The notes beneath the pieces are model-generated. The model was not told the DNA's origin. It worked only from the letters and a program-made list of their open reading frames with translations, and did not search any database. The position numbers were made by a program, and so were the translations under genes. Of a stretch of 64,000 nt of DNA, positions 1-64,000 are shown piece after piece (positions within the stretch are counted from its first letter, which is position 1; each line of letters begins with the position of its first letter). This stretch comes from an uncultured Candidatus Saccharibacteria bacterium (GTDB lineage: Bacteria; Patescibacteriota; Minisyncoccia; Phycocordibacterales; UBA1006). The stretch covers positions 146,989-210,988 of the forward strand of contig CAZQDL010000001.1 in the NCBI GenBank assembly GCA_964592365.1, written 5' to 3'.

Positions 1-1180
1 AGATATCAAAATTAGTAAATTGCTTAATCAAGAAAAGCTTCGCCAAGAAAAATGTATTAACCTCATAGCTTCTGAAAATACTGTTTCAGAAGATGTATTA
101 AAAGCCTTAGGATCTGAAACAACTAACAAGTATGCTGAAGGATACCCAGGAGCACGATACTATGGAGGAAATGAAATAATAGATGAAATTGAACTACTTG
201 CACAAGAACGAGCATTGTTACTTTTTGGCCTATCTGAAAAGAAGTGGGGAGTTAATGTTCAAGCACTTTCAGGCTCACCAGCAAATCTTGCTGTTTTTGG
301 AGCATTGCTACCAAAGGGTGGAAAGATTATGGGAATGAAATTAGCATCAGGGGGTCACCTTACTCATGGACACCCGGTATCATTTTCAGGAATGTTTTGG
401 AAGCAAATTCCATATGAGGTAGATAAAAAAACAGAGGTACTTAATTATGATGATCTCCTTGCTCTTGCAAAAAAGGAAAAACCAGACCTTATCATTGCGG
501 GATATAGTGCATATCCACGAAAAATCAATTTCAAAAAATTTAGAGAAATTGCTGATGAGGTCGGAGCCCTTTTTATGGTAGATATGGCACATATTGCAGG
601 ATTAGTTGCTGCAGGAGAACACCCTTCGCCTTTTAAATATGCAGATATTGTTACCACAACTACTCACAAAACATTACGAGGTCCACGTGGAGGAATGATC
701 TTTGCAAGAAAAGATGCTCGTTCTTTGTTTGATAAAATTAATAAGGCAATTTTCCCAGGAATGCAGGGTGGCCCTCACATGAATCAAATTGCAGCAGTTG
801 CAGTTGCACTAAAAGAAGCTTCAAGTTCATCATTTAAAAAATACATCCAAGGAGTTATTGAAAATAGTAAGGTGCTTTCATCTGAGCTTGCAGCTAAGGG
901 ATGGCGTATTACTTCAGGAGGAACAGATAATCATGTATTTCTTGTAGATGTTTGGAAAGATGGCAAAGGTTTGAGTGGAAAGAAAGCTTCTGAGCTTTTA
1001 GAGAAGAATGGAATTATTGTAAATATGAATACGATTCCTTTTGATACAAGATCTCCTTTTAATCCTTCAGGAATTAGAATAGGGACAGCAGCAGTTACTA
1101 CAGCAGGAATGAATAAAAAAGATATGAAAGAATTAGCTTCAACTATTGATACAATTCTTACATCAGGTATATCATCATAA
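1..1180 (+). CDS. glyA: serine hydroxymethyltransferase, 5'-partial (runs off window start; ORF track 20..1180 from TTG)
   Basis: LIASEN...TNKYAEGYPGARYYGG...HLTHGH...TTTTHKTLRGPRGG motifs. The frame stays open back to nt 2, and the N-terminus aligns about 10 aa into canonical SHMT. Confidence 0.9.
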   Translation, partial: DIKISKLLNQEKLRQEKCINLIASENTVSEDVLKALGSETTNKYAEGYPGARYYGGNEIIDEIELLAQERALLLFGLSEKKWGVNVQALSGSPANLAVFGALLPKGGKIMGMKLASGGHLTHGHPVSFSGMFWKQIPYEVDKKTEVLNYDDLLALAKKEKPDLIIAGYSAYPRKINFKKFREIADEVGALFMVDMAHIAGLVAAGEHPSPFKYADIVTTTTHKTLRGPRGGMIFARKDARSLFDKINKAIFPGMQGGPHMNQIAAVAVALKEASSSSFKKYIQGVIENSKVLSSELAAKGWRITSGGTDNHVFLVDVWKDGKGLSGKKASELLEKNGIIVNMNTIPFDTRSPFNPSGIRIGTAAVTTAGMNKKDMKELASTIDTILTSGISS

Positions 1181-1182
1181 CT

Positions 1183-2013
1183 ATGAAAATATTAGAAACA
1201 CACACAAGGCACATACTTGCATTTGGTTTGCTTATACTCACCTGGGTAATGATAGGTGTGTTTTTAATTTATACCAACGCATATCAATCAATATATGATC
1301 GATCCTTATCACTAACTAATAGTGCTGAAGAGCAACATCAACAAATACAACTCCTTCAAAAAAAATGCGGAACTTTTTATTGCTATACCGGAGATGAGTT
1401 TATCAATCTGTATGAAACTTTTATTACATCAAGAAATCAACATGCACATCAAAATACATCGATAACTGGTAACCTTTTTGTTGATGAATATTTAAGAAAC
1501 ATTGCGGAAGAAAGAGGATACATAAAGAGAATGAGTGTAGATCCTTCATTATTGGTTGAGTATAATAATCTTCTTATCCTTCCTGAAGTAAGAAACGCAT
1601 ATCTTAATCTAAGAAATAAAGCTTCAGAAGAAGGTATTAGTATTCACCTTGTTTCAGCTTTTAGAACTTTCGAAGATCAAAGAAAATTATTTATATCACA
1701 ACTGAGTGTTGCTGATATAGAACTTATCCCAACTGGAATATACGATGATGAGATAAATAGGGTGCTCTCAGTGACTGCCCTTCCAGGATACTCTAAACAT
1801 CATGAAGGACACACTCTTGATTTTGCCTGTGGTGATGATTATCTCGTATTTGAATTTAAAGATACTGATTGCTATACCTGGATGAGTCAAAACAACTATG
1901 AGGTGATAAAGAGGTTTGGTTTCATTCCAAGCTATCCTCAAGATGTTGAAAAACAAGGACCATCTCCTGAAGCATGGGAATATGTTTATATCGATAGAGA
2001 AATGATGAGGTAG
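1183..2013 (+). CDS. membrane-anchored D-Ala-D-Ala carboxypeptidase-like protein (VanY / peptidase M15B family)
   Basis: N-terminal TM helix. VanY-type motifs SAFRTFEDQRKLF, SKHHEGHTLDF and W..NNYEVIKRFGFIPSYP. Confidence 0.55.
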   Translation: MKILETHTRHILAFGLLILTWVMIGVFLIYTNAYQSIYDRSLSLTNSAEEQHQQIQLLQKKCGTFYCYTGDEFINLYETFITSRNQHAHQNTSITGNLFVDEYLRNIAEERGYIKRMSVDPSLLVEYNNLLILPEVRNAYLNLRNKASEEGISIHLVSAFRTFEDQRKLFISQLSVADIELIPTGIYDDEINRVLSVTALPGYSKHHEGHTLDFACGDDYLVFEFKDTDCYTWMSQNNYEVIKRFGFIPSYPQDVEKQGPSPEAWEYVYIDREMMR

Positions 2014-2028
2014 TGTATACTATGAACT

Positions 2029-2697
2029 ATGAAAACATACGAAGTAGAAATTAAATCTTTATTAGGTTCAGAAGACCGTGCAGACAATTTTAGATCATTG
2101 ATTCAAGAAAAAGGTGCAGTGTTTGTATCAACAGGTAAACAACTCAACCACTATTTTATCAATGGAAATCTTTTGAAAATGAAGGAACTACTTTTCCCAT
2201 ATTTTGAGAAAGCACAACAAGAATCTCTAGAATATATTATTTCACATGGAGAGCACTTTTCTGTTAGGGTACGGAATGCTGATGGTACAGTACTTATCGT
2301 TGTAAAAGCAACAACAGGAGATAACACTAGTGAAAATGGAATTGCTCGTATGGAATTTGAAGAGCAAGTATCATTGAATATTGATGAATTAGACAAGCTT
2401 CTTTTAGATGCTGATTTTCAATATCAAGCTAAATGGTCACGAACAAGAGAAACATATACCTATGACGATATTACGATAACTCTCGATCGTAATGCTGGGT
2501 ATGGATGGCTTACTGAATTTGAATTAGTTGTTTCTGAAGAATCAGAAGTACAAGATGCTCAAGAAAGAATCAAAGAAACTATGGAATCTTTCGGAGTAGA
2601 GGAATTAGACCAAGAACGACTTTCACGAATGTTTGATTACTACAACAAGAATTGGAGAGAATATTATGGTACTGATAATATTTTTAATATAGAATAA
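2029..2697 (+). CDS. CYTH-domain protein (CyaB / thiamine-triphosphatase-like triphosphate tunnel metalloenzyme)
   Basis: N-terminal YEVEIK (ExExK) plus downstream acidic ExE pairs (MEFEE, TEFELV) typical of the CYTH fold. Confidence 0.5.
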   Translation: MKTYEVEIKSLLGSEDRADNFRSLIQEKGAVFVSTGKQLNHYFINGNLLKMKELLFPYFEKAQQESLEYIISHGEHFSVRVRNADGTVLIVVKATTGDNTSENGIARMEFEEQVSLNIDELDKLLLDADFQYQAKWSRTRETYTYDDITITLDRNAGYGWLTEFELVVSEESEVQDAQERIKETMESFGVEELDQERLSRMFDYYNKNWREYYGTDNIFNIE

Positions 2698-2701
2698 ATA
2701 T

Positions 2702-3247
2702 ATGTTCCTATCAGATTCAGATATAAAAAGAGAAGTAGAAAATAAATCAATTGTCATTTCAGACTTTGAGGAAGATCGACTTCAACCAGTGAGCTATGAT
2801 ATTCTTTTGGGTAATAAATTTGAAATAGTGAAGAGCCATAAAATTTCAGCAGTTGATCCTGCAAGAGGAATTCTTCCTGAAACGTATCAAGAAGAAGTTC
2901 TCGATGGAGAAGCTTTTGTACTACATCCAGGAAAAACAGTTCTTGGAACATCGAAAGATTATTTCGGTTCAGATAAATATTTGATACATCTTTCAGGTAA
3001 AAGTTCACTTGCACGCCTTGGGTTAGTAGTACATAACACTGCAGGAATTGTAAATCCAGGACATTTCCTAAATATTACTTTTGAACTTTTTAATGCAGGA
3101 AAAGTCCCTATCATCCTACGTCCTGGTATGCAGATAGCACAAATTACTTTCTCACAGATTTCTTCTGAGATGAATAGAGACTATCGTCAAACAGGGAAAT
3201 ATAACGGAGATAATTGGTCAAAAAACTTTAGTCCAAACAACGTATGA
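2702..3247 (+). CDS. dcd: dCTP deaminase
   Basis: MxLSDxDI N-terminus, QPxSYDxxLG and GKSSLARLGL...NAG motifs of the dCTP deaminase/dUTPase family. Overlaps thyA by 4 nt. Confidence 0.8.
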   Translation: MFLSDSDIKREVENKSIVISDFEEDRLQPVSYDILLGNKFEIVKSHKISAVDPARGILPETYQEEVLDGEAFVLHPGKTVLGTSKDYFGSDKYLIHLSGKSSLARLGLVVHNTAGIVNPGHFLNITFELFNAGKVPIILRPGMQIAQITFSQISSEMNRDYRQTGKYNGDNWSKNFSPNNV

Positions 3248-4242
3248 AATCAAAACATCCAGAATATCAATATCTAGAATTGTGTAGAGACATTCTAGAA
3301 AATGGTGCAGAAAAAGAACTATTCTTTAACGATGTCGTTTTAGAGGAATATAAAAAGAAAGGGGAAAAGCCACCATACATTAAATCAGTATTTGGAAGAC
3401 AAATACGTTTTGATTTAAGTGAAGGGTTTCCTTTGCTAACCACTAAAAAAACTTTTTGGAGAGGAGTTACCACTGAATTGATTTGGTTTCTTTCAGGAAG
3501 TTCAAATATTAAACCGTTAGTTGATATGGATAATCACATATGGGATGAGTGGGCTTGGAAACATTATCATATGTGGGCAATTGAACATGCTCCTGAAGAG
3601 GATTTAACACAAGAGGCGTTTATACAAAAAATCTCAGAACTACCGGCAGATGATCCTTTTGTTCAGAAATGGGGAGATCTCATTACCATATATGGTCGTA
3701 TGTGGAGACGATGGCCTGCAAAAGATGGAAGAGAAATTGATCAATTGAAATGGGTTATCGAAGGACTTAAAAATAAACCAGATAGAAAGTCATATGTGGT
3801 AAGTGCGTGGAATCCTGATTTCATATACGCCATGGCATCAGAAGGTCAACAATCACATGTGCCACCTTTCTGTCATACTATGTTTCAATTCCAGGTTGCT
3901 AATGGAAAACTTAACTTAGGTTTATATCAACGATCAGCAGACCTATTCTTGGGAGTTCCGTTTAATATTGCAAGTTACGCATTACTTCTGAAGATAGTAT
4001 CTCACTTGGTAGGAATACCAGCAGGAGAATTTGTACATTCCTTTGGGGATGTTCATATCTATTCAAATCATATCAGTCAGGTAGAAGAACAACTTACAAG
4101 AGAACCATTACCATTTCCAGAAGTGGAGATAAATAGTGATCTTGATGATATTGATAATCTTACCTTAGATGACATTACCCTTAAAAATTATGTGTCACAT
4201 AAAGGAATAAAGGGAGAGATTGCAAATATCGGAGGATTTTAA
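3244..4242 (+). CDS. thyA: thymidylate synthase (long form with insertion and C-terminal extension)
   Basis: FGRQIRFDL..GFPLLTTKK, WxELxWFLxG, PPCHTMFQF and ALPPxH-type active-site region. Confidence 0.9.
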   Translation: MKSKHPEYQYLELCRDILENGAEKELFFNDVVLEEYKKKGEKPPYIKSVFGRQIRFDLSEGFPLLTTKKTFWRGVTTELIWFLSGSSNIKPLVDMDNHIWDEWAWKHYHMWAIEHAPEEDLTQEAFIQKISELPADDPFVQKWGDLITIYGRMWRRWPAKDGREIDQLKWVIEGLKNKPDRKSYVVSAWNPDFIYAMASEGQQSHVPPFCHTMFQFQVANGKLNLGLYQRSADLFLGVPFNIASYALLLKIVSHLVGIPAGEFVHSFGDVHIYSNHISQVEEQLTREPLPFPEVEINSDLDDIDNLTLDDITLKNYVSHKGIKGEIANIGGF

Positions 4243-4246
4243 TGAA

Positions 4247-4268
4247 GAAGCCCTAAGGGCTTTTTTTT
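4247..4268 (+). terminator. rho-independent terminator after thyA
   Basis: AAGCCC-TAA-GGGCTT hairpin followed by a T8 run. Confidence 0.7.
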
Positions 4269-4284
4269 GTGATATATTTTACCT

Positions 4285-6063
4285 ATGAAACTACCAACAA
4301 CATGGAATATTAATAAATTAGCAACAGGACCTTTTGATCCTAAATTTATTTTAAAAAGAAAAAAAATACTCAAGCAATATAAATCTTTTCATAAAAAGTG
4401 GAGTAATGATTCTTCATATTTAACTAATAGTTCTTCAATGAAAGAAGCACTCGATGCGTATGAAAAATTAGCATCATATGAAAATATTGAAAGCTTGTAC
4501 CTATTCCTTGCTTCTTCATTAAATACTGAAGACACTGAGATTCAGGCAGCTTCACAACTACTTTCTGATTTCTCTAACACCCTATCTGACTATGTTAGAT
4601 TTTTTGAACTTTCAATTGGAAAGATTGATATACAAACACAAAAGAAATTCCTTTCAGATCCACTTCTTTCTGAATACAGGAAGTACTTAAGTGATATCTT
4701 TACCACTGCTGTATATACCCTATCTGAGAAAGAGGAAAAAATCCTTTCAATGAAATCTGGAGTTTCTGCTGGAAATTGGGTGAACATGCTTGAGGAATTT
4801 CTTTCATCAGAAACAAGAGAAATAACAATTGCAAAGAAAAAAGAGGAGGTGAGCTTTTCACAATTAATGAACCTGATGCGTTCTTCGGAAGGAAACATTT
4901 CAGATCAGGCCATAGAGGGGATAAAAAGTATTCTTAAGAATAATGAAAAGGTAGCTGAAAAAGAGATAAATAGTTTTCTTGAAAATAAGAAAATTAATGA
5001 TCAGCTTAGAGGTTTCAAACGTCCTGACGCATCACGTCATATTGCTGAAGATATAGCTTCAAAAACAGTTGATACCTTTGTAAAGACAGTTACTGAAAAT
5101 TTTAAGATATCTCAAGACTTCTATACCTTCAAAGCAAAATTATTCAAAGTAAAGAAATTTAGTTACTTTAATAGAATTGTTGAATATGGACAACATACAA
5201 AAAAATATAGTTATGAAGATTCAGTTAATATTGTTGAGCGTGCCTTGTTGAAGATCAGTCCAGAATTCAGAGATATTTTCATTGATTTTGTGAATAATAA
5301 TCAAATTGATGTGTATCCAAGTAAGGGAAAAAGTGGTGGAGCGTTTTGTATGCCCTCATACTCTTCAGATGTTCATATTCTTCTTAACCATGATGGAAGT
5401 ATTCGTAACGTAACTACTCTTGCTCATGAAGTTGGTCATGGAATTCATGCAACAAAAGCAAGAAAAGAAAATGCATTAAACTATGATGTTCCTATGTGTA
5501 CTGCTGAAGTTGCATCAACTTTCTGTGAAGATTTTGTAATTGATGAATTGTTAACTGATGCAGATGATGAAATGAAATTGGTAATGATGATCAATCAATT
5601 AGAGGATAAGGTTGCGACAATATTTAGACAAATAGCAGCATATAATTTTGAAAAAGAATTACATGAAGAATTTAGAAAGAAAGGATATCTTCCTGGAAAA
5701 GAAATAGGAGAACTCTTTAATAAACACATGAAGTCGTATATGGGTGATGCTGTTAGTTTTGATGAAGATTCAGGAAGAGGGTGGATATATTGGAGTCACT
5801 TCAGATCTTCTTTCTACGTATTTGCTTATGCAATGGCACTTTTAGTTTCGCAATATGCAAAAAAACAACTTACCAATGATCCTTCATATCTTATGAAAAT
5901 TAATGAATTCTATGAAACAGGAAGTAGTAAATCACCTGATATGATATTTAAATCTCTAGGAATACAGGTGAATAACGACAAGCAATGGATGGAAGGAATT
6001 AATCAGGTACGTGAACTGTTAAAACAAACAACAAAATTAGCAAAAAAATTAGGTAAGATATAA
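4285..6063 (+). CDS. pepF: oligoendopeptidase F (peptidase M3B)
   Basis: About 590 aa with HEVGHGIH zinc motif and overall PepF-like layout. Confidence 0.8.
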   Translation: MKLPTTWNINKLATGPFDPKFILKRKKILKQYKSFHKKWSNDSSYLTNSSSMKEALDAYEKLASYENIESLYLFLASSLNTEDTEIQAASQLLSDFSNTLSDYVRFFELSIGKIDIQTQKKFLSDPLLSEYRKYLSDIFTTAVYTLSEKEEKILSMKSGVSAGNWVNMLEEFLSSETREITIAKKKEEVSFSQLMNLMRSSEGNISDQAIEGIKSILKNNEKVAEKEINSFLENKKINDQLRGFKRPDASRHIAEDIASKTVDTFVKTVTENFKISQDFYTFKAKLFKVKKFSYFNRIVEYGQHTKKYSYEDSVNIVERALLKISPEFRDIFIDFVNNNQIDVYPSKGKSGGAFCMPSYSSDVHILLNHDGSIRNVTTLAHEVGHGIHATKARKENALNYDVPMCTAEVASTFCEDFVIDELLTDADDEMKLVMMINQLEDKVATIFRQIAAYNFEKELHEEFRKKGYLPGKEIGELFNKHMKSYMGDAVSFDEDSGRGWIYWSHFRSSFYVFAYAMALLVSQYAKKQLTNDPSYLMKINEFYETGSSKSPDMIFKSLGIQVNNDKQWMEGINQVRELLKQTTKLAKKLGKI

Positions 6064-6088
6064 GACAATGCTTTGCATTGTCTTTTTG
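6064..6088 (+). terminator. rho-independent terminator after pepF
   Basis: GACAATG-CTTTG-CATTGTC hairpin followed by TTTTT. Confidence 0.6.
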
Positions 6089-6119
6089 CTTTGGAAGGAA
6101 AAAAGGGTAGTATACATAC

Positions 6120-7832
6120 ATGCATATTGCTCATCAGATACAAGAATATATTCATCAAACACTTAATTCGTTAGGAATTAATATTGATTTTGATGTGCAT
6201 CTAGAACATCCAGGAGATCTATCACATGGAGACTATTCAACAAATGTTGCTATGGTACTTGCACCAAGACTACAAAGAAAGCCACAAGATATTGCTCTTC
6301 AGATTGTGAGTAATATGAATGAATCCGTTCATCCTCATATTGAAAAGGTTGAGGTTGCTGGTCCTGGATTTATTAATATTTTTCTTAAAAAAACATTTTT
6401 CAATCAAGAATTAAATACCATCTTAGAACAAGGAGATAATTATGGAGGTCTTGATACTTATAAAGACAAAAACATTCTTGTAGAACATTCTTCTCCAAAC
6501 CTTTTTAAAGCATTTCATATTGGTCATTTGATGAATAATACGATTGGTGAATCGCTTGCTCGTTTGTATACCAAAGCAGGAGCTTCAGTTACAACCATTT
6601 CATATCCTTCAGATGTTTCTTTGGGTATTGGAAAAGCAGTATGGCAGCTATTACAGTATGGTGTTGAAAAGCTCGAAGAACATAAAAGCATTGAGGATAA
6701 GATACATTTTCTTGGCGAGTGCTATGTTAATGGAACAAGGGCATATGATGATGATCCTACTCTTGAAAAAGAAATTCGAGAGATCACTCAAGATATATAT
6801 CAATCACGAACCCACTTAGATTCATACCAGGCATACCTTCTTGGAAAAGACATTAATCTTGAATATTTTAAAGGGGTAACAAGTCGTTTGGGATCTCACT
6901 TTGATGGATATATATATGAATCAGAGGCAGGAGAAATTGGAAAAGATATAGTTCTTGAAAACACCCCCTTAATATATTCAGAATCTGATGGAGCTGTTAT
7001 ATATGAAGGAGAAAAATATGGACTCCACACTCGAGTGTTTATCAACAAAGAAGGTAATCCAACATATGAAGCAAAAGATACTGGTCTTTTAAAGATTAAG
7101 TTTGATAGATATGCACCTGATCTTTCTTTGTTGGTTACTGATAATCAGCAAGCAGAGTATTACAAGGTGGTACTTGATGCTGCTGGGAAGATAAATAAAG
7201 AATGGAAGGAGAAAACCATTCATGCAACTCATGGGAGAATGCAGTTTAAGGGTCAGAAGATGTCTTCTCGTTTAGGAAATACTCCTTTAGTTACCGACAT
7301 TTTAAATGAAGTTAATGAAGAGGTAAGGCAACGTGCAAGTGATAGAGAGTTGAGTGACCAGCAATCAGATGTTATTTCAATTGGAGCATTGAAATATGCT
7401 ATTTTAAGAACACAAGCTGGAAAAGATATTAATTTTGATCCTGATACCTCACTTTCTTTTGAAGGAGATTCCGGTCCATACTTACAATATACTTATGCTC
7501 GATGTATTTCCCTTATCGAGAAAGCAGATAGTTTTGGTATTGATGTAAAGAATTCTCATATGCGTCCAATTGATATGGACTTAACAAATCTAGAACGCTG
7601 TATGTATCGATTTCCAGAAGTCATCGGTACTGCAGTTAATCAAAGACATCCACATCATATCGTTACTTATATCACTGAATTAGCACAGCACTTCAATACT
7701 TGGTACGGAAATACAAAAATTGTTGATGATTCAAATGAGGCCTCTTACAAAATTATGATGGTAAGAGGAATGGCACATATATTGAAAAACAGTCTTTGGC
7801 TTTTAGGAATCGATGCTCCTGAAAAAATGTAA
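6120..7832 (+). CDS. argS: arginyl-tRNA synthetase
   Basis: Class I HIGH motif (FHIGHLMNN), MSSRLG (KMSK-like), DALR-type anticodon-binding C-terminus ending in M. Confidence 0.9.
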   Translation: MHIAHQIQEYIHQTLNSLGINIDFDVHLEHPGDLSHGDYSTNVAMVLAPRLQRKPQDIALQIVSNMNESVHPHIEKVEVAGPGFINIFLKKTFFNQELNTILEQGDNYGGLDTYKDKNILVEHSSPNLFKAFHIGHLMNNTIGESLARLYTKAGASVTTISYPSDVSLGIGKAVWQLLQYGVEKLEEHKSIEDKIHFLGECYVNGTRAYDDDPTLEKEIREITQDIYQSRTHLDSYQAYLLGKDINLEYFKGVTSRLGSHFDGYIYESEAGEIGKDIVLENTPLIYSESDGAVIYEGEKYGLHTRVFINKEGNPTYEAKDTGLLKIKFDRYAPDLSLLVTDNQQAEYYKVVLDAAGKINKEWKEKTIHATHGRMQFKGQKMSSRLGNTPLVTDILNEVNEEVRQRASDRELSDQQSDVISIGALKYAILRTQAGKDINFDPDTSLSFEGDSGPYLQYTYARCISLIEKADSFGIDVKNSHMRPIDMDLTNLERCMYRFPEVIGTAVNQRHPHHIVTYITELAQHFNTWYGNTKIVDDSNEASYKIMMVRGMAHILKNSLWLLGIDAPEKM

Positions 7833-7856
7833 ACTACGTTGACACGTGGTTTTTTT
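7831..7856 (+). terminator. rho-independent terminator after argS
   Basis: AAACTACGT-TGAC-ACGTGGTTT hairpin plus a T-run; overlaps the stop codon. Confidence 0.6.
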
Positions 7857-7891
7857 AATATATAAGTAAAATAAATCAAAAAACATAATAT

Positions 7892-8335
7892 ATGAGCATC
7901 TTTAATCTTAAATACAATGACATGGTTGATACATCAGGTCAGTGCAAAATCTTCCTGTATGATTACATGGATGACAATCTTTCTACTAATCCAGATTTTC
8001 AGCAAATCAATTTTCTGTTACAGGGGTTAGGGGTTGATGAAATAGACATCATACCAACATATTCAGAAAATATTTTTGACAAGATTGTTACAAAAATAGA
8101 AGAAGTAATTCCTGGATATTGGGTTCTTGTGATTACCTCTTCAAGGTTCCGTAATGATAAAAAAAGTTATCAAGAACTTCAGAAAAAATTTTCAAAGGCA
8201 CCTGTTATTTTTGTAAGAAGATCACATAGAAATTTTCAAACAGCTGATATTCTTCAAAAAAATTATCGATACTTTCATGTTAAAAAGAAAATATCAATAC
8301 TAAAAACACTATTCAAAAATCTTGGAGTGATATAA
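7892..8335 (+). CDS. hypothetical protein (147 aa)
   Basis: Intact ORF between argS and ileS with its own terminator. No motif recognised. Confidence 0.5.
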   Translation: MSIFNLKYNDMVDTSGQCKIFLYDYMDDNLSTNPDFQQINFLLQGLGVDEIDIIPTYSENIFDKIVTKIEEVIPGYWVLVITSSRFRNDKKSYQELQKKFSKAPVIFVRRSHRNFQTADILQKNYRYFHVKKKISILKTLFKNLGVI

Positions 8336-8360
8336 AAAACCGTATTTATACGGTTTTTAT
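8334..8360 (+). terminator. rho-independent terminator
   Basis: A-run, CCGTA-TTTA-TACGG, T-run. Confidence 0.65.
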
Positions 8361-8438
8361 TTACACCCCCAAATATTCTGATAAGATTTGTATATGCATA
8401 AAGCAATCATTATTTCAATTATTCAATACACCGCATAA

Positions 8439-8500
8439 GTATTCGGGTTCTTGAATGATGAATAAAGAGCACTCCCGAATACGGAGTGCTATTTTATTTA
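8439..8500 (+). promoter_or_regulatory. candidate transcription attenuator in the ileS leader (mutually exclusive antiterminator/terminator)
   Basis: The terminator has an AGCACTCC/GGAGTGCT stem (8468-8490) and an ATTTTATTT tail. The upstream GTATTCGGG (8439-8447) is a perfect 9-nt complement of CCCGAATAC (8474-8482), which overlaps the terminator's left arm and loop. Confidence 0.45.
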
Positions 8501-8530
8501 CAATTACCGTTCCGTGGTACCATAACAAAT

Positions 8531-11500
8531 ATGAACAATAGTTTAAAAAAATCAGAAACAGCACATGCTGAAGAACGTATTCTCTCTTTTTGGAAGGATC
8601 AGAATATTTTTGAAAAAAGCCTTCTTGAAAAAACAAAAGGTGATTTTGTTTTCTATGACGGACCTCCTTTTGCAACAGGTCTTCCACACTATGGACACCT
8701 CTTAGCTGGTACTATTAAAGATATCATTCCACGATATATGACCATGAAGGGACACCATGTTTCTCGTACCTGGGGTTGGGATTGCCATGGATTACCTATT
8801 GAAAATCTTGTTGAAAAAGAACTTGGTCTTTCAAGTAAGAAAGATATCGAAGAGTATGGAATAGCAACTTTTAATCAAAAGGCTAGAGACTCAGTACTGC
8901 GATATGAACAAGAATGGAAACAGTATGTTCCGCGTTCAGGACGCTTCATTAATATGGACCAACCATATATGTCAATGCACACGAACTATATGGAATCAGT
9001 ATGGTGGATTTTTAGTCAGTTGCACAAAAAACAACTAACGAAACAGGGATTTAAACCAATGCACCTATGTCCTCGTTGTGAGACCACCCTTGCTAACTTT
9101 GAGGTAAATCAAGGGTATATGGATGTTACTGATATTTCTGCAACGGTTTCTTTTCAATTAGTGGATGAACCAGAAACACATTTTCTTGCTTGGACAACAA
9201 CCCCTTGGACGCTTCCAGGAAATGTTGCTTTGGCTGTTGGAAAAGATATTGAATATGTAAAAGTTTCAGAAGGTGATCTTAACTATATCGTTGCAAAAAA
9301 ATTATGTGATTTAGTATTTGAAGGAAGGACATATGAAATAGTAGATACTATGAAAGGATCTGATTTGATAGGAAAGAAATATCAACCAGTTTTCGATTAC
9401 TTCAAGAAAAATAATATTGAACATAGTGAACGTGGATGGCAGGTATATGAAGCTGACTTCGTGACAACTGAAGAGGGAACAGGGATTGTTCATATAGCTC
9501 CTGCCTTTGGTAGTGATGACATGGAATTAGGGGAAATACATAGACTCCCATTTATTCAACACGTTGGAAGGAATGGTGTTTTTATTGATTCATTTGCTGA
9601 AGGTTTTAAGGGAATGAAAGTAAAGGCAAAAGGAGATTGGATGACTGCTGATATTGAAATTATTAAATGGCTTGCTCACAACGGAAAACTATTTAGCAAG
9701 AAGAAATTAGTTCATAGCTATCCTCATTGTTGGAGATGCGATACACCGCTTTTGAATTACGCAACTTCATCTTGGTTTATCGATGTTCCTTCAATGAAAG
9801 AACGATTAATGGAACTTAATGCAAAGGTTAATTGGGTACCAGAACATGTTGGAGAGGGTAGATTTGGAAAATGGTTAGAGGGAGCTCGTGATTGGGCACT
9901 TTCTAGATCACGATTTTGGGGTACCCCTCTTCCTGTTTGGCAAAATGCATCAGCTACTGAGACCTTGGTAATTGGTTCCATTGAGGAATTGTTATCCCAT
10001 ATCCCATCTTCAGGTAATACATATATTGGAGTTCGCCATGGAGAATCAGTTTCAAATGCTACTGGAGAAATTAATGCAAAACGCGAATTACATAATCCAT
10101 TAACTGAAACAGGTAGGAAACAAGCTGAAAGTGAAGCACAGAAACTAAAAGATATGGCTATTGATTATCTCTTTGTTTCTCCATTTCAACGAACCATGGA
10201 AACAGCTTCAATTATCAAAGAACAACTAGGTCTTTCAGACTCACAAATCATCGTTGATGAACGACTTCGTGAGCGTAATCCTGGAGATTCATGGGAAGGA
10301 AAACAATGGCATGATGCACATACACAAGAAGAACGTGAACGTGATGGGGACTTTTGGAATTATAAACTGGAAGACAATGCTGAATCTATCGGTGATATAT
10401 ATAAGCGGGTAATGCCATTTCTGTTTGAACTTGAGGAAACCTATGCCGGAAAAAATATTGTTATCATTACCCATGGTGGGGTACTCAAAACCATTTTGTT
10501 TGGGTTAAAGCATCATGGTGATCATACAAAGGCACATGCTTTCTTTAATGAGACAGCACTTCCTTCAAATGCTGAATTGATTTCTCTTCCGTTCAAAAAA
10601 TTTCCTCACAATGATGAATATGAAATTGACTTACATAGACCATATCTAGATACCGTTACACTAATTGATAGTAACGGGGAAGAAATGAAGCTCTTAGGAG
10701 ATGTGTTTGATGTGTGGTTTGATTCTGGATCAATGCCATATGCCCAAGTTCACTATCCTTTTGAGAATAAAGATTTGTTTGAAGAACAGAGGTTCCCAGC
10801 TCAATTCATTGCAGAAGGGCTTGACCAGACACGAGGTTGGTTCTATGTTCTTTCGGTATTAGGAGTAGCACTTTTTGATACTATTCCGTTTGAAAACGTA
10901 ATAGTAAATGGTTTGATACTGGCAGAAGATGGAAAGAAAATGTCTAAATCATTAAATAACTATCCAGATCCACATGAAATGTTTAATTCAGTTGGAGCTG
11001 ATGCGATAAGACTGTATCTAATTGCATCGCCTGCAGTACGAGGTGAAGAATTTGCTTTCTCTGAAAAGTCAGTAAGAGATGTAAGTAGTAAGGTAATGGG
11101 TCGTATGAGAAATGTGGTTAACCTTTATACCACCTACAAAGCTAACGTTGACCATACCTATTCATTTGATTCTCAGAATGTTCTTGATATATGGATGCAG
11201 GCAAGATTAATTGAACTTCTTCATGATGTTCAATCAGGTCTTGAAGTATATCAATTAGATAAAGCAGCTCGTCCAATATTTGATTTCGTTGATGATTTTT
11301 CGACATGGTACGTACGTAGAAGTCGTGACCGATATAAGATGGGGGAGGAAAAAGATATGCACGATGCTCTTGCAACCACAAGAATGTCGCTTAAAGTTTT
11401 TGCACAAATATCAGCACCATTTGTTCCATTCCTCTCAGAGGAAATATGGCAAATGCTCAGGGAAGATGATTCTGAACTTGAAGAATCAGTTCACCTATCT

Positions 11501-12001
11501 TCTTGGCCAACTTTAGAATTAAACGAAGGTCATATTAGCGCTTTGGAAAGTATGAAGCGTGTTCGTGAGATTGTATCAGAAGGATTGCAAATGAGGTCTG
11601 ATTCTGGAATAAAAGTTAGGCAACCATTATCTTCATTACAAGCTCCGTTAGAAGGACTTCATGAGGAATATCACCTACTTATCACCGACGAACTAAATGT
11701 AAAAAAACTCGTTTCTGGAGATAAGTATGTTCTTGATACTGAAGTAACCAACGAACTTCAATTAGAGGGAGACGTTCGAGAGTTACTTCGTTTCATACAA
11801 ATATTTAGAAAGGATCAGGGGCTTGATGCTCATGATACTATTACCCTAAGTATATCTACTTCAGATGAAGGAAGAAATATTATTGAATCTCATATACAAG
11901 AGATTAAAAATACAGCTTCTATAAATGAAATCGTATTTCAGGAAAACGAAGGAACAACTGTTGAAGTAAGAGATGTTAGTTTTACGCTTAGTATTATGTA
12001 A
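8531..12001 (+). CDS. ileS: isoleucyl-tRNA synthetase with an inserted histidine-phosphatase (PGAM-like) domain; ORF track starts at 8486 but MNNSLKK at 8531 is the likely start
   Basis: HYGH, PHCWRC and KMSKS motifs. A roughly 200-aa block (about nt 10000-10640) has RHGE, LTETGRKQA, SPFQRTMETA and ITHGG motifs of the histidine phosphatase superfamily. Confidence 0.9.
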   Translation: MNNSLKKSETAHAEERILSFWKDQNIFEKSLLEKTKGDFVFYDGPPFATGLPHYGHLLAGTIKDIIPRYMTMKGHHVSRTWGWDCHGLPIENLVEKELGLSSKKDIEEYGIATFNQKARDSVLRYEQEWKQYVPRSGRFINMDQPYMSMHTNYMESVWWIFSQLHKKQLTKQGFKPMHLCPRCETTLANFEVNQGYMDVTDISATVSFQLVDEPETHFLAWTTTPWTLPGNVALAVGKDIEYVKVSEGDLNYIVAKKLCDLVFEGRTYEIVDTMKGSDLIGKKYQPVFDYFKKNNIEHSERGWQVYEADFVTTEEGTGIVHIAPAFGSDDMELGEIHRLPFIQHVGRNGVFIDSFAEGFKGMKVKAKGDWMTADIEIIKWLAHNGKLFSKKKLVHSYPHCWRCDTPLLNYATSSWFIDVPSMKERLMELNAKVNWVPEHVGEGRFGKWLEGARDWALSRSRFWGTPLPVWQNASATETLVIGSIEELLSHIPSSGNTYIGVRHGESVSNATGEINAKRELHNPLTETGRKQAESEAQKLKDMAIDYLFVSPFQRTMETASIIKEQLGLSDSQIIVDERLRERNPGDSWEGKQWHDAHTQEERERDGDFWNYKLEDNAESIGDIYKRVMPFLFELEETYAGKNIVIITHGGVLKTILFGLKHHGDHTKAHAFFNETALPSNAELISLPFKKFPHNDEYEIDLHRPYLDTVTLIDSNGEEMKLLGDVFDVWFDSGSMPYAQVHYPFENKDLFEEQRFPAQFIAEGLDQTRGWFYVLSVLGVALFDTIPFENVIVNGLILAEDGKKMSKSLNNYPDPHEMFNSVGADAIRLYLIASPAVRGEEFAFSEKSVRDVSSKVMGRMRNVVNLYTTYKANVDHTYSFDSQNVLDIWMQARLIELLHDVQSGLEVYQLDKAARPIFDFVDDFSTWYVRRSRDRYKMGEEKDMHDALATTRMSLKVFAQISAPFVPFLSEEIWQMLREDDSELEESVHLSSWPTLELNEGHISALESMKRVREIVSEGLQMRSDSGIKVRQPLSSLQAPLEGLHEEYHLLITDELNVKKLVSGDKYVLDTEVTNELQLEGDVRELLRFIQIFRKDQGLDAHDTITLSISTSDEGRNIIESHIQEIKNTASINEIVFQENEGTTVEVRDVSFTLSIM

Positions 12002-12031
12002 AAAAACCACGAGAATATCTCGTGGTTTTTA
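12001..12031. terminator. bidirectional rho-independent terminator (ileS and the convergent 12032..12376 gene)
   Basis: A6-ACCACGAGA-ATA-TCTCGTGGT-T5, perfect 9-bp stem. Confidence 0.75.
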
Positions 12032-12376
12032 CTATGCACTTAGTGCCTGTGTGTGGTGGTATAAAATGTTTTTTACCTTTTCGCAAATCATTTCATCAAC
12101 TTTTTCCATTTCTTGGTCATGACTTAGAATTAAGTTCTGAGTTTTTGAAAACCGAGAAAATCTTTGGATTTTTTGAAATGGTTTAATCTTTTTTAAGTGT
12201 AAAGATTCTTTAATTTTTTCTATAAATTCTTCTTCACTTGAAGATTTTACAAAAATTACTTCAAAAGTTCTTTTACCCCCTATTTTTTGAATAACAGATA
12301 ATCTTAATTCTTTTCCTTTTTTGCAAAGGAAAACTTTTGATTCGTGATCGCTTAATTTCAATTTGGTGTTTACCAT
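12032..12376 (-). CDS. hypothetical protein (114 aa)
   Basis: Intact ORF convergent with ileS. No motif recognised. Confidence 0.5.
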   Translation of the reverse strand: MVNTKLKLSDHESKVFLCKKGKELRLSVIQKIGGKRTFEVIFVKSSSEEEFIEKIKESLHLKKIKPFQKIQRFSRFSKTQNLILSHDQEMEKVDEMICEKVKNILYHHTQALSA

Positions 12377-12461
12377 TTTTTAAGTTTTAGTTAGGAAATT
12401 ATTTTACCTAAATATATAAGTGGAGTGTAATTTGTCAATTTTTGGGTATACTCAATTCATG

Positions 12462-13028
12462 TCACATGCCATATATCAAACACCTGCCGTGATATTGAAA
12501 ACTCGAAATTATCAAGAGTCAAATAAGCTTCTTGTTATGTATACAAGAGATTTTGGTTTGGTATATGTAGCAGCCCAATCTCTTCGATCTGCTCAGTCAA
12601 AGATGAAATACCATACCTTGCTGTATAGTTTGGTTGAAATTGATGTTGTTAAAGGAAAAGACCTTTGGAGATTAACAGGAATTCATCAACAAATATCTTC
12701 CTTATCTTTTGTTCAAAAGAATTGGTTTCCTCTTCTTGAAAAGTTTGCATCACTTCTTGTTCGCTTGATTCCAGGCGAAGAGCCTCATTTGGAAGTTTGG
12801 AATGAATTAGAAAATCTTTATACGCTTATTGAAAATGATGAATATCATGAATCGATTGAGTATATTCTTATCGCAAGAATATTGTACTACTTGGGATATT
12901 GGTCGAGTAACGAACCAATTATCCTTGATGAAAATCCATATACAGAAGGTATGTATCAGTGGGTACAGGAGCACAAAAAGGAACTTGTTGTAAAGATAAA
13001 TCAAGGATTAAATGATTCACAGCTGTGA
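12462..13028 (+). CDS. recO: DNA repair protein RecO, short form without the zinc-finger C-terminus (ORF track start 12420)
   Basis: N-terminal OB-fold pattern (AVILKTRNYQESNKLLVMYTRDFGLVYVAAQSLRS...) resembling RecO. A TATACT -10 lies 11 nt upstream of the 12462 ATG. Confidence 0.55.
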   Translation, partial: SHAIYQTPAVILKTRNYQESNKLLVMYTRDFGLVYVAAQSLRSAQSKMKYHTLLYSLVEIDVVKGKDLWRLTGIHQQISSLSFVQKNWFPLLEKFASLLVRLIPGEEPHLEVWNELENLYTLIENDEYHESIEYILIARILYYLGYWSSNEPIILDENPYTEGMYQWVQEHKKELVVKINQGLNDSQL

Positions 13029-13057
13029 GACACGGTATTGTTTGATATACTATTGAT

Positions 13058-14977
13058 ATGAAGCAAGATCCGGTAAATAAAAGAAAACTTTCCATTGATG
13101 AATTAAACGAACAGTTGTACTACTCAAAAGAAGAGTCTGGTCACAGACCTCGAAGAGTTATTCATAATAGAGATATAGAGCTCGAGCATGATTTTCCTGA
13201 AGATGATTTAGAAAAATGGAGACAGCGGCATAAAGAGGAAAAGTTACCAGCCTCTTTCTACAAAAAAGTATTTTTTGGTGTTCTATTTTTCTTTCTCGTT
13301 ACTGTTGTTGTAGCCTTTCTTTCAGTGTATCAAGGAAAGAAGACAGTTTCAGGTGACAGAATTTCGATGGAGATTTTAGCCCGACCTTTTATGGACGGGG
13401 GAGAGAATCTTGAAGTTCAAGTTAGAATTCAAAATTATAATGAACAGCCACTTGAAATACCTGATCTATTAATTTCATATCCAAAGGATTCACGTAATAA
13501 AGAAGAACTTACGTTCATGAGAAGATCTCTTGAGGATATTCCTCTTGATGGTCAAAGTATTGAAGAATTTGATATAACCTTGTTTGGACAAGAAGGAGAA
13601 GTTCGTGAGATTAAGGCAACTCTTGAATACCGAATACCTGGTTCAACCGCTATCTTCCTTAAGGAAGCAACCCATGAGGTCATCATACGATCAACTCCTT
13701 CCGTATTTACGGTAAGTGCACCTTCTGAAGTGGTGAGAAACCAACCATTCACCTTTAATATTTCAGCAGCATCAAATGCTAATACTGTTATTAATGACAG
13801 TTTAGTAACCATAAATTACCCTCGTGGTTTTGAATTTATTAGTGCTAATCCAGAACCAGATATCTTGAATAATACTTGGGCTATTCCATTTCTAAAAGAT
13901 GAACCTGAAATCATCACAGTAACTGGAAAACTCTCAGCTTTTGAAGGGCAAGCCCAATCGTTCAGACTTAATTTTGGAAGTAGAAATGAAGCAAAACAAT
14001 CTGAAATTGAAACAGTATACAATGCACTTGTTCATACGGTTGAAATAATTACTCCATTTATTAATGCAAATCTTTTGGTAAATGGAGAAAGAACTCCAAC
14101 CTTGAGAATTAAAGGAGGAGAAGAAATTTCTGGAGAACTTCAATTTACTAATACACTTGATGATGTTCTTCGTGATGTTGTTATTACCTTAGGTATTGAT
14201 GGTGAGCTATATAACACTCAAGGAGTTCGAGCACAAAATGGATTCTTTAATTCAAATACCAATTCCATTACCTGGGATAAGGGAACATTGAGTAATTTGG
14301 AAGCTCTTCAATCAAAAGAACAATTAAGTGTTTCCTTCACCTTACCTACACAAGAACTCATTGGAAGAACTGGTGCATTACTTAAACCAACATTAAGTCT
14401 TTCTGTTGATGTTGCTGGTAGCGAATCTAATGGAAGGAGAAGGGAAGCACAAAATATTACTGAAGTTTTGGTTTTAGCAAATTCAGATATTCAATTTAAT
14501 ACATCACTTGAATATGGAACTGGTCCATTCCAAAACTATGGACCAATGCCACCTTTAGTGAATACTGAAACAAGTTATACCTTAAACTTAGAAGTTCAAA
14601 ATTCTTCAAATGAGGTACGTGATGCAGAACTTTCTTTCTTCCTTCCAAGCTACGTTGAATACAAAGAGGTAATGGCACCTTCACTTGAACGTACAAAGGT
14701 AAGTTATAATCCGCAAACACGTGAAATTACTTGGAAAATTGGTGACTTGCGTGCTGGACTTGGTATTAATGAGACAAAGGGAAAGACCCTCTCACTTCAA
14801 TTAATAGTATCTCCTTCGCTTTCACAAGTTGGTAGCCCAATTAATATAACTTCAGATATTATTTTGACAGGATTCGATACCTTTACTGATACTCGTTTAA
14901 ACTTTAAAAAAGTTGGGGTAAAGAATATTCTCTCAAATCAACAAGAGCAAGGAGCATCTGGAAGAATTTCTCAATAA
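13058..14977 (+). CDS. large cell-surface protein (type II membrane anchor, repeated beta-rich extracellular domains)
   Basis: Basic N-terminus, single TM (FFGVLFFFLVTVVVAFLSV), about 550 aa of S/T/N-rich repetitive extracellular sequence. Confidence 0.6.
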   Translation: MKQDPVNKRKLSIDELNEQLYYSKEESGHRPRRVIHNRDIELEHDFPEDDLEKWRQRHKEEKLPASFYKKVFFGVLFFFLVTVVVAFLSVYQGKKTVSGDRISMEILARPFMDGGENLEVQVRIQNYNEQPLEIPDLLISYPKDSRNKEELTFMRRSLEDIPLDGQSIEEFDITLFGQEGEVREIKATLEYRIPGSTAIFLKEATHEVIIRSTPSVFTVSAPSEVVRNQPFTFNISAASNANTVINDSLVTINYPRGFEFISANPEPDILNNTWAIPFLKDEPEIITVTGKLSAFEGQAQSFRLNFGSRNEAKQSEIETVYNALVHTVEIITPFINANLLVNGERTPTLRIKGGEEISGELQFTNTLDDVLRDVVITLGIDGELYNTQGVRAQNGFFNSNTNSITWDKGTLSNLEALQSKEQLSVSFTLPTQELIGRTGALLKPTLSLSVDVAGSESNGRRREAQNITEVLVLANSDIQFNTSLEYGTGPFQNYGPMPPLVNTETSYTLNLEVQNSSNEVRDAELSFFLPSYVEYKEVMAPSLERTKVSYNPQTREITWKIGDLRAGLGINETKGKTLSLQLIVSPSLSQVGSPINITSDIILTGFDTFTDTRLNFKKVGVKNILSNQQEQGASGRISQ

Positions 14978-14999
14978 AAAAGCTAGCAATAGCTTTTTT
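14975..14999 (+). terminator. rho-independent terminator
   Basis: AAAAGCTA-GCAA-TAGCTTTT with GNRA loop, then T-run. Confidence 0.7.
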
Positions 15000-15015
15000 A
15001 TATTGCCAAAGGAAT

Positions 15016-16410
15016 ATGGTGAGATACACTACATGTATGAGTATTGATTTAAGTATGGAAAAAATTCAAACCCTTTGTAAAAACAGAGGATTCATTTTTC
15101 AATCAGGAGAGCTATATGGTGGAATGGCTGGTATTTATGACTACGGACCACTTGGAACCTTGCTTAAGAATAATATTAAAAAAGCATGGACAGATAAATT
15201 TGTAATGAATCGAAATGATTCTTTTCTTCTTGATTCTGCAATCCTTATGGGTGAAGCACCTTTAACAGCATCAGGGCACGTAGGTGGTTTTTCTGACCCT
15301 CTTACCACAGACCTTGTTACGAACAAACGTTATCGAGCTGATCATATTTTAGAAGAGCATGGACATAGTCCACTTGGTCTTTCACTTGATGAAATGACTG
15401 CACTTATTTCAAAAGAGCAAATTTTATCTCCTGATGGAAATAAATTAAGTGAGGTTAAACAATTTAACCTTATGCTTGAGACTAAGTTAGGAGCAAATGA
15501 AGATTCCCAGTCTAAAGCATATTTGAGACCAGAAACAGCACAGGGTATTTTTATAAATTACAAAAATATTACTGATAGTATGCATCCAAAAATCCCTTTT
15601 GGAGTTGGTCAAATTGGCAAGGCATACAGAAATGAAATTACCCCTAGAAACTTTATCTTTAGACTACGAGAATTAGAACAACTTGAGTATGAATATTTTA
15701 TTCATCCAGATCAATGGGAAGAACAATTTGAATACTGGAAAGATGAAGTTCAAGAGTTCCTTATCGAATTAGGTATTGATGCTAGTCGTTTACATGCAGT
15801 TGAAATTGGTCCTGAAGATAGGGCTCATTATTCTAAGCGAACTATTGATTTTGAATTTACCTATCCGTTTGGGCAGAAAGAATTATTTGGTTTAGCATAC
15901 CGAGGAGACTATGATTTAAAAAAGCATAGTGAAGCTTCAAAAACAAAGTTACAGTACGTTGATCCATATACTGGAGAAGTATATATCCCTCATGTTATTG
16001 AACCTTCTGTTGGAGTTGATCGATTGATGTTGGCACTTCTGGTATCTTCATATGTTGAAGATGAAATTGACGGAAATTCAAGAACTTATTTGAAACTCGA
16101 TCCAAATCTAGCACCATATACCATTGCTATTTCTCCGTTAGTGAAGAATAAGGAGGATATAGTAACTCTTGCTCAGGAAGTGTTTGGAGCTCTGAAATAT
16201 GAATTTAAATCTGTTGTTTATGATGATAATGGAAATATAGGAAAACGATATCGAAGGCAGGACGAAATAGGGACGCCATTCTGTATCGTTGTTGATTATG
16301 ATTCACTTGAAGATAATACTGTTTCTATTAGATTCCGTGATACGGCACAACAAGAACGTGTTGCTGTTGATAAATTATCTGCATTTTTTAAACAACATCT
16401 AGAAAAATAA
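15016..16410 (+). CDS. glyQS: glycyl-tRNA synthetase, alpha2 (archaeal/eukaryote-like) type; alternative start MEKIQ at 15055
   Basis: RGFIFQSGELYGGMAGIYDYGPLG N-terminus and class II motifs typical of dimeric GlyRS. Confidence 0.85.
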   Translation: MVRYTTCMSIDLSMEKIQTLCKNRGFIFQSGELYGGMAGIYDYGPLGTLLKNNIKKAWTDKFVMNRNDSFLLDSAILMGEAPLTASGHVGGFSDPLTTDLVTNKRYRADHILEEHGHSPLGLSLDEMTALISKEQILSPDGNKLSEVKQFNLMLETKLGANEDSQSKAYLRPETAQGIFINYKNITDSMHPKIPFGVGQIGKAYRNEITPRNFIFRLRELEQLEYEYFIHPDQWEEQFEYWKDEVQEFLIELGIDASRLHAVEIGPEDRAHYSKRTIDFEFTYPFGQKELFGLAYRGDYDLKKHSEASKTKLQYVDPYTGEVYIPHVIEPSVGVDRLMLALLVSSYVEDEIDGNSRTYLKLDPNLAPYTIAISPLVKNKEDIVTLAQEVFGALKYEFKSVVYDDNGNIGKRYRRQDEIGTPFCIVVDYDSLEDNTVSIRFRDTAQQERVAVDKLSAFFKQHLEK

Positions 16411-16433
16411 TCACAAGTATTTGTGATTTTTTC
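16407..16433 (+). terminator. rho-independent terminator after glyQS
   Basis: AATCACAA-GTAT-TTGTGATT plus T-run; overlaps the stop codon. Confidence 0.65.
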
Positions 16434-16439
16434 ATAACT

Positions 16440-17108
16440 ATGGGTACAATACATGATATGTATAAATATCAATTACGAAACATAATACCTTCGTTAGCAT
16501 TAATTGCGATGAGCTCGGTGATTATGTCTCTTGCACGTCCATTTCTATCTGATTCATATTCATACGTATACATGAATTGGAATCTTTTCTTGGGAATCGT
16601 TCCCTTGTTCTTTGCTTGGCTATATCAAAGAAATATTGGAGGAAAATTCACGAGAATACTATGGTTCACAGCATGGATATTATTTTTACCAAATGCTCCA
16701 TACATGATTACTGATTTTATTCATATTGCAGATATTGGACCTCGAAGTATTCATTGGTATGACGGTTTAATGCTCTTTGGATATGCATGGTCAGGAATTC
16801 TTGTGTGGATTCACACTACAGCGATGATGTATACCAAGTTTTCATCAAAGTTATTTGTTCCAATTGTGGCATTATTTACCGCCATCGGATTATATCTTGG
16901 TCGATATATTCGTTTCAATTCATGGGATATGATCCTGAAACCTGTGGATATTCTTAATCAAATTTCTGATACCTTTACGCAACCTCTTGATCATGAACCA
17001 TTTCTTCTCTTCACTACTGTTTTTTGGGTATTCTTAATGCTCATATATGTGGGGCATACTAATCTTCATGGTATATCAGTTGCCCAACAACAAAAAAAAG
17101 AATCTTAG
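16440..17108 (+). CDS. integral membrane protein (DUF1361-like, low confidence)
   Basis: Multiple TM helices; LPNAPYMITDFIH motif. Confidence 0.45.
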   Translation: MGTIHDMYKYQLRNIIPSLALIAMSSVIMSLARPFLSDSYSYVYMNWNLFLGIVPLFFAWLYQRNIGGKFTRILWFTAWILFLPNAPYMITDFIHIADIGPRSIHWYDGLMLFGYAWSGILVWIHTTAMMYTKFSSKLFVPIVALFTAIGLYLGRYIRFNSWDMILKPVDILNQISDTFTQPLDHEPFLLFTTVFWVFLMLIYVGHTNLHGISVAQQQKKES

Positions 17109-17122
17109 GATTCTTTTTTTTC
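17092..17122. terminator. bidirectional terminator embedded in the overlapping 3' ends of two convergent genes
   Basis: A8-AAGAATC-TTAG-GATTCTT-T8. The stop codons of both genes (17106-08 on + and 17105-07 on -) lie in the loop, and both proteins end in KKES. Confidence 0.6.
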
Positions 17123-18484
17123 TGAAGAAAGTGCCAAACTTTCAGCAACCGCTTTTAGATACCTTGGTTTGTACCAATATATCATTACCGAAGTGATAAC
17201 ATTGATTACTAGTATCGTGATAATAGTCGTGATAGTAAAGAATGAATTTGCTTCGATAAGTCCAGTTGAACTTGCTATTCCAAGAACCACGAAAGCGATA
17301 ATATCATAGGGAAGCATTCCGAACCCTAAAAGTGTGGCTTCGTGTCGCGGAAGTTTTGACTTCCTTCTTCCTGCTATATACGCAGACCAAAATTGGAAGA
17401 AGGAGATAGTGATACCAATAAGTATTGCATACAAGATAACAAGATTAATTTGAGAAAGATCAGCAACTAGCTGTGATCCTAGGTGAATAAAGAAAATCGG
17501 ACCAATCCATTCTTGAACGAAGTAGAAAAATACTCCAAGATTCTTGTGTGTAATAGGTGTTTCTTCATGGGTTACATCACTGACTTCAGTTTCATGATAC
17601 ATCTCAACGTGAAGCATAAGCCCAACAAGATATGCAGTAATTGATGGGTGAAGTCCTAAGTGGTGTGCAAGCCACGCAAGACCAAAAATCAAAAGCAGTG
17701 TCATTGGAATACCGATTCTCATATTTGCCATTAATTTTGATATTTCATAAAAACCAGGAGCCTGTCGTATTTTGTAGATGAAGTAAGTAATACGAGCCAT
17801 AATCCCGTCACGCTGAAAGGCATTAGGAATATTCATTCGCATGTGCATTCGAGCATCAGGGAGAATCAATAAACCAAGAGCCCCAAAGAGTCCGAAGGCA
17901 GTGAGAATAAGTCCAATTTGCTTAAACAATTCAAGCCATATTGCTGAAAAATTTGTATCACCATTTCCACTTGCAACTAAGAGTGCATATGCAGGGAGAA
18001 TACCAACAGCAAGTAATACGCTGATAAAGTTATCAGCAACAGCAGATGCAGTTGCTGCTTTTGCTGCCGGAGTATCATCTAAACCTAAACTTCTTAATAC
18101 TCCAATAGTGTATGGAATTGCTGTTGAGGTAAAAATGAATCCAGCAACCATCGCTTCTTGCATAGAAAAGTTCAATAGTGAATAGGCGATATAGGCACCG
18201 ATAAATGGTCCTAATGCACCCGTGAGTGCAACCCATTTATTTTTCCAAACGTCAGCGATAAAGGTAAGTAAGTCTTCTCTCCAACCAGCATAGAACATGA
18301 TGAAAACAACTCCTAATAAGGACCAATTTTCTAGATAACTTGGATCAATATTAAAAATATATTGAGTACCAACTAATCCAAGAAGAATATACCAAAGAAT
18401 ATCTACGGTTCCTGTTAATTTCGCTATTACCTTTGAGGCAAAAATAATAGCAACTAATTGTGTTAATAATTGAATAAATTCCAT
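17105..18484 (-). CDS. cation/proton antiporter (Na+/H+ exchanger family)
   Basis: 459 aa with about 12 TM helices; ILLGLVGTQ...FIMFYAGWREDL resembles the CPA-family signature region. Confidence 0.6.
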   Translation of the reverse strand: MEFIQLLTQLVAIIFASKVIAKLTGTVDILWYILLGLVGTQYIFNIDPSYLENWSLLGVVFIMFYAGWREDLLTFIADVWKNKWVALTGALGPFIGAYIAYSLLNFSMQEAMVAGFIFTSTAIPYTIGVLRSLGLDDTPAAKAATASAVADNFISVLLAVGILPAYALLVASGNGDTNFSAIWLELFKQIGLILTAFGLFGALGLLILPDARMHMRMNIPNAFQRDGIMARITYFIYKIRQAPGFYEISKLMANMRIGIPMTLLLIFGLAWLAHHLGLHPSITAYLVGLMLHVEMYHETEVSDVTHEETPITHKNLGVFFYFVQEWIGPIFFIHLGSQLVADLSQINLVILYAILIGITISFFQFWSAYIAGRRKSKLPRHEATLLGFGMLPYDIIAFVVLGIASSTGLIEANSFFTITTIITILVINVITSVMIYWYKPRYLKAVAESLALSSEKKES

Positions 18485-18546
18485 GGGAATAGTTTACCAT
18501 GAATAGGAATAATGCTGATACGTGCTGAACGTGATATGATAGAAAT

Positions 18547-19614
18547 ATGAATGATGTTCGTATTAAATTTGATACAGGGAATCTTATCTCCGTTGCAGCC
18601 ATAATCGCATTGATGGTCATGTTTTATCATATACGTGATCTTATCTTAACCTTAACTGTATCTTTGGTAATCGCTACTTTTGCAGAAAGTTTTGTAACCT
18701 TAGGAAAAAAAGTATCATTTCCTCGTGTTGTTTCAGTTGTTTTATTTTACACACTTATTGTAATCCTCTTTGGTGGATTAATACTCTTTTTTGTACCAGT
18801 TATGATTACCGAATTAGGATCACTACAGGGTCTTTATCCTGAAATCACAAGCTATGTAGAGGATGCTCGTCTACTTCAAGGAATCGCAACTCAAGAAGTT
18901 CCTCTAAGTTCTGTTGTTAGTGAAGGGGGTAATAACTTTATTCAAAATCTTTTTAGAAATGTTTCAGTTCTTGTCGGAGGTATTGTTAACTTCATTATTC
19001 TGTTTGTTGTTTCATTTTATCTTTCAGTTCAAGATGGTGGAATCGAACGATTTATACGAATTATTGTGCCTTTGAAGCATGAAGATTATGCAGTTGATCT
19101 ATGGCGAAGGACACGTGTGAAAATAGGGGCATGGTTTAATGGTCAGTTGTTATTAGCCTTAATTCTTACCATTCTTACTTATATTGGTTTGACCATCATT
19201 GGTACGCCTTATGCACTTTTGTTAGCAATGCTTGCAGGAGTATTTGGAATGATCCCTTATGGAATAATTTTAGCTCTTGTACCTGCTGTTGCTATTGCTT
19301 TTGTTAATGGTGGATGGAAGCTAGCACTTATTGTATTCATTATGTATTGGGTGATTCAGCAAATTACTGATTACGTTTTACAACCTCTTATCCTTAAAAA
19401 ATTAACAGGGCTACCAACACTCGTAGTTATTCTTTCTATTGTTATTGCAGGAAGTCTTGCTGGTATTATGGGCGTTATTATCGCCGTACCTGTTGCTGTA
19501 TTTATCCTTGAAATGGTTCATGACAGGGAACATAGTAAGAAACGAATTCTAGATGAGCTAGAGCATATTGAAAATACTAATTCAATTATAGATATACAAC
19601 ATGATGAAGAATAG
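18547..19614 (+). CDS. AI-2E family transporter (PerM/UPF0118)
   Basis: 355 aa, about 8 TM helices; GAWFNGQLLLALILTILTYIGLTIIGTPYALLLAMLAGVFGMIPYG pattern typical of PF01594. Confidence 0.65.
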   Translation: MNDVRIKFDTGNLISVAAIIALMVMFYHIRDLILTLTVSLVIATFAESFVTLGKKVSFPRVVSVVLFYTLIVILFGGLILFFVPVMITELGSLQGLYPEITSYVEDARLLQGIATQEVPLSSVVSEGGNNFIQNLFRNVSVLVGGIVNFIILFVVSFYLSVQDGGIERFIRIIVPLKHEDYAVDLWRRTRVKIGAWFNGQLLLALILTILTYIGLTIIGTPYALLLAMLAGVFGMIPYGIILALVPAVAIAFVNGGWKLALIVFIMYWVIQQITDYVLQPLILKKLTGLPTLVVILSIVIAGSLAGIMGVIIAVPVAVFILEMVHDREHSKKRILDELEHIENTNSIIDIQHDEE

Positions 19615-21058
19615 ACATGATACTCAATATATAACTACCACTCTTCCATATGTGAACAGTGACCCACACGTAGGTTTTGCAATGGAACTTATTCGTGCTG
19701 ATGTTCAGGCTCGATACTTTTCTCTTATGGGAAAGAAGGTATTTTTCAATACAGGAACAGATGAACATGGAATAAAAATTTTTCAGAAAGCTAATGAACG
19801 GGGAATACCCGTACAAGACTATGTAAATGAATACGCAGCTTCATTCAAGGGACTTATCAAATTATTAAATATATCACCGGATGTTAACTTCGTTCGTACT
19901 ACTGATACTCACCATACGCAAGCGGCAATTGAGTTTTGGAAGCGTTGTGATCAAAATGGATATATCTATAAAAAGAACTATCAAACAAAATATTGTATTG
20001 GTTGCGAAATGGAAAAAACAGATTCTGAGTTAGTTAATGGATTATGTGAAATACATCCACATACAGAACTTGAAATAATCGATGAGGAAAATTACTTCTT
20101 TAAATTCTCTGCATGTGAATCATTTCTACTTGATTTGTATAACAAGAATCCACAATTTGTTATCCCTGATTTTAGATTTAACGAAATTAAAAAATTTGTA
20201 GAAGGAGGATTACAAGATTTTTCAATTTCAAGATTGAAAGAAAAAATGCCTTGGGGTATTTCTGTTCCTGGTGATGAGCAACATGTCATGTATGTATGGT
20301 TTGATGCTTTGGTAAATTATATATCATGTCTTAATTGGCCTGATGATACTGAAAAGTTTGAAGATTTTTGGGTACAGGGAAACCCTATTCAGTATGCTGG
20401 AAAGGATAATCTAAGACAGCAGTCAGCTATGTGGCAAGCGATGTTATTCGCCGCAGGTCTTCCTCATTCAAAACAAATTGTAATTAATGGATTCATTAAT
20501 TCAGGAGGTCAAAAAATGTCAAAATCATTAGGTAATGTAATCAGCCCATATGATTTAGTTAATGAATATGGAGCTGATGCTCTTCGTTACTATCTTCTGA
20601 GACATGTTAATTCATTTGAAGATAGTGATATGACGTTAGAAAAGTTTAAGGAAGCGTATAATGCTAATCTTGCAAACGGTATTGGAAATTTGGTTCAACG
20701 AGTGATGAAAATGATTACCACCTATGAAGTTGATATTTCTCATGTAAATTTCAATGATCATGACCCAGTTATGTCATATCATCAAAAGCATATTGAATCA
20801 TTTGATGTTAATAAGGTAATGGATGAACAGTGGCGATTAATTGGTGACCTTGATACCTTTATCGCAACAGAACAACCTTTCAAAAAGATAAAAGAAAATG
20901 TGGAAGAAGCACATAGAGATCTGAAATATCTTGCAGAAGAGCTAGGAAGACTCTCGGTGAGTCTTTACCCTATGATGCCTGAAACTGCAGCACGTATTCA
21001 AGAATGTTTAACTGAAGTTAAGATTCCAGATACTCCTTTGTTTATAAGAAAAGACTAG
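19601..21058 (+). CDS. metG: methionyl-tRNA synthetase (core only; no C-terminal tRNA-binding domain)
   Basis: YITTTLPYVNSDPHVGFA (HIGH-type), KMSKSLGN, and zinc-knuckle cysteines CIGC...C. Confidence 0.9.
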   Translation: MMKNRHDTQYITTTLPYVNSDPHVGFAMELIRADVQARYFSLMGKKVFFNTGTDEHGIKIFQKANERGIPVQDYVNEYAASFKGLIKLLNISPDVNFVRTTDTHHTQAAIEFWKRCDQNGYIYKKNYQTKYCIGCEMEKTDSELVNGLCEIHPHTELEIIDEENYFFKFSACESFLLDLYNKNPQFVIPDFRFNEIKKFVEGGLQDFSISRLKEKMPWGISVPGDEQHVMYVWFDALVNYISCLNWPDDTEKFEDFWVQGNPIQYAGKDNLRQQSAMWQAMLFAAGLPHSKQIVINGFINSGGQKMSKSLGNVISPYDLVNEYGADALRYYLLRHVNSFEDSDMTLEKFKEAYNANLANGIGNLVQRVMKMITTYEVDISHVNFNDHDPVMSYHQKHIESFDVNKVMDEQWRLIGDLDTFIATEQPFKKIKENVEEAHRDLKYLAEELGRLSVSLYPMMPETAARIQECLTEVKIPDTPLFIRKD

Positions 21059-21075
21059 GTAAACTAGTCTTTTTG
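21050..21075 (+). terminator. rho-independent terminator after metG
   Basis: AGACTAG-GTAAA-CTAGTCT plus TTTT. Confidence 0.65.
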
Positions 21076-21092
21076 TGTAGTATTATGCTGAT

Positions 21093-21833
21093 ATGAAAAT
21101 ACTTGCTATCCCTACCAAACGAGTTTCTGTTGGTGATATTCTTTTTGATATATTGGCTTCATCACTTCCTGCTACTTTAGAAGAGGGAACTATTGTCTGC
21201 ATTAGTTCAAAGATAATTTCTCTGTGTGAAGGTCGAGTAAAAAAGATATCTGATGTTCAAAAAAAAGATGACTTGATTATTGAAGAATCCGATTATTATT
21301 TACCACGATCATATACACCTGGATCATATGTAATGCATACGATACGAGATGGTATATTGATGTCCTCAGCTGGTATTGATGCTTCAAATTCAGGAGAATA
21401 TTATGTACTTCTTCCAAATGATTCATATTCCTCAGCCAAGGAAATATATTTATGGCTAAAGAAACGATACGCGCTTTCTTCTGTTGGTGTTGTTATCACC
21501 GATTCTAGAAGTATGGCATTTAGAAGAGGTGTGGTTGGTATTTCTGTTGGTTACTATGGATTTTCAGCACTCAATGAGTATAGAGGGACAAGTGATCTCT
21601 TTGGAAGAAAAATGAAAATTTCACGTGCTAATGTTGTTGATAGTTTGGCATCAGCTTCAGTACTAGCTATGGGGGAGGGTAATGAATCAACACCCATCGC
21701 TCTTATTTCTGAATTTGATAAGGTGAATTTTGACATTCAAGAACCATTATCAGATTTTCATGTTCCATATAATGAGGATATCCAGGCACCATTTTTTCTT
21801 CATGCTCCATGGAAAAAAGGTGGAAAGAAATAG
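21093..21833 (+). CDS. CofE / F420-0:gamma-glutamyl ligase family protein
   Basis: GDILFDIL, CISSKIISLCEGR and SSAGIDASN motifs characteristic of PF01996. Confidence 0.55.
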   Translation: MKILAIPTKRVSVGDILFDILASSLPATLEEGTIVCISSKIISLCEGRVKKISDVQKKDDLIIEESDYYLPRSYTPGSYVMHTIRDGILMSSAGIDASNSGEYYVLLPNDSYSSAKEIYLWLKKRYALSSVGVVITDSRSMAFRRGVVGISVGYYGFSALNEYRGTSDLFGRKMKISRANVVDSLASASVLAMGEGNESTPIALISEFDKVNFDIQEPLSDFHVPYNEDIQAPFFLHAPWKKGGKK

Positions 21834-21856
21834 TTTGTTAATTTATTTGGTTATTC

Positions 21857-22717
21857 ATGTATGATGCATATATGAAATATATAGATACTCACTGCCATTT
21901 AAATTTTGCTGTCTATTCAGATGATATTGATCAGGTTATCCAGAAACTTATTGAAAGCAAGACGATGGCAATTGTTGTTGGAACACAATACGATACTTCA
22001 TTGCGTGCTGTTGAACTTGCAAAACAGTATGAACATATCTTTGCCATCGTTGGGCTACACCCTATTCACACCACAGCAAGTTTTCATGATGTAGAAGAGC
22101 TAGGGACTGAGGGTGGTGAATTTACTTCTCGAGGAGAATTGTTTGATATTGAAAAATATACCAATCTAGTTACTAGTTCTCCTAAAGTTGTTGGGATAGG
22201 GGAATGTGGTCTTGATTACTATCGAAATGTTCAAGAAACTAAAGATATACAAGAGTTAGCCTTTAGGAAGCAACTTGAATTATCAATATCTCTTGACCTA
22301 CCTGTAATGATTCATGTTCGACCTTCCCCAAAAAGTTATGATGCCTACTATGATGTTCTTGAGATTCTAAGGGAATATAAAATGAAGCATCCAAATCTCA
22401 GAGGTCAGGTTCACTTTTTTGCAGGTAATGTTCAGATAGCTCAAGAATTTATTGATCTTGGTTTTTATATTTCATTTACAGGAGTTATCACTTTTGCAAA
22501 AGAGTACGAAGATATTATCAAGAACATTCCACACGACAGAATTCTTTCTGAAACTGATGCTCCGTATGTAACACCTGTTCCATATAGAGGATCAAGAAAC
22601 GAGCCTCAATACGTTATTGAGGTAGTAAAGAAAATTGCAGAAATATGGAATACTACTGAATCATATGTTGCAGATCGCACGCTTGAAAATGCAAAAAAAC
22701 TTTACTTGTTAACATAA
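21857..22717 (+). CDS. tatD: TatD family hydrolase/DNase
   Basis: YIDTHCHLNF N-terminus, GECGLDY, and downstream His/Asp metal ligands. Confidence 0.85.
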   Translation: MYDAYMKYIDTHCHLNFAVYSDDIDQVIQKLIESKTMAIVVGTQYDTSLRAVELAKQYEHIFAIVGLHPIHTTASFHDVEELGTEGGEFTSRGELFDIEKYTNLVTSSPKVVGIGECGLDYYRNVQETKDIQELAFRKQLELSISLDLPVMIHVRPSPKSYDAYYDVLEILREYKMKHPNLRGQVHFFAGNVQIAQEFIDLGFYISFTGVITFAKEYEDIIKNIPHDRILSETDAPYVTPVPYRGSRNEPQYVIEVVKKIAEIWNTTESYVADRTLENAKKLYLLT

Positions 22718-22776
22718 AATTGAAATGGTTAGAAAAATTGTCATTTTATTTAGTTAATTGTTTAGTTAGTTTAGTG

Positions 22777-22803
22777 GCTCTTCTTTCGGGAAGAGCTTTT
22801 TCT
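22777..22803 (+). terminator. rho-independent terminator after tatD (inside the ORF-track 5' extension of rpsF)
   Basis: GCTCTTC-TTTCGG-GAAGAGC plus TTTTTCTTT. Confidence 0.6.
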
Positions 22804-22830
22804 TTACACAATAGAGAAAATAGGTACTAT

Positions 22831-23544
22831 ATGCTGAGTATGAATAACGAAAATACAAAAGGTTTCTCAAATGATGTTACATCATCAGAGCCACGTGTTT
22901 ACGAATTGGGATATCTTATTATGCCAAGCGTAGATGAGGGAGATCTTGGAACACAACGCGATGCGTTGGTGGCACTTATTACACGTTTTGAAGGAATTGT
23001 TATTGATGAAGGACAACCAGCATTAATTGATTTAGCTTATGAAATGGATAAATTAATTAACAACAAACGAGCAATCTTCAATCAAGCTTACTTTGGATGG
23101 ATTAAGTTCGATGTATCACCACGAGGTGTTGAAGCACTTACTAAAGAAATTGAAGCTGTACAATCTCTTATTAGATTTATTTTAGTTAAAACAATAAAGG
23201 AAAATACTCTTACATCAGAGCAACCTTATAAGTTAGCTAAAACATCAGGTGATGTTTCAAATGATTCAGAAGAAGATATTGAAATTGATGAAGTTGATGA
23301 TCTTACAATGATCGAAGGAATTGGTTCAGTTATCGCTGAAACGTTAGCAGACGCAGGAATTGAAACTTTTGAAGCATTAGCAGGATTAGGGAATGAAAAA
23401 ATCCAATCTCTTATCACTGATGTTAAAGGAGTTCATGATAGCTCAACATGGGCACAACAGGCTCAACTAGCAAGAGATGGAAAATTTGAAGAACTAAAAA
23501 ACCTTCAATCAGAACTCAAAGGAGGAGTAAAGGAAGAAGAGTAA
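22831..23544 (+). CDS. rpsF: 30S ribosomal protein S6 with a long C-terminal extension containing helix-hairpin-helix motifs (ORF track start 22720)
   Basis: The S6 core runs from YELGYLIMPSVDEG to AYFGWIKFDV...LIRFILVKT. The C-terminal roughly 100 aa carries HhH motifs (IEGIGSVIAETLADAGIETFEALAGL; DUF4332-like). The start was moved past the tatD terminator. Confidence 0.8.
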   Translation: MLSMNNENTKGFSNDVTSSEPRVYELGYLIMPSVDEGDLGTQRDALVALITRFEGIVIDEGQPALIDLAYEMDKLINNKRAIFNQAYFGWIKFDVSPRGVEALTKEIEAVQSLIRFILVKTIKENTLTSEQPYKLAKTSGDVSNDSEEDIEIDEVDDLTMIEGIGSVIAETLADAGIETFEALAGLGNEKIQSLITDVKGVHDSSTWAQQAQLARDGKFEELKNLQSELKGGVKEEE

Positions 23545-23566
23545 TTTATCAAGTCTTAATTGAACG

Positions 23567-23575
23567 TGGTATACT
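23567..23575 (+). promoter_or_regulatory. extended -10 promoter (TGgTATACT) 7 nt upstream of the ssb ATG; near-leaderless
   Basis: cgTGgTATACTaatattATG. Confidence 0.4.
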
Positions 23576-23581
23576 AATATT

Positions 23582-24031
23582 ATGTATTTAAACAAAGTAG
23601 TAATTATTGGAAATCTTACAAGTACCCCTGAATTGAAAAATCTTCCCTCAGGAATGAAAGTTGCAAATTTTTCAGTGGCAACTAATCGTGTGTGGAAAGA
23701 TCAAGCAGGACAGAAACAAGAAGCAGTAGACTATCACAACATTGTTGTGTTTGGTCGACAAGCTGAAACATCAGCACAGTTTCTTGCTAAAGGGTCACAG
23801 GTAATGGTTGAAGGACGTCTTCAAACCAGATCATGGGATGATACTTCTTCTGGAAAGAAGATGTATCGTACTGAAGTTATTGCAGACCGCGTGCAATTTG
23901 GGACACGATCTCAGGGTGTAGGAAATATGGCACCTCAAGAGGAACAACCAGTTGATGCACCAAGCTCAGCAGATGTTGATACTATTGAGTATCCAGACGA
24001 AGATATTAACCCTGAAGATATTCCTTTCTAA
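23582..24031 (+). CDS. ssb: single-stranded DNA-binding protein
   Basis: OB-fold N-terminus (NKVVIIGNLTSTPEL...) and acidic C-terminal DIPF tail. Confidence 0.9.
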   Translation: MYLNKVVIIGNLTSTPELKNLPSGMKVANFSVATNRVWKDQAGQKQEAVDYHNIVVFGRQAETSAQFLAKGSQVMVEGRLQTRSWDDTSSGKKMYRTEVIADRVQFGTRSQGVGNMAPQEEQPVDAPSSADVDTIEYPDEDINPEDIPF

Positions 24032-24057
24032 ATTAAAAGAACTAAGTTATATCAAGC

Positions 24058-24261
24058 ATGAAACAACATTGTTACTTCAAGCAAAATAACATTAAGCACA
24101 TTGACTACAAGGATGTGGAACTTATGAAAAAGTTTCTTACTCCAAATGCTCGAATCATGGGACGAAAGCGAACCGGAACTTCAGCAAAATCACAACGTCA
24201 ATTAGCTAATGCTATCAAGCGAGCACGATTTATGGGATTACTTCCATATATTAGAAGCTAA
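24058..24261 (+). CDS. rpsR: 30S ribosomal protein S18
   Basis: [52 protein letters not shown]; classic rpsF-ssb-rpsR order. Confidence 0.9.
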
Positions 24262-24282
24262 AACCACAAGAGTGGTTTTTTC
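24261..24282 (+). terminator. rho-independent terminator after rpsR
   Basis: AAACCAC-AAGA-GTGGTTT plus T-run. Confidence 0.7.
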
Positions 24283-24339
24283 TTTTACATCTTTTGGGGT
24301 ATGCTATTGGAAACAATATAAACCTAAAAAAGAATAATC

Positions 24340-24816
24340 ATGAAAAAAATTTTCCATTACGTACGAGCAATTCATCCACCTATTATTCTGGTACTTACCG
24401 GAATATTATTGTCTTATCTTGTTTTTGATATGACCCAGGCACCTTTTCGTTATATATTTGGATGGCCATTGGTATTTCTTACCATTGTTGCCTTCTTTGA
24501 TGGTGTTAATCGATTATTGGAATTCAGAGGTGTTTTAAGATTAGTAAAACCTCACATAACTAATGAATCAATTGAACGTCTTCTTAAAAGAAGTAAAAGA
24601 ACATGGTGTACAAGAGAAGTAGCCAAGGCTGCATTAAAAGCAAGATTACCTAAAAGTAGATTTAGCAATTACAAAAACTATTATGCAAAGCAAGGATATC
24701 ATTTACTTCATATTTTCCCAGATGGGACTTTTAGTAAAAATTCACCATGGCTTACCAAAGAGTTTTACGTTAAAACCTTTTTAGGAATCTTTAAAAACAA
24801 AAGGCTCAAAGCATGA
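24340..24816 (+). CDS. hypothetical membrane protein (2 TM, basic C-terminal domain)
   Basis: Intact ORF, 4-nt overlap (ATGA) with the next ORF. Confidence 0.5.
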   Translation: MKKIFHYVRAIHPPIILVLTGILLSYLVFDMTQAPFRYIFGWPLVFLTIVAFFDGVNRLLEFRGVLRLVKPHITNESIERLLKRSKRTWCTREVAKAALKARLPKSRFSNYKNYYAKQGYHLLHIFPDGTFSKNSPWLTKEFYVKTFLGIFKNKRLKA

Positions 24817-25229
24817 AAAAGAATATTCTCAGCAAGGTAATCAAAGTTTTTCTACGAGAAAAAAGATTTGATGTAGTTTCCACTCGTGATATAAGTGAAT
24901 ATCAGCAAGTACATTTTCTTTTAAAGGCTCAGGGAATTGGAACAATTACCTTTGCAAAAGGAGTGTTTCTTCCTTATGCATATGATAGTGCTATTAACAT
25001 CATAGAACTATTTAAAAGGTATAAATACAAAATCCAATATTCAAGTGATGGTAATCAGCTATATATCCCTGAAATTTCAGAGATACTTGAAACAATGCGA
25101 AAAGATGGTAATAGAAGAGTAGACGTTACACAGTATTTCCCTGATGTTACTCTCACAGAAAATGAAATTCCTCAGGAAATAGTATCTTTTTGGTTGACGA
25201 TAAGTTCAATTTCTTTTATGGAAATATAA
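24813..25229 (+). CDS. hypothetical protein (138 aa)
   Basis: Translationally coupled to the upstream ORF. No motif recognised. Confidence 0.5.
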   Translation: MKKNILSKVIKVFLREKRFDVVSTRDISEYQQVHFLLKAQGIGTITFAKGVFLPYAYDSAINIIELFKRYKYKIQYSSDGNQLYIPEISEILETMRKDGNRRVDVTQYFPDVTLTENEIPQEIVSFWLTISSISFMEI

Positions 25230-25259
25230 AACCTAAGAATATACATTCTTAGGTTTTTA
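25228..25259. terminator. bidirectional terminator shared with convergent efp
   Basis: AACCTAAGAAT-ATAC-ATTCTTAGGTT plus T-run. Confidence 0.7.
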
Positions 25260-25844
25260 TTACGCCTTAGAAACTCTTTCAGAATAGGTTCCTGTGTCAG
25301 TATTTACTGCAATGATATCTCCAATATTGATAAACAATGGAGCGGTAATTTTAGCACCAGTTGATACGGTAACTAACTTGTCACCACCTGTTGCAGTATT
25401 TCCTTTAATTGAAGGGGGAGCTTCGGTAACTTCAAGTTCAACTTTGATAGGGAGTTTAAGACCAATAATCTGATCTTCTTCATCACCATCAGAATAGATA
25501 AGTGCTTCTACGCTCGTTCCTTCAAGGATATAGTTCTGTGCATCACCAACGGTTTCATTTGAAAGTGCAAATCTATCTGATTTATTACCTTCACTGTGGA
25601 ACCAGAATTCATTTCCTTTTCGATAGATATATACAATATTCTTTCGATTAATATCCGCTTCATCAACGGTATCAGAAACATGAAAGGTGTGTTCTATTAC
25701 TCTCCCATTTAAAAGTGATTTAAGCTTAGTCTTATTCACCGGTTTATTCTGTTGCTTTCGAGCTACGTGTGAATATACCACCTCGTATGGTTCATTTTCA
25801 ATTACGATATATTTTCTTTCTTTAATTTCATTGTAACTTAACAT
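25260..25844 (-). CDS. efp: elongation factor P
   Basis: EF-P N-terminal KOW-like fold (IVIENEPYEVV...ARKQQNKPVNKTKLKSLLNG) with the beta-loop K. Confidence 0.9.
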   Translation of the reverse strand: MLSYNEIKERKYIVIENEPYEVVYSHVARKQQNKPVNKTKLKSLLNGRVIEHTFHVSDTVDEADINRKNIVYIYRKGNEFWFHSEGNKSDRFALSNETVGDAQNYILEGTSVEALIYSDGDEEDQIIGLKLPIKVELEVTEAPPSIKGNTATGGDKLVTVSTGAKITAPLFINIGDIIAVNTDTGTYSERVSKA

Positions 25845-25880
25845 GACCTCTACTGTATCGAAAGATTTTATTTTGGCAAC

Positions 25881-25911
25881 AAAAAACCCATATGCTTACT
25901 ATGGGTTTTTT
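25881..25911. terminator. bidirectional terminator (3' end of the recJ / small-ORF transcript on the - strand)
   Basis: A6-CCCATA-TGCTTAC-TATGGG-T6. Confidence 0.6.
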
Positions 25912-25922
25912 ATAAATTTTGG

Positions 25923-26069
25923 TTAGCATTTCTGAAGTAGAAAGGCTGAAATTGAAAAGGCTAATATTGATGGAATAGCCATTGTATTGATTCCAATTGA
26001 TATTAGTGAAAGGTCAACGATTCCTCCTATCGAAGGGATAACAAAGAATATTTTCTCAAATTTTTTCAT
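25923..26069 (-). CDS. small hydrophobic peptide (48 aa), low confidence
   Basis: MKKFEKIFFVIPSIGGIVDLSLISIGINTMAIPSILAFSISAFLLQKC. Lies between the recJ stop and the terminator; not in the ORF track (<60 aa). Confidence 0.2.
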   Translation of the reverse strand: MKKFEKIFFVIPSIGGIVDLSLISIGINTMAIPSILAFSISAFLLQKC

Positions 26070-26122
26070 TGTGTTTATGTTTTAAAAGTTCAATTATATT
26101 AAATCAATTATCAAAACAATTG

Positions 26123-27835
26123 TCAATTTATTTCCACAAGTCCCAATCTAAGTTCATGGATTCCTCTGAATACAGAATAGTTAATTTCAACAATAATATC
26201 TATTGGTTTCTCTAAAGAAACTGAAGGGTAGTCATTAGGTGTTTTGAAAAATTGTATTGCTGAAATGATGGAACCATCGGGTTTCTTGAAACTTATCTTG
26301 AGATGATTTTGTTGTTTTCCAAAGCTTTCAATTGCGATAGGGGTAACTCCTGATATGAGAAACAATGGTTTTGGATTTCCCTGACCAAAAGGGGCAAGGG
26401 ATCGAATCTTTTTGTAGGTATCCATATTGATTTCATTGAGAGATATATGTGCATCAATGAATGTTTCATTTTCAACTACTTCTGGATATTTCTGTACATA
26501 GTCTATATATGCTTGTTCCATGCGTTCTTGTAGGAAATGGATTTCTTTTTTTAGCGTACTAAATCCTCCTGCTTCTGCATGTCCTCCGAATTGAATAAAT
26601 GCTGATTCTTCAGCAAGAGACATAAGTTTTACTAAATCAACTCCATGAGCTGATCGTGCAGAACCTTTTATCACTCCTTGTTCTTCACTCCACACAAATG
26701 CTGGCTTGTTATATTTTTCAGTAATTTTTGATGCAACTAGTCCTAAAATACCAGCTTGCCAGTTAGGTGAACCAATCACTATGATTGAGGCTTCAGGTCT
26801 ATTTTCCATACTAGCAGTTACTGATTTCATGGTAGAAGCTACTAACTTCTTTCGTTCATTATTCAGGGCATCTAAATGCTTTACTGCAGCATCTGCCTTT
26901 ACCTCATTTGATGCGATAAGGGTATGAAGAGCGTCCTCAGGGTGGCTCATACGTGATGCCGCATTGAGTTTAGGTGTAACAGAAAATGCGAGATCTTCTT
27001 CAGTTAGGTGATTTATGTTTAAACCAGCACTCCAGATAAGTTTCTTTAATCCTGGTCTTTTGGTTTTTTTGATTACCTTCATTCCGAAGTAAGCAAAAAT
27101 TCTATTTTCATTAATCAACGGAACCATATCAGATATTGTTGAAAGACCTACCATATCAAGTAACCACTTATCCCAACCCTCTTGAATATTCAAATTATCA
27201 CCATATTTTTTAATAAATGCTTGAACACATTTAAATATTACTCCGCAACCACAAAGCATATCATCAGGGTATGAGCATTGTTCTTGTTTGGGATTAATTA
27301 AAAGAAATGCTTCTGGAAGTATTTGTTTTCCATTAACGTCACATATTGGTTCGTGATGATCGGTGATGATAAGGTCAAGGTTTTGTTCTTTACACCATGT
27401 TGCAGCATTGTGACCGGTAATTCCAACATCTATAGTAATGATTAGAGTGGTTCCTGAAGCTTTAATTTTTTCTAAAGCATCTAGATGGATTCCATATCCT
27501 TCATCATGTCTGTGGGGAAGATATATGTTGTAATTAGTGTATCCAATTTTATCCAACAATGTTGCAAGGACAACACTTCCAGGAATACCATCAGCATCAT
27601 AATCAGCATAGATAGTGATGTTCTCGTTGGTATCGATAGCTTGTTTTAATCTAACAACCATCTCTTCTACATTATGCAGAAGAAAGGGATCATAGTTTGT
27701 TTCCCAAACAGGATTTAGGAATACCTCTGCATCTTCTTTTGATTGTATCCCTCTATTCATTAACAGTTGAGCAAGTAAAGGAGTATAGGTTAAAGCAAGT
27801 TCATGCTGAGGATCAATAGGAGGGTGTATGTTCAT
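26123..27835 (-). CDS. recJ: single-stranded-DNA-specific exonuclease RecJ (ORF track start 27910; MNIHPP at 27835 preferred)
   Basis: DHH domain (YADYDADG, ITDHHEP) and DHHA1 region. The 27910 start would place the terminator of the upstream gene inside the coding sequence. Confidence 0.85.
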   Translation of the reverse strand: MNIHPPIDPQHELALTYTPLLAQLLMNRGIQSKEDAEVFLNPVWETNYDPFLLHNVEEMVVRLKQAIDTNENITIYADYDADGIPGSVVLATLLDKIGYTNYNIYLPHRHDEGYGIHLDALEKIKASGTTLIITIDVGITGHNAATWCKEQNLDLIITDHHEPICDVNGKQILPEAFLLINPKQEQCSYPDDMLCGCGVIFKCVQAFIKKYGDNLNIQEGWDKWLLDMVGLSTISDMVPLINENRIFAYFGMKVIKKTKRPGLKKLIWSAGLNINHLTEEDLAFSVTPKLNAASRMSHPEDALHTLIASNEVKADAAVKHLDALNNERKKLVASTMKSVTASMENRPEASIIVIGSPNWQAGILGLVASKITEKYNKPAFVWSEEQGVIKGSARSAHGVDLVKLMSLAEESAFIQFGGHAEAGGFSTLKKEIHFLQERMEQAYIDYVQKYPEVVENETFIDAHISLNEINMDTYKKIRSLAPFGQGNPKPLFLISGVTPIAIESFGKQQNHLKISFKKPDGSIISAIQFFKTPNDYPSVSLEKPIDIIVEINYSVFRGIHELRLGLVEIN

Positions 27836-27864
27836 AGTATGAAGTATAGCATGGTGATGAAGGT

Positions 27865-27893
27865 CATAAAAAAAGCCGCTAAATAGCGGCTTT
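27865..27893 (-). terminator. rho-independent terminator of the 27879..28403 gene (minus strand)
   Basis: Read on the minus strand: AAAGCCGCT-ATTT-AGCGGCTTT followed by T7; overlaps that gene's stop codon. Confidence 0.65.
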
Positions 27894-28403
27894 GCTGAAT
27901 GTAAATTCATCTTTTAATTTGTTTACTGTCTCTTTGAATTCTTTTAATGATTCAAGAGCTTTGGAAGAATTATTTCCAAAGTCAAACAAGGTGATTTTTC
28001 TAAACAAATCTTTTAGTGCATGTAACACTAGGAGTTGTTCAGGACATCTGAAGCTACAGATTTTGTAGTTTTCTTTTTTGAGAAATTCAGTTTCATAGAA
28101 TACCCCTACTTCAAACATATTTTTCTTGAGATTATTTTTAATTAAATCAATTTCCGAATCTAATTCAAAAATATCATTTCTGATCTTCAAGAGTAATTTG
28201 TTGTTTTCATGAAAGGTACCTTCAATTTTTTTTGATTCCCTTGATCTTCTGTTATACAGTTGATCAATTGAATTAATTTTTCTCAGATACTGATCAAGTA
28301 AGTCGACATCGATTAGCTCGATTAACTTAATTGAATTTTCTTTAATTGTTTCGAACACGTGAGGTGTAAGTTTTTTTGTTGCTTTGGCTGCAGATTTTCT
28401 CAT
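27879..28403 (-). CDS. hypothetical coiled-coil protein (174 aa)
   Basis: Charged, K/E-rich ORF with its own terminator. Confidence 0.5.
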   Translation of the reverse strand: MRKSAAKATKKLTPHVFETIKENSIKLIELIDVDLLDQYLRKINSIDQLYNRRSRESKKIEGTFHENNKLLLKIRNDIFELDSEIDLIKNNLKKNMFEVGVFYETEFLKKENYKICSFRCPEQLLVLHALKDLFRKITLFDFGNNSSKALESLKEFKETVNKLKDEFTFSKAAI

Positions 28404-28479
28404 AAGTTATTTAGTTTTGGAAATTTCACTATACTATACATTTTATCATTATGTAAAGTTCCTAAAGTACTCTTGGTGG

Positions 28480-29898
28480 ATGAAATACTATATTACAAGT
28501 TACCTATTAGGTATTGTTACCCATTCTTTGTGGTTTGATATTGACTACACAAAGGTGATAGCCGTTGTATTTTTTCTTGTATTGGTATGTTCATTATTTT
28601 CTTTCAAAAGTATCTTAAGATGTGTTCTTTGTGCTTTGTTTTTTCTCTTTGGAATATATTTATTCCATTTAAAACTTCCAGATACTTTGAGTTTAGCTGA
28701 TGTTGTAGATACGAAGGTACAGATTCAAGGAAAAGTTGTTTCTGAGTATATAGATCAAGTAAATTTCAAGCAGTTTGTTGTTGATATTGGAGATAGCGAA
28801 AGGATACTTGTGAGGACAAACAGTTTAGCTTACGTTGAATATGGTGACACTCTTTTGTTATCAGGAAAGTTAATGCTTCCAGAATCTTTTGAAACAGATT
28901 CAGACAGGATATTTAATTACCCAATGTATCTTCAGAAGGATAACATTTTTTATCTTCTTTCTTATACAAGTATTCTTGATATTCAAACCAAAGAACTTTC
29001 ATTGAAAGATAGGTTTATACGAAGGTTGTATGAGAATAAGGAATTGTTGATTGAAAGGGCAAATATGAGATTACCTCAACCCCATGCGGGCCTATTAGCT
29101 GGTATTTTGTATGGCAAAAAGGGAAGTATGAATGCTGAGATTGATGAGCAGTTTAGAGCTGTTGGTCTAACGCATATTGTTGTTTTGTCAGGATATAATG
29201 TTAGCTTGGTAATACAACTATTTTTGATTGTATTAGGTTTTTTACCAATACGATTAAGATCAACATTAGCTTTTTTAGGTATTATTACCTTTGCTTTACT
29301 TGTAGGGGCAGGACCAACCGTGGTAAGAGCATCTATCATGGCAAGTCTCTTAGTGCTTTCAGGATTAGTGCATCGTGAATATGATGTCATAAGAGCTCTT
29401 ATCTTTGCTGGAGTTATTATGGTGTCACTAAATCCATATATTCTACTATTCGATATTTCTTTTCAATTATCTTTCTTGGCAACTTTTAGTCTCATCTATG
29501 TATCTCCGTTAATTGAAAGATATTTTCAAATTGTTCCAAATATTCTTGAGTTTCGTTCATCTTTAGTTGCTACTATTTCAGCACAAATCTTTGTCCTTCC
29601 TTTAATTTTTTATCAAATAGGAGAATTCTCGGTAATCTCAATTGTAGTTAATACCATTGTTTTATTTGCGGTTCCTTTTGCGATGCTTTTCGGAGCAATA
29701 TCTTCAATCCTTTCTCCTGGTTTCATTTTGGAAATATGTATATTTATCACATTTGTATTTCTTGAATATATTGTGAAATTAGTTTCATATTTTTCTCGAT
29801 ATCCACTGGTACATATTCCACCATTTCATATTTCAGTATTGATCCTAATATATCTTATCCTGTTTTTTGTTTTGTATGTGAAATCAGATAAGGTATGA
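28480..29898 (+). CDS. comEC: ComEC/Rec2 competence protein, membrane (DUF4131 + Competence) portion (ORF track start 28384 from TTG)
   Basis: LSGYNVSLV...LLVGAGPTVVRASIMASLLVL competence-domain motif and many TM helices. The ATG at 28480 has a GGTGGA Shine-Dalgarno. Confidence 0.7.
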   Translation: MKYYITSYLLGIVTHSLWFDIDYTKVIAVVFFLVLVCSLFSFKSILRCVLCALFFLFGIYLFHLKLPDTLSLADVVDTKVQIQGKVVSEYIDQVNFKQFVVDIGDSERILVRTNSLAYVEYGDTLLLSGKLMLPESFETDSDRIFNYPMYLQKDNIFYLLSYTSILDIQTKELSLKDRFIRRLYENKELLIERANMRLPQPHAGLLAGILYGKKGSMNAEIDEQFRAVGLTHIVVLSGYNVSLVIQLFLIVLGFLPIRLRSTLAFLGIITFALLVGAGPTVVRASIMASLLVLSGLVHREYDVIRALIFAGVIMVSLNPYILLFDISFQLSFLATFSLIYVSPLIERYFQIVPNILEFRSSLVATISAQIFVLPLIFYQIGEFSVISIVVNTIVLFAVPFAMLFGAISSILSPGFILEICIFITFVFLEYIVKLVSYFSRYPLVHIPPFHISVLILIYLILFFVLYVKSDKV

Positions 29899-29905
29899 TG
29901 TTTTC

Positions 29906-30481
29906 ATGAATTCAAAGAAGATATTGGTATTTGCTGGTCCTTCGGGGGTTGGAAAATCAACCCTCTGTTCTATGGTCCAAGAAACATATCCAGAAAATTT
30001 TTCTTTTGCTGTATCTGCGACCACTCGACCAAAAAGGGGTTTGGAAGTAGATGGAATAGATTATTATTTCCTTTCAGAAGATGAATTTAAAAAAAACATC
30101 AAAGAAGATGCTTTCATTGAATGGGAAGAAGTATATGCTGGAAGATATTATGGAACACTGAAATCAGAAATTACGAGAATCAGTGAACTTGGAAAAGTTA
30201 CCTTACTTGATATTGATGTGTTAGGTGCATTGAATATCAAGAGGAAATATGGAGATGAGGCTCACATTGTTTTCGTAAAACCAGAATCATTATCGGTTCT
30301 TAGACAACGTCTTGAAGATAGAGGAAGTGATAGTGAAGATGATATTGCTGTACGTGTAGAGCGTTTTGAAAAAGAACTTTCTTTTGAAAATGAGTTTGAT
30401 TCGGTAATTATTAATTACACAGGGAAATTGAAAGAGGCACAACTGAATGTTATCAATATTGTAGAAGAATATATTGTATAA
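29906..30481 (+). CDS. gmk: guanylate kinase
   Basis: GPSGVGKSTL P-loop, SATTRPKRGLEVDGIDYYFLSEDEF, EWEEVYAGRYYGT. Confidence 0.9.
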   Translation: MNSKKILVFAGPSGVGKSTLCSMVQETYPENFSFAVSATTRPKRGLEVDGIDYYFLSEDEFKKNIKEDAFIEWEEVYAGRYYGTLKSEITRISELGKVTLLDIDVLGALNIKRKYGDEAHIVFVKPESLSVLRQRLEDRGSDSEDDIAVRVERFEKELSFENEFDSVIINYTGKLKEAQLNVINIVEEYIV

Positions 30482-30486
30482 CATAG

Positions 30487-31365
30487 GTGGTGTTTTTATT
30501 TTTCACTCATATTGATATAGATACTCAAAGGGTGAAATACACTAATGAAAAATTTGTATATATTAGCCTCTTTACCTTCATTGCATCAGTTGTCCTTTTA
30601 TCTCATTCCTTTAATAAGCCAGAATTGATTATTGCTTTTCTTGATGTTGGGCAAGGAGATGCCATTTATATCCGTACTCCAAGAGGAAGAACGATGCTTA
30701 TCGATGGAGGGAAGAATAGAGAAGTGTTATATGAAATATCAAAAGTACATCCGTTCTATGACCGAAGTATAGACATTGTCGCATTAAGTCATCCTGATCT
30801 TGATCATATTGGAGGCTTAATACCAGTCATCGAACAATATGATGTTTTGTATGCTATGGATACTTTTTCAGATAAGGAGTCAGAAGAATATTCCTTATTC
30901 AAGGAAATATTGTCTGAACATATTTTCCATCCAGAATCTGGGTATATTATTGTTCTTGAAGACGGAATACATATTGAAGTACTTTGGCCACATTCGGGAA
31001 TTACTAATTTGAGTGATAATGAAGGATCGCTGGTTCTTCGACTTGAGTATCATGATACTAGTGTACTTCTCACTGGAGATATTGGATTTGAAACAGAAAC
31101 ACATCTTCTTGATATGTACGGAAGATCGTTAATGTCAGACATATTAAAAGTTGGACATCATGGATCAGGTTTTTCAACTTCAAAAGATTGGATTCAAAAA
31201 GTAGATCCAGATATATCAGTTCTTTCTTATGGCTGTGAAAATAGATACGGACATCCACATGAAAGAGTACATAATCTAATTCATGAATATGGAGAGGTAT
31301 ATGATACCTGTAAACAGGGAACAGTTATTCTATCCTCTGATGGAAAAAAATGGAAAAGAAAATAA
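30487..31365 (+). CDS. ComEC C-terminal metallo-beta-lactamase domain as a separate, TM-anchored ORF (GTG start in track)
   Basis: VGQGDAIYIRTPRGRTMLIDGG, HPDLDHIGG, KVGHHGS metallo-beta-lactamase motifs. N-terminal TM. Confidence 0.7.
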   Translation: MVFLFFTHIDIDTQRVKYTNEKFVYISLFTFIASVVLLSHSFNKPELIIAFLDVGQGDAIYIRTPRGRTMLIDGGKNREVLYEISKVHPFYDRSIDIVALSHPDLDHIGGLIPVIEQYDVLYAMDTFSDKESEEYSLFKEILSEHIFHPESGYIIVLEDGIHIEVLWPHSGITNLSDNEGSLVLRLEYHDTSVLLTGDIGFETETHLLDMYGRSLMSDILKVGHHGSGFSTSKDWIQKVDPDISVLSYGCENRYGHPHERVHNLIHEYGEVYDTCKQGTVILSSDGKKWKRK

Positions 31366-31384
31366 CCACAAAGTGGTTATTTAA
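31358..31384. terminator. bidirectional terminator between the ComEC beta-lactamase ORF and convergent rpmB
   Basis: A-run, AACCAC-AAA-GTGGTT, T-rich. Confidence 0.5.
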
Positions 31385-31622
31385 TAAGCCCTGCGTTTTT
31401 AAGTGTTTTGTAAGCACCGTTTTTCTTAATGTTCTTGATTGCTTCAGTTGAGATTTTCATAACAAAAGTTTGATCAATTTCAGGAACATAGATTCGTTTC
31501 TTTTGAAGGTTTGGGAATTTTCGTACTTTTCCTGTTGGATTAAACTCAGTAGCTCGGATTCTGTTACTGTATCCTCCCGTTACCTGAGAACCTTTTTTAG
31601 TTATTGGACATATTCGTGACAT
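31377..31622 (-). CDS. rpmB: 50S ribosomal protein L28
   Basis: MSRICPITKKGSQVTGG...NPTGKVRKFPNLQKKRIYVPE matches the L28 pattern. Confidence 0.8.
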   Translation of the reverse strand: MSRICPITKKGSQVTGGYSNRIRATEFNPTGKVRKFPNLQKKRIYVPEIDQTFVMKISTEAIKNIKKNGAYKTLKNAGLIK

Positions 31623-31746
31623 AATATTTTTTCATTTAAATAGGTCTCAAGTGACCTTCTTATAATGCACCGGATGATAACATAGATTATTATGTGTGCA
31701 AGAGCTATGTATTTGAATTTACTTGGTGTTTCATTATACTAGGTAC

Positions 31747-32343
31747 ATGACACTATCAACTCTTATATATATTATCATCCTCCTTATTTCTGTAGTACTT
31801 CATGAGTTAGCCCATGGATATACAGCAGATGCATTAGGGGATCCAACTCCACGTATGGAAGGAAGATTGAGTTTTAATCCTTTGGTTCATTTGGACTGGT
31901 TTGGTTCTGTATTATTACCAGCTTTAATGATTATTACCGGCTTACCTTTTGTATTTGGTTGGGCAAAGCCAGTACCCTTTAATCCATACCGCTTGAGGAA
32001 TCAACGTTGGGGTTCAGCAATGGTCGCAGCTTCAGGACCCTTGGTAAATATTACCCTTGCTGTATTAATGTCTCTTCTTTTATCTATTGTTGATTCTGGA
32101 ACGTTAATCTCTCAAATCCTTCAGTTAGGTATTCTCACCAATGTGGTGCTTGCTGTATTTAACCTTGTTCCTATTCCACCATTAGATGGACATCATATTC
32201 TTTTTGCACTACTACCAGAATCTTTAAATGGGTTTAAACAACAGCTACGTTCAATTAGTTGGCCACTCGTCTTTGTCTTTATTCTCTTTGGATTTCAACT
32301 TATCGAACCCGTAATTAACTATTTCTATCGACTTCTTGTTTAG
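31747..32343 (+). CDS. site-2 protease family zinc metalloprotease (peptidase M50) (ORF track start 31723)
   Basis: HELAHG (HExxH) in a TM helix and NLVPIPPLDG motif. A TATACT -10 lies inside the track's 5' extension, so the start is moved to 31747. Confidence 0.7.
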   Translation: MTLSTLIYIIILLISVVLHELAHGYTADALGDPTPRMEGRLSFNPLVHLDWFGSVLLPALMIITGLPFVFGWAKPVPFNPYRLRNQRWGSAMVAASGPLVNITLAVLMSLLLSIVDSGTLISQILQLGILTNVVLAVFNLVPIPPLDGHHILFALLPESLNGFKQQLRSISWPLVFVFILFGFQLIEPVINYFYRLLV

Positions 32344-32435
32344 GGGTATTGCATTTTTTAGTGCTTTTAGTATAGTCGACCCTATCAAAACCTCCCTGCA
32401 AGAGGTTGTTATATTGCAGACACTTTAACTATCAT

Positions 32436-32849
32436 ATGGCAAAAATTAACCAACTCGTTCGAAAAGGACGCATACAACAAAAAAAGAAACCAAAGGCGGT
32501 TGCACTACGAAGAGGTTTTAACTCTTTGAAGAATCAACCAACGAGATATCCTTCACCATTTAAACGTGGAGTTTGTACAAAGGTTACTACCATGACACCA
32601 AAAAAGCCGAACTCAGCGCTTCGAAAGATTGCCCGAGTACGACTTACTAATGGTATGGAAGTTACTGCATACATCCCAGGAATGGGACACAAACTTCAGG
32701 AACACAGTGTGGTGCTTCTACGAGGAGGTAGAGTAAAGGACTTGATTGGAGTTCGATACACTATCGTTCGAGGAGTACTTGATGCAACCGGAGTAGATGG
32801 ACGAAAGAATTCTCGTTCACGATATGGAGCTAAGAAACCTAAAAAATAA
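32436..32849 (+). CDS. rpsL: 30S ribosomal protein S12 (ORF track start 32406)
   Basis: [12 protein letters not shown]...[10 protein letters not shown]...[14 protein letters not shown]. Confidence 0.95.
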
Positions 32850-32854
32850 TTATT

Positions 32855-33325
32855 ATGCGAAGACCAGTAAAAAACAGAAAAGCACCACAAGCTGAATCAG
32901 TATATGGATCAATTAAGCTTTCTCGATTCATCAATTACGTTATGTTAGATGGAAAGAAAGAAACTGCACGAAAAATCGTGTATGGAGCACTTGATGTCAT
33001 TAAAGCAAAAGAATCTGATCGAGAACCGCTTGAAGTATTTGAAGCCGCATTGAAAAATGCAGGTCCAGTTACCGAAGTACGATCACGAAGAGTAGGAGGA
33101 GCAAACTATCAAGTACCTGTTGAAGTTCGTCCAGAACGACAACAAGCTTTAGCTATGCGATGGATTATCACAGGAGCTCGAAGCAAAAAAGGAGGAGATA
33201 TGAAAGATTTCCTTGCTCAAGAACTTATCTTAGCTGCAAACAATGAAGGAGAAGCAGTAAAGAAGAAAGAAAACGTTCACAAGATGGCAGAAGCAAACAA
33301 AGCCTTTGCTCACTTTGCTTGGTAA
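32855..33325 (+). CDS. rpsG: 30S ribosomal protein S7
   Basis: FINYVMLDGKKETARKIVYGAL...SRRVGGANYQVPVEVRPERQQALAMRWII...KMAEANKAFAHFAW. Confidence 0.95.
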   Translation: MRRPVKNRKAPQAESVYGSIKLSRFINYVMLDGKKETARKIVYGALDVIKAKESDREPLEVFEAALKNAGPVTEVRSRRVGGANYQVPVEVRPERQQALAMRWIITGARSKKGGDMKDFLAQELILAANNEGEAVKKKENVHKMAEANKAFAHFAW

Positions 33326-33356
33326 GAACTCACCTTGGGTGGGTTCTTATTTTTTG
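33324..33356 (+). terminator. rho-independent terminator directly after rpsG (where fusA would normally follow)
   Basis: 11-bp stem AAGAACTCACC-TTG-GGTGGGTTCTT plus T-run. Confidence 0.7.
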
Positions 33357-33387
33357 GTATACTTTAAAGTATATTAGTTAATACAAT

Positions 33388-33663
33388 ATGAACATGACAG
33401 AATCACAAGAATTTTTAACCTATATTATTAAAAACATTGTTAATCATCCTGATGACGTAAGGGTTGACCACAGTATTGATGATATTGGAACTCTCCTAAC
33501 ATTAACCGTGCATCCTGATGATATGGGGCAAGTAATTGGACGTCAGGGAAACACAGCAAGCTCAATTCGATCACTTGTTCGTGTTGTTGGTATGAAGTTA
33601 GGTCAACGAGTGAATGTAAAAATAGTTGAACCACAAAAAGAAGAAGAGCAAGCAGGGGAATAG
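33388..33663 (+). CDS. KH-domain RNA-binding protein (YlqC/UPF0109 family)
   Basis: HPDDMGQVIGRQGNTASSIRSLVRV KH/GXXG-type motif; 91 aa. Confidence 0.75.
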   Translation: MNMTESQEFLTYIIKNIVNHPDDVRVDHSIDDIGTLLTLTVHPDDMGQVIGRQGNTASSIRSLVRVVGMKLGQRVNVKIVEPQKEEEQAGE

Positions 33664-33691
33664 CAATCACTTTTGTGCATTGCTTTTTTTC
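33662..33691 (+). terminator. rho-independent terminator after the KH-protein gene
   Basis: AGCAATCAC-TTTT-GTGcATTGCT plus T7. Confidence 0.55.
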
Positions 33692-33700
33692 TGATATACT
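33692..33700 (+). promoter_or_regulatory. extended -10 promoter (TGaTATACT) 10 nt upstream of the adk ATG
   Basis: cTGATATACTTCCaatcgcATG, the same TGATATACTTCC as upstream of pilin 1. Confidence 0.4.
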
Positions 33701-33709
33701 TCCAATCGC

Positions 33710-34303
33710 ATGGGTGAGCAAACTATAATTTTTATTGGACGTTCTGGTTCTGGAAAGGGAACCCAAATAGAACTACTCAAAGAGTATTTTGCAAAACATA
33801 CTCCTGAATCTTCAGTTTTTCATTTTGAATCTGGGGATCATTTTAGAAATTTCATTAAATCAGATGGTTATACCAGTGAACTAATGAGAAATATCATTGG
33901 TGAAGGAAAACTTGCACCAGACTTTATCACTGGCTGGTTACTTGTAGATGCCTTAGTGAAGAATTTTAAACGTGGACAAACATTAATTCTTGATGGATTT
34001 CCTCGTACACAAACACAGGCACTGACACTTGATTCAGCTATGGAATACTATGATAGAAAAAATATTAAAGTAATTCATATTGATGTTTCAGAGGATGAAG
34101 TACGACGACGTATGGTTTCTCGAGGACGTGCCGATGATGCTGTTGCTGAAGTGGTTGAACGACGAATAACTTGGTACAACGAAAATGTAATTCCTACTAT
34201 TAACTATCTACGCATGAAACCTGCTTATGAGGTTATTGATATTAATGGAGAACAAGATATTAAAGAAATTCAGGAAGAAATTATTCAACGTCTAGGATTA
34301 TAA
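33710..34303 (+). CDS. adk: adenylate kinase (short form)
   Basis: GRSGSGKGTQ P-loop, LILDGFPRT, arginine-rich lid RRMVSRGRADD. Confidence 0.8.
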   Translation: MGEQTIIFIGRSGSGKGTQIELLKEYFAKHTPESSVFHFESGDHFRNFIKSDGYTSELMRNIIGEGKLAPDFITGWLLVDALVKNFKRGQTLILDGFPRTQTQALTLDSAMEYYDRKNIKVIHIDVSEDEVRRRMVSRGRADDAVAEVVERRITWYNENVIPTINYLRMKPAYEVIDINGEQDIKEIQEEIIQRLGL

Positions 34304-34314
34304 TTATCAATACT

Positions 34315-35004
34315 ATGAGAGCATACAAAGAAACAATTGTTATATCAGTAGGTGGTTCACTTTTGGTTCCAGACCGGGTGGATGTTGATTTTATCAGTCG
34401 CTTAAAGGATATGGTTCGTTTCTTTATCAATGATGGATACCAAATTGCTCTTATCATTGGAGGAGGAAAAACTTCACGTAGATATGGTGAAGTTGCCTCT
34501 TCTTTTTCACATATTTCAAATGAAGATTTAGATTGGATTGGGATAAAAAGTATACATTTGAATGCAGAATTGATTAAACGATGTTATGGAGATCTTGATA
34601 TTCATCCAGAGGTTATTTTGAAAAGAGAAGATATTTCAAAAGTTACTGAATCTTTAGTAATTGTAGGGGCTTGGAAACCAGGTCACTCAAGTGATTACAA
34701 CGCAGTTACAATGGCAGAGTCATTCGGAGGAAAAAAGGTTATTAATTTCTCAAATATATCTTATGTCTATGATATGGATCCAGTAAAGTATCCAGATGCA
34801 AAAATTATTGAAACATTAACTTGGGACAAATACTTAACTCTTATCCCAACTAAGTGGGAAGCAAATCTTTCAGCACCTTTTGATCCAGTTGCTTCTCGTA
34901 AAGCACAAGAGCTTGGAATGACCGTTGCTATACTAGGTTCATCATTAGAAAATTTAAAAAACTATCTAGACGGGAATCCTTTTGAAGGAAGTATTATCTC
35001 ATAG
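34315..35004 (+). CDS. pyrH: amino-acid-kinase-fold UMP kinase, archaeal type (putative)
   Basis: [10 protein letters not shown]...[14 protein letters not shown]...[12 protein letters not shown]...YVYDMDP pattern of archaeal-type uridylate kinase. Confidence 0.55.
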
Positions 35005-35013
35005 ATTGTCTTG

Positions 35014-35022
35014 TGATATACT
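35014..35022 (+). promoter_or_regulatory. extended -10 promoter (TGaTATACT) 8 nt upstream of the pilin 1 ATG
   Basis: tgTGATATACTTCCttgtATG. Confidence 0.4.
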
Positions 35023-35029
35023 TCCTTGT

Positions 35030-35494
35030 ATGAAACCAAAAGGATTCACCTTAATTGAATTATTGGTGGTAGTAGCTATTATTGGAATATTGGCAACCAT
35101 AGTACTTGCATCCTTAGGAAGTGCACGGGAAAAGGCACAGGTAGCTCGAGCAAGAGCTGAAATGAGAGAAATATATACCCTCATGGATACTGCTCGCATT
35201 TTTGAAGGTACAACATTAATGGGAGTAACAGGTTCAGGGTGTACTCATTGTAGTAATGCCTGGAATACCTCAATTGATAGGATAGTAACTAAAGCTGATC
35301 CTACCGCTACAGATGGTTCACGATTCTATACTGATGTTTGGGGTAGCCCATATTATCTTGATGAAAACGAAGGTGAAATTACCACAAACCTTTGTAGAGT
35401 AGATGGATTCAGGTCTCGTGGACCTGATAAGGCATTAAGTACCACAGACGATATCTCTTATCCGATACCTTTTTCACTACCACAATGTCTCTAA
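35030..35494 (+). CDS. type IV pilin / pseudopilin-like protein 1 (ORF track start 34982)
   Basis: MKPK|[23 protein letters not shown] class-III prepilin signal; variable Cys-containing C-terminal domain. Confidence 0.8.
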
Positions 35495-36054
35495 CATCAA
35501 AAACAAAAGGATTTACTCTCATTGAACTACTCGTAGTAGTAGCCATCATTGGAATATTGGCAACCGTGGTGTTGGCATCACTTGGAAGTGCATGGGAAAA
35601 GGCGCGAGAGGCAAGAAAGTTAACTGACTTGAATCAAATAAGGAATGCTTTTGAGTTATATTACCTAGATAATGGAAGCTACCCACTTGCAACTACAGGA
35701 GGCTGGTTTGCATATTGTATTGGTAAGAGTTCAAGTGAAACTTGTTGGAATAATGAACTAAATGGAAATGATGCTTTAAATGCTGCTTTAGAAGATTATC
35801 TACCTCTTGATTACTTCGCTTCTTTAAATGGAGCTGATGCTTCAGCCTTCGTGTTACACAGAGGTGGAACGAGTAATAATCTTGGTTGTGCTGGTGCAGT
35901 TAGATTTGGAAATCAAATTGTTTGGATGCCAAAGGATAACGGAACGGTACCAAATAATTCTTGCCCTGGCGAGAGTATTCGTACCGGTTGTGGGTCAGGA
36001 ATATATCAACAGACGGTATATCATAATAATCACTGTGCATTGTTATTAGACTAA
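35485..36054 (+). CDS. type IV pilin / pseudopilin-like protein 2
   Basis: MSLTSKTK|[23 protein letters not shown]; overlaps pilin 1 by 10 nt (translational coupling). Confidence 0.8.
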
Positions 36055-36058
36055 ATAT

Positions 36059-36083
36059 AAAAAACAACCTTGGTTGTTTTTTA
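36059..36083 (+). terminator. rho-independent terminator after pilin 2
   Basis: AAAACAAC-CTTG-GTTGTTTT plus T-run. Confidence 0.6.
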
Positions 36084-36107
36084 TATTTTGCTACTATCTA
36101 AATATCT

Positions 36108-36872
36108 ATGGCCGTTACGATAAAAACAGAAGAACAAATTTCAGCATTACGTGAAGCAGGAAAAATCCATGCACGTATTTTAGATACGTTGGTGAACATG
36201 GTGAAACCTGGAGTTTCTGCAATGGATTTGAATTCTGAAGCAGAACGTTTGGTTCGTGAGGCAGGTGCTGAACCTTCTTTTCTCGGATATCAACCTGATA
36301 GGAGTTATCCTAAATATCCTGCAACACTATGTGTGTCTATTAATGAAGTTATCGTTCATGGAATTCCAACAAGCGATATGATTATCAAAGACGGTGATTT
36401 GGTTTCTGTTGACTTAGGTCTTAAATATAAAGGGGTATTTACTGATAGTGCAAGAACAATTGCTGTGGGGAATGTTTCAAAAGAAGCAAAAGCATTGCTT
36501 CACGATACTATTGAAGCACTTCATCGTGGAATTGAAGCTGCACGACCAGGAAATACTGTAGGGGATATTGGGTATGCAATTCAATCTTTCAATAACAAAA
36601 GATATGGAAATGTAAGAGAGCTTGCAGGTCATGGGGTTGGTTTAGCCGTACATGAAGATCCCTATGTTCCAAATTATGGAAAACCTAAACAGGGAATTGC
36701 ATTAAAACCAGGTATGGTGTTGGCAATTGAACCTATGTTTAATTTAGGTGGTTCTGAAGTTGTCTTTCATGATGATAAGTATACGGTTACTACTCGTGAT
36801 GGTTCTTTGTCTGTTCATGTTGAACATACTATTTTGATCACTCAAGATGGACCTGAAATCCTCACCTTATAG
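36108..36872 (+). CDS. map: methionine aminopeptidase type I
   Basis: Pita-bread fold metal ligands in conserved context (DLVSVDLG..., HGVGLAVHEDP, LAIEPM). Confidence 0.9.
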   Translation: MAVTIKTEEQISALREAGKIHARILDTLVNMVKPGVSAMDLNSEAERLVREAGAEPSFLGYQPDRSYPKYPATLCVSINEVIVHGIPTSDMIIKDGDLVSVDLGLKYKGVFTDSARTIAVGNVSKEAKALLHDTIEALHRGIEAARPGNTVGDIGYAIQSFNNKRYGNVRELAGHGVGLAVHEDPYVPNYGKPKQGIALKPGMVLAIEPMFNLGGSEVVFHDDKYTVTTRDGSLSVHVEHTILITQDGPEILTL

Positions 36873-36876
36873 TTTA

Positions 36877-36885
36877 TGATATACT
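36877..36885 (+). promoter_or_regulatory. extended -10 promoter (TGaTATACT) 9 nt upstream of the pilin 3 ATG
   Basis: taTGATATACTTatctcatATG; begins 5 nt after the map stop codon. Confidence 0.4.
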
Positions 36886-36893
36886 TATCTCAT

Positions 36894-37499
36894 ATGAAAA
36901 CCAAAGGATTCACTTTAATTGAATTACTGGTAGTAGTAGCTATTATCGGAATATTGGCAACGGTGGTGTTAGCCTCACTTGGTTCAGCTCGAAGTAGAGC
37001 TCGTGATGCAAAAAGGATTGCAGATATGACTAATATACGAACCGCTCTTGAACTTTATTTTCTTGATAATAATAGTTATCCAAGTACTGGTTCATTAAAT
37101 ACAGTATATATGGATACCACTTGTCTAGGTCCAGCAGCAACTTCACCAGACATAAAAAATTCAAATTGGATACCCAACTTAGTTTCAGGTGGGTATATGG
37201 GATCATTGCCACAGAATTTGGGCGAAGCAGGGTACGATTATGCAAGAAGTTTAGCATCTCGTAATACTTGTTATATGTATGCAAGTGATGGAAATTTTTA
37301 TATCTTGTCAGCTTGGGGAGTTGTTGAAAATGGTCCCATAAGCACCACTCATTCGCTATATTCTAGAGTAGGTTTCAGAGAGGGAAATTATGGAGATCAT
37401 CTTTATTACTGTAATCACCCTAATATTGGAAACACCATTAGTGGTGATTATTATCGATATTCATATACCCTGACGAACATAACAACCTGTACGTGGTAG
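36894..37499 (+). CDS. type IV pilin / pseudopilin-like protein 3 (ORF track start 36876)
   Basis: MKTK|[23 protein letters not shown]. The promoter lies inside the track's 5' extension. Confidence 0.8.
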   Translation: MKTKGFTLIELLVVVAIIGILATVVLASLGSARSRARDAKRIADMTNIRTALELYFLDNNSYPSTGSLNTVYMDTTCLGPAATSPDIKNSNWIPNLVSGGYMGSLPQNLGEAGYDYARSLASRNTCYMYASDGNFYILSAWGVVENGPISTTHSLYSRVGFREGNYGDHLYYCNHPNIGNTISGDYYRYSYTLTNITTCTW

Positions 37500-37506
37500 T
37501 GTGTAA

Positions 37507-37540
37507 AATAAAACAAAGCTTAAGCTTTGTTTTATTTTTG
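37507..37540 (+). terminator. rho-independent terminator after pilin 3
   Basis: Perfect 13-bp palindrome TAAAACAAAGCTT|AAGCTTTGTTTTA followed by TTTTT. Confidence 0.7.
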
Positions 37541-37547
37541 TTATACT
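37539..37547 (+). promoter_or_regulatory. extended -10 promoter (TGtTATACT) 7 nt upstream of the pilin 4 ATG (leaderless)
   Basis: tTGTTATACTaacaatATG. Confidence 0.4.
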
Positions 37548-37553
37548 AACAAT

Positions 37554-38060
37554 ATGAAATTAAAAGGATTCACCTTAATTGAACTACTTGTAGTAGTAGC
37601 TATCATTGGAATATTGGCAACCGTGGTGTTAGCATCCTTAGGAAGTGCACGGGAAAAGGCAAAATTCACTAAGCTCGTTGCAAACATTAATCAGCTTGAA
37701 AAAGAATTGCATACTAATAATCCGGGGGTATGGTGGACTGAGCTACCAGGTAATATTATTCCAGCTAGTTCAAATGTTAATGTAACTAAATTTAATTTTG
37801 ATGGATACACCTTTGCATACGATAATGATGCGGATATCAGGCCTAATGCTGATTGTATGGCTAGTGAAGCTGAAATGGTAAGAGGTGTTAGTATTATCGT
37901 ACTTGGACTAACAAGTGCTGATTTTATTACTCTTAATGACTATATTGATCAAGGTGAAAAGAATTATACTACCACCAACAAGAACCTTTGCGGAAAGCTA
38001 TTATGGTACAGCCCTTCAGCTTCAGTAATGTATAGAGTGGCTAATAATTCCTTTGAATAA
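37554..38060 (+). CDS. type IV pilin / pseudopilin-like protein 4 (ORF track start 37527)
   Basis: MKLK|[23 protein letters not shown]. Confidence 0.8.
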
Positions 38061-38084
38061 ACTACTAAAATAGTAGTTTTTTTG
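38058..38084 (+). terminator. rho-independent terminator after pilin 4
   Basis: AACTACTA-AAA-TAGTAGTT plus T7. Confidence 0.65.
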
Positions 38085-38302
38085 TTTGACTAAAAACAAT
38101 TCATAAGTAGTATAAGCACTATCACAACTTGTGTTGTTGTGTTTTTTTATGGAAAACTCATTATTTTCCTGTAAACGACACTTGTTCTTCTGAACACTTG
38201 TCTAGCGCTAGATTATTAATACACAGATGGAGGTAACAGATGCAACACATACCCTTTTTGAGGTAGCCGTCGGTTGCCCTATCGCTTAACTAAAAACAAA
38301 CT

Positions 38303-39499
38303 ATGTCAGAAACTTTCGACAGAAGTAAAACCCATATCAACGTGGGAACTATTGGACACGTTGACCACGGGAAAACTACTCTTACTGCAGCTATTCTTCA
38401 CTCATTGAACTTAGCTGGAAAAAAGGTAAAAATGAAGGACGTATCAGGAATTGACAACGCTCCTGAGGAACGAGAACGAGGAATTACTATCTCAATCTCA
38501 CACAACGAGTATGAATCAGATAGTCGACACTACGCACACATTGATGCGCCAGGTCACGCTGATTACATCAAGAACATGATTACTGGTGCTGCTCAAATGG
38601 ACGGTGCTGTAATCGTAGTTGCAGCTACTGATGGACCTATGCCTCAAACTCGAGAACACATTCTTCTTGCTAAGCAAGTGGGTGTTCCAAACATCATTGT
38701 ATTCATCAACAAAGAAGATATGATGGCAGGAGAAGAGGAAATGATCGATCTTGTAGAAGAAGAAATGCGAGAACTACTTACTAAGTATGATTTCGATGGA
38801 GCAAACGCACCTGTTATCAGAGGATCTGCACTTAAGGCACTTGAATCTGATTCAGTTGATAATCCATGGGTACAAAAGGTTATTTCTTTGGTTGACGCTA
38901 TGGATACCTTCTTCCCAGACCCAATTCGAGAACTAGATAAACCATTCCTAATGCCTGTTGAAGATATTTTCTCAATCGAAGGACGAGGAACAGTTGTTAC
39001 TGGAAAAATCGAACAAGGAAAGGTAAAAGTTGGAGAAACTATTCAAATTGTTGGAATCAAGGATACTGTTTCAACAACAGTTACTGGAGTTGAAATGTTT
39101 AACAAACAACTTCAAGAAGGTCTTGCTGGAGACAACGCTGGAATTCTTCTACGTGGTCTAAAGAAAGATGAAATTACTCGAGGACAAGTGCTTGCAGCAC
39201 CTGGATCAATTACTCCTCATACTGAATTCGAAGCAGAAATTTATGTTTTGAAGAAAGAAGAAGGAGGACGACACACTCCATTCTTTAAAGGTTACAAACC
39301 TCAGTTCTACATCCGTACAACTGACGTAACTGGAGAAATCGAACTTCCAGAAGGAACAGAAATGGTAATGCCTGGAGATACTATTACTCTTAAGGTAAAA
39401 CTACAAGTTCCAGTAGCTATCAACGGAAACATGCGATTTGCAGTTCGTGAAGGAGGACGAACCGTTGGAGCTGGAGTAGTTACTAAGATTGTCGCGTAA
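38303..39499 (+). CDS. tuf: elongation factor Tu
   Basis: [33 protein letters not shown], and the full 398-aa EF-Tu architecture. Confidence 0.95.
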
Positions 39500-39520
39500 G
39501 CGTCCTTAGTATTATTTAGC

Positions 39521-39847
39521 ATGGCAACAAAAGAACAGTCAGGGTCAACCCTGAGAATTCGTGTTCGTGCTTACGAGAGTAAAATCCTCGATACCTCAGT
39601 AAAGCAAATAATGGATACTGCTGCTTCATTTGAAGCAGAAACACGCGGTCCTATTCCATTGCCTACTGAAATTAAAAAGTACACGGTAAACCGTGCTTCA
39701 TTCGTATACAAAGATGCTCGAGAGCAATTTGAAACACGAATCCACAAGCGATTGATTGATATTATCAATCCAACTCCTAAAGTGGTTGAAGCACTTACCA
39801 ACATGAACTTACCATCTGGAGTCGACATCGACGTAAAGATGATCTAA
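39521..39847 (+). CDS. rpsJ: 30S ribosomal protein S10
   Basis: IRVRAYESKILD...RGPIPLPT...RIHKRLIDIINPT. Confidence 0.9.
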   Translation: MATKEQSGSTLRIRVRAYESKILDTSVKQIMDTAASFEAETRGPIPLPTEIKKYTVNRASFVYKDAREQFETRIHKRLIDIINPTPKVVEALTNMNLPSGVDIDVKMI

Positions 39848-39964
39848 GAAGAGGATATTCCTCACATTATTCAAAACTAACTCACGTTATGACGTTGGTT
39901 TTGGCGACATGATGATCCTTGTAATCATTATGTCGTTGAAACAAAACACATAACCACTGAGACT

Positions 39965-40618
39965 ATGGGTGTACCTTCGAAAGAAGCACTGCATCCTGAT
40001 ATCACTATGAAATATATTTTAGGTACAAAAGAGCAGATGACACAAATCTTCAATGAAGATGGAATGGTTATTCCTGCAACAATTATTTCTGTTCCAAATG
40101 CAACTATTACGCAAGTAAAGACATCTGAAAAAGATGGATATACTGCAGTACAAATTGCTTCAGGAGAAAGAAAAGAAAAGAATATTAACAAAGCTCAACT
40201 AGGACACTTTGCTGAATTGGGAAATTTCCGACATGTTTGTGAATTTCGTATGAAAGACGTACAGGGTCTAGAAAAAGGAGCTACTATTACGGTAGATACT
40301 TTTGAAGTAGGAGATACCGTTACCGTAAGTGGAGTATCAAAAGGAAAGGGGTTCCAAGGAGTTGTAAAAAGACATAATTTCCAAGGAGCACCTACTTCAC
40401 ACGGACACCGACATGATACTCGACGTCCAGGTTCTATCGGAGCTGGAGGTCCACAACGAGTTTTCAAAGGAACTCGAATGGCAGGACGAATGGGTTCTGA
40501 TCGAGTAAGTGTAAAGAATTTGACCGTGGTAGCAGTCGATACCGCATCACAAAAATTACTCGTTAAAGGTGCAGTTCCAGGAAAACGTGGAACTATGCTT
40601 GAAATTGTTTCACAATAA
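39965..40618 (+). CDS. rplC: 50S ribosomal protein L3
   Basis: GVSKGKGFQGVVKRHNFQGAPTSHGHRH... L3 signature. Confidence 0.9.
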   Translation: MGVPSKEALHPDITMKYILGTKEQMTQIFNEDGMVIPATIISVPNATITQVKTSEKDGYTAVQIASGERKEKNINKAQLGHFAELGNFRHVCEFRMKDVQGLEKGATITVDTFEVGDTVTVSGVSKGKGFQGVVKRHNFQGAPTSHGHRHDTRRPGSIGAGGPQRVFKGTRMAGRMGSDRVSVKNLTVVAVDTASQKLLVKGAVPGKRGTMLEIVSQ

Positions 40619-40622
40619 TCGT

Positions 40623-41291
40623 ATGAAAACAGATATTTACAATCACACAGGTGACGTGAGTGGATCAATTGAACTTCCAACTGATGTTTTTGGTCTTGAA
40701 TGGAATGCTGACTTGGTTCACCAAGTAGTAGTTGGTATGCAATCAAATGCACGAGCTAACACAGCACATACAAAGGATAGATCAGAAGTAAGTGGAGGAG
40801 GGCGTAAACCTTGGCGACAAAAAGGAACTGGACAAGCACGACACGGATCAAAGAGATCTCCAATTTGGAGAGGTGGAGGTATTACTTTTGGACCACGAGC
40901 TGAGCGAAACTACGATAAGAAAATTAACAAAAAAATGAGAGCTAAGGCTTTACTTGTTGCTTTGTCACAAAAGCTACGAGATGGACACGTTCTCTTTGTT
41001 GATGATCTTTCAACTGAAGCTGGAAAAACATCAGCAATGAAAAACATTTTTGAATCATTTGCAAAAGTTAAAGGTTTTGAAACCTTAAACACAAAGAAGC
41101 ATAACAATGTATTTCTTACTGCTGTTGAACCAAAAGATGAGCTAAAGAGATCAGTTAAAAACTTACACCATGTGAGTTTAGCAGATGTTACTAACCTCAA
41201 CGTAGTTGATGTGTTAAATCATCGTTACCTACTTATTAGCAATCCAAAAGAAAGTGTCGACTTCTTATCATCAAAGTTAACAACTAAGTAA
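40623..41291 (+). CDS. rplD: 50S ribosomal protein L4 (ORF track start 40569)
   Basis: GGGRKPWRQKGTGQARHGSKRSPIWRGGG L4 motif; the start was set at MKTDIY immediately after the rplC stop. Confidence 0.9.
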   Translation: MKTDIYNHTGDVSGSIELPTDVFGLEWNADLVHQVVVGMQSNARANTAHTKDRSEVSGGGRKPWRQKGTGQARHGSKRSPIWRGGGITFGPRAERNYDKKINKKMRAKALLVALSQKLRDGHVLFVDDLSTEAGKTSAMKNIFESFAKVKGFETLNTKKHNNVFLTAVEPKDELKRSVKNLHHVSLADVTNLNVVDVLNHRYLLISNPKESVDFLSSKLTTK

Positions 41292-41292
41292 T

Positions 41293-41622
41293 ATGGCACT
41301 ATTCAAAAAAGAAGCAGAAACTGAAGTAAAAGAAATTATTTCATCAGAAGATTTTTCTTGGGTACTAAAAAAACCAAGAGTGACTGAAAAGTCAGCATAT
41401 ATTTCTTCTGACAATGCATACACCTTTGATGTATCAGTAGATGCTAACAAGATTCAAATTAAGAAGGCAATTCAAGAGACATACAAGGTAACTCCTCTTA
41501 AGGTAAATGTGATTAATCGAAAAGCGCACAAGGAAACAAAGCGTGGACGAAAGATTCATGTATCTGGTACCAAAAAAGCAATGGTGTATCTAAAGAAAGG
41601 GGACACTATTGAATTGGTATAA
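41293..41622 (+). CDS. rplW: 50S ribosomal protein L23
   Basis: VLKKPRVTEKSA...KIQIKKAIQETYKVTPLKVNVIN. Confidence 0.85.
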   Translation: MALFKKEAETEVKEIISSEDFSWVLKKPRVTEKSAYISSDNAYTFDVSVDANKIQIKKAIQETYKVTPLKVNVINRKAHKETKRGRKIHVSGTKKAMVYLKKGDTIELV

Positions 41623-41674
41623 CACTAATCATTAACTAAAGTTTTCAGTAGCTGATAATTACTGACATGAAGAT

Positions 41675-42517
41675 ATGAAACAATATAAACCAACAACACC
41701 TTCACGAAGAAATATGACAACCTTGTCATACCGTGACATCCTTACCGCAAAAACTCCTTTCAAGGCATTGACCAAGGGAGGAAAGCGATCAGTAGGGCGA
41801 AACAATCAAGGAAAGATTACTACTCGACATAAAGGAGGGGGTAACAAGCGAAAGTATAGAGATATTGACTTCCTATACAGCAAGCATGATATTCCTGCAA
41901 AAATTGAAACAGTAGAATATGATCCAAACCGATCAGCTTTCATTTCATTGGTATGTTACAGCGATGGAGAACGTCGATATGTAGTAATGCCAAAAGGAGT
42001 ACAAGTAGGTGATACTTTCTTGGTATCAGAGAAAGCACCACTTACTCCTGGAAACAGACTTCCACTTCAAAAAATTCCTGTTGGAACTTTTGTATACAAC
42101 ATTGAATTAAAGAAAAATGGAGGAGCGAAATTTGTTCGATCAGCTGGAGCATTTGCTCAGGTAACAGCTCATACTGATACCTTCACAAATATCAAACTTC
42201 CATCTGGAGAAATTCGAAAGGTTCCTAACTCATGTTGGGCATCAATTGGAGAAGTTTCTAACTCTGATTACAAGTTGATTAATAAAGGGAAGGCTGGAAG
42301 ATCTCGATGGTTAGGAATTCGTCCTACTGTTCGAGGTTCAGCTATGAACCCTGTTGATCACCCACACGGAGGAGGAGAAGGAAGACAGGGTATTGGATTA
42401 CGAAGAGGTCCAAAGACTCGTGAAGGAAAACAAGCTTACGGAGTTAAAACACGACGAGCTAAGAAATATTCAAACCAAGCTATCATTACTCGAAGAAAGA
42501 GTAAGAGACAGAAATAA
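41675..42517 (+). CDS. rplB: 50S ribosomal protein L2
   Basis: GRNNQGKITTRHKGGGNKRKYR...DHPHGGGEGR. Confidence 0.95.
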   Translation: MKQYKPTTPSRRNMTTLSYRDILTAKTPFKALTKGGKRSVGRNNQGKITTRHKGGGNKRKYRDIDFLYSKHDIPAKIETVEYDPNRSAFISLVCYSDGERRYVVMPKGVQVGDTFLVSEKAPLTPGNRLPLQKIPVGTFVYNIELKKNGGAKFVRSAGAFAQVTAHTDTFTNIKLPSGEIRKVPNSCWASIGEVSNSDYKLINKGKAGRSRWLGIRPTVRGSAMNPVDHPHGGGEGRQGIGLRRGPKTREGKQAYGVKTRRAKKYSNQAIITRRKSKRQK

Positions 42518-42519
42518 TA

Positions 42520-42550
42520 TAAAAACATCCATGTCATTTGGATGTTTTTA
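42520..42550 (+). terminator. rho-independent terminator immediately after rplB (S10 operon ends here)
   Basis: AAAACATCCA-TGTCATT-TGGATGTTTT plus T. Confidence 0.7.
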
Positions 42551-42566
42551 TATTATAATCTAATTC

Positions 42567-43364
42567 ATGTTTGAATCTTTTATCTTAGGTGCAGTTCAAG
42601 GAATTGCAGAGTGGTTGCCTGTGTCTTCAGAGGCAATGATAGTTTTGGTGAAGAGTAATTTCTTTCCAGATAACGGTGATATTACTAGCTACATACAACT
42701 TGCCATCTTTCTTCATATAGGGACATTACTTGCTGCTTTAGTATATTTTCGTAAGAAAATTTGGAAGTTACTCCAACAATTTTTTTCATATTCATCACAG
42801 ACAAAAGATGTACAGGATTATCTATCATTCATTGTTATTGCAACGTTAGTTTCAGGGATAATTGGATATATACTCCTTGAGGTGGTAAAAAAGTACCAAG
42901 CATTTTTTGAACAGGAATCATTACTTAATGCTATTGTTGCTATTTTCTTATTCATCACAGCACTCCTTTTATATATATCTGAAAATAGAAAGAATAAAGA
43001 AAAGGTGGCTGTTTCTAAATATTCTTCATATATCGTTGGAATATTTCAAGGTTGTTCAGCAATTCCTGGGATTTCTCGTTCTGGTTCAACGATAGCTGCA
43101 ATGGGGTTACTTGGATATGAGAAGGTGTGGGCTCTTGAAATGTCATTCATTCTTTCAATTCCATTGGTATTTTTTGCAAATATTATTTTAAACTATGAGA
43201 TGTTTATGAATATTACTACCAACCACCTTATTGCAATTGCTTCTTCTTTTCTTTTTGGAATCCTTACCATTTCAATTCTCCTAAATGTGGTAAAACGTAT
43301 CAGATTTAGCTACTTTGTTGGATTTTTTGCGTTATTGGTACTTACTTCTTCTTTCTTCATCTAA
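42567..43364 (+). CDS. uppP: undecaprenyl-diphosphatase (BacA/UppP)
   Basis: AVQGIAEWLPVSSEAM and GISRSGSTIAAMGLLG motifs; 8 TM helices. Confidence 0.8.
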   Translation: MFESFILGAVQGIAEWLPVSSEAMIVLVKSNFFPDNGDITSYIQLAIFLHIGTLLAALVYFRKKIWKLLQQFFSYSSQTKDVQDYLSFIVIATLVSGIIGYILLEVVKKYQAFFEQESLLNAIVAIFLFITALLLYISENRKNKEKVAVSKYSSYIVGIFQGCSAIPGISRSGSTIAAMGLLGYEKVWALEMSFILSIPLVFFANIILNYEMFMNITTNHLIAIASSFLFGILTISILLNVVKRIRFSYFVGFFALLVLTSSFFI

Positions 43365-43480
43365 CTTGATTTTTATATAGCTTAGGGTACAGTTAATATG
43401 TATTTGAAACTATTATGAAAGGAATGTGACTATTCCTCCAAATACTCACATGCGTGTATGTTTAAACACGTTAACCTAAC

Positions 43481-43496
43481 GTCACCATCAGGTGAC
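43481..43496 (+). promoter_or_regulatory. hairpin sequestering a Shine-Dalgarno-like AGGTGA 8 nt upstream of the DEAD-box helicase start
   Basis: GTCACC-ATCA-GGTGAC; the 3' arm contains AGGTGA, then acaaaatATG (43504). Confidence 0.35.
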
Positions 43497-43503
43497 ACAA
43501 AAT

Positions 43504-45015
43504 ATGACATTTAAAGATTTTAATTTTAAACCGGATTTATTCCGGGCCATTGAACGTGCTGGTTTTCAAGAACCATCACCGATTCAAGAAAAAGCTATCC
43601 CATTGATTCTTCAAGGAATTGATATTGTAGGGCAAGCACATACAGGAACAGGGAAGACTGCAGCTTTTGCACTTCCAGTTCTTGAAAAGATGACAGGAAA
43701 TGCAGGAGTAGAAACTGTAGTAATCGTACCTACTCGTGAACTTGCTGTACAAGTTGCTGATGAATTTTTTAAGTTTTCAAGAAACTTAAATATTCGTACT
43801 GCTACCGTATATGGAGGAACTTCATACAAGCGTCAAATTGACCATGCTGCAAATGCAGGGGTAATTGTTGCTACACCAGGAAGATTCTTAGACTTACTTT
43901 CACGAAAAAAGATAACACTTAATCCAAGATTCTTAATCTTAGATGAGGCGGATGAGATGTTGAATATGGGATTCTTAGAAGATATTCGAAGAATTCTTCA
44001 GTTCTTTCCAAAACGAGAACAAACTCTTCTTTTCTCAGCGACGATGGCAGAGGAGATCAAAAAGCTTGCATCTACCATTCAGAATAATCCTGAGTTTATT
44101 AGAACTGAACAAGATACCGTTACAAAAAATTCTATTGAACAGTTTTACTACGTTGTTGATGAACATGAACGAGATGATGCTATCATCCGACTTATCGACC
44201 ATGCGGACCCAAAGAAAGCAATTGTTTTCTGTAGGACAAAAAGAGAAACTGCACGTTTATCAGATTTCCTATCATCATTAGGATACAAAACTGAAGCACT
44301 GCATGGTGATGTTGAACAATGGGATCGTCAACGGGTGATGAAGGCCTTTCGAAATAATCAATTTGAAATATTAGTTGCAACAGATGTTGCTGCTCGTGGT
44401 TTAGATGTAAATGGGGTAACTCATGTATTTAACTATCACATTCCTTTCGAATCAGAATCATATGTTCACCGTATTGGAAGAACAGGAAGAGCTAACAAAG
44501 AGGGGGTAGCTATGATGTTGGTAACACCACATGAGTTAAGAGAACTCAAGGCTATTCAAAAAGATGTTGGTTCAGAATTAACCTTAAAATCAGTACCTGC
44601 AAAGAAGATTGATCCACAGGAACATATTCAAACTTTGATCCAAATGGTCGCTGAACAAAAAGTAGAAAAAGATGCAAAGGTTATGTTGAAGAAAATCTCA
44701 CAAGGATTTAGTTCAGAAGTAGTAGCTGAAAAACTACTAACCATTGTTGCGCAAAGTCTTGGATCACATGATCAAATTGGAAAGACTGTTGATGAAGTTG
44801 GAAAGATGATTAGTAGTTTAAGTGATATGGGAAGTTCATCTCCTCGATCACGAAACCAAAGAGGATCTTCACGAGGATTCCAAAAACGTTCATCTTCTTC
44901 TCGAAAACCTCAAAGTGAAGGTGTAAAAAGGGGAACAGGACGTGGAGAAATTCCTATTCCAGAAATTTCAACAACTGCTTCAGGAGCACGTATTATCGCT
45001 CACAAGCTATATTAA
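43504..45015 (+). CDS. DEAD-box ATP-dependent RNA helicase with RG/S-rich C-terminal tail (ORF track start 43492, GTG)
   Basis: PSPIQ (Q motif), HTGTGKT, DEAD, SAT, HRIGRTGR. Confidence 0.85.
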   Translation: MTFKDFNFKPDLFRAIERAGFQEPSPIQEKAIPLILQGIDIVGQAHTGTGKTAAFALPVLEKMTGNAGVETVVIVPTRELAVQVADEFFKFSRNLNIRTATVYGGTSYKRQIDHAANAGVIVATPGRFLDLLSRKKITLNPRFLILDEADEMLNMGFLEDIRRILQFFPKREQTLLFSATMAEEIKKLASTIQNNPEFIRTEQDTVTKNSIEQFYYVVDEHERDDAIIRLIDHADPKKAIVFCRTKRETARLSDFLSSLGYKTEALHGDVEQWDRQRVMKAFRNNQFEILVATDVAARGLDVNGVTHVFNYHIPFESESYVHRIGRTGRANKEGVAMMLVTPHELRELKAIQKDVGSELTLKSVPAKKIDPQEHIQTLIQMVAEQKVEKDAKVMLKKISQGFSSEVVAEKLLTIVAQSLGSHDQIGKTVDEVGKMISSLSDMGSSSPRSRNQRGSSRGFQKRSSSSRKPQSEGVKRGTGRGEIPIPEISTTASGARIIAHKLY

Positions 45016-45040
45016 AACACACGTACGTGTGTTTTTTTAT
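45013..45040. terminator. bidirectional terminator between the DEAD-box helicase and the convergent helicase
   Basis: Perfect palindrome AAACACACGT|ACGTGTGTTT flanked by A- and T-runs. Confidence 0.7.
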
Positions 45041-46704
45041 ATAAAAAGTAAAGCTAGATGAATTTCATTGTATGGAATTTTTTCATTGAGAAATTCATAT
45101 ATTGCTTTTTTCTTTATTGATCCTGTTTCTGTATGTGCATCTTTTACTTTTGAAAGTTCCTTCACTGCTTTTTCTACTTCTTCGATAACTTTATATGAAG
45201 GTTGAAGATAGCTAATATCGATTTCAGTATCTCGTTCAGTAATATCAGTAATATGCTTTATTATCGTTGCAATACTTAGATCTCTTTCATCTGCAATTTC
45301 TTCTAAACTTTTTTGATGTAATAAAAGTTTCTTTGTTTCTTCAAGAGTTGAGGAATTTCCTCCTTCAGATGACTTCCCTCCACCTGTTGCGTTAAGGAAT
45401 TGTTGCACTCGTGTTTCATGCGTTTCTTGAGAAATACCAGACTCTTGTTCATCAAGTGTTTTTGATATTTCCCTCATAGTAATATCAGTTTCACGTACTT
45501 GTGGATCCACCTTTAATGCTTGGTTATTAATACCAAAAAGAGTAAGGCTAGAAATTGATTTAATCCTTGAAAGAGCAACATATCCTTGTCCTGGTTCAAA
45601 TGCACCTGAAAGATCAATCTCAGCGGCATCTAAGGTCATTCCCTGTGATTTGTGAACGGTAATAGCCCAAGCAAGACGAAGGGGAACTTGCTTTACTTCT
45701 GCTTTGACTACTCCTTGTTGATCGGTGTAGGTAAAGCTTACACGTTTTGCGGTGATATTTCTTCCATCAAAGGTTTCAACAATTGGATTGTTGAAGGTAT
45801 CAAAATCGATAATCTTACCTAGAGTTCCATTGATATATTTTTCTTCATAATTGTTTTTGATAAAAAAGACAAGAGCACCTTTTTTAAGTGAAATCCTAGG
45901 AAGAACTAAAGAGCTTGAAAAAATACGTTCAACCCATTTTTGTGCACCTGTATGATGGGCATCAAAGTGAAAGAAAGAACCTTCCAAGTCCTCCAATGCT
46001 TTTTTGTTGATAGCATCAACATTGATATTGTGTGTGTATAGTTTTGTGATATCCGAACTCATTTCTTGAGAGCTCTTTTGTATGGTTCTTGATTGAAGTT
46101 CAAGCATACTTGTTTTTGAAACTTCACCATCTCTTATCTCGTTTAGTAAACAAAGTAATGCATCATCTTCATGTCTATATGATCCTTCAAGATAGCAAAT
46201 TGCTAAATCTAATTCATTCCACAGAGGTGTTTGAAAAATGAAACGAGTATCTTTATTCTTAGACACCGGAGGAAGTTGGAAAAAGTCACCTGTGAGTATA
46301 AGTTGAACTCCACCAAATGATTCCTGACTATTCTTGAAAGCCCTTAGAATCTGATCAATGGTATTAAAGGTTTCAGGATGAAGCATTGATACTTCATCGA
46401 TAATGAGTACTTGTAAATCATTCATCTTTTCAAAAAGATACTTTTTTTCTAGAAGACTTTCAATTTCATATTCATTGAGAGACTCCTTTATTCCCAGTCC
46501 AAAAAAACTGTGGATGGTAACACCATTAATGTGACTTGCTGCAATTCCTGTTGGTGCGGTAATCGCAACTTTTATACTGTGATCATTGAGGAATGATATG
46601 TATTTGTTGAGGGTATATGTTTTTCCAGAACCTGGTCCACCAGTGAGGAATACACTGTTTCCACGTTTCATGATATTCAAAGCCGTTTCTTGGGTCATAG
46701 TCAC
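45037..46704 (-). CDS. Pif1/RecD-like ATP-dependent DNA helicase
   Basis: LTGGPGSGKT Walker A, LIIDEVSM, ITVHKSQGMTLD motifs of the RecD/Pif1 superfamily 1 clade. Confidence 0.75.
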   Translation of the reverse strand: MTMTQETALNIMKRGNSVFLTGGPGSGKTYTLNKYISFLNDHSIKVAITAPTGIAASHINGVTIHSFFGLGIKESLNEYEIESLLEKKYLFEKMNDLQVLIIDEVSMLHPETFNTIDQILRAFKNSQESFGGVQLILTGDFFQLPPVSKNKDTRFIFQTPLWNELDLAICYLEGSYRHEDDALLCLLNEIRDGEVSKTSMLELQSRTIQKSSQEMSSDITKLYTHNINVDAINKKALEDLEGSFFHFDAHHTGAQKWVERIFSSSLVLPRISLKKGALVFFIKNNYEEKYINGTLGKIIDFDTFNNPIVETFDGRNITAKRVSFTYTDQQGVVKAEVKQVPLRLAWAITVHKSQGMTLDAAEIDLSGAFEPGQGYVALSRIKSISSLTLFGINNQALKVDPQVRETDITMREISKTLDEQESGISQETHETRVQQFLNATGGGKSSEGGNSSTLEETKKLLLHQKSLEEIADERDLSIATIIKHITDITERDTEIDISYLQPSYKVIEEVEKAVKELSKVKDAHTETGSIKKKAIYEFLNEKIPYNEIHLALLFI

Positions 46705-46747
46705 ATCATACCATGTGACAGCTTAAGAAATTTGATATACTAATTTA

Positions 46748-46960
46748 ATGGAAGAACAACAACCAAGTATTCAAGAACAGCTTGAGATGCAACAGCAAGC
46801 ACTCTCAAAAATTTATAAGTCTGTTGAAAAGACAAGAAAGTATTTTCTCTATTCAATGATAGGGACCTTAGTAGCTTTTGTATTACCATTAATTATTGCT
46901 GCCTTAATTATCCCTCAAGTGATAAGTTCATTTAATGATAGCTATGGTGGATTATTCTAA
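46748..46960 (+). CDS. small hypothetical membrane protein (70 aa)
   Basis: Single TM (LVAFVLPLIIAALIIPQVI). Overlaps the start of the next ORF; weak support. Confidence 0.3.
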   Translation: MEEQQPSIQEQLEMQQQALSKIYKSVEKTRKYFLYSMIGTLVAFVLPLIIAALIIPQVISSFNDSYGGLF

Positions 46961-46967
46961 AAAAAAT

Positions 46968-48707
46968 ATGAAATATCTATCAATTTTATTTGCTATCATT
47001 ACTCTTGCTGTTACGCAGGTAGCCCATGCAGCAGCTCCTGTTGGTCCTGGTTTTCTTTTCGGACCAATTTCTCCAGTTGAAGATTTAAATGCAGATATCA
47101 TTGGATTTTGTGGTACTGATGCTGCAAATGGTGCAGTTAGTGTTACTACAAATCCAGCTAATGGATTTTCAACTAATTACAATACTCCTGTTGCTCTTGA
47201 TGCACAGGGAAGATTTACTATTATCGATCCGGATTGGGATGCAGGAAGATATGAGGTATATCTTTCATGTACAAACAGTGCTCTTGAAGGACCAACTCAG
47301 TTGGGACCTTTTGGAATCATAGTTGATCAGTATGTAAACAATACTGGTGATGAAATAACTGGAAGCTTGATTCTTAATAAAACTGGAAGTGCAGTAACTA
47401 ACGCCTTAAAAGCGGTACTTCATATAACTCAGGATCCAGCAGTAACAGGAACAACTGTAGCCCAATGGATTGAAAACATCAGAAATACTACAGCATCAGC
47501 AGCAGAAAGTATGTTTGGTTCTGTTGTTCGCTCAAATTACACAGGAGCTAATAACATTTCTCAAATTACTGGTACGAACAGTATTGGTCGCCATAACGGA
47601 ACAGGGTATGTAGGGGCAACTGTTGAAGGTACTAGAATTCAAGCAGAAAATCTTTCAACGGGAGGAGCAAATTTTGTGGTTGGTGCAACTATTAATACTT
47701 TCTCATCAGGAAGTAGTGACGTTAACTATATACGAGGAATTTCATCTCAAACGGCAGCAAAGAATGCAAATGCTAACTATGAATACATTCAAGGAGTTCA
47801 CAATACAGTTGAACTCACAGGTGGAACAATGATTGGTGCTCATGTGAGCTATCTTGATTTGGATTTTAATCCAGCAAACCAAGCAAATGTAAACATTACA
47901 GGGGACCTTGCCTTTATCGCAGCGGGAAATGAAATTCTACCTGATGTCGGAGGAACCGCTTACTTTATCAAATCGGAAGTACAAGCACCTTCTCTTTTTT
48001 CAGGTGATGTTACCGCACCTAATTTTATTGGAGAATGGAATGGTCTTGCTTCAGATGAGGTGGTCCAAATTCAAAAGACCGTAAATCCTGAAGAAGCACC
48101 AAGGGCTCTTGAGTTTAATAATGACATTTTAATTGATAATGCTGGAGGAGGAATACAAATTCTTGATGAAAATGGAACTGATCGATGGAAGCTATCAATA
48201 TCAGATGGAGTGTTGCAGATGCAGAAGGTAACAACGAATCCTAGAAATACCAGCATTAGCGACCTTACTTCAAGTGGACCTTCACAGGTACAAGTACGAT
48301 TTGTATGTAAGGATGAAAGGGCTTCTAATTATGATCGATTTGGAACCCATCTTCCTACCTTATGTGAATACAAAACACCAGTATCTTCAGTTTCAACCGT
48401 ACTTAATGGATCTACATGCGCTGAAAAGCTTACTCAAAATATGAGAAGGGGTGATGTAAACGGAGTGTATAGTAGTTACCAAAAAGGAATTATCACGGAA
48501 GTGTCATTACTCCAAGAACATATTAATAGGATATTAGGAAGTGAATATGCTTTAGCTGCTGGCCCAGTTGATAAGTGGTTTGGTGCACAAACTGAGCTTG
48601 GAGTTAAAAGATTACAGGCGAAACTTAATGAGATAAATGGAACAAATCTTTCAGTTGATGGAGTTGTTGGATTATCAACTAGGCAAGCAATTAATAATAG
48701 TTGCTAA
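46968..48707 (+). CDS. secreted protein with C-terminal peptidoglycan-binding-like domain (ORF track start 46935)
   Basis: Signal peptide MKYLSILFAIITLAVTQVAHAAAP. The C-terminus has W.G..T...V...Q......DG..G..T motifs (PG_binding_1-like). Confidence 0.6.
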   Translation: MKYLSILFAIITLAVTQVAHAAAPVGPGFLFGPISPVEDLNADIIGFCGTDAANGAVSVTTNPANGFSTNYNTPVALDAQGRFTIIDPDWDAGRYEVYLSCTNSALEGPTQLGPFGIIVDQYVNNTGDEITGSLILNKTGSAVTNALKAVLHITQDPAVTGTTVAQWIENIRNTTASAAESMFGSVVRSNYTGANNISQITGTNSIGRHNGTGYVGATVEGTRIQAENLSTGGANFVVGATINTFSSGSSDVNYIRGISSQTAAKNANANYEYIQGVHNTVELTGGTMIGAHVSYLDLDFNPANQANVNITGDLAFIAAGNEILPDVGGTAYFIKSEVQAPSLFSGDVTAPNFIGEWNGLASDEVVQIQKTVNPEEAPRALEFNNDILIDNAGGGIQILDENGTDRWKLSISDGVLQMQKVTTNPRNTSISDLTSSGPSQVQVRFVCKDERASNYDRFGTHLPTLCEYKTPVSSVSTVLNGSTCAEKLTQNMRRGDVNGVYSSYQKGIITEVSLLQEHINRILGSEYALAAGPVDKWFGAQTELGVKRLQAKLNEINGTNLSVDGVVGLSTRQAINNSC

Positions 48708-48708
48708 T

Positions 48709-48738
48709 AAAAAGAACAACGTTGCGTTGTTCTTTTTA
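48709..48738. terminator. bidirectional terminator
   Basis: A-run, AAAGAACAACG-TTG-CGTTGTTCTTT, T-run. Confidence 0.7.
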
Positions 48739-48751
48739 TTATATTGAGACA

Positions 48752-49657
48752 TTAAACTTTTTTAGAAATTGTCAGTTCTGGATATTTTTTAAGCATGTAT
48801 TCATTGTTTAGTTTTCTAGTAAGTTGAATATTTGCAAATTCTTTATGTGAATCATAATTTAGATACTTTGCGTTGCTAATTTGTTCAATATGAATTTCGA
48901 GATTCAGTATAATTTCCTCAATCTCTGCTATTATTTCAATGAGTTCATAGAGTTCATTGGTCTTGAGTATTTCGCTATTAGGTTGTCTACGGTACATTTC
49001 GATAGCTGTATCCCTATTCATTCCTAAATCAAGATGTTCTTGTATAAGATCATGAATACTATTTTCTATAGTTTCTTTATCTTGTTTGATTTTCCTATGC
49101 AAATTTGTGTATTTTGAAAAATATTCTTGATATTTTTTCAAAGCATTCTCTCTTTCTTCTAAAAAATCAATTTTTAATAATTCCTTCTTATTATGAGAGA
49201 GCTCCTCTCTTAACTTATTTAAAGTGTTTTGAATCAGGGAAACTTCCTGAAAAACTTTCCGAAAGCCTTCTTGGTCAAATGGTGCGTCTGAATTCTGTGT
49301 ATCATTAAGACCTTCTTTAAACTGCATGTTAATAAGCGCAATAGTTTCTTGGTTGTTGTGCTCCTCTTTAATATACGGACTATTGGCTACAGTACCGTTT
49401 ACAAGATAATCGACTAATAGTTTTTGGTCTTGAGAAACAAACTCTTGATCATCCTGAGAACATTTATAATGAGCTAATTCCATCACAAAACTAACTTCTT
49501 CTTGACGGATTCTTTCATATTCATCAAAGAGCTCTTGATTCTCTGATTGTATAATCTCTATTCTCTCTTTAATATTTTTAATTTTTTCTACAATTGCATC
49601 TCTTGAATTAAGATTTTTTTCAAAAGCATTATTCTGTGAAATTGAAATTTTTTCCAT
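48752..49657 (-). CDS. hypothetical coiled-coil protein (301 aa)
   Basis: E/K/Q-rich heptad-like sequence throughout. Confidence 0.5.
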   Translation of the reverse strand: MEKISISQNNAFEKNLNSRDAIVEKIKNIKERIEIIQSENQELFDEYERIRQEEVSFVMELAHYKCSQDDQEFVSQDQKLLVDYLVNGTVANSPYIKEEHNNQETIALINMQFKEGLNDTQNSDAPFDQEGFRKVFQEVSLIQNTLNKLREELSHNKKELLKIDFLEERENALKKYQEYFSKYTNLHRKIKQDKETIENSIHDLIQEHLDLGMNRDTAIEMYRRQPNSEILKTNELYELIEIIAEIEEIILNLEIHIEQISNAKYLNYDSHKEFANIQLTRKLNNEYMLKKYPELTISKKV

Positions 49658-49727
49658 AAATTTATTCTAACTTATTTGAAATAAAAAAGTACAAGAGTTA
49701 AGGTAATTAAAAATAATAGAGGGAGTT

Positions 49728-49736
49728 TGATATAAT
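49728..49736 (+). promoter_or_regulatory. extended -10 promoter (TGaTATAAT) 7 nt upstream of the SDR ATG (leaderless)
   Basis: tTGATATAATatttctATG. Confidence 0.4.
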
Positions 49737-49742
49737 ATTTCT

Positions 49743-50447
49743 ATGAAAACCATTTTAATCACGGGGGTAAACCGAGGAATAGGAAATGCGATTGCGCAGG
49801 AGTTTCTGAATAATAATTGGCATGTTATTGGAACTGTCCAAGATGGTAATAAAGAAATAAACTTAGATAGTTTTGAAAATTTTCAAAAGGAAACACTCGA
49901 TGTTTCTGACTTTCAATCAATGGATCGGCTGGTTGAAAAAATATTCAATCAATCAATTGATGTTCTTTTAAATAATGCAGGAGTTATAGATGCTTCTTCA
50001 TTAAACGAGAGTATTTATGACAATGAGCATTCATTAATGAATGTTTATTTGGTTAATACGATTTCTCCATACATTTTTGCAGAAAAATTATCACCTCAAA
50101 TCCTGAGAGGTTCTGATAAATTGGTGGTCTCTGTTTCTAGTCTACTGAGTAAGATTGAGCACATGTTACCTCAACACTGGGTGTATGGTTCCAGTAAAAC
50201 TTCTTTAAATTACGCAATGAAAGCTTTTGCAAGAAATTATCCAAAGATAAAAGTAGCATTAGTTAGACCAGGGTGGGTACGGACTGATATGGGTGGAGAG
50301 AATGCACCTCTAGGGATGAAGGAAGCAGCACAAATTATTTATAATAACATTGAGCATTATAACGAAAGATTACCTGCAAATGCGATGGTTGGTCCAGAAA
50401 ATGATATAACTTTTTTTTTAAAACAAAACCCTATGCAAGTTGCATAG
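49743..50447 (+). CDS. short-chain dehydrogenase/reductase
   Basis: TGVNRGIG Rossmann motif, NNAG, and catalytic YGSSK (YxxxK). Confidence 0.8.
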   Translation: MKTILITGVNRGIGNAIAQEFLNNNWHVIGTVQDGNKEINLDSFENFQKETLDVSDFQSMDRLVEKIFNQSIDVLLNNAGVIDASSLNESIYDNEHSLMNVYLVNTISPYIFAEKLSPQILRGSDKLVVSVSSLLSKIEHMLPQHWVYGSSKTSLNYAMKAFARNYPKIKVALVRPGWVRTDMGGENAPLGMKEAAQIIYNNIEHYNERLPANAMVGPENDITFFLKQNPMQVA

Positions 50448-50456
50448 GTTTTTTTT
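50429..50456 (+). terminator. rho-independent terminator overlapping the SDR stop codon
   Basis: Palindrome CCTATGCAA-G-TTGCATAGG then T8. Confidence 0.6.
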
Positions 50457-50490
50457 ACCCCATAAATTATGGAGTCTTTGTAGAATCGGG

Positions 50491-50711
50491 TTAAGTACCC
50501 ACAGATATAGAAGCCGTAAGGCTCACTGAGGGCTTTTCAGATATCAGAAATGAGGAACGTGGGTAAGACAAGAGTAAAAAAAATAATTTAGAAAATACCA
50601 CACGAAGGCGGTCTTTTTATATATCATGCAAGAAAAAAGCATCGAGTTGTACCGATACTTAATTTTTCTGCGGGCCACTCGTAAGCACCCATAGATGTAG
50701 AACCTGTAAGT
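50491..50711 (+). repeat. pair of imperfect 32-nt direct repeats in a 313-bp convergent intergenic region
   Basis: GTTAAGTACCCACAGATATAGAAGCCGTAAGG (about 50491) versus CGTAAGCACCCATAGATGTAGAACCTGTAAGT (about 50680). GTCTTTGTAG and ACGTGGGT words also recur. Confidence 0.3.
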
Positions 50712-50760
50712 CTTTGTAGGGAATACTCTAGTATATAAATTTAGTCACGTGGGTTTATAT

Positions 50761-51525
50761 CTACTTTTTCGAATAAAAATAGTTATAAGTGACTAAATCA
50801 ATCTTAGTACAATCTACAAGAACTTTTGTTGATAGATCATAGAAACAATTTTCATAAACATTTTCTGGTACGGATAATTCAAAAAAGTTTTTCTGATATA
50901 GATAAATTTGACCCTTTAAGAATGGTCCCGGATAGCACGGCAGTATCCATTTTTCACGACCTTGTACATACTCATTTGGTAATACAATTTGTTTTTTTGT
51001 AATCAAATAAGTTAACAGAAACTCTTCTAAAAAGAAATCGAGTTGCTCCTTTGAAATTTCTCGGTTACAAAAATGAGCATCATCCTGAACAAGTTGTTGG
51101 AAGTATTTGTCTTGGTTATAAATATCTTTTAATTTTTTGAAGGTATCCGTAAAATTTGCTCCTTTATAATTCAAATACAATTGATTCCAAACTTGGAATG
51201 AAAAAGCTTGTTGAATTTGAAACTTTTCCCAATTTTTTGTAACAAGGTTTTGAAATGCATTCTTATGATTTAAAACTATGTTCATGAACTTTTCTTTAAG
51301 CAAACTGGCTTGTTCTGAGGAATTCATGTAAAGGTAATCACCATAAATAATATTTAAACCAACTTTTGGTTCAGAGATTTTTTTAGGAGAAAAGTGCCCA
51401 ATATACTTTAGACACTCTTCTGCTGATTGCCCTGTTTTGGCATGTGTTCGAGAAATAGAAATAGGAAAAACCAAGATTCCATAATCCTTCGGAAATTTAT
51501 TGATATCGTGAAATATGTTCTCCAT
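50761..51525 (-). CDS. hypothetical protein (254 aa)
   Basis: Intact ORF upstream of the minus-strand tRNA-Ser. No motif recognised. Confidence 0.5.
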   Translation of the reverse strand: MENIFHDINKFPKDYGILVFPISISRTHAKTGQSAEECLKYIGHFSPKKISEPKVGLNIIYGDYLYMNSSEQASLLKEKFMNIVLNHKNAFQNLVTKNWEKFQIQQAFSFQVWNQLYLNYKGANFTDTFKKLKDIYNQDKYFQQLVQDDAHFCNREISKEQLDFFLEEFLLTYLITKKQIVLPNEYVQGREKWILPCYPGPFLKGQIYLYQKNFFELSVPENVYENCFYDLSTKVLVDCTKIDLVTYNYFYSKK

Positions 51526-51591
51526 ATTCTAATATTAGCTTAATTACTAGTTTTTAGGTACTCGGATCACCTTGATACTACTGAGTTTTTG

Positions 51592-51678
<87 letters not shown>

Positions 51679-51756
51679 GAGGTCGATAATATCATACCTA
51701 ATAGAAATGTGAAGGTTCTTGTTATTCATTCAATTCATAGATACACTAAATACATG

Positions 51757-52191
51757 AAACATTTAGGTATCGATTACGGTACAAAAAAAATTGGTATAGC
51801 TATTTCTGATAGAGGTGGTTCACTTGCATTTCCAAAAATGATAATTCCATCTAATAAACAATCTATTGAAACGATTATTAACTATATTCAAACTGAAGAG
51901 ATACAGAAGGTGGTCGTTGGATACTCACGAGCATATGACGGAAGTGATAATTTGTTACAAAAAGACATTGATCTTTTTGTAGGTGTGCTATCTAAAAGAA
52001 TACCTGAAACACCCATTGTATTTCAAGATGAACGGGGAAGTAGTATAGCTGCACGTTCGCATCTATATTCTAAAGGAAATATTGCAAATGAACGTTGGAG
52101 TTCAAAGGATAATGAAAAGAAGCGATCAGCTATTGATGCACAAGCTGCAGCTGTTATCTTGCAGAGGTATCTTGATACGTCTATACTCTAA
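51757..52191 (+). CDS. ruvX: Holliday-junction resolvase-like RuvX/YqgF (ORF track start 51709 overlaps the tRNA)
   Basis: MKHLGIDYGTKKIGIAISD N-terminus typical of YqgF. Confidence 0.8.
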   Translation, partial: KHLGIDYGTKKIGIAISDRGGSLAFPKMIIPSNKQSIETIINYIQTEEIQKVVVGYSRAYDGSDNLLQKDIDLFVGVLSKRIPETPIVFQDERGSSIAARSHLYSKGNIANERWSSKDNEKKRSAIDAQAAAVILQRYLDTSIL

Positions 52192-52194
52192 CTC

Positions 52195-52578
52195 ATGAAC
52201 TACGTATCGTATGATGATTTTAAAAAAATGGATATGCGTCTTGGACATATTCGATTTGTTGAACCAATAGAGGGAACTGACAAGTTGCTTCGTTTTGAAA
52301 TTGACTTTGGAGAAAACAAGGATCAAGAAAGTTTACCATTTGGAAAAGAAGAATACGTAAATAGAGATGTGCGTCAGATTGTTTCAGGGGTACGTGAATT
52401 TTTTCCAGAATATGAACAATTAGTTGGAACATATGGACTATATATCTTGAATCTAGAGCCAAGAGAAATACGAGGGGTGATGAGCCACGGTATGTTAATG
52501 GCGGTTGACGGTATTGACGGAAAGCCAGTATTTTTAGGTCCACAATCTGAAGTTGAACCTGGTGCAAAAGTGAGATAA
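52195..52578 (+). CDS. csaA: standalone tRNA-binding protein (CsaA/Trbp111, EMAP-like OB fold)
   Basis: DFKKMDMRLGHI...LRFEIDFG...RQIVSGVREFF...NLEPREIRGVMSHGMLMA pattern. Confidence 0.75.
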   Translation: MNYVSYDDFKKMDMRLGHIRFVEPIEGTDKLLRFEIDFGENKDQESLPFGKEEYVNRDVRQIVSGVREFFPEYEQLVGTYGLYILNLEPREIRGVMSHGMLMAVDGIDGKPVFLGPQSEVEPGAKVR

Positions 52579-53165
52579 TGAGAGATCGGCTCATACAATG
52601 GTTTACAAGAATTACAGACAAGCCATATGTTATTCCTCTTTTGGGATTCATTGCTTTCTTGGAATCAATCATCTTTCCCATACCTATTGATATTTTTACC
52701 TTTACCTTAGCGTCAGCTCATCCTAAGCGATGGTTTCGTTATGCTTTTGTTGCAACTTTTTGGTCGGTTGCAGGAGCCATTGTTGCCTATTACTTAGGTG
52801 CATATCTTTTTGATGAGTTTGGAGCATCTATGATTGCTTTTTACAATTATGAGGAAGAATTTTCTCAGGTTATTAAACTTTTCAATCAAAATACCTTTGT
52901 TGTTATTTTTACTGCAGCTTTTACTCCGATACCATACAAGGTATTTACCATTGCAGGAGGTGCCTTACAGGTAGATCTTTTTTCATTTATCACTGCATCG
53001 GTGTTAGGAAGAGGTTTACGTTTTTTTGCTGAAAGTTGGTTGCCCTATCGATATGGAAAAAAGGCACGAAGTATTCTTTCAAAGCATATGAAAACTATCT
53101 CTTGGACTTTAGTTGCTTTGGTTACTATATACCTGCTTACTCGCTTATTGTTTGATACAATGTAG
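52578..53165 (+). CDS. DedA/YqaA-family membrane protein (putative)
   Basis: Four TM helices with a SNARE_assoc-like layout; low-specificity call. Confidence 0.45.
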   Translation: MRDRLIQWFTRITDKPYVIPLLGFIAFLESIIFPIPIDIFTFTLASAHPKRWFRYAFVATFWSVAGAIVAYYLGAYLFDEFGASMIAFYNYEEEFSQVIKLFNQNTFVVIFTAAFTPIPYKVFTIAGGALQVDLFSFITASVLGRGLRFFAESWLPYRYGKKARSILSKHMKTISWTLVALVTIYLLTRLLFDTM

Positions 53166-53167
53166 TT

Positions 53168-54166
53168 ATGAAAAAAAAGTACCATATCTCAATTTCAATT
53201 TCTGATACCGCGTTTCGATACGTGGTTGTTGATCGTGATCAGAATGGTTTTTTTGTACCTGCTTATGGAGAAACTTTTCTTGAAGAGGGGATTGTAGTAA
53301 AAGGTGAAATTATCAAAGCAAGTGCTCTTTTGGATGTCATTACATCATTCAAGAAAAATCTTCCAGATTCTTCGGTATCCATCTATTCACTAGTATTACC
53401 ACATCAGTATTTCATTCATGATTCTTTCTTAGTTGCAGGAGTATCTAGTCAGAAACAAAAAAATTCTGCTATTCAACAATATCTGGGTGATAACATACAA
53501 CAATATCCATGGGCAGAGAATCATAGCTGTCTATATCAAACAGATGAACATGATATGGTCTATGTTGAAGCTCTTCCTCATGAACGGTATCAGAGTTATA
53601 TAACCCTACTTTCTTCTTGTGGAATTGATAACGTAGAAGTACATAGTGATATATCAGCCGTTTCAGTTATGGTAAAAGATTCTCCTTCTGTCGTTATCAA
53701 AATTGATAACGAAAAGAGTTATGTATTTGAAATTAATAATGGTTTTGTAGAAAGCAAAAAGACCTTTGAACTTTCATATCAAAGTTTGGTTAGTGATGTA
53801 GTTAAATTCTTAGGTGTTGATTTAGATTTTGCACGAAAGGTAGTGCGAAAATATGGAGTCTCAAGAGCCCATCAGGAACCTAAGGTATATCAAAGAATTG
53901 TAAGGTCTGTATCACCTTTACTTGATTATCTTAAAGTGAATAAATCGACAAGAAAGAAGAAAATATATTTGTGGTTTTCACATGAACCACTTGTTGGAAT
54001 GAAGGATGTATTGACCAAACAGATGCATACTGAAATTAATGTTATCTCTCCTGTGCATAACGAAATAGTTTTGTACCATGAGGTGTTAGATATTCATATG
54101 GATGATACCTATCGCTATTCTGCATTGTTGCTTACCGCTTCACTATCAATGAATGGAAAACTGTAA
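53168..54166 (+). CDS. PilM-like actin-fold protein (putative type IV pilus assembly), low confidence
   Basis: The N-terminal pattern and the roughly 330-aa size loosely match PilM. Pilin genes lie 15 kb upstream. Confidence 0.35.
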   Translation: MKKKYHISISISDTAFRYVVVDRDQNGFFVPAYGETFLEEGIVVKGEIIKASALLDVITSFKKNLPDSSVSIYSLVLPHQYFIHDSFLVAGVSSQKQKNSAIQQYLGDNIQQYPWAENHSCLYQTDEHDMVYVEALPHERYQSYITLLSSCGIDNVEVHSDISAVSVMVKDSPSVVIKIDNEKSYVFEINNGFVESKKTFELSYQSLVSDVVKFLGVDLDFARKVVRKYGVSRAHQEPKVYQRIVRSVSPLLDYLKVNKSTRKKKIYLWFSHEPLVGMKDVLTKQMHTEINVISPVHNEIVLYHEVLDIHMDDTYRYSALLLTASLSMNGKL

Positions 54167-54172
54167 TATTCA

Positions 54173-54200
54173 TTGACCACAATTCTCTATATGTTATATT
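54173..54200 (+). promoter_or_regulatory. sigma70-like promoter for the tRNA-Arg/tRNA-Val pair
   Basis: TTGACC, 16 nt, TATATT; lies 26 nt upstream of tRNA-Arg. Confidence 0.45.
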
Positions 54201-54225
54201 TTCATGTGTCCAAGAAAGAGGAACT

Positions 54226-54297
54226 CCCCTTATAGTTCAATGGATAGAACGAGGGACTTCTAATCCCTAAATCTAGGTTCGATTCCTAGTGGGGGGA
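54226..54297 (+). tRNA. tRNA-Arg (anticodon TCT)
   Basis: Acceptor CCCCTTA/TGGGGGG (two G-U pairs), D-arm GTTC-AATGGATA-GAAC, anticodon arm AGGGA-CTTCTAA-TCCCT, T-arm CTAGG-TTCGATT-CCTAG. Confidence 0.8.
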
Positions 54298-54313
54298 CAA
54301 TGAAAATATACAG

Positions 54314-54386
54314 GGGCGATTAGCTCAGTTGGTAGAGCAGTTCGTTTACACCGAAAAGGTCAGGGGTTCGAGTCCCTTATCGCCCA
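54314..54386 (+). tRNA. tRNA-Val (anticodon TAC); the last 10 nt are overlapped by the stop-proximal end of the serine recombinase gene
   Basis: GGGCGAT-TA-GCTC-AGTTGGTA-GAGC-A-GTTCG-TTTACAC-CGAAA...AGGGG-TTCGAGT-CCCTT-ATCGCCC-A. Confidence 0.85.
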
Positions 54387-56194
54387 CGAGAAGTGTTACT
54401 CACACTAGAACTAACATCTGTTGATTCAGATGTTTTTTCTATAGTTGGGTTAATTAGATGCTCTTGGCTAGAGATTTCTGCAAGAATATCTTGAGGAAGC
54501 TTAAGTCGCATAGATAATCTAAAAGGCACTTCTTGACCATCTTTTTTTGGTCCAGCAATAATATCAGTATTCTTTTTATCTCTTGAATAAATGACAATTT
54601 CATCAACAAGCATATGAATAACCTCCTCTACTAATTCCTTGTTTCCAGATACTTTCTTTAAAACGTTTTGATATTTCTCACTAAAAAGTTCAAGAGTTTT
54701 CAGGTATCCATCAGATATATTATTCTGTGCAATTTTTTCATATATATCTCTTAGCTCGTTTCGGTAAAGAAGTTCTGAATTATTTATTTCTTGAGTTCTT
54801 TCTTTGAGTTCTTTGGGTGATATCAATCCATGTTCATGTTGAATTGATAGTTGTCTTTTACGATTTGGAATCCCAGAGATAAGCCCATTTATTTTTTCCT
54901 GTTGATTATGGAGTTTTTTAATTTCTGTCTTAGAGGAGGAAAGTGTTTGTTGGTGTTTATACACAGCTAAAGGGTTACTAATCAATTTTAAGCAATTTTC
55001 TATAACAAAATCCTCAATTTCCTTTGCTGGAAGAGGTAGCGTCTTGCACTTAGTATTATATTTACTATGACTCTTTCTACTACATACATAGTAATAAGCA
55101 TATTTATTATTTCCTTTCATTAATTTTGGAACACCATTCCAATTATTACGGTGACCATTATTTCCTTTTAAATGAAAACAAGCATCACAGGTTAAAAGCC
55201 CACTTAAATAATATGGTTCTGGACGCTTGCGTGAGCTAATATTAATGGTTTTTGATTTCTCTAGTATTTTCTGTGCTTTTTCAAAAGTTAGTAGATCTAT
55301 AATTATAGGCATGGAATAATCAGATTTTTTCCATTCTTCTTTCGGGAGTTTTTTACCTTTTTTACTTTTAGCATAATAATAAATTCCAGTATAAAGCTCA
55401 TTTTTTAAAATTCTTCTCACGGAAAGATCATTCCAGTGGAAAGGAGAGTTTTGCTTTTTTGATGTACCCTCCCTCTTTTTATTCTTTATAGTAGAGGATT
55501 CAGGTGATAATAATTTATGATCTTGCAAATATTTTGCTATTTTGCCTATTCCGTATTTCTTGTTTACATATAAATCAAAAATAGTTTTAACTCCTTCAGC
55601 TTCTTCTCTAATTATAGATAGCTTCTTATCTTCTCTTTTTTTGTAACCATAGACAGGTGCATTACCCATATAAGTTCCACTATGTGCAGATACCTCTCTA
55701 CCTGCTTGTGTTCTTTGTTTAATGGTTTCAATTTCCAATTCAGCAATAACACCAATTATACTTAGAATAGCTCTACCAAATGGTGTAGTAGTGTCAATGT
55801 TTTCAGTAACTGAAACGAACTTTATTTCACTCTCTTCAAAGAAATCTATAATTTCATGAAGTACTTTTAATTTTCTAGCAAATCTATCTATTCTATACAC
55901 AATCACCACATCAAAGGGTCTATTCTCTGGGTTTGAGAAAGTGATCTCTTCTTTGAGTCGAGCTAGAGCGGGTCTCTCGTCAGGGGGAATAGTTCCACTT
56001 ATTCCATTATCAAAATACACATATTCTTCACCAGCAAATATAAATGGTTCATCTGTATATTTACGGGATTCTATGAGATTCAAAATAGCCTCCTTTTGGA
56101 TCTTTGGACCATACTTTTCAACTTGATCATCAGTAGAAACTCTAAGGTAAATTGCTACTTTTTTTGGTCCTCTCTTTGCTTTTAATGTATTCAT
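54377..56194 (-). CDS. large serine recombinase (resolvase-domain integrase)
   Basis: AIYLRVSTDDQ (catalytic Ser), VIVYRIDRFAR, recombinase domain, Cys zinc-ribbon (CDAC...C...C), C-terminal coiled coil; 605 aa. Confidence 0.85.
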   Translation of the reverse strand: MNTLKAKRGPKKVAIYLRVSTDDQVEKYGPKIQKEAILNLIESRKYTDEPFIFAGEEYVYFDNGISGTIPPDERPALARLKEEITFSNPENRPFDVVIVYRIDRFARKLKVLHEIIDFFEESEIKFVSVTENIDTTTPFGRAILSIIGVIAELEIETIKQRTQAGREVSAHSGTYMGNAPVYGYKKREDKKLSIIREEAEGVKTIFDLYVNKKYGIGKIAKYLQDHKLLSPESSTIKNKKREGTSKKQNSPFHWNDLSVRRILKNELYTGIYYYAKSKKGKKLPKEEWKKSDYSMPIIIDLLTFEKAQKILEKSKTINISSRKRPEPYYLSGLLTCDACFHLKGNNGHRNNWNGVPKLMKGNNKYAYYYVCSRKSHSKYNTKCKTLPLPAKEIEDFVIENCLKLISNPLAVYKHQQTLSSSKTEIKKLHNQQEKINGLISGIPNRKRQLSIQHEHGLISPKELKERTQEINNSELLYRNELRDIYEKIAQNNISDGYLKTLELFSEKYQNVLKKVSGNKELVEEVIHMLVDEIVIYSRDKKNTDIIAGPKKDGQEVPFRLSMRLKLPQDILAEISSQEHLINPTIEKTSESTDVSSSVSNTSRGR

Positions 56195-56276
56195 AGTATT
56201 AAGGGAAGTGTTACATAGAACTATATGTAATTATATTTAGTTTAACAGAAAAAGGTGAAATTTTTAAAGAAATGTA

Positions 56277-56285
56277 TGGTATAAT
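56277..56285 (+). promoter_or_regulatory. extended -10 promoter (TGgTATAAT) 7 nt upstream of ATG 56292 (leaderless)
   Basis: aTGGTATAATactaatATG; divergent from the recombinase gene. Confidence 0.45.
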
Positions 56286-56291
56286 ACTAAT

Positions 56292-56654
56292 ATGGCTAGG
56301 AAAATTACTCAAAAACAGAAAGTATTTGCTGATATCTATATTGAGTCAGGAAATGCAACGCAAGCTGTTAAAAAGGCGTATAAGTCTTCTAGTGACGCTT
56401 CTGCACGCAGTATAGGAAGCCAGAACTTAACAAAACTTAACATTCAAGAGTATTTGAAAAATCAGGCTCAACCAGTACTAATAAATATGGTCCATTTGGC
56501 CCTCAATGCTGACAGGCAATCTGATCAAATAAGAGCTGGGAAAATTATCCTAGACAGAACTATTGAGGAGAGGCTTAACCCAATTTCTCTTAGTTTTGTA
56601 GAGAATCGGAAAGAAAAGGAAACAGCTATTAGAGACTATTTAGAGTCATTATGA
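56292..56654 (+). CDS. phage terminase small subunit-like HTH protein (Terminase_2-like)
   Basis: TQKQKVFADIYIESGNATQAVKKAYKSSSDASARSIGSQNLTKLNIQEYL matches the terminase small-subunit N-terminal pattern (KQ..F..EYL..GNATQAA.KAGYS...A...G..LL....I). Confidence 0.45.
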   Translation: MARKITQKQKVFADIYIESGNATQAVKKAYKSSSDASARSIGSQNLTKLNIQEYLKNQAQPVLINMVHLALNADRQSDQIRAGKIILDRTIEERLNPISLSFVENRKEKETAIRDYLESL

Positions 56655-56751
56655 GAATATTATTTTTTATATTTAAGGTACAATTATACTAATTGAATAT
56701 TATTAACAGGCCCAACCATTGTTAGAATGAGTGGTTCAATATCCAAACAAA

Positions 56752-57990
56752 ATGAAAAAACAACTTCTTATAGTAATTACATTAATGATATTAGGTTCAA
56801 TTTTTCCCGTTATTCATGCTTACGGACAAGTGAATAATGTCGATTTTAAACATTATAGTCTAACTCTTCCAGCAGATTGGGAAGAATTACCTTATTCACC
56901 ATACATTGAAGATATAAATATAGAATTAAAATATTCATCTTCAGAGTATATTAAGGATTATAAGATTGGATACTTTAAAAATAGTAAATATTATCCTCCA
57001 AACTCTCTCTCTGAGATCTTGCAGGGCCGTGATATTCCAAAAGAATTTTTAGAAACAAATAGAAGTCTGGAAAAAATTGAATCGGCTTATTTCTTAATTC
57101 AACAATTCCATATATCTGATATTTATATAGAAGATGTATACAAGGATCTTAGAAGAAATAAAGACAACATTTACGGCTTAAAATTTCTTAGGAATGAATC
57201 TATTAGTTTATATAGGGATGATAATAGTATAATTGTGGACACGTATGGCGTTGATCAGCCTACATACACGGCACTATTTCTTGGTAAGGATTTAGTAACC
57301 CAATTAGATTATTATTCTGTTGGTATGGAAAATATCAAAGAAGATGAAAAAGATTTTTATAAAATTGTAGAGTCCTTTTCTTATGATAATAATTATAGAT
57401 ATGATAAGTCAGAAAAATCCCTATTTGATTTTCATTCTTATTTACCAATGATTAGATTCTTTCTAATAATCACCTTTATTATGTTGATCGGATGGAGAAC
57501 TATCAATTATTTTAAGAAGAGAAGAGCTTCTAATAGTGGGAAAATAATTTCAAAAAAAATAGAGAATGAAAAGACTTCTCCTAGAGAAAAAAAAGAGAAA
57601 GTTAAAGAACCCCTTTGGCGATTTGCATTACTCTCAATAATAACCTTAGGTATATATGAGTTAATTTGGATGTACAAAAATTGGAGAATTTTGAAAAGAG
57701 AATTAAATCTAGATGTTGAGCCTTTATTCAGAGCATTATTCTCACCAGTTTATATTTATAGGTTTAGTCTGAGAGTAGAGGACCTTTGTAAAAAGGAAGG
57801 AATAAAAACAAATAAATATAGTGAAGCACTAGTAGTTTCTAGTATTTACATATTCTTTTCTTTTTCAGTTAATTTCCCAGGATATACTCCATTGTTGGTA
57901 CTTTTTACATTTCTTCCTTTATTACCTCTAGTAAAATTAATGAATCAATATTGGTCCAAGAAGGATAGTAATAAAAAGCCACTTAGTTAA
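56752..57990 (+). CDS. secreted/membrane protein with C-terminal DUF4234-like GIY-motif TM domain (ORF track start 56731)
   Basis: Signal peptide MKKQLLIVITLMILGSIFPVIHAYG. Large Y/N/K-rich ectodomain, then TM segments including LSIITLGIYELIWMYKNW. Confidence 0.5.
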   Translation: MKKQLLIVITLMILGSIFPVIHAYGQVNNVDFKHYSLTLPADWEELPYSPYIEDINIELKYSSSEYIKDYKIGYFKNSKYYPPNSLSEILQGRDIPKEFLETNRSLEKIESAYFLIQQFHISDIYIEDVYKDLRRNKDNIYGLKFLRNESISLYRDDNSIIVDTYGVDQPTYTALFLGKDLVTQLDYYSVGMENIKEDEKDFYKIVESFSYDNNYRYDKSEKSLFDFHSYLPMIRFFLIITFIMLIGWRTINYFKKRRASNSGKIISKKIENEKTSPREKKEKVKEPLWRFALLSIITLGIYELIWMYKNWRILKRELNLDVEPLFRALFSPVYIYRFSLRVEDLCKKEGIKTNKYSEALVVSSIYIFFSFSVNFPGYTPLLVLFTFLPLLPLVKLMNQYWSKKDSNKKPLS

Positions 57991-58211
57991 AGTGGTTTTT
58001 TGGTTTCTTGTAACAGTTTATGTAATAGTTCCTTATCTGGAGATTCAGTAGAAATCATTTCAACTTCCATTCCTTGTGGTAACCCATCATTTTTTAAGTT
58101 ATTTGTGTAATAAAAATCTACTCCATTTTCGGAATCTCCTATAGTGACTTCAATACCTGTGCCGTCATCAAGATTTCTTATGGCTTGTAGCATTTTCTCA
58201 TTTTCATTCAT
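57987..58211 (-). CDS. hypothetical acidic protein (74 aa)
   Basis: Convergent ORF with a 4-nt overlap. Weak support. Confidence 0.3.
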   Translation of the reverse strand: MNENEKMLQAIRNLDDGTGIEVTIGDSENGVDFYYTNNLKNDGLPQGMEVEMISTESPDKELLHKLLQETKKPL

Positions 58212-58255
58212 TAATTAATTATATCATTGTGTGATGTATAATTCATTGACTACTT

Positions 58256-58576
58256 ATGACAAAGGAATTCAAAACGGTAAAGCAGGACCCATGTTTTTGT
58301 GGGTCCCTTGATAAATACGGCAAGCCTAAACTATATAAAAATTGCTGTAGAAAAAAAGTTCCTGAGATAACTAATCAATTGCTAGAAAAATTTAGGGATA
58401 GACCTAGAGAACCTTTTGAAAAAGGAGGGTTTTTAACGGGACGTCCTTTTATTTCCGAAACTTTCCAAGAGAGAAGAGTAAGAGCTGTAAAGAATATAGT
58501 TTATCTACGTCCATTAGATGAGACATTTCATACATTTATTCTTGCAAGATTTTCAGAAATTCTGACTATGGAATAG
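58256..58576 (+). CDS. SEC-C motif protein (106 aa)
   Basis: DPCFCGSLDKYGKPKLYKNCC resembles the SEC-C zinc-binding motif (CPCGSG.KYKKCC). Ends at a TAG followed by an in-frame ORF. Confidence 0.5.
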   Translation: MTKEFKTVKQDPCFCGSLDKYGKPKLYKNCCRKKVPEITNQLLEKFRDRPREPFEKGGFLTGRPFISETFQERRVRAVKNIVYLRPLDETFHTFILARFSEILTME

Positions 58577-58705
58577 ATAGAAAAGCAAGAAGAAAAGGAT
58601 CAACCACACATTATTGTTAAATGGTTTGGAGAATTTGATGCAGTAATTTCAAAGTCAGGGGAAAAAGGGGAAGACAAAATAAAGGGTATAAAATTAACTG
58701 GTAAT

Positions 58706-58933
58706 ATGCGAGCCCTTCTATCTCTAGATTATGATTTCTATTCTCTACAGCACTGTGGGGCTGAGGTATTATCAAAACTTTTAAATCGATTACGAAACGA
58801 ACAGCAATTTCAAGGAGCTAGATACGAAATAGCTGTTGCAGCCTTATCTTGTAGAGCTGGGTTTGAAATTAAATGGATTCATACTTCATTAGGTATGAGT
58901 CCCGTACAGTTTGCAAACAAAAACAGCATTTAG
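58706..58933 (+). CDS. hypothetical protein (75 aa), in the same frame as the SEC-C ORF
   Basis: Reading from the SEC-C TAG (58574-76) to this ORF's stop gives one continuous frame with no other stop. Contains ARYEIAVAALSCRAGFEI. Confidence 0.35.
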   Translation: MRALLSLDYDFYSLQHCGAEVLSKLLNRLRNEQQFQGARYEIAVAALSCRAGFEIKWIHTSLGMSPVQFANKNSI

Positions 58934-58981
58934 TATGCTGTTTTTATGTAGAAAAGGTGTCTGAATTTTGGGGTACCTTCC

Positions 58982-59395
58982 ATGTATATGTTTTATAAAT
59001 TGATTAATAAGAAAGAACTTAATAATGAGGTAAAAAATATAAATGTTTTCCTTAAAAAATTAGAGAGAAGCTATAAGAAATCACCCTCCTTATATTTTTT
59101 AAGATGTTTAACTTATTTTCTTGAGATACTTATTTTTCCATACTTTCTTGAAAAAATATTCAGTGAATATCTTTCGAGCAATGTTATAGGATATATCATC
59201 GGGTTTGTTATTACGTTGGGTATTTATAAATTTTCAAAAGTACTTAATTTTACTGTTTTTAAGGGTTTTTCAATTTTTTATCTTGCAAGAAAGAAGATTA
59301 TTCGTTCTTTCCTTCAATCTTTGGGCATATTATCTATATTGTTATTTATTAATATTTTGTTAAAGTACAATCCATCAAAGCATTATGTCAAATAG
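58982..59395 (+). CDS. hypothetical membrane protein with a GIY-motif TM segment (paralogous to the C-terminus of 56752..57990)
   Basis: IGFVITLGIYKFSKV and further TM helices; very AT-rich. Confidence 0.45.
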   Translation: MYMFYKLINKKELNNEVKNINVFLKKLERSYKKSPSLYFLRCLTYFLEILIFPYFLEKIFSEYLSSNVIGYIIGFVITLGIYKFSKVLNFTVFKGFSIFYLARKKIIRSFLQSLGILSILLFINILLKYNPSKHYVK

Positions 59396-60047
59396 AAATA
59401 AAACTAAAAAGAAATCATTTCCTCCATTCTTGTTCGCACTGGCATTTGCGACAGTTGTCAGTTTTCTTGTGATGATTGATAAAAGTATCTTTAAGGAATC
59501 ACCATCAAAAGAACAACAAGTCATTATTAAAGAAATTGCACAGCAGGTGAGTCCTTATCAAGACAAGGAAAACCTGAAAAAAATTGTCTTAGTGCAAAAC
59601 TTTAAAAATTCTGCTAGGAATGGGAAACAAACAGATACTATAGAGGTTCCTTTCACAAAAGCTGGTATTGTAAGTGGCGGATACTTGTATATTAAAGCCT
59701 CAGCTGATGACAAAAAACTTGGGGACTACTCAACAATTTATACTAAGTTAATACATTCAAACAATTTAGAAGGAGATGGTGGTCACTTACAGAAGAATAG
59801 GAGCTTAGAAACACCTGATGAAAATAAGGGCTACACTGAACTTTTATACAGATTATCTGATATTCCATTTCAAACTAAACTAGGGTCAAATTCTGTCATC
59901 TCAAAAAATTGGCTTCAGATTATAAACGAAAATGAAAATCCTCTATCTAACCTTTCTTTTTCCTCAACAGAGAAGGATGGAGAAATTATTGAACTATCGA
60001 TATATTATGAATGCTTAGAAAATACTGATTGCTCCCTAGAAGAATAA
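59385..60047 (+). CDS. hypothetical membrane-anchored extracellular protein (220 aa)
   Basis: Basic N-terminus, TM (FLFALAFATVVSFLVMI), hydrophilic ectodomain ending in a CxxxxC pair. Confidence 0.5.
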   Translation: MSNRNKTKKKSFPPFLFALAFATVVSFLVMIDKSIFKESPSKEQQVIIKEIAQQVSPYQDKENLKKIVLVQNFKNSARNGKQTDTIEVPFTKAGIVSGGYLYIKASADDKKLGDYSTIYTKLIHSNNLEGDGGHLQKNRSLETPDENKGYTELLYRLSDIPFQTKLGSNSVISKNWLQIINENENPLSNLSFSSTEKDGEIIELSIYYECLENTDCSLEE

Positions 60048-60167
60048 TCAAAATGTAAGTCATCAATCTAATAATTTATCCTTTGAGTTCAACATCAATA
60101 TCCTTATATGTAAGTATCAACGGATATTTGTCATAATAGTTCCAGTTCAATTTACACTTCTCACATT

Positions 60168-60196
60168 AAAAAACCACATTACGTGGTTTTTGTTTT
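60168..60196 (+). terminator. rho-independent terminator
   Basis: AAACCAC-ATTAC-GTGGTTT plus T-run. Confidence 0.6.
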
Positions 60197-60198
60197 TA

Positions 60199-60226
60199 TT
60201 GACAGAAAATAAATTGATGTTAATGT
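60199..60226 (+). promoter_or_regulatory. sigma70-like promoter for the candidate sRNA
   Basis: TTGACA (60199-60204), 16 nt, TAATGT (60221-60226). Confidence 0.4.
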
Positions 60227-60233
60227 AATCTCT

Positions 60234-60334
60234 GGAAACAAAAATTCCATAACAAATAGCAGAAGATAAATCTTAACTTTGGGGGAAGTTAAAACCTTCT
60301 GCTATCCAAAACCTCGTAATATACGAGGTTTTTA
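60234..60334 (+). ncRNA. candidate small RNA (about 100 nt): nested hairpin with a G-rich loop plus its own terminator
   Basis: Outer stem TAGCAGAAG (60257-65)/CTTCTGCTA (60296-304). Inner stem TTAACTT/AAGTTAA around a TGGGGG loop. Immediately followed by the terminator AACCTCGT-AATAT-ACGAGGTT-TTT. No ORF. Confidence 0.35.
60308..60334 (+). terminator. rho-independent terminator (3' end of the candidate sRNA)
   Basis: AACCTCGT-AATAT-ACGAGGTT plus TTT. Confidence 0.65.
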
Positions 60335-60659
60335 CTTTGACCAAACATATCTTTAGAGTACGATGGTATAAAGTATTGTTTCACCTTTTAAAAAAGAAAA
60401 TATGATCCATGTTAATCGTTGTTATTGTTTATCTCTTCTAAAGACATATAGAAAAGAGATTGGTATGTTACTCGTACTCGTGTTAATGGGATTCATGTTA
60501 GTGATGGCTATCCCGTTCATTGAGAATTGCAAACATTCAATATTCTCTGGAAATTGGTTTCCATTTTAAGATATAGGCTGATTACTAGTATATCAGTCTA
60601 TTTTTATTACTTGAGTGCTTGCAATTTTAACAACTCTTGTTATTATCCCTTATATTCTT

Positions 60660-60923
60660 ATGCCAATTATTAAAGCACAAAAAAAATCAGTACGTCAGTC
60701 TGAAAAAAGACGAGTATTTAATGATCGACGACGTCGAGCAATGCGTCAATATGTGAAAGAAGTTAAAGAACTTGTTGCACAGAAAGACCATAAAAAAGCT
60801 ATGGAACTTCTTCCGGTAACCTATCAAGCAATTGATAAGGCAGTAAAAAGAGGAGTGATTAAAGCTAACACTGCAGCACGTAAAAAATCACAAATTTCAC
60901 GAATTATTAAAGAAATCGCATAG
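60660..60923 (+). CDS. rpsT: 30S ribosomal protein S20 (ORF track start 60615)
   Basis: KKSVRQSEKRRVFNDRRRRAMRQYVK...KANTAARKKSQISR matches S20. Confidence 0.85.
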   Translation: MPIIKAQKKSVRQSEKRRVFNDRRRRAMRQYVKEVKELVAQKDHKKAMELLPVTYQAIDKAVKRGVIKANTAARKKSQISRIIKEIA

Positions 60924-60936
60924 TGCGATTTTTTAC
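60913..60936 (+). terminator. rho-independent terminator overlapping the rpsT stop
   Basis: AATCGCA-TAG-TGCGATT plus T6. Confidence 0.55.
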
Positions 60937-60973
60937 TTGCTTCAACGATACAGATGCGTATACTTTTTGGTAT

Positions 60974-61045
60974 GCTCTCATAGTTTAATGGATAGAACAT
61001 CGGTTTGCGGTACCGACGATCCAAGTTCGATTCTTGGTGAGAGCA
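60974..61045 (+). tRNA. tRNA-Arg (anticodon GCG as read; G at position 37)
   Basis: GCTCTCA-TA-GTTT-AATGGATA-GAAC-A-TCGGT-TTGCGGT-ACCGA-CGAT-CCAAG-TTCGATT-CTTGG-TGAGAGC-A. A TATACT -10 lies 13 nt upstream. Confidence 0.8.
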
Positions 61046-61126
61046 CAAACAAAGTTAGAATTGTTTTTTAAAGAGAATATTTAGATTAGTTCTTCTTTTG
61101 TTTTCAATGATATAATCTAACTACTT

Positions 61127-61486
61127 ATGGGAATAGAAACCTTTGTTAATAATCAGATAAGAAATCGAGAAAATCGACTTAATTCTCCTGGATTCCAAGC
61201 CGAAATGCTACGTGAAAAAATGGAGTTTAAAGATCAACTTAAAATGACTGGAGACAGTGCTCTTGATTTTGTATACGATGGATTAGGTAAAAAGGTTATG
61301 GGTGGAGCTATCAATTCAGCAGCAAAAGTTGCTTTTAATGACAAGTATGGATTTAGTAATCTTTTAAAGGATGCAACCAAAAATGTATTTGGTGCTACTA
61401 AAATGGGCTTGAAAACCATGTGGGAAATAGCTAAAACTACAGGTAAAGCAGCGAAAATAGGTATTAGACAATTAATCGCAAGATAA
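61127..61486 (+). CDS. hypothetical protein (119 aa)
   Basis: Intact ORF with an extended -10 promoter (TGaTATAAT, 61108-16) upstream; flanked by tRNA genes. Confidence 0.45.
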   Translation: MGIETFVNNQIRNRENRLNSPGFQAEMLREKMEFKDQLKMTGDSALDFVYDGLGKKVMGGAINSAAKVAFNDKYGFSNLLKDATKNVFGATKMGLKTMWEIAKTTGKAAKIGIRQLIAR

Positions 61487-61489
61487 TAT

Positions 61490-61780
61490 ATGTTAGAAAC
61501 AGTTGAACAAATTGAAAATGCTATTGCTGACTTAATGATTAAACATCAGCAAGAATTATCTACGATTCATGATCGAGTTGATTTTATAACCAAACAAGCA
61601 GAAGATCTTCTTGATAAGAAGGAACAAGAACTTAATGAAAAATATAAGAATCGTACTGATATAGAACAAGCAGAAAGGGAATACCTCAAAGAATATCAAT
61701 TAATTAAATCAATGATTTTAGAAGTTGTTGAAAAAACACTAAAAAAGGATTTAGAAGAATTTCTTGAAAAGATTTCATAA
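61490..61780 (+). CDS. hypothetical coiled-coil protein (96 aa)
   Basis: E/K-rich ORF tightly following the previous one. Confidence 0.45.
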   Translation: MLETVEQIENAIADLMIKHQQELSTIHDRVDFITKQAEDLLDKKEQELNEKYKNRTDIEQAEREYLKEYQLIKSMILEVVEKTLKKDLEEFLEKIS

Positions 61781-61872
61781 TTTGTTTATTCAGGAAATAT
61801 ATTAGAATCAACATAAAGTCTCTTGTCAGCTTAATGTTATTGCATAAAATAACTAGCAAAAAAGATATCTTT

Positions 61873-61943
61873 GCGGATATAGTTAAGTGGTAGAATACGT
61901 CCTTGCCAAGGATGAGATGGGAGTTCGATTCTCCCTATCCGCA
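61873..61943 (+). tRNA. tRNA-Gly (anticodon GCC)
   Basis: GCGGATA-TA-GTTA-AGTGGTA-GAAT-A-CGTCC-TTGCCAA-GGATG-AGAT-GGGAG-TTCGATT-CTCCC-TATCCGC-A; closely parallels E. coli tRNA-Gly(GCC). Confidence 0.85.
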
Positions 61944-62051
61944 CAAAATAAGCTTTCACTTATATACTCCTTTCTCGTGCTTGATGGTTAATACTGTCAG
62001 AATAATGATCAAATCCTATATATATTTATCATTAAACGATATAATATATAT

Positions 62052-62786
62052 ATGTTTAATTTTGAAAAAATATTTAATAAAAAGGAGAAGGAAGCTCACG
62101 TTGTTGATGCAGTTGAACTCAAACAAGAACCAGTTAGTGAAAAAAAGACTCTTGAATATTACGAAGAGAAAAAGGAAGAACTTAAAAATTTATATCAAAA
62201 ACGTTCAGAGGAAGCGGTACAATATCAGAATACAAAAGATCGTATTGATGCATTAGGTCCAAATGACACCTTAAAAAACAGCCTACTAGAGGAAGCACAT
62301 GCTTCTACCTTAGGAAAAGTAAATAAAGAAATACAATCAATTTCAGAAGAGGGTATTGGGTTGAATAGTAAAGAACACTATCAAGCAAGAGAACAAATGC
62401 TACAAGATGAATTAACTCGGGTTAACGAAAAGATAGAAGCCTTCAGACAAGAAGTAATATATCCTGAAAATGAAAATGCACAGAAACTTCTTTCTTTGAA
62501 AGAAAGAATCGAAGAATCTTGGAATGAAAATATTCCCCAAGAAGAGGGGTATAAAATACTCGTTGATATTTTTGGAGAAAACAACGTATATGAGCGCACA
62601 TATACTAAAATTCCTGAAATATCTCAAGAAGAATTAATTAAAGCTATTGATGACAGGTTATCAAAAATCGCAGATACCTTTACTGGTTCTGGGGAATTGA
62701 ATACTGAAGAATATAAATTGATGGTTCATCGAAAAGAAAAACTTAATGAACTTCTTGCAAATTGGTATTTTCAGAATAGAAAATAA
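62052..62786 (+). CDS. hypothetical coiled-coil protein (244 aa)
   Basis: E/K/Q-rich. No motif recognised. Confidence 0.5.
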   Translation: MFNFEKIFNKKEKEAHVVDAVELKQEPVSEKKTLEYYEEKKEELKNLYQKRSEEAVQYQNTKDRIDALGPNDTLKNSLLEEAHASTLGKVNKEIQSISEEGIGLNSKEHYQAREQMLQDELTRVNEKIEAFRQEVIYPENENAQKLLSLKERIEESWNENIPQEEGYKILVDIFGENNVYERTYTKIPEISQEELIKAIDDRLSKIADTFTGSGELNTEEYKLMVHRKEKLNELLANWYFQNRK

Positions 62787-62822
62787 TACCTACCTATATA
62801 TTTTTTGAAGCAAACGAGGAAC

Positions 62823-62856
62823 AAAAAAACAGATGATATTACTCATCTGTTTTTTA
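62823..62856. terminator. bidirectional terminator
   Basis: A7-CAGATGA-TATTAC-TCATCTG-T6. Confidence 0.65.
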
Positions 62857-62866
62857 CTTAGTTATA

Positions 62867-63184
62867 TTATTCAACTACTACTACCTCCATCTCTCCCATC
62901 ATATCCATAGCATCCATTCCTGAATCCATTGGCATCATTGATCCCAATGATACTCCGAGGAGTAAACTAAGTCCAATAGCGATTGCTAGAAGGACAAGGG
63001 ATGCATAAATGTAATTCTTTTTTGTTTGTGATGTTTTGCTACTTGTTAGAAAGTAAATAATCGCAATGATGTTTACTACCGGAAGAGCAAGAAGAATAAT
63101 CGTTCCTAACCAATTTCCTACGCTGATAATATTATTATTAATTATATTGTTTTCTTTATCCATATAATAAATTATATCAGACAA
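62867..63184 (-). CDS. small membrane protein (105 aa), Met/Asp-rich C-terminus
   Basis: Two TM helices; C-terminal MPMDSGMDAMDMMGEMEVVVVE. Confidence 0.45.
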   Translation of the reverse strand: MSDIIYYMDKENNIINNNIISVGNWLGTIILLALPVVNIIAIIYFLTSSKTSQTKKNYIYASLVLLAIAIGLSLLLGVSLGSMMPMDSGMDAMDMMGEMEVVVVE

Positions 63185-63210
63185 AATAAAATATTGTATA
63201 CTATGAACTA

Positions 63211-64000
63211 ATGAAAACTATTATTTCCTCATTAATTATTTTTTTATTAGTCATCGTAGGGGCAGGTTACCTTCTTCGTGATCATTATATTCCTTTTCTT
63301 TCTTCACTTGGAAGAGATATTGATACCCGTCTTTTTGGCACAGTCTACGAATCTTTTGATATTCCTGAGAGTACTATTCCTGCATCAGGTAGTATCACTG
63401 AAGAAAGTCAGGCGATAAAAAAGGAAAGTACTAGTTCGATTCTTAGTCTTCCTCGTTTTACTGAACTTCCAAGTTATCAACTCGCAGATACCTTCGATGA
63501 AAAGCTTCCGGAAGATGCTCAATGTACTTACAGCTTGAATAAAGATTATATTGTTTGTACTAGTTTATCTGAGCTTATGGATTATGTTCGACCAGTTGCC
63601 ATTGATGAGCGAGAGCTCGAATATAAATCGGAGTCTAGTATTCGATACTACCCACTTCCAGATTTTATTACTAATCAAAGCTTAGAAAGATATGGAGAGG
63701 GAAGCACTCGATTTTCAAAATCAAGTGGTGGATCAGGTTATGAAGAATACAACATTTCACTTGTCGATGATCAGGTAGGGCTCTTTGACATCAATATCGA
63801 AGAAGAAAGAGACCTTTCTTCTTTTGTAGTCGCTGAACAACAAATAATACAAGAATATGAAGAATCGCAAGAATTTTTGAAACTCCTTGAAAGTACTTTT
63901 GATGTAAATATTTCTGATTTGGGAACTGAAGACACTGAAATGAATTTGAATGAAACAACTTATACTAAGCTTGTAAGTATTGTGGATGAATTTAGTATGG
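63211..64000 (+). CDS. hypothetical membrane-anchored protein, 3'-partial (runs off window end; absent from ORF track)
   Basis: ATG at 63211 preceded by TGtATACT 9 nt upstream. 263 codons with no stop to nt 64000. N-terminal TM (IISSLIIFLLVIVGAGYLL). Confidence 0.45.
   Translation, partial: MKTIISSLIIFLLVIVGAGYLLRDHYIPFLSSLGRDIDTRLFGTVYESFDIPESTIPASGSITEESQAIKKESTSSILSLPRFTELPSYQLADTFDEKLPEDAQCTYSLNKDYIVCTSLSELMDYVRPVAIDERELEYKSESSIRYYPLPDFITNQSLERYGEGSTRFSKSSGGSGYEEYNISLVDDQVGLFDINIEEERDLSSFVVAEQQIIQEYEESQEFLKLLESTFDVNISDLGTEDTEMNLNETTYTKLVSIVDEFSM

Follow-up and report, generated by a model that had tools for sequence, protein, structure and literature searches.

Gene content and order of the ribosomal locus

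In the 64,000-nucleotide stretch of DNA analysed here (the window), rpsG is followed by adk, pyrH and map instead of fusA, and rplB by uppP instead of rpsS, which raises the question of whether such a locus is an assembly artefact, the product of a recent event in one genome, or an inherited arrangement. We consider it very probable (about 0.85) that this is a true rearrangement of the str-S10-spc supercluster, fixed in evolution and defining a clade of Paceibacteria. NCBIfam and Pfam scans of the window confirmed every gene named in the initial annotation (Table 1), in the order rpmB(-)-S2P-rpsL-rpsG, terminator, KH-adk-pyrH-pilin×2-map-pilin×2, promoter and leader followed by tuf-rpsJ-rplC-rplD-rplW-rplB, terminator, and uppP. 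Neither fusA, rpsS…rplQ nor secY was found across the full 64-kb window, in agreement with the earlier statement that fusA does not follow rpsG and that rpsS and its neighbours do not follow rplB. The pyrH gene, described as archaeal-type, indeed matched the archaeal-type model best, with a score (145.6 bits) slightly below the curated cutoff of 158. The S2P gene has a precomputed Pfam assignment (PF02163) in identical contigs and keeps its position 5' of rpsL in relatives; the whole rpmB(-)-S2P-rpsL-rpsG flank is common to canonical relatives and clade members.

Table 1. Features of the ribosomal locus, with positions in the window and matching models.
Feature	Position	Strand	Match or remark
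rpmB (L28)	31377-31622	-	TIGR00009 2.1e-09; divergent from S2P-rpsL-rpsG unit
S2P/M50 site-2 intramembrane metalloprotease-like gene, 5' of rpsL	31723-32343	+	weak NCBIfam matches
rpsL (S12)	32436-32849	+	TIGR00981 2.1e-58
rpsG (S7), final gene of str remnant	32855-33325	+	TIGR01029 2.1e-57
Intrinsic terminator, overlaps rpsG stop codon	33321-33357	+	14-bp stem and T-run at 33321-33351, then extended -10-like TGGTATACT
KhpA-type KH-domain RNA-binding protein, opens KH-adk-pyrH-map unit	33388-33663	+	PF13083 1.4e-21
adk (adenylate kinase)	33710-34303	+	TIGR01351 3.1e-32
pyrH, archaeal-type UMP kinase	34315-35004	+	TIGR02076 1.6e-42 vs TIGR02075 (bacterial) 3.6e-10
Pilin 1 (prepilin-type N-terminal domain)	35030-35494	+	TIGR02532 9.2e-10
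Exact repeat, 458 nt	35135-35592	+	shared with paralogous pilin pair elsewhere in genome (tkt…pfkB locus, L104)
Pilin 2	35485-36054	+	TIGR02532 2.1e-08
map (type I methionyl aminopeptidase), usual place spc tail	36108-36872	+	TIGR00500 1.1e-83
Pilin 3	36876-37499	+	TIGR02532 2.4e-08
Pilin 4	37554-38060	+	TIGR02532 4.7e-08
Promoter-like TTGACT-16-TAGTAT 5' of tuf	38086-38113	+	clade-wide conservation in alignment
Hairpin CACAACTTGTGTTGTTGTG and T-run, predicted 5' end of tuf transcript	38123-38148	+	nearly invariant
Structured leader RNA element	38220-38288	+	three nested helices, invariant CAACACA loop
tuf (EF-Tu)	38303-39499	+	TIGR00485 3.5e-200
rpsJ (S10)	39521-39847	+	TIGR01049 5.7e-37
rplC (L3)	39965-40618	+	TIGR03625 5.3e-73
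rplD (L4)	40623-41291	+	TIGR03953 5.3e-60
rplW (L23)	41293-41622	+	NF004363 1.7e-22
rplB (L2), final gene of truncated S10 block	41675-42517	+	TIGR01171 4.9e-113
AT-rich hairpin 3' of rplB	42514-42556	+	18 bp
uppP (undecaprenyl-diphosphatase), in usual rpsS slot after rplB	42567-43364	+	TIGR00753 1.6e-39

Distribution of the arrangement among Paceibacteria

The comparison with related genomes that had been recommended revealed the backbone rpsG-KH-adk-pyrH-map-tuf…rplB-(pilins)-uppP in at least ten other lineages from marine, lake and groundwater habitats, with L2 proteins 78-87% identical. The backbone was identical in L092 (GCA_041192925.1), L093 (GCA_002698305.1), L094 (JGI 3300000234), L096 (GCA_022763365.1) and L105, and in the metagenome loci L106, L108-L110, L114, L115 and L117. 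All clade loci covering the region have the KH gene between rpsG and adk, and the order rplB-(pilins)-uppP-DEAD is conserved as well. In neighbour-joining (NJ) trees, built from six proteins only, the backbone clade was monophyletic in 100% of 200 bootstrap replicates, with L095 as its sister. The arrangement is an old norm of a whole clade of Paceibacteria (candidate-phyla-radiation bacteria), neither recent nor peculiar to one genome or assembly; a lineage-wide norm is the very outcome that the initial annotation had set against its own reading. Within this clade, some NCBI records bear the label Candidatus Campbellbacteria or Pacebacteria.

More distant Paceibacteria with long enough flanks mostly show rpmB(-)-S2P-rpsL-rpsG-fusA-tuf-rpsJ…rplB-rpsS…secY-adk-(pyrH/map), and this canonical order is mostly kept in relatives at 50-69% L2 identity. 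There adk adjoins secY, as expected from the earlier remark that adk and map normally close the spc operon, and in L013 (JBAZSF010000006.1) the adk-pyrH pair likewise lies 3' of secY. With the canonical str-S10-spc(-alpha) supercluster of the E. coli and B. subtilis type, also represented by L013, the clade shares the gene families, the order inside the retained blocks (A, rpsL-rpsG; C, tuf-rpsJ-rplC-rplD-rplW-rplB; D, rpsS…secY; E, adk-(pyrH)-map) and, within Paceibacteria, the left flank rpmB(-)-S2P. It differs in that fusA follows secY and is not located between rpsG and tuf, a place taken by adk-pyrH-map, which canonically follow secY; in addition, a terminator closes the S10 operon after rplB, the cluster contains a KH protein and pilin genes, and no rpmC was detected between rplP and rpsQ in the second locus described below.

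The rplB|rpsS junction, at which many relatives have inserts of 0.7-4.4 kb, is also broken in L016, L097 and L095. In L016, rplB is followed by TA-like ORFs and then an AI-2E permease and metG, in L097 by gyrB, and in L095 by a 5-kb ABC-transporter insert, with rpsS…rplE lost between rplB and rpsN. Unlike the window, L016 and L097 retain rpsG-fusA-tuf, while L095 keeps rplB linked to rpsN…secY-fusA and has rnc, not map, before tuf; the A-KH-E-C backbone is present in none of the three.

Contig support for the joins

An assembly chimera, in which unrelated segments were joined at the repeated 5' ends of pilin genes so that the adjacency of str, spc-tail and S10-head pieces is an artefact, would be compatible with several features of the pilin region. 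The 458-nt exact repeat is common to a second pilin pair; several contigs break off at 35452, 35543 or 35592 or begin at 36932 or 36977; and alternative joins occur inside pilin1/pilin2, tkt-pilinX being linked to pilin2-map in L001 and L006, and pyrH-pilin1 to pilin2'-pfkB in L008. The repeat explains both the contig breaks and the cross-over contigs, although the alternative joins imply that some population genomes may link the blocks differently. The joins rpsG|KH-adk and rplB|uppP, however, involve neither pilin nor repeat, and rpsG-KH and rplB-uppP each recur unchanged in 23 contigs of JGI and ENA samples. Contigs with the joins, assembled independently of one another, number more than 20, and L007 and L002 span all of the joins at 100% identity. 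The longest contigs resolve pyrH-pil1-pil2-map and tkt-pilX-pil2'-pfkB separately, and pyrH-map-tuf recurs pilin-free in L092, L094, L106, L108 and L114 and with a pilin in L093, L096 and L110. Already contradicted by this conserved synteny, a chimera is extremely improbable, and the pyrH-pilin-map join is genuine on the basis of tkt-pilinX-pilin2'-pfkB on long contigs and of pyrH…map synteny in relatives.

A second locus holding the remaining genes

The advice to look for fusA, rpsS…rplQ and secY elsewhere led to a second locus (L100-L103), composed of rpsS…rplE-[five pilins, NUDIX, DsbB]-rpsN…secY-[pilin, cyt-b5]-fusA. The organism's own SecY (P0390) was present on 23 contigs, the longest of 315,005 bp, equal to the longest for the window genes; the placement of both ribosomal loci in the same genome rests on this identical length, on shared samples and on contig counts. 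Since fusA and rpsS…secY sit in the second locus, nothing was deleted, all essential genes of the cluster are retained, and the earlier view that the intervening genes had been removed no longer stands. A Campbellbacteria relative has the same rpsS…secY-pilin-cyt-b5-fusA order, and in L095 fusA is located directly 3' of secY, with no pilin.

Pilin genes and the mechanism of rearrangement

The initial annotation had suggested that the pilin direct repeats may have mediated the splice; as a recent, genome-specific event, this would mean that homologous recombination between them joined the fragments and deleted the intervening DNA. The map gene is indeed flanked by four pilin genes, whose 141-nt 5' repeats are 67-74% identical, and pilin paralogs elsewhere reach 91% identity over ~100 nt. 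Nevertheless, lineages from unrelated habitats, with L2 identity as low as 78%, have this backbone too, the second locus leaves no deletion to explain, and the canonical order that this model requires in close relatives was not seen. Moreover, neither pyrH|map nor map|tuf holds a pilin in the five clade members with bare pyrH-map-tuf, no map|tuf pilin was detected in other clade loci, and pilin count and position vary between species. The pilins within the window joins are species-specific inserts, and, because relatives have the joins without them, the window repeats cannot have made these joins; a recent event is thus very improbable.

An older involvement of pilins is possible, albeit rather unlikely: pilins located after rplB, rplE and secY in the clade ancestor would have recombined, excising and re-inserting blocks and leaving the pilins at rplB|uppP and secY|fusA as scars. 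Of 11 clade loci, 9 have pilins at rplB|uppP; both of the loci examined for secY|fusA have them at that junction, and they also lie at rplE|rpsN in the clade as well as in canonical L013. The 458-nt repeat indicates that pilin paralogs are able to keep long identical tracts. On the other hand, pilins are never found at rpsG|KH, secY-fusA is pilin-free in L095, and the breaks 3' of rplB in L097 and L016 lack a pilin as well. Pilins and breakpoints may also coincide only because the gaps between operons are the one place where either is tolerated, and the ancestral state is not reconstructable from these data.

Together, the junction pilins and the alternative joins at the 458-nt repeat show that pilin repeats cause assembly ambiguity, and suggest that they may be recombinogenic too. 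Neisseria pilE/pilS exemplify type IV pilin loci that exist in multiple copies and whose paralogs recombine. By analogy only, the present genes resemble them in the many paralogs with conserved 5' ends and variable 3' parts, in long identical tracts common to separate loci, and in several divergent alleles of one pilin gene on an otherwise clonal background. They differ in that all copies look complete, neither silent cassettes nor donor tracts were recognised here, and recombination is putative, as assembly artefacts may account for the cross-over contigs. The pilin genes are variable cargo, settled time and again in the gaps between operons at both ribosomal loci, and the four window copies came in later than the rearrangement.

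Gene order, its spread across the phylogeny, the second locus, the conserved terminators and the leader covariation are seen directly in the data; the steps by which the rearrangement proceeded, and their mechanism, are inferred. The ancestral order, which other Paceibacteria still have, is A-B-C-D-E, with fusA as B and pyrH included in E. In the clade it is replaced by locus 1 (in the window), A-KH-E-C followed by uppP, and locus 2, D followed by fusA; in net terms, fusA and adk-pyrH-map have traded places and the cluster has parted between rplB and rpsS. Of the proposed head-to-tail splice, the derived joining of str, spc-tail and S10-head pieces in a new order is upheld, and gene removal and pilin-mediated window joins are abandoned. 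Either the fusA/adk exchange or the rplB|rpsS break may have come first; in L097 and L016 the cluster parts 3' of rplB while fusA keeps its place.

Terminators and predicted transcription units

Judged from sequence features, locus 1 appears to consist of separate transcription units with predicted boundaries. The first, rpsL-rpsG, would be closed by the strong terminator that had been noticed right after rpsG; L093, L094 and L096 have a hairpin with a T-run there too, with a different sequence. The second would be an operon of closely packed genes, KH-adk-pyrH-(pilins)-map-(pilins), transcribed from the extended -10-like TGGTATACT just 3' of that terminator. The KH-to-pilin4 genes overlap or are separated by 3-54 nt, with no convincing terminator between them, and promoter-like matches were no commoner than in shuffled sequence (40 found vs 45.9 ± 7.4 expected), which argues against the assertion that each has its own promoter or terminator; terminator-like sites were enriched only as a class (14 found vs 7.3 ± 2.1 expected). 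The third unit would be tuf…rplB, an operon that is autonomous through a promoter, 5' hairpin, structured leader RNA and terminator of its own, and the fourth uppP, whose promoter-like ATGTCA-17-TATAAT overlaps the post-rplB hairpin. The terminator reported between rplB and uppP was likewise recovered, a hairpin with a T-run being located at the same position in L092-L096. Position, not sequence, is conserved at both terminators.

A structured RNA leader upstream of tuf

The spacer 5' of tuf, reported as a 240-nt leader, measures 242 nt, and the tuf-to-rplB block carries in it a clade-specific, previously undescribed structured RNA leader, ~15 nt 5' of the tuf ATG. In the alignment of this element 96.9% of cells were paired and 11 pairs had compensatory changes, values reached by 0 of 500 shuffles. 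Its covariance model scored 49 bits in the window and 52-82 bits in other clade loci, with no match in canonical relatives, and the element had no Rfam match. The element may have a regulatory role. Leaders of ribosomal-protein operons include the E. coli S10 leader, which is bound by L4. As a candidate by structure and position, the window element resembles them in being a conserved, covarying 5' UTR structure near the first start codon, here of an S10/L3/L4/L23/L2 operon; it differs in preceding tuf, not rpsJ, in being clade-restricted and outside any Rfam family, and in being accompanied by an invariant 5' hairpin. Helix 1 of this hairpin was paired in 14 of 14 sequences, without covariation, and the hairpin could equally be a DNA operator.

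Gene order of the ribosomal protein locus

Gene calls made from the ORF list and from NCBIfam and Pfam scans bore out the gene list and coordinates of the initial annotation. The window (G+C ~35%) contains, in order, rpmB (minus strand), an S2P/M50-like protease, rpsL, rpsG, a KhpA-type KH protein, adk, an archaeal-type pyrH, two prepilin-type genes (pilin1 and pilin2), map, two more prepilin-type genes (pilin3 and pilin4), tuf, rpsJ, rplC, rplD, rplW, rplB, uppP and a DEAD-box helicase. Its base composition and genes indicate a Patescibacteria/CPR organism with a small genome. The start of the str operon is kept, with 5 nt between rpsL and rpsG, and the head of the S10 operon is intact, rpsJ-rplC-rplD-rplW-rplB being contiguous and in order. 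The claimed lack of fusA holds for the whole annotated 64-kb window, in which EF-G was found nowhere; rpsS…rplQ and secY are likewise missing from its annotation. Between rpsG and tuf, a terminator and then KH-adk-pyrH… stand in the place of fusA, so that adk and map, the displaced spc tail, lie there and not after secY. The remainder of the S10 operon is split off, rplB being followed by a hairpin and uppP, while rpsS…rpsQ were read on another contig of the same organism (L100). Four ORFs at 51.7-54.2 kb, whose sizes had suggested rpsM-rpsK-rpsD-rpoA, are not this block: the scans identified the first as ruvX and the second as a tRNA-binding domain protein, with no family match for the remaining two.

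Positions of the features discussed in the window and in related loci
Feature	Sequence	Position	Remark
rpsL	Window	32436-32849
rpsG	Window	32855-33325
Terminator	Window	33321-33351	14-bp stem and T-run, overlaps rpsG stop codon
Prepilin-type genes	Window	35030-38060
Prepilin-type genes	L100	3196-7094 and 11323-11820
Prepilin-type genes	L104	829-1353 and 8001-8992
pilin1/pilinX allele	Window	35030-35494
pilin1/pilinX allele	L104	8001-8465
pilin1/pilinX allele	L001 and L006	3356-3820
Exact repeat	Window	35135-35592	458 nt
Structured element 5' of tuf	Window	38220-38288
rpsJ-rplC-rplD-rplW-rplB	Window	39521-42517
Hairpin	Window	42514-42556	18 bp, 3' of rplB
uppP	Window	42567-43364
rplP/rpsQ spacer	L100	1633-1650
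rplP/rpsQ spacer	L098	3193-3211
906-aa protein	L100	14609-17329	directly 3' of fusA
DgkA-type kinase	L017	13421-13816	directly 5' of rpsS
DgkA-type kinase	L018	6535-6927	directly 5' of rpsS
Isoleucyl-tRNA synthetase	Window	8486-12001	1171 aa
Methionyl-tRNA synthetase core	Window	19601-21058
ComEC N-terminal competence domain	Window	28384-29898
gmk	Window	29906-30481
ComEC metallo-beta-lactamase domain	Window	30487-31365	C-terminal
tRNA-binding domain protein	Window	52195-52578	127 aa
Large serine recombinase	Window	54377-56194	minus strand
Region of lower G+C	Window	54226-64000	0.30-0.33

Authenticity of the joins

An assembly chimera, which the initial annotation had named as one explanation that would undo its reading, is contradicted by joins that are identical in independent contigs and by pyrH…map synteny kept in other species. 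The exact L2 and S7 proteins occur on 23 contigs each (JGI and ENA assemblies), and two contigs, L007 (window 26350-43325) and L002 (33817-52517), match the window at 100% identity over every join. Some contigs end or switch partner within pilin1/pilin2, because a second, paralogous tandem pilin pair lies elsewhere in the genome. That locus, present on five long contigs, reads …rpe-rhodanese(-)-tktN-tktC-pilinX-pilin2'-…-pfkB(-)-fba-…-truB-…-fmt(-)-def(-)-hisS(-), and shares with the window a 458-nt exact repeat within 632 nt at 94.5% identity. Three contigs cross over within this repeat, L001 and L006 passing from tkt-pilinX to pilin2-map and L008 from pyrH-pilin1 to pilin2'-pfkB. Their derivation from diverged strains was rejected: their flanks are identical, to within one SNP, to the window or to L104, which represents the tkt-pilinX-pilin2'-pfkB locus, and all differences lie within the pilin genes. 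Since the repeat is longer than the k-mer (k = 141), the cross-over contigs are most simply explained as artefacts of assembly. The pyrH-pilin-map join of the window itself is backed as genuine by the longest contigs and by the retention of the pyrH…map order in other species.

At least four alleles of the pilin1/pilinX gene exist, with as many as 27 differences over 261 nt. Variation is limited to this single pilin gene in surroundings that are otherwise clonal, the flanking 3-17 kb carrying 0-1 SNP. We also considered, as an unlikely alternative to the artefact, that the pilins of the ribosomal loci constitute a system of pilin variation driven by recombination and that L001, L006 and L008 are real recombinants. 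The pyrH-pilin1-pilin2-map and tkt-pilinX-pilin2'-pfkB loci would then exchange or invert through the 458-nt repeat between members of the population, which would swap pilin C-terminal domains and alter gene linkage to the tuf-S10 block, and the divergent pilin1 alleles on their SNP-free background would be products of that recombination. A search of the fetched sequences for a paralog that could have donated the variant stretches in the L001/L006 alleles found none.

Relocated genes and proposed path of the rearrangement

In L095, a sister of the clade that shares the window's gene order (78% L2 identity), tuf…rplB is followed by a 5-kb ABC-transporter insert and then by rpsN-rpsH…secY-fusA. 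Its SecY, used as a query and combined with inspection of cluster members, led to the SecY of this organism (P0390), which is on 23 contigs (NCBI, JGI, Logan, ENA); the longest contig with it measures 315,005 bp, a length also recorded for the longest contig with L2, EF-Tu, UppP and the pilins of the window. The second locus, as read on four contigs (L100-L103), has rpsS-rplV-rpsC-rplP-rpsQ-rplN-rplX-rplE, followed by a pilin, a NUDIX protein, a pilin, DsbB(-) and three pilins, and continues with rpsN-rpsH-rplF-rplR-rpsE-rplO-secY, a pilin and a cyt-b5-like gene, fusA, a TrwB/TraG-like ATPase, ndk and RNase J…. A relative labelled Campbellbacteria (L098) has an identical layout with fewer pilins. 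The fusA, rpsS… and secY genes sought outside the window were thus found together, secY and fusA being separated only by the pilin and the cyt-b5-like gene. Of the splice of str, spc-tail and S10-head fragments proposed initially, the re-assortment is right, but the intervening genes were relocated to this locus, not removed.

If A is rpsL-rpsG, B fusA, C tuf…rplB, D rpsS…secY and E adk-pyrH-map, the net change is from the ancestral A-B-C-D-E to A-KH-E-C plus D-B: B and E have swapped places, and the cluster has broken between C and D. An A-E-C-D-B intermediate fits L095, in which C remains linked to distal D and B. Because the C/D junction breaks independently in two more distant Paceibacteria (L097 and L016), we only infer the order and mechanism of these steps. 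The exchange of fusA with adk-pyrH-map is a clean case of block exchange inside an essential supercluster, of which L097, L016 and L095 capture different states. No gene order in bacteria is more conserved than that of the str-S10-spc cluster, on which rest the syntenic 16-ribosomal-protein marker sets used to place uncultivated lineages. With rplB and rpsS…secY on different loci, marker blocks from this clade will be split or partial, and its genomes can be misjudged where binning or chimera checking takes contiguity for granted.

Two side observations concern the second locus. The rpmC gene (L29) is missing between rplP and rpsQ, where the spacer measures 16-17 nt, and tblastn with the L29 of L013, a distant relative, returned nothing credible in any fetched sequence of the clade; rpmC is present in L013, L015 and L023. 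Directly downstream of the relocated fusA, L100 encodes a 906-aa protein with weak signatures of a TrwB/TraG-type coupling-protein ATPase (PF10412, PF12696; DUF8128 in precomputed matches), found at the same position in L098.

Distribution among Paceibacteria

The arrangement could have been a peculiarity of one genome; comparison with related genomes shows the same backbone throughout a clade. This clade was recovered by a protein search with the window L2, which yielded about 60 clusters at 77-89% identity, some of them source-labelled Candidatus Campbellbacteria or Pacebacteria. Its order is …rpmB(-)-S2P-rpsL-rpsG-KH-adk-pyrH-(0-2 pilins)-map-tuf-rpsJ-rplC-rplD-rplW-rplB-(0-3 pilins)-uppP-DEAD, seen in L092 (GCA_041192925.1), L093 (GCA_002698305.1; its L2 also recorded from a Tara source), L094 (JGI 3300000234), L096 (GCA_022763365.1), L105 (JGI 3300010234) and seven further metagenome loci retrieved by the leader motif. 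In a tree of six concatenated proteins built by a fast distance method (NJ), ten taxa with the backbone were monophyletic in 100% of 200 bootstrap replicates, with L095 as their sister and L097 as the next branch outside. The rearrangement is ancient and clade-wide.

A genome-collection scan with L2 gave Paceibacteria at 50-69% identity among the matches listed, the close clade not being among them, and proteins of the window and of L013 were mapped onto these distant loci. Most loci that are long enough have the canonical order rpmB(-)-S2P-rpsL-rpsG-fusA-tuf-rpsJ-rplC-rplD-rplW-rplB-rpsS…secY-adk-(pyrH or map). They often carry inserts at fixed junctions, namely rplB/rpsS (up to 4.4 kb), rpsJ/rplC, rpsG/fusA, fusA/tuf and rplE/rpsN; L013, in which adk-pyrH follows secY, has a pilin between rplE and rpsN. 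Two relatives depart from this order with fusA still in place: both break after rplB, where TA-like ORFs, an AI-2E permease and metG come next in L016 and gyrB in L097. With the EF-G of L013 as query, all 120 matches listed were at least 89% identical and belonged to the query's own clade.

In two of the distant loci (L017 and L018), the insert at rplB/rpsS ends with a DgkA-type kinase (PF01219, 2e-31). The window clade has uppP at this point. Some DgkA-family members are undecaprenol kinases; if these proteins act as such, both genes would serve undecaprenyl-phosphate recycling, which may be coincidence.

That the str/S10/spc supercluster can break is already known. Full-text searches, of incomplete coverage and hence weak as evidence of novelty, turned up no publication that describes this arrangement or reports pilin genes within CPR ribosomal operons. 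Of the present findings, the leader RNA and the occurrence of pilins in ribosomal operons most deserve further work.

Transcription units and the tuf leader

The strong terminator expected after rpsG was located, an 18-bp hairpin lies where another was expected between rplB and uppP, and the spacer upstream of tuf, put at 240 nt initially, measures 242 nt. A promoter or terminator for each intervening gene could not be upheld: from KH to pilin4 the genes overlap or are 3-54 nt apart, no convincing terminator was found among them, and promoter-like matches (40 observed) do not exceed those in shuffled sequence (45.9 ± 7.4). In relatives with the same arrangement, a hairpin with a T-run also follows rpsG and rplB, at the same position and with unrelated sequence, and a TGnTATAMT extended -10-like motif lies within a few bases 3' of each such hairpin. 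Judging from sequence, the locus probably divides into three or four units of transcription, namely rpsL-rpsG, KH-adk-pyrH-pilins-map-pilins, tuf…rplB and uppP.

Three features upstream of tuf are conserved across the clade, including L095, where rnc precedes the leader: a TTGACn-16/17-TAGTAT pair, a nearly invariant hairpin (CACAACTTGTGTTGTTGTG) with a T-run, and a downstream structured element. These motifs are absent from all canonical relatives. RNAalifold on 14 distinct leader sequences predicted 23 pairs, and compensatory double changes occur in 11 of these; 96.9% of cells are paired, against 23-44% in slid registers, and none of 500 shuffles matched any observed measure. A covariance model had exactly one match per clade locus, always just 5' of tuf, including L092 (52 bits) and L105 (58 bits), which were left out of its building, and no match in the 23 canonical loci searched (from L012-L045), L097, L098, L100 or L104. 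Against Rfam, only tRNAs reached the gathering score in the window, and an E-value search of 38040-38320 gave best matches of 13-20 bits, far below cutoffs. The leader thus presents a covariation-supported conserved structure at a fixed 5' UTR position, restricted to the backbone clade and its sister L095, the lineage in which tuf no longer follows fusA. From these alignments we propose it as a new candidate cis-regulatory, and candidate autoregulatory, element of the tuf-S10-head operon; to our knowledge, almost no regulation has been described in CPR-type bacteria. For the invariant 5' hairpin, in which no covariation is seen, roles as an RNA 5' stabiliser or attenuator, or as a DNA operator, are conceivable. 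The leader 8-mer GAUGCAAC, which presumably also occurs in 16S rRNA helix 31, was rejected as an rRNA-site mimic, ~13 shared 8-mers being expected by chance between sequences as long as these two (rough estimate).

Prepilin-type genes in the ribosomal loci

All four window pilins score above the TIGR02532 cutoff, have a GFxxxE cleavage/methylation motif and a hydrophobic helix, and share one 19-residue stretch; pilD, pilB and pilC were not noticed in the annotation of the 64-kb window. At least 13 prepilin-type genes lie in ~100 kb of this organism's DNA, 10 of them within its two ribosomal protein loci. HMM-based counts place one or more pilins in the ribosomal loci of each clade member examined and, among the canonical relatives, in L013 alone. 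The initial annotation had suggested that pilin direct repeats mediated the joins, a role not borne out for the joins within the window: L092, L094, L106, L108 and L114 have no pilins at pyrH/map or map/tuf. A pilin never occurs at rpsG/KH in clade loci, nor at secY/fusA in L095 or at the rplB breaks of L016 and L097. Most clade members do have pilins at rplB/uppP (9 of 11 loci, none in the window) and at secY/fusA, and a part of pilin repeats in the original event is conceivable, if unlikely. The pilins within the window's joins are later, species-specific arrivals. Pilins are central to an episymbiotic lifestyle, and their repeated lodging in ribosomal operon gaps suggests that they are coupled to growth-rate-controlled, highly expressed units.

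Other features of the window

The isoleucyl-tRNA synthetase carries, between the two halves of its ileS match (~residues 512-676), an inserted histidine-phosphatase/phosphoglycerate-mutase-like domain (ribazole_cobC, 4.4e-24). The methionyl-tRNA synthetase core has no C-terminal tRNA-binding domain, which forms a separate gene 31 kb away, adjoining ruvX. ComEC is split into two ORFs with gmk between them, an order also found in identical contigs and in L094. Finally, a large serine recombinase abuts tRNA-Arg(tct) and tRNA-Val(tac). From there to the end of the window G+C is lower, most ORFs lack annotation and two further tRNAs occur; this region is possibly an integrated element.

Follow-up and report, generated by a model that had tools for sequence, protein, structure and literature searches.

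A type IV pilin-class gene cluster with a shared 5' coding cassette and a probable chimeric pilin in a Patescibacteria-like bacterium

Pilin genes and transcription signals

Four same-strand genes, pil1 to pil4, lie together with the gene for methionine aminopeptidase (map) in the window, the whole 64-kb stretch of DNA analysed (Table 1). As described in the initial annotation, they share a 5' coding cassette, carry divergent bodies, differ in their cysteine patterns and have map in their midst. All four are on the + strand, and the cysteines number 4, 6, 4 and 2 in pil1, pil2, pil3 and pil4, respectively. All four proteins matched Pfam N_methyl PF07963 (31.1–36 bits, cut-off 21.2) and TIGR02532 (32.5–38 bits, cut-off 16.3). 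Each also has a class III signal peptide with a short basic leader, Gly(-1), Phe(+1) and Glu(+5). The leaders preceding FTLIE include MKPKG, MKTKG and MKLKG; that of pil2 is MSLTSKTK. In a PDB sequence search, residues 3–110 of pil3 aligned to pilin and GspG helices, and residues 4–101 of pil2 to pilins and GspG. The NCBIfam equivalog cut-off was not reached, the best score being that of GspG (40.7–56.3 bits vs 88.85) over N-terminal residues only. The names GspG, PilA and ComGC should not be given to these pilins.

The predicted model of pil1 appears to have a pilin/pseudopilin fold, and Foldseek of pil1 against the PDB returned only a weak match to PulG. AF2 applied to pil3, from a 3-sequence alignment, gave a pLDDT of 38.7. 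Among GTDB representatives, the best matches to pil1 were Saccharibacteria MAGs (30–32% identity), while other matches covered the N-terminus only. The C-terminal domains had been regarded as unrelated. This holds for the bodies of pil1 and pil4, which showed no significant similarity to other pilins (pil1–pil2 E 0.024; other pairs E at least 0.7), but those of pil2 and pil3 show weak homology throughout (E 3e-7, with 27.8% identity across 151 aa).

Family membership suggests that the four pilins function in pili. A prepilin peptidase would cut after the Gly of K-G-FTLIE, and the invariant hydrophobic helix would anchor the subunit in the membrane and pack into the filament core. The divergent C-terminal domains would then offer different surfaces, as for major and minor pilins. 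The neighbours of the pilins in the window are adk, AA-kinase, map and tuf, and the cluster is embedded in an S12-S7...tuf-S10 ribosomal gene region. PilB, PilC and PilD were absent among the scanned window ORFs; a PilM-like ORF (53168–54166) scored below threshold (18.8 and 21.4 bits).

Table 1. Features of the pilin cluster and its surroundings (positions in the window)
Feature	Position	Strand	Details
TGATATACTT before adk	33692–33701		same 10-mer as before pil1
Segment R	35011–35592	+	duplicated segment of 582 nt with the -10-like box, pil1 and the leader and cassette of pil2
TGATATACTT before pil1	35014–35023	+	extended -10-like box 6 nt upstream of the pil1 start codon; putative promoter
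pil1	35030–35494	+	154-aa prepilin, leader MKPKG before FTLIE; S-type copy
pil1 5' cassette	35039–35125	+	87 nt, K-GFTL...LGSA
Difference-free stretch	35445–35592	+	148 nt between both R copies; 0/45 differences, P = 6e-7
pil2	35485–36054	+	189 aa; N_methyl 34.9 bits; 10-nt overlap with pil1
pil2 5' cassette	35506–35592	+	3' edge at 35592 is the right limit of segment R and the end point of several long contigs
Hairpin and U-run after pil2	36053–36088	+	terminator-like; -13.9 kcal/mol, z -5.4
map	36108–36872	+	methionine aminopeptidase, housekeeping; Peptidase_M24, 1.3e-50; between pil2 and pil3
TGATATACTT before pil3	36877–36886	+	same 10-mer as before pil1
pil3	36894–37499	+	201 aa counted from the ATG at 36894
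pil3 5' cassette	36903–36989	+	
Hairpin and U-run after pil3	37505–37537	+	perfect palindrome, terminator-like; -15.5 kcal/mol, z -5.1
TGTTATACT before pil4	37539–37547	+	
pil4	37554–38060	+	168 aa
pil4 5' cassette	37563–37649	+	
Hairpin and U-run after pil4	38059–38083	+	terminator-like, weaker; -8.0 kcal/mol, z -2.1

The extended -10-like box has 4 matches vs 0.38 expected. More generally, 20 of the 55 start codons have a -10-like box at a distance of 6–13 nt on their upstream side, with a background of 4.6%. A sigma-70 consensus scan was uninformative (16 sites vs 13.3 expected). Given the -10-like boxes before the ATGs of pil1, pil3 and pil4 and a hairpin with a U-run after pil2, pil3 and pil4, the transcription units appear to be pil1-pil2, map, pil3 and pil4. 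A 34-nt self-complementary match was also seen at the pil3 hairpin.

The shared 5' coding cassette

A degenerate pattern of the N-terminal peptide had exactly four matches, at 35042, 35509, 36906 and 37566, where shuffled sequences expect 0.00. Pairwise DNA identity of the 87-nt block, which runs from the K codon to ...(V/I)VLASLGSA, was 78–89% with a mean of 83.1%, and not about 85–90% as initially reported. A value of 88.5% is reached by the pil1–pil4 and pil2–pil4 pairs only, with BLAST alignments of 109 nt at 89% and 100 nt at 90%, respectively. The description of the cassettes as near-identical was not borne out, the longest exact run between any two of the eight cassettes compared being 30 nt. 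At least 10 cassette copies are present in the genome at 75–94% identity, and ten copies average 82.9%. Differences are nearly all synonymous, as had been noticed; the amino-acid changes are limited to I/V at one position and R/W just past the block.

The observed identity is higher than amino-acid conservation alone predicts. Independent back-translation with the codon usage of the window (5000 simulations) gave a null identity of 74.7 ± 1.9% with a maximum of 81.6%, below the observed mean. Identical codon pairs numbered 107 vs 65.9 ± 7.5 expected, corresponding to a codon identity of 61%. This modest excess could partly reflect clade-specific codon choice or selection at the 5' end, the mRNAs being probably leaderless, instead of gene conversion. 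Moreover, the ortholog of a further pilin gene, pilX (see below), from another species is as close to the cassettes of this genome (78–87%) as these are to one another, so that concerted evolution of the whole family within the genome is not demonstrated. The 87-nt cassette would mainly be the DNA footprint of constraint on the pilin protein.

Segment R and the pil2 gene

The 5' part of the cluster is a segmental duplication, segment R, the second copy of which is found at a transketolase-pil1-pilX locus. Left flanks were labeled S (AA-kinase side) or T (tkt) and right flanks M (map) or F (PfkB-FBA), which makes the window locus, S-pil1S-pil2-map, S-M and the second locus, tkt-pil1T-pilX-PfkB, T-F. 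Contigs in the T context align with the window starting only at 35011, and those in the F context match it identically to 35592 and then diverge. At this right-hand limit, the initial 108 nt of pil2 and pilX are 100% identical, and the two genes are unrelated from nt 109 onwards. The pil2 body is orthologous to the protein P0143, and among named homologs those nearest to pilX belong to Paceibacterota and Patescibacteria. Both R loci occur on one 315-kb contig, and S-M and T-F contigs were found together in one sample. Two further pilins lie within 8.8 kb downstream of the window, a stretch from which the T-F locus is absent.

T-type copies of segment R are 92.3–92.4% identical to the window copy, with 45 differing sites between pil1S and pil1T. 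No difference remains in the final 148 nt, against 10.8% divergence in the rest of the segment; this points to homogenisation of the stretch after the duplication, probably recent. The assembled contigs, as distinct from reads, thus display two unique contexts, internal divergence and a homogenised tract, the pattern of segmental duplication with conversion. A 30-nt exact run shared by pil1 and pil4 (35108–35137 and 37632–37661) looks like a short conversion tract as well. Within this run, T-type pil1 deviates at four residues (GS..EK vs AD..TR) and in its DNA.

Gene order in two relatives bears on the origin of the window arrangement. In L078, a contig of another species with about 81% nucleotide identity, a pil1 ortholog is followed by a pilX ortholog, PfkB and FBA. 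The more distant L080 has the order KH - adk - AA-kinase - pil2 ortholog - map; pil1 is absent and pil2 has its own leader. This synteny places pil1-pilX ancestrally at the tkt locus, and AA-kinase-pil2-map originally without pil1. By the same gene order, the adjacency of pil2 and map is ancestral. The direction and timing of copying are read from these two relatives on short contigs, with L078 seen at the T-F locus and L080 at S-M. Measured against the L078 ortholog, pil1S (74.6%) and pil1T (75.4%) are equidistant; between the two, identity across that region is 92%.

In the sequence of events that these data suggest, a 582-nt piece of tkt-pil1-pilX, made up of the -10 box, the pil1 gene and the start of pilX with its leader and cassette, was probably copied between the AA-kinase gene and an ancestral pil2. 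The right-hand crossover probably fell inside the cassette and gave the window pil2 the 5' end of pilX, so that this gene is probably chimeric, with only its body derived from pil2. As a dispersed repeat, the cassette would in the course of evolution have mediated both homologous recombination and gene conversion. To judge from the pil2/pilX junction, the cassette demonstrably served as a recombination junction. The repeats had been proposed as substrates for recombination, and on the evolutionary scale the 108-nt identity at this junction argues for that role; the repeat relevant to the population is, nevertheless, the 582-nt duplication and not the 95-nt cassette. It is likely, on balance, that the locus holds paralogous type IV pilin-class subunits of a Patescibacteria-like bacterium, with cassette-mediated recombination responsible for the R copy and the chimeric pil2.

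Population contigs and alternative explanations

All four flank combinations (S-M, T-F, S-F and T-M) were present among the population contigs. Pure S and pure T pil1 proteins were encoded on 24 and 23 contigs, respectively, and mosaic pil1 occurred as seven protein types, reciprocal types included, on 14 contigs. One T/S mosaic, P0125, was found on 5 contigs, the 315-kb contig among them. Mosaic switches were confined to the three longest identical stretches (148, 62 and 57 nt). Contigs L011 and L081 end exactly at 35592, L012 ends at 35543 and L005 at 36937, inside the pil3 cassette. The 148-nt stretch is a branch node in the assemblies. An exact-DNA scan of JGI metagenomes, a collection that does not include the present samples, gave no match to the pilX body, and one with a 26-mer common to pil2 and pil4 gave one contig, L081. 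Outside segment R, the pil2 body, map, pil3 and pil4 had one variable site in 4 kb (nine covering contigs), and the pilin bodies were invariant across about 20 contigs; of the ongoing pilin variation that had been envisaged there is accordingly no sign. Because the flanks are almost invariant, strain-specific flank SNPs cannot be used for phasing recombinants. Recombinant variants had also been anticipated in population data, and recombinant-looking contigs do exist. Nevertheless, the swapped-flank and mosaic contigs could be assembler chimeras, since the switches sit in identity stretches where other contigs break.

Carried to its limit, this argument would attribute the shared cassette to protein constraint alone and the recombinants, segment R and the common 5' end of pil2 and pilX to metagenome assembly. 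Many contigs do end within cassettes or exactly at 35592, the confinement of the mosaic switches fits such an origin, the SPAdes contigs have a coverage of 1.7–7.6x, and contig L004/L010 has an unrelated 173-nt end. Such a wholesale artefact is nevertheless very improbable. pil1S and pil1T, 45 sites apart, are each joined to their own unique left flank, through joins that share only about 16 nt and recur in over 20 contigs, which come from independent assemblers and samples. The numbers of pure S and T proteins, the presence of both loci on the 315-kb contig and the L080 pil2 ortholog, with its different leader and no pil1 ahead, argue in the same direction, and the excess codon identity is independent of assembly. 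Programmed antigenic or phase variation of the Neisseria pilE/pilS, Moraxella Piv or R64 shufflon type, with a constant cassette and alternative C-terminal domains, is scarcely credible and effectively refuted for this window. Its appeal is architectural only: a constant 5' part, variable 3' parts and a one-strand cluster. All copies are complete, however, with start codon and leader, and they have three -10-like boxes of their own and three terminator-like hairpins. No silent promoterless partial copies were found when seven pilin bodies were compared by tblastn with the window, the T-F locus and the 8.8 kb beyond (about 93 kb). The four cassettes are all direct repeats rather than inverted sites of the Piv/shufflon kind, and no recombinase lies beside the pilin cluster. 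The sole recombinase in the window (54380–56194) is 16 kb away and adjoins tRNA-Val and small terminase genes. The expressed pilin bodies, those of pil2, pil3 and pil4 included, do not vary in the population in the manner of such systems.

Ongoing recombination would explain the same contigs by inverted R copies in a near-clonal population, with an inversion polymorphism (S-M/T-F vs S-F/T-M) and conversion mosaics of pil1. The four flank combinations and the reciprocal mosaics are compatible with this proposal, as is the restriction of variation to R between flanks almost free of SNPs. In addition, MEGAHIT k141 contigs switch within the 57- and 62-nt stretches, which are shorter than the final k. 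GC skew is positive on the pilin strand in all four flanks, which is compatible with inverted copies on opposite replichores but does not settle their orientation. However, S-F plus T-M was never seen in one sample, other assemblies break at the same points, as expected of an unresolved repeat, and switches limited to identity stretches of at least 57 nt are also the pattern of de Bruijn graph chimeras. Were the loci direct repeats, S-F would delete tuf and ribosomal protein genes. Nor is a selective rationale evident, because an S-M/T-F exchange would leave the encoded set of pilin bodies unchanged and merely re-pair pil1 alleles and flanks. Ongoing exchange is thus unlikely. The specific version in which inverted R copies recombine often enough for both chromosome arrangements and several pil1 mosaics to coexist is slightly more doubtful; in it, a pilin repeat would drive a structural polymorphism of the RecA type in a genome that is tiny and reduced, and would re-pair pil1 alleles with alternative partner pilins. 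Past copying of segment R and a chimeric pil2 are the preferred reading.

Patescibacteria are reported to have numerous pilin genes that are conserved at the N-terminus and diverge at the C-terminus, and Nanosynbacter lyticus TM7x has 12 pilins in 4 loci and forms two pili (PMC11623550). The present set resembles such Patescibacteria/CPR sets in its many small genes over several loci, the PilD-type signal peptide, the conserved hydrophobic helix, C-terminal domains diverged beyond recognition and members that are GspG/GspH-like in sequence. It differs from that of TM7x in that the window pilins are interleaved with adk, map, tuf and ribosomal proteins, with no assembly genes nearby; moreover, the host is read as lying outside Saccharibacteria, the best GTDB representative matches of pil1 being as low as given above. 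The passages on pilins in the TM7x source mention neither a segmental duplication nor a chimeric pil2, and the word 'recombination' is absent from the paper (PMC11623550).

As for recombination, the locus has partial counterparts elsewhere. In the pilA allele groups of Pseudomonas aeruginosa and the fimA serogroups of Dichelobacter nodosus, pilin alleles are exchanged through a conserved 5' coding region. There, as here, an invariant N-terminal segment supplies one crossover site and a new C-terminal domain is placed onto a resident 5' end. The exchange at the present locus would, in contrast, have occurred between paralogous loci of one genome, with the whole extra gene pil1 carried along and the left junction at a promoter-like box instead of in a flanking conserved gene. 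The silent pilS copies of Neisseria have neither a promoter nor the conserved 5' part, and it is the C-terminal region that varies. RecA-type non-reciprocal transfer between pilin paralogs giving mosaic alleles would be common to both systems, whereas here the genes are complete, it is the 5' part that is shared or transferred, and the population shows no variation in the bodies. Moraxella Piv inversion and the R64/IncI shufflon (PilV) employ a dedicated site-specific recombinase and short inverted sites. They likewise use DNA rearrangement to link alternative C-terminal parts to one constant N-terminal coding part, but at this locus, with direct-repeat cassettes and no adjacent recombinase, any exchange would proceed by general homologous recombination.

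A constant N-terminus with a divergent body is the known norm for type IV pilins, Patescibacteria included, and the base finding is therefore ordinary. In Patescibacteria, type IV pili are regarded as the main organelles for host contact and DNA uptake, and pilin repertoires diversify quickly. The locus would provide a junction-level example of such diversification, in which the invariant N-terminal coding segment is a portable arm of homology that allows entire pilin genes and 5' ends to pass from one locus to another. Recombination would have yielded one chimeric and one duplicated pilin here. At the cassettes and the 148-nt tract, short-read metagenome assemblies break or may mis-join, so that a structural variant suggested by contigs at a pilin locus should be confirmed in the reads.

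One short contig, L013 (867 nt, 1.7x), was considered as an unrecombined pilX allele. This was rejected, the SKTK-type leader being native to pilX in L078. In L013, a leader (MKSK) and a cassette peculiar to it precede a body that matches that of pilX at 100%, and the contig represents either a rare recombinant with the 5' end of another pilin or a low-k assembly chimera.

Pilin genes and their shared 5' cassette

All four pilin ORFs, pil1 to pil4, passed the Pfam N_methyl profile with 31–36 bits (cut-off 21.2) and likewise passed NCBIfam TIGR02532. Each has a short basic leader with a K-G end, followed by a near-invariant N-terminal segment ending (V/I)VLASLGSA. A degenerate DNA pattern for this shared peptide matched the window only at these four genes, with 0.00 matches expected. 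The four same-strand paralogs with a common 5' cassette described in the initial annotation were thereby confirmed at 35030–38060, with map inside the cluster. In a profile search, none of the four reached the cut-off of the specific equivalogs GspG, GspH, ComGC or PilA. Sequence matches in the PDB, to pilins, GspG and geopilin, fell mostly on the N-terminal helix, and a few extended to residue 101–110.

Coordinates of features in the window and, for one row, in the related contig L082
Feature	Position	Strand	Description
IleRS-like synthetase	8486–12001	+	class I, 1171 aa
S6-domain ORF	22720–23544	+
ComEC-type competence channel gene	28384–29898	+
str operon	32406–39499
TGnTATAcT/TATAAT-like box	33692–33701
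R	35011–35592		duplicated segment, 582 nt
TGnTATAcT/TATAAT-like box	35014–35023
pil1	35030–35494	+	ORF
pil2	35485–36054	+	ORF; 10-nt overlap with pil1
map	36108–36872		between pil2 and pil3
TGnTATAcT/TATAAT-like box	36877–36886
pil3	36894–37499	+	ORF
pil4	37554–38060	+	ORF
Ribosomal protein operon, part in window	38303–43364
Ribosomal protein operon, part in L082	16628–20735		about 6.6–10.7 kb beyond window position 62052
PilM-like ORF	53168–54166	+	332 aa
Putative phage-like element	54226–57990
Large serine recombinase	54380–56194	-
Small terminase subunit	56292–56654

The cysteine counts of pil1 to pil4 (4, 6, 4 and 2) agreed with the differing cysteine patterns reported before. The C-terminal bodies had also been called unrelated. 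This held for pil1 and pil4, whose relation to the other bodies was undetectable in pairwise comparison of the four, but not for pil2 and pil3, which share weak homology (27.8% over 151 aa, E 3e-7).

Over the cassette, an 87-nt K...LGSA block, the six pairs among pil1 to pil4 are 78–89% identical in DNA (mean 83.1%). The same peptides back-translated independently with the codon usage of the window gave 74.7 ± 1.9%, and the observed value was reached in 0 of 5000 simulations. Identical codon pairs numbered 107 versus 65.9 ± 7.5 expected. The identity of the repeats thus exceeds what the amino acids require, as had been proposed, but "near-identical" was an overstatement, the longest exact run in any pair among eight cassettes compared being 30 nt. 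Ten cassettes are known in the genome: four in the window, four from a second pilin locus (transketolase–pil1–pilX, termed T-F) and the short contig L013, and two just past the window end. Their pairwise identity averages 82.9% (range 74.7–94.3%). The ortholog of pilX, the partner pilin at the second locus, shares 78–87% with these ten in a sister species and a more distant ortholog shares 60–69%, so the excess identity characterises the clade, and both conversion and shared codon choice are compatible with it.

A second locus and a probable chimeric pil2

In JGI and ENA samples, exact-protein look-ups retrieved about 25 contigs that belong to one near-clonal population. Among related contigs, segment R, which carries a promoter-like box, pil1 and the leader and cassette of pil2, was found with two left and two right contexts; its flanks have 0–3 variable sites per 4 kb in population contigs. 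Left context S runs through adk and an AA-kinase gene, and T consists of a transketolase gene and a terminator. Right context M comprises the pil2 body, map, pil3, pil4 and tuf, while F continues with the body of pilX (P0121, a different pilin), a small Fzo-like ORF, PfkB, FBP aldolase and onward. The match of T-context contigs to the window starts only at 35011, the TGATATACTT box. Identity of F-context contigs to the window runs through 35592, the final base of the cassette, and from the next codon the sequences are unrelated.

A single 315,005-nt contig carries S-type pil1, T-linked pil1, pil2, pilX, pil3, pil4, map and tuf, and S-M and T-F contigs were found side by side in samples 3300025129 and ERZ17986939. 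Two copies of R therefore reside in one genome. The pil1 copies linked to S and T, pil1S and pil1T, differ at 45 sites (pS 0.19, pN 0.066), and the final 148 nt of R (35445–35592) show 0 differences between copies (P = 6e-7).

In the sister species, represented by L078 (Logan SRR33375159; nucleotide identity about 81%), a pil1 ortholog is followed by a pilX ortholog (leader MISKTK), PfkB and FBP aldolase; the same gene order indicates that the pil1–pilX tandem at the F locus is ancestral. In a more distant relative, represented by L080 (DRR671588), the order is KH, adk, AA-kinase, a pil2 ortholog (P0143; identity 51%; leader MNFSYSK) and then map, and pil1 is absent from it. The two pil1 copies are equally distant from the L078 ortholog and far closer to one another. 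As the most economical account of these sequences, a copy of the -10 box, pil1 and the pilX leader and cassette would have displaced the promoter, leader and cassette of an ancestral pil2 in the window lineage. The right crossover would lie inside the cassette, and the left junction at the promoter-like box or immediately upstream. On this account, pil2 of the window is probably a chimera and pil1 at the AA-kinase/map site a duplicate. A 30-nt exact match joins pil1S to pil4 where pil1T differs in DNA and in four residues (GS..EK versus AD..TR); this match and the identical 148-nt tract agree with later conversion. Beyond the known pilin pattern, the locus gives a clean example, at the level of the junction, of a cassette mediating gene duplication and the formation of a chimera. 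Named homologs of pilX came from Paceibacterota and Patescibacteria.

Exchange between copies, assembly artefacts and programmed variation

Contigs were found for each of the four flank combinations: S-M (window, L001, L004–L007), T-F (L014, L017–L020, L022), S-F (L009, L015, L016) and T-M (L002, L003, L008). They may hint at structural heterogeneity, and they speak for exchange between the R copies that is still under way. We consider such exchange unlikely, and a version by inversion rather more doubtful; GC skew of the flanks was uninformative about how the two R loci are oriented to each other. Assembly chimeras are the likelier source of both the flank swaps and the pil1 mosaics. Contigs end exactly at 35592 from the S side (L011, 163 kb) and from the T side (L081, 58 kb), another ends at 35543 (L012, 146 kb), and coverage of the SPAdes contigs is 1.7–7.6x. 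The mosaics comprise seven protein types on 14 contigs, versus 47 on which pil1 is purely S or purely T, and all of their switch points lie within the three longest identical stretches (148, 62 and 57 nt). Such contig ends, coverage and switch points are what a repeat left unresolved in de Bruijn graphs produces. Real crossovers, however, would favour the same stretches as assembler switches. With or without ongoing exchange, the same set of pilin bodies is encoded.

Contig L013 (ENA ERZ17986940, 867 nt, 1.7x) carries the common pilX body (100% identity) together with a different gene upstream and its own leader, MKSK. The first 66 nt of its cassette carry 11 differences, all leaving the peptide unchanged, and the switch to common pilX sequence falls inside a 25-nt cassette stretch. 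The contig represents a rare recombinant or else a chimera formed at low k. Nucleotides 1–173 of L004/L010 (JGI contig Ga0210027_1000737) are fused in frame to mid-adk at window position 33817 and had no match among the other fetched contigs. This start is probably a chimeric contig end, a reminder of artefacts in these assemblies.

The suggestion that the repeats serve pilin variation was not borne out, the bodies of pil2, pil3 and pil4 being invariant across population contigs. A pilin-body search of the window, the T-F locus and 8.8 kb past the window end found no silent partial pilin copies. Moreover, no recombinase lies beside the cluster, the only one in the window being 16 kb off, by tRNA-Val and a terminase gene. 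These three results rule out variation of the pilE/pilS, Piv or shufflon type, and the cluster is thus not a programmed variation system. Many pilin paralogs that keep a conserved N-terminus while their C-termini diversify are documented for Patescibacteria (PMC11623550), and the cluster resembles them. This constant-N/variable-C architecture is ordinary, and general for type IV pilins.

Genomic neighbourhood and expression signals

The pilin cluster is preceded by S12, S7, KH, adk and AA-kinase and followed by tuf, S10, L3, L4, L23 and L2, at a GC content of 34.6%. The str operon contains no fusA between S7 and tuf; the interval is instead filled by the KH-domain gene, adk, the amino-acid-kinase-family gene, the pilins and map. 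Usually, adk and map are found where the spc operon ends. The ribosomal protein operon is broken into two blocks: after S10-L3-L4-L23-L2 come BacA, helicases and a phage-like element, and S19-L22-S3-L16-S17-L14-L24-L5 continues the series about 27 kb later, with two further pilin genes, of 162 and 161 aa, ahead of it in opposite orientation.

ORF profile scans found no PilB, PilC or PilD in the window. The sole candidate pilus-assembly gene is an ORF with sub-threshold PilM similarity over nearly the whole TIGR01175 profile (21.4 bits, cut-off 133; PF11104 18.8 bits, cut-off 27). The ComEC-type gene (DUF4131 and Competence domains) precedes the pilins by 5 kb, a proximity that, speculatively, would suit a DNA-uptake role for some of them. 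Genes for tRNA-Arg and tRNA-Val are followed immediately by the large serine recombinase, the 3' end of which extends into the tRNA-Val gene, and beyond it by the small terminase subunit and unannotated ORFs. From its gene content, this region resembles a phage-like element that has integrated at a tRNA gene.

A TGnTATAcT box lies 6–8 nt upstream of the ATG of pil1, pil3 and pil4. Window-wide, TGnTATAcT/TATAAT-like boxes stand 6–13 nt before 20 of 55 start codons, versus 4.6% of random positions, a frequency that suggests widespread leaderless or nearly leaderless mRNAs. A/U-rich hairpins with U-runs directly follow pil2, pil3 and pil4.

Two further ORFs have unusual domain combinations. The IleRS-like synthetase (tRNA-synt_1, Anticodon_1, DUF5915) has a His_Phos_1 histidine phosphatase domain (aa 516–675, 3e-35) inserted in the middle of its catalytic domain, and another ORF joins a ribosomal protein S6 domain to a C-terminal helix-hairpin-helix (HHH_5).

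What the first reader, a model, noticed from the sequence alone, without database searches (positions are those of the whole stretch)
60199..60334. Promoter-to-terminator unit with nested hairpin and G-rich loop: candidate sRNA
The 567-bp non-coding stretch between the element cargo and rpsT contains a near-consensus TTGACA-16-TAATGT promoter. It is followed, with no ORF, by an outer 9-bp stem (TAGCAGAAG...CTTCTGCTA) enclosing an inner 7-bp stem with a TGGGGG loop. A strong intrinsic terminator follows directly. A separate terminator lies just upstream, so this looks like an independent roughly 100-nt transcription unit. The G-rich loop could target C/U-rich sequences.
Basis: seen in the sequence. 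Interest (0 to 1): 0.55.

Follow-up and report, generated by a model that had tools for sequence, protein, structure and literature searches.

The report
Candidate small RNA gene in Patescibacterium
A roughly 100-base promoter-hairpin-terminator unit upstream of the ribosomal protein S20 gene of an uncultured ultra-small bacterium is kept in a sister lineage with compensating base changes, so it is probably a real, previously undescribed small RNA gene, but its distribution is narrow and its function is unknown.

Summary
TTGACA (60199-60204), 16 nt and TAATGT with an upstream TG are followed by a nested hairpin (60256-60305, loop UGGGGG) and a hairpin plus U-run (60308-60333). The fold is far more stable than shuffles (z -7.5). 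No Rfam family matches.

The host is a Paceibacterota (Patescibacteria) genome. A sister lineage (L091) carries the same unit in front of rpsT. It has TTGACA-16-TAnnnT with TG, the same two stems with 5 of 13 shared pairs changed on both sides and still paired, a GGGG loop, and an unrelated terminator sequence. A second relative (L092) holds the 3' part. More distant relatives lack it.

The unit lies outside the mobile element. That element, driven by a serine recombinase, ends at 60162-60164 and is inserted at the 3' end of tRNA-Val. The "upstream terminator" is the tRNA operon's terminator.

The stretch is not wholly non-coding. It holds a recombinase C-terminal remnant and a conserved 55-aa membrane-protein ORF.

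The best reading is an independently transcribed small RNA, a new family of a known kind. Expression, targets and mechanism are untested. Only two full sequences support the covariation.

The parts
60199..60204 (+). -35 box TTGACA of the candidate RNA's promoter
   Evidence: Read. Identical hexamer at the same distance from the hairpin in L091 649-654.
60218..60226 (+). Extended -10, TGtTAATGT, 16 nt after the -35
   Evidence: L091 has TGaTATTTT at the same spacing. TGnTAnnnT is the usual promoter form upstream of genes in this window.
60234..60333 (+). Predicted transcript of about 100 nt. The start is inferred, 7-8 nt after the -10 as in this genome's leaderless genes. The 3' end lies in the U-run.
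   Evidence: Inference. There is no ATG in this stretch. The only TTG-started frame is not kept in L091 (read).
60233..60249 (+). Small 5' hairpin (UGGAA/UUCCA). It is specific to the window and absent from L091.
60256..60305 (+). Nested hairpin. Outer stem 60256-60265 with 60296-60305. Internal loops 60266-60272 and 60293-60295. Inner stem 60273-60279 with 60286-60292. Apical loop UGGGGG 60280-60285.
   Evidence: Fold. Conserved in L091 709-758 with 5 of 13 shared pairs changed on both sides and 100% paired. RNAalifold finds the same consensus. The covariance model hits only this RNA and L091 in about 550 kb.
60308..60333 (+). Intrinsic terminator: 11-bp stem AAAACCUCGUA/UACGAGGUUUU, loop AUA, U-run.
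   Evidence: L091 and L092 have different hairpin sequences plus a U-run at the same place, with the U-run on the + strand only.
60169..60191 (+). Context: terminator of the tRNA-Arg/tRNA-Val operon. It directly followed tRNA-Val before the element inserted. It is not part of the RNA.
   Evidence: The empty site in the sister species L096 shows tRNA-Val ...CGCCC AC AACATAAAAAACCAGATTCATTTCTGGTTTTTT.
60137..60164 (.). Context: attR of the integrative element. The P arm is 60137-60162 and the AC crossover core is 60163-60164. This marks the element's right end, 35 nt before the RNA's -35 box.
   Evidence: Inverted repeat with 54388-54413, 20 of 26 (I4). AC follows or precedes the arms at both junctions. 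The occupied site L087 and the empty site L096 support it.
60076..60162 (-). Context: the C-terminal 28 codons of the serine recombinase as it would read in the excised form. This is a coding remnant inside the 'non-coding stretch'.
   Evidence: 87.5% identical to L002 814-901, with the changes mostly conservative at the amino-acid level when read by eye. The fusion 54388-GT-60162 is in frame and gives a 631-aa ORF.
60402..60569 (+). Context: conserved 55-aa small membrane-protein ORF between the RNA and rpsT. A TTGACC promoter-like site lies at 60337-60342.
   Evidence: The homolog L092 110-286 scores 81 in alignment against -4.9 +/- 9.5 for shuffles. TTGACC sits directly after the terminator in both.
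60619..60923 (+). Context: the rpsT promoter (TTGCAA-16-TATTAT with TG, 60619-60646) and rpsT (ATG 60660 to 60923).
   Evidence: Homology with all relatives starts at 60617-60618.

Best explanation
This is a gene for a roughly 100-nt structured non-coding RNA of a Paceibacterota (Patescibacteria) bacterium. It is transcribed on the + strand from its own promoter, which has a -35 box and an extended -10. It ends at its own intrinsic terminator.

Its functional core is one long hairpin. It has a sequence-conserved basal stem (UAGCAG/CUGCUA), an inner stem kept by compensatory changes, and a G-run (GGGG) at the apex.

Most likely it acts in trans, through the exposed G-rich apical loop. That could be by pairing with C/U-rich sites in mRNAs, or by binding a protein.

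Shown here: the sequence features, the stability of the fold, the conservation of promoter geometry, stems, G-run and terminator in a sister lineage, the strand, and the unit's independence from the mobile element and from the downstream promoters.

Inferred: that it is transcribed, the transcript ends, and above all the trans-acting mechanism.

My confidence that it is a real independently transcribed RNA gene is about 0.5-0.55. My confidence in the specific loop-seed base-pairing mechanism is about 0.25-0.3.
For: - Fold: z -7.5 in the window and -4.7 in L091, with no shuffle as stable.
- L091 has S20 95% identical and rpsT DNA 85.6% identical. It carries TTGACA-16-TAnnnT with TG, then 33 nt, then the hairpin, then a terminator, then the rpsT promoter.
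- Outside the motif blocks the two sequences are near-random. Only 72 of 154 columns are identical, and the only long identical runs are ATTGACA, TAGCAGA, CTGCTA and T5.
- All 13 shared pairs are paired, and 5 have changes on both sides. The slid controls give 0-1. RNAalifold independently gives the same structure.
- The three lineages have three unrelated terminator hairpins at the same place, with the U-tract only on the + strand in L091 and L092.
- Extended -10 promoters are the norm in this genome.
- No ORF is conserved within the unit (read).
- No antiterminator alternative exists.
- rpsT and the small ORF have their own conserved promoters.
- The unit lies outside the integrative element.
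- It is single-copy, so it is not a repeat.
Against: - There are only two complete sequences and one fragment.
- With two sequences, 27 of 500 column shuffles reach the observed covariation. An alignment shifted by one position would cut the inner-stem double changes from 4 to 2.
- The unit is absent upstream of rpsT in every relative with S20 at or below 91% identity. It is therefore young or often lost.
- The -10 hexamer is weak, and the promoter pattern alone is not beyond chance.
- There are no expression data.
- No complementary target was found in the 64 kb.
- Eleven contigs of the same population are identical in the RNA, so they add nothing.
Confidence: 0.5

Rival explanations
1. It is a cis-acting leader or attenuator. 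Transcription from the TTGACA promoter reads into the small ORF and/or rpsT. The hairpin is a binding site, for example for S20 or another protein, that modulates termination at 60308-60333.
For: In all three lineages the next conserved gene in the same orientation is rpsT. In L091 the terminator's U-run ends about 10 nt before the rpsT -35. Hairpin plus terminator upstream of ribosomal-protein genes is a known regulatory design (my own knowledge).
Against: - rpsT keeps its own promoter, which is conserved also in relatives that lack the RNA.
- A small ORF with its own TTGACC promoter-like site intervenes in the window and in L092.
- No mutually exclusive antiterminator fold exists in either sequence.
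- There is no sequence resemblance to the 16S rRNA of a relative.
Confidence: 0.17
2. There is no dedicated RNA function. The segment is a stack of terminator-type hairpins that insulate the tRNA operon, the small ORF and rpsT. The promoter-like hexamers are there by chance or are relics.
For: The promoter pattern alone is not significant. The distribution is narrow. The region between tRNA-Val and rpsT is highly plastic among relatives.
Against: - The central hairpin has no U-tract after it and is not a terminator.
- TTGACA, TG and TAnnnT are kept at the same spacing in L091 while the flanks are scrambled.
- The inner stem is maintained by double changes and the apical G-run is kept.
Confidence: 0.2
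3. It is an antitoxin-like or regulator RNA of the adjacent small hydrophobic protein (60402-60569), as in type I toxin-antitoxin pairs.
For: A conserved 55-58-aa membrane-protein ORF lies directly downstream in the window and in L092.
Against: - L091 keeps the RNA but has no small ORF.
- The RNA and the ORF are in tandem, not antisense.
- The duplex energy with the ORF region is within the shuffled range, with 79 of 300 shuffles as good.
Confidence: 0.07
4. It is a DNA-level element: a recombination or protein-binding palindrome linked to the integration hot spot, or a MITE.
For: It lies 35-140 nt from the attR of a serine-recombinase element, in a hot spot. It contains 10-bp inverted repeats.
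Against: - The att core and arms are mapped elsewhere, at 60137-60164.
- L091 has the unit with no tRNA or att site beside it.
- The arms covary instead of keeping sequence.
- A G-U pair fits only the + strand RNA.
- It is single-copy with no target-site duplication.
- There is no match in phages, plasmids or viral contigs.
Confidence: 0.04

Closest known systems
RsaE/RoxS-type sRNAs of Firmicutes (from my own knowledge; not tested as homologs)
   Same: They are about 100 nt and have their own sigma-A-type promoter. They fold into hairpins that expose a homopolymeric run in loops used as the seed, and they end in an intrinsic terminator.
   Different: Their seeds are C-rich and pair with G-rich Shine-Dalgarno regions. 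Here the run is G-rich, and this genome has no Shine-Dalgarno sequences. A relative's 16S lacks the CCUCC tail. There is no sequence or Rfam similarity.
GcvB-type sRNAs with G/U-rich seeds (from my own knowledge)
   Same: A G-rich single-stranded element is presumed to recognise C/A- or C/U-rich mRNA sites.
   Different: GcvB is about 200 nt and Hfq-dependent. Its seed is a linear region, not an apical loop. It is found in proteobacteria only. There is no Rfam hit here.
Ribosomal-protein leaders that act through a terminator, such as the L20 and S10/L4 leaders (from my own knowledge)
   Same: A structured RNA plus an intrinsic terminator lies upstream of a ribosomal-protein gene.
   Different: rpsT has its own conserved promoter downstream of the terminator. 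There is no alternative fold. There is no rRNA resemblance at sequence level. In two of the three lineages another gene intervenes.

Membership tests
Any Rfam 15 family | Covariance-model score at or above the family's gathering threshold | tested here: not met
   Only tRNAs pass in the window. The best sub-threshold hits over 60000-60700 have E of at least 0.17 and are far below gathering. L091 and L092 also give nothing.
Trans-encoded bacterial sRNA (class) | Own promoter directly upstream | tested here: met
   At sequence level only: TTGACA-16-TGnTAnnnT in the window and in L091 at the same spacing. This is the genome's usual promoter form. Promoter activity was not tested.
Trans-encoded bacterial sRNA (class) | Rho-independent terminator forming the 3' end | tested here: met
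   An 11-bp hairpin plus U-run. L091 and L092 have different hairpins plus a U-run at the same place.
Trans-encoded bacterial sRNA (class) | No conserved ORF within the unit | tested here: met
   There is no ATG in the unit. The single TTG frame is interrupted in L091 (read).
Trans-encoded bacterial sRNA (class) | Structure conserved with compensatory changes | tested here: met
   13 of 13 pairs are kept and 5 have double changes. This rests on two sequences only, and 27 of 500 shuffles do as well.
Trans-encoded bacterial sRNA (class) | A transcript of the predicted size exists | not testable with these tools
   No expression data can be reached with these tools.
Trans-encoded bacterial sRNA (class) | A conserved seed with complementary targets | tested here: inconclusive
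   The GGGG run is kept in both loops. No target stands out in the 64 kb: 7 matches with up to 2 mismatches against 3.7 expected, one of them the RNA's own complement. The whole genome was not available.
Ribosomal-protein leader / transcription attenuator | Lies in the 5' UTR of the regulated gene with no promoter in between | tested here: not met
   The rpsT promoter (60619-46) is conserved in all close relatives, with or without the RNA. The small ORF and a TTGACC site intervene.
Ribosomal-protein leader / transcription attenuator | Mutually exclusive terminator and antiterminator folds | tested here: not met
   The terminator still forms when the big hairpin is blocked. Its 5' arm stays unpaired before the 3' arm is made.
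Ribosomal-protein leader / transcription attenuator | Mimics the protein's rRNA binding site | tested here: inconclusive
   Local similarity to the 16S rRNA of relative L002 is no better than for shuffles. Structural mimicry was not tested.
Type I toxin-antitoxin | The RNA is complementary to the mRNA of an adjacent small hydrophobic protein and co-occurs with it | tested here: not met
   The duplex energy is within the shuffled range. L091 has the RNA without the ORF.
CsrB/RsmZ-type protein sponge | Several hairpins with GGA in their loops | tested here: not met
   There is one main hairpin. GGA is in the window's loop but not in L091's, which reads AAAGGGGU.
att site of the neighbouring serine-recombinase element | Overlaps the crossover core and the recombinase-binding arms | tested here: not met
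   The core is AC at 60163-64 and the P arm is 60137-62. The hairpin starts 92 nt further on. L091 has the unit without an att site.
MITE / dispersed repeat | Multiple copies and a target-site duplication | tested here: not met
   It is single-copy in the window and in about 550 kb of related loci.

The most novel reading that the evidence does not exclude
This would be a trans-acting riboregulator in a Patescibacterium. I found none described for this group in the held paper library.

The genome appears to translate mostly leaderless mRNAs, and a relative's 16S rRNA has lost the anti-Shine-Dalgarno tail. A G-rich-loop sRNA could therefore not work by the textbook route of occluding a ribosome-binding site. 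It would have to act on the 5'-terminal or coding sequence of leaderless mRNAs, on RNA stability, or as a protein decoy.
Probability: 0.28. Interest if true: 0.55.

Novelty: new member of a known kind. Interest (0 to 1): 0.38.

Why it matters
Regulation in Patescibacteria (the Candidate Phyla Radiation) is almost unexplored. A recent perspective on the group mentions no native regulatory RNAs.

A small RNA gene that can be verified, with defined promoter, terminator and conserved loop, would give a concrete handle on riboregulation in organisms with genomes below 1 Mb. These organisms also appear to lack the Shine-Dalgarno mechanism that most known sRNAs exploit.

If it is not expressed, the locus still documents how an insertion hot spot between tRNA-Val and rpsT is organised.

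Tried and rejected
- Rfam, in gathering and permissive modes, on the window and on the homolog loci gave nothing.
- I looked for homologs upstream of rpsT in 79 GTDB species and in S20 variants at 78-95% identity from ENA, JGI and Logan. Only L091 and L092 carry the unit.
- The single metagenome scan used the conserved rpsT promoter and gave 4 contigs. None was a new homolog, but one was the empty attB site.
- Fetching the region through the gene upstream of the tRNAs failed, because the contigs stop at the tRNAs.
- Fetching through L091's upstream phosphatase gene found no synteny.
- Ten more contigs of the same population were identical, or had SNPs only outside the RNA.
- The covariance model found no extra member. 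The L034 and L021 hits are coding sequence and a terminator.
- Viral contigs, phages and plasmids gave nothing.
- Minus-strand reading: it folds slightly better in the window. I rejected it because no promoter can fit, and because the L091 and L092 terminators have U-tracts only on the + strand.
- SD-mimic idea for the GGGGG loop: rejected, because there are no SD sequences and a relative's 16S lacks CCUCC.
- S20-site mimicry, type I antitoxin, attenuator switch, att site and MITE were each tested and not supported.

Full report
**What is there.**
- The promoter is TTGACA at 60199-60204, then 16 nt, then TAATGT at 60221-60226.
- A small 5' hairpin lies at 60233-60249.
- The long hairpin has an outer stem of 10 bp (60256-60265 with 60296-60305). 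This stem encloses an inner stem of 7 bp (60273-60279 with 60286-60292) with loop UGGGGG.
- An 11-bp hairpin (60308-60332) runs into a U-run.
- As RNA, 60232-60334 folds at -33.3 kcal/mol, against -13.7 +/- 2.6 for dinucleotide shuffles (z -7.5).
- A separate terminator lies at 60169-60191.

It is preceded by TG. TGnTAnnnT is the form of promoter that sits 5-12 nt in front of 27 of 47 start codons in this window. The full pattern TTGACA-N12-14-TGnTAnnnT occurs only here in the 64 kb. With 0.35 expected by chance, that alone is not significant. No Rfam family matches.

**Host and context.**
The S20 protein places the window in Paceibacterota/Patescibacteria. The best GTDB species are 76-78% identical.

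The 'element' to the left is real, and its right end can be fixed.
- A large serine recombinase (54377-56194, minus strand) abuts tRNA-Val (54314-54387).
- The 26 nt just inside the left junction (54388-54413) and the 26 nt at 60137-60162 are inverted repeats, matching at 20 of 26 positions with 9 of 9 next to the junctions.
- Both are flanked by the dinucleotide AC.
- Joining 54388 to 60162 through that core gives an in-frame 631-aa recombinase.
- Its last 28 codons (60076-60162, minus strand) are 87.5% identical to a similar junction in L002, with the changes mostly conservative at the amino-acid level when read by eye.
- A sister species shows the empty site: tRNA-Val ...CGCCC-AC-AACATAAAAAACCAGATTCATTTCTGGTTTTTT (L096).
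- Another contig of that species shows the same site occupied (L087).

The element therefore ends at 60162-60164. Before the insertion, tRNA-Val was followed directly by the hairpin at 60169-60191, which is the tRNA operon's terminator. The candidate lies in chromosomal DNA outside the element.

The stretch is not wholly non-coding. Besides the recombinase remnant it holds a 55-aa membrane-protein ORF (60402-60569). This ORF is conserved in L092, with alignment score 81 against -4.9 +/- 9.5 for shuffles. rpsT starts at ATG 60660 and has its own promoter at 60619-60646. That promoter is conserved in all relatives with S20 at or above 83% identity except L090.

**Relatives.**
Homology with relatives at 78-91% S20 identity begins only at 60617. 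What lies upstream of rpsT differs in nearly every lineage. Two contigs whose S20 is 95% identical are the exception.

L091 carries the following between a histidine-phosphatase gene and rpsT:
- TTGACA, 16 nt, TATTTT preceded by TG;
- 33 nt of unrelated sequence;
- a hairpin with outer stem GUAGCAG/CUGCUAC, inner stem UUAAAC/GUUUAA and loop AAAGGG(G);
- an unrelated terminator hairpin with U7;
- ten bases later, the rpsT promoter.

L091 folds with z -4.7.

The L092 contig begins inside the 3' strand of the outer stem (...CTTCTGTCT...). It continues with a third, different terminator, then TTGACC, then the small ORF, then rpsT.

In an ungapped alignment of the two complete hairpins, all 13 shared pairs are paired. 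Five are changed on both sides, and the slid controls give 0-1. RNAalifold finds the same consensus on its own.

Outside the promoter boxes, UAGCAGA, CUGCUA, the UUAA arms and the G-run, the two sequences are essentially randomised. Only 72 of 154 columns are identical. The retained blocks are therefore under selection.

A covariance model built from the pair finds nothing else in about 550 kb of related loci or elsewhere in the window. Eleven contigs of the window's own population are identical in the RNA. The one variant has 4 SNPs, all outside it.

**Strand and independence.**
The minus strand folds slightly better in the window. It has no room for a promoter, though, and the L091 and L092 terminators have U-tracts only on the + strand. 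One pair that is A-U in L091 is G-U in the window on the + strand.

Neither sequence has an alternative fold that would compete with the terminator. Both downstream genes have their own promoters. Together these points favour an independent roughly 100-nt transcript over a leader.

**Mechanism.**
The best-supported reading is a small RNA gene whose conserved features are a basal stem and an exposed G-run. I commit to trans action through that loop, by base pairing with C/U-rich RNA or by protein binding. This step is inference.

The textbook mechanism is unlikely.
- No gene in the window has a Shine-Dalgarno sequence.
- Most genes look leaderless.
- The 16S rRNA of a relative ends GGAUCAAUUCAAAG, without CCUCC.

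The loop is therefore neither an SD mimic nor aimed at SD regions.

No target stands out in the 64 kb. There is no complementarity to the neighbouring small-ORF mRNA and no resemblance to 16S rRNA.

**Rivals.**
I considered four alternatives:
- a protein-dependent attenuator of rpsT or the small ORF;
- a functionless stack of hairpins with a chance promoter;
- a type I antitoxin-like RNA;
- a DNA-level site.

The evidence for and against each is listed in the rival explanations above.

**Comparison and novelty.**
It works like a classical promoter-to-terminator sRNA. The nearest analogues in design are RsaE/RoxS, which use homopolymer loops as seeds, and GcvB, which has a G-rich seed (both from my own knowledge). 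It belongs to no described family. Searches of the held literature found no native sRNA described in Patescibacteria. It is a new member of a known kind, with narrow distribution and thin comparative support. Interest is moderate to low unless expression is shown.

Noticed in passing
window 54377-60164; L096 6284-6400; L087 528-600; L002 814-901: This is a 5.8-kb integrative element. It carries a large serine recombinase, a small terminase subunit (Terminase_2), a DUF4234 membrane protein and unknown ORFs. It is inserted at the AC at the 3' end of tRNA-Val. The attP site lies inside the recombinase's own 3' end, so integration shortens the enzyme by 28 residues: 631 aa when excised, ending ...SRGR when integrated. 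A sister species shows both the empty and the occupied site.
   Followed up: partly
window 60402-60569; L092 110-286: A conserved 55-58-aa small membrane protein (motifs LKTYxKEI, a TM helix, and sGNWF at the C-terminus). The gene callers behind the contig tables did not call it.
   Followed up: partly
whole window (start-codon upstreams); L002 4586-6087: No Shine-Dalgarno sequences appear anywhere in the window. 27 of 47 ORFs have a -10 box (often TGnTATAAT) ending 5-12 nt before the ATG, which suggests leaderless mRNAs. The 16S rRNA of a relative ends GGAUCAAUUCAAAG and lacks the CCUCC anti-SD.
   Followed up: partly
window 60615-60660; L002, L004, L006, L034, L090 upstream of rpsT: rpsT starts at ATG 60660, not GTG 60615. 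Its promoter TTGCAA-16-TATTAT leaves a leader of only about 7 nt. More distant relatives instead have a roughly 40-nt rpsT leader with a small hairpin of variable sequence. That hairpin is a possible S20 autoregulatory site.
   Followed up: no
L002 985-1090: A GC-rich segment (roughly 50-55% by eye) of about 100 nt sits in an AT-rich genome next to the attR-like junction. It folds with z -3.4 (+ strand) and -3.9 (- strand) and has no Rfam match. It is a possible unannotated structured RNA.
   Followed up: partly
window 60974-62800; L083-L085 downstream of rpsT: The rpsT neighbourhood is a hot spot on both sides. In the window, two small ORFs (one a weak DUF6040 hit) lie between tRNA-Arg and tRNA-Gly. 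In relatives, Fic-domain and small resolvase genes lie after rpsT, and the upstream genes differ in nearly every lineage.
   Followed up: no
L110 1-590 versus window 57497: One contig of the same population carries a variant of the element, with different genes (DUF4160) to the left of window position 57497. So the element's cargo is polymorphic.
   Followed up: no
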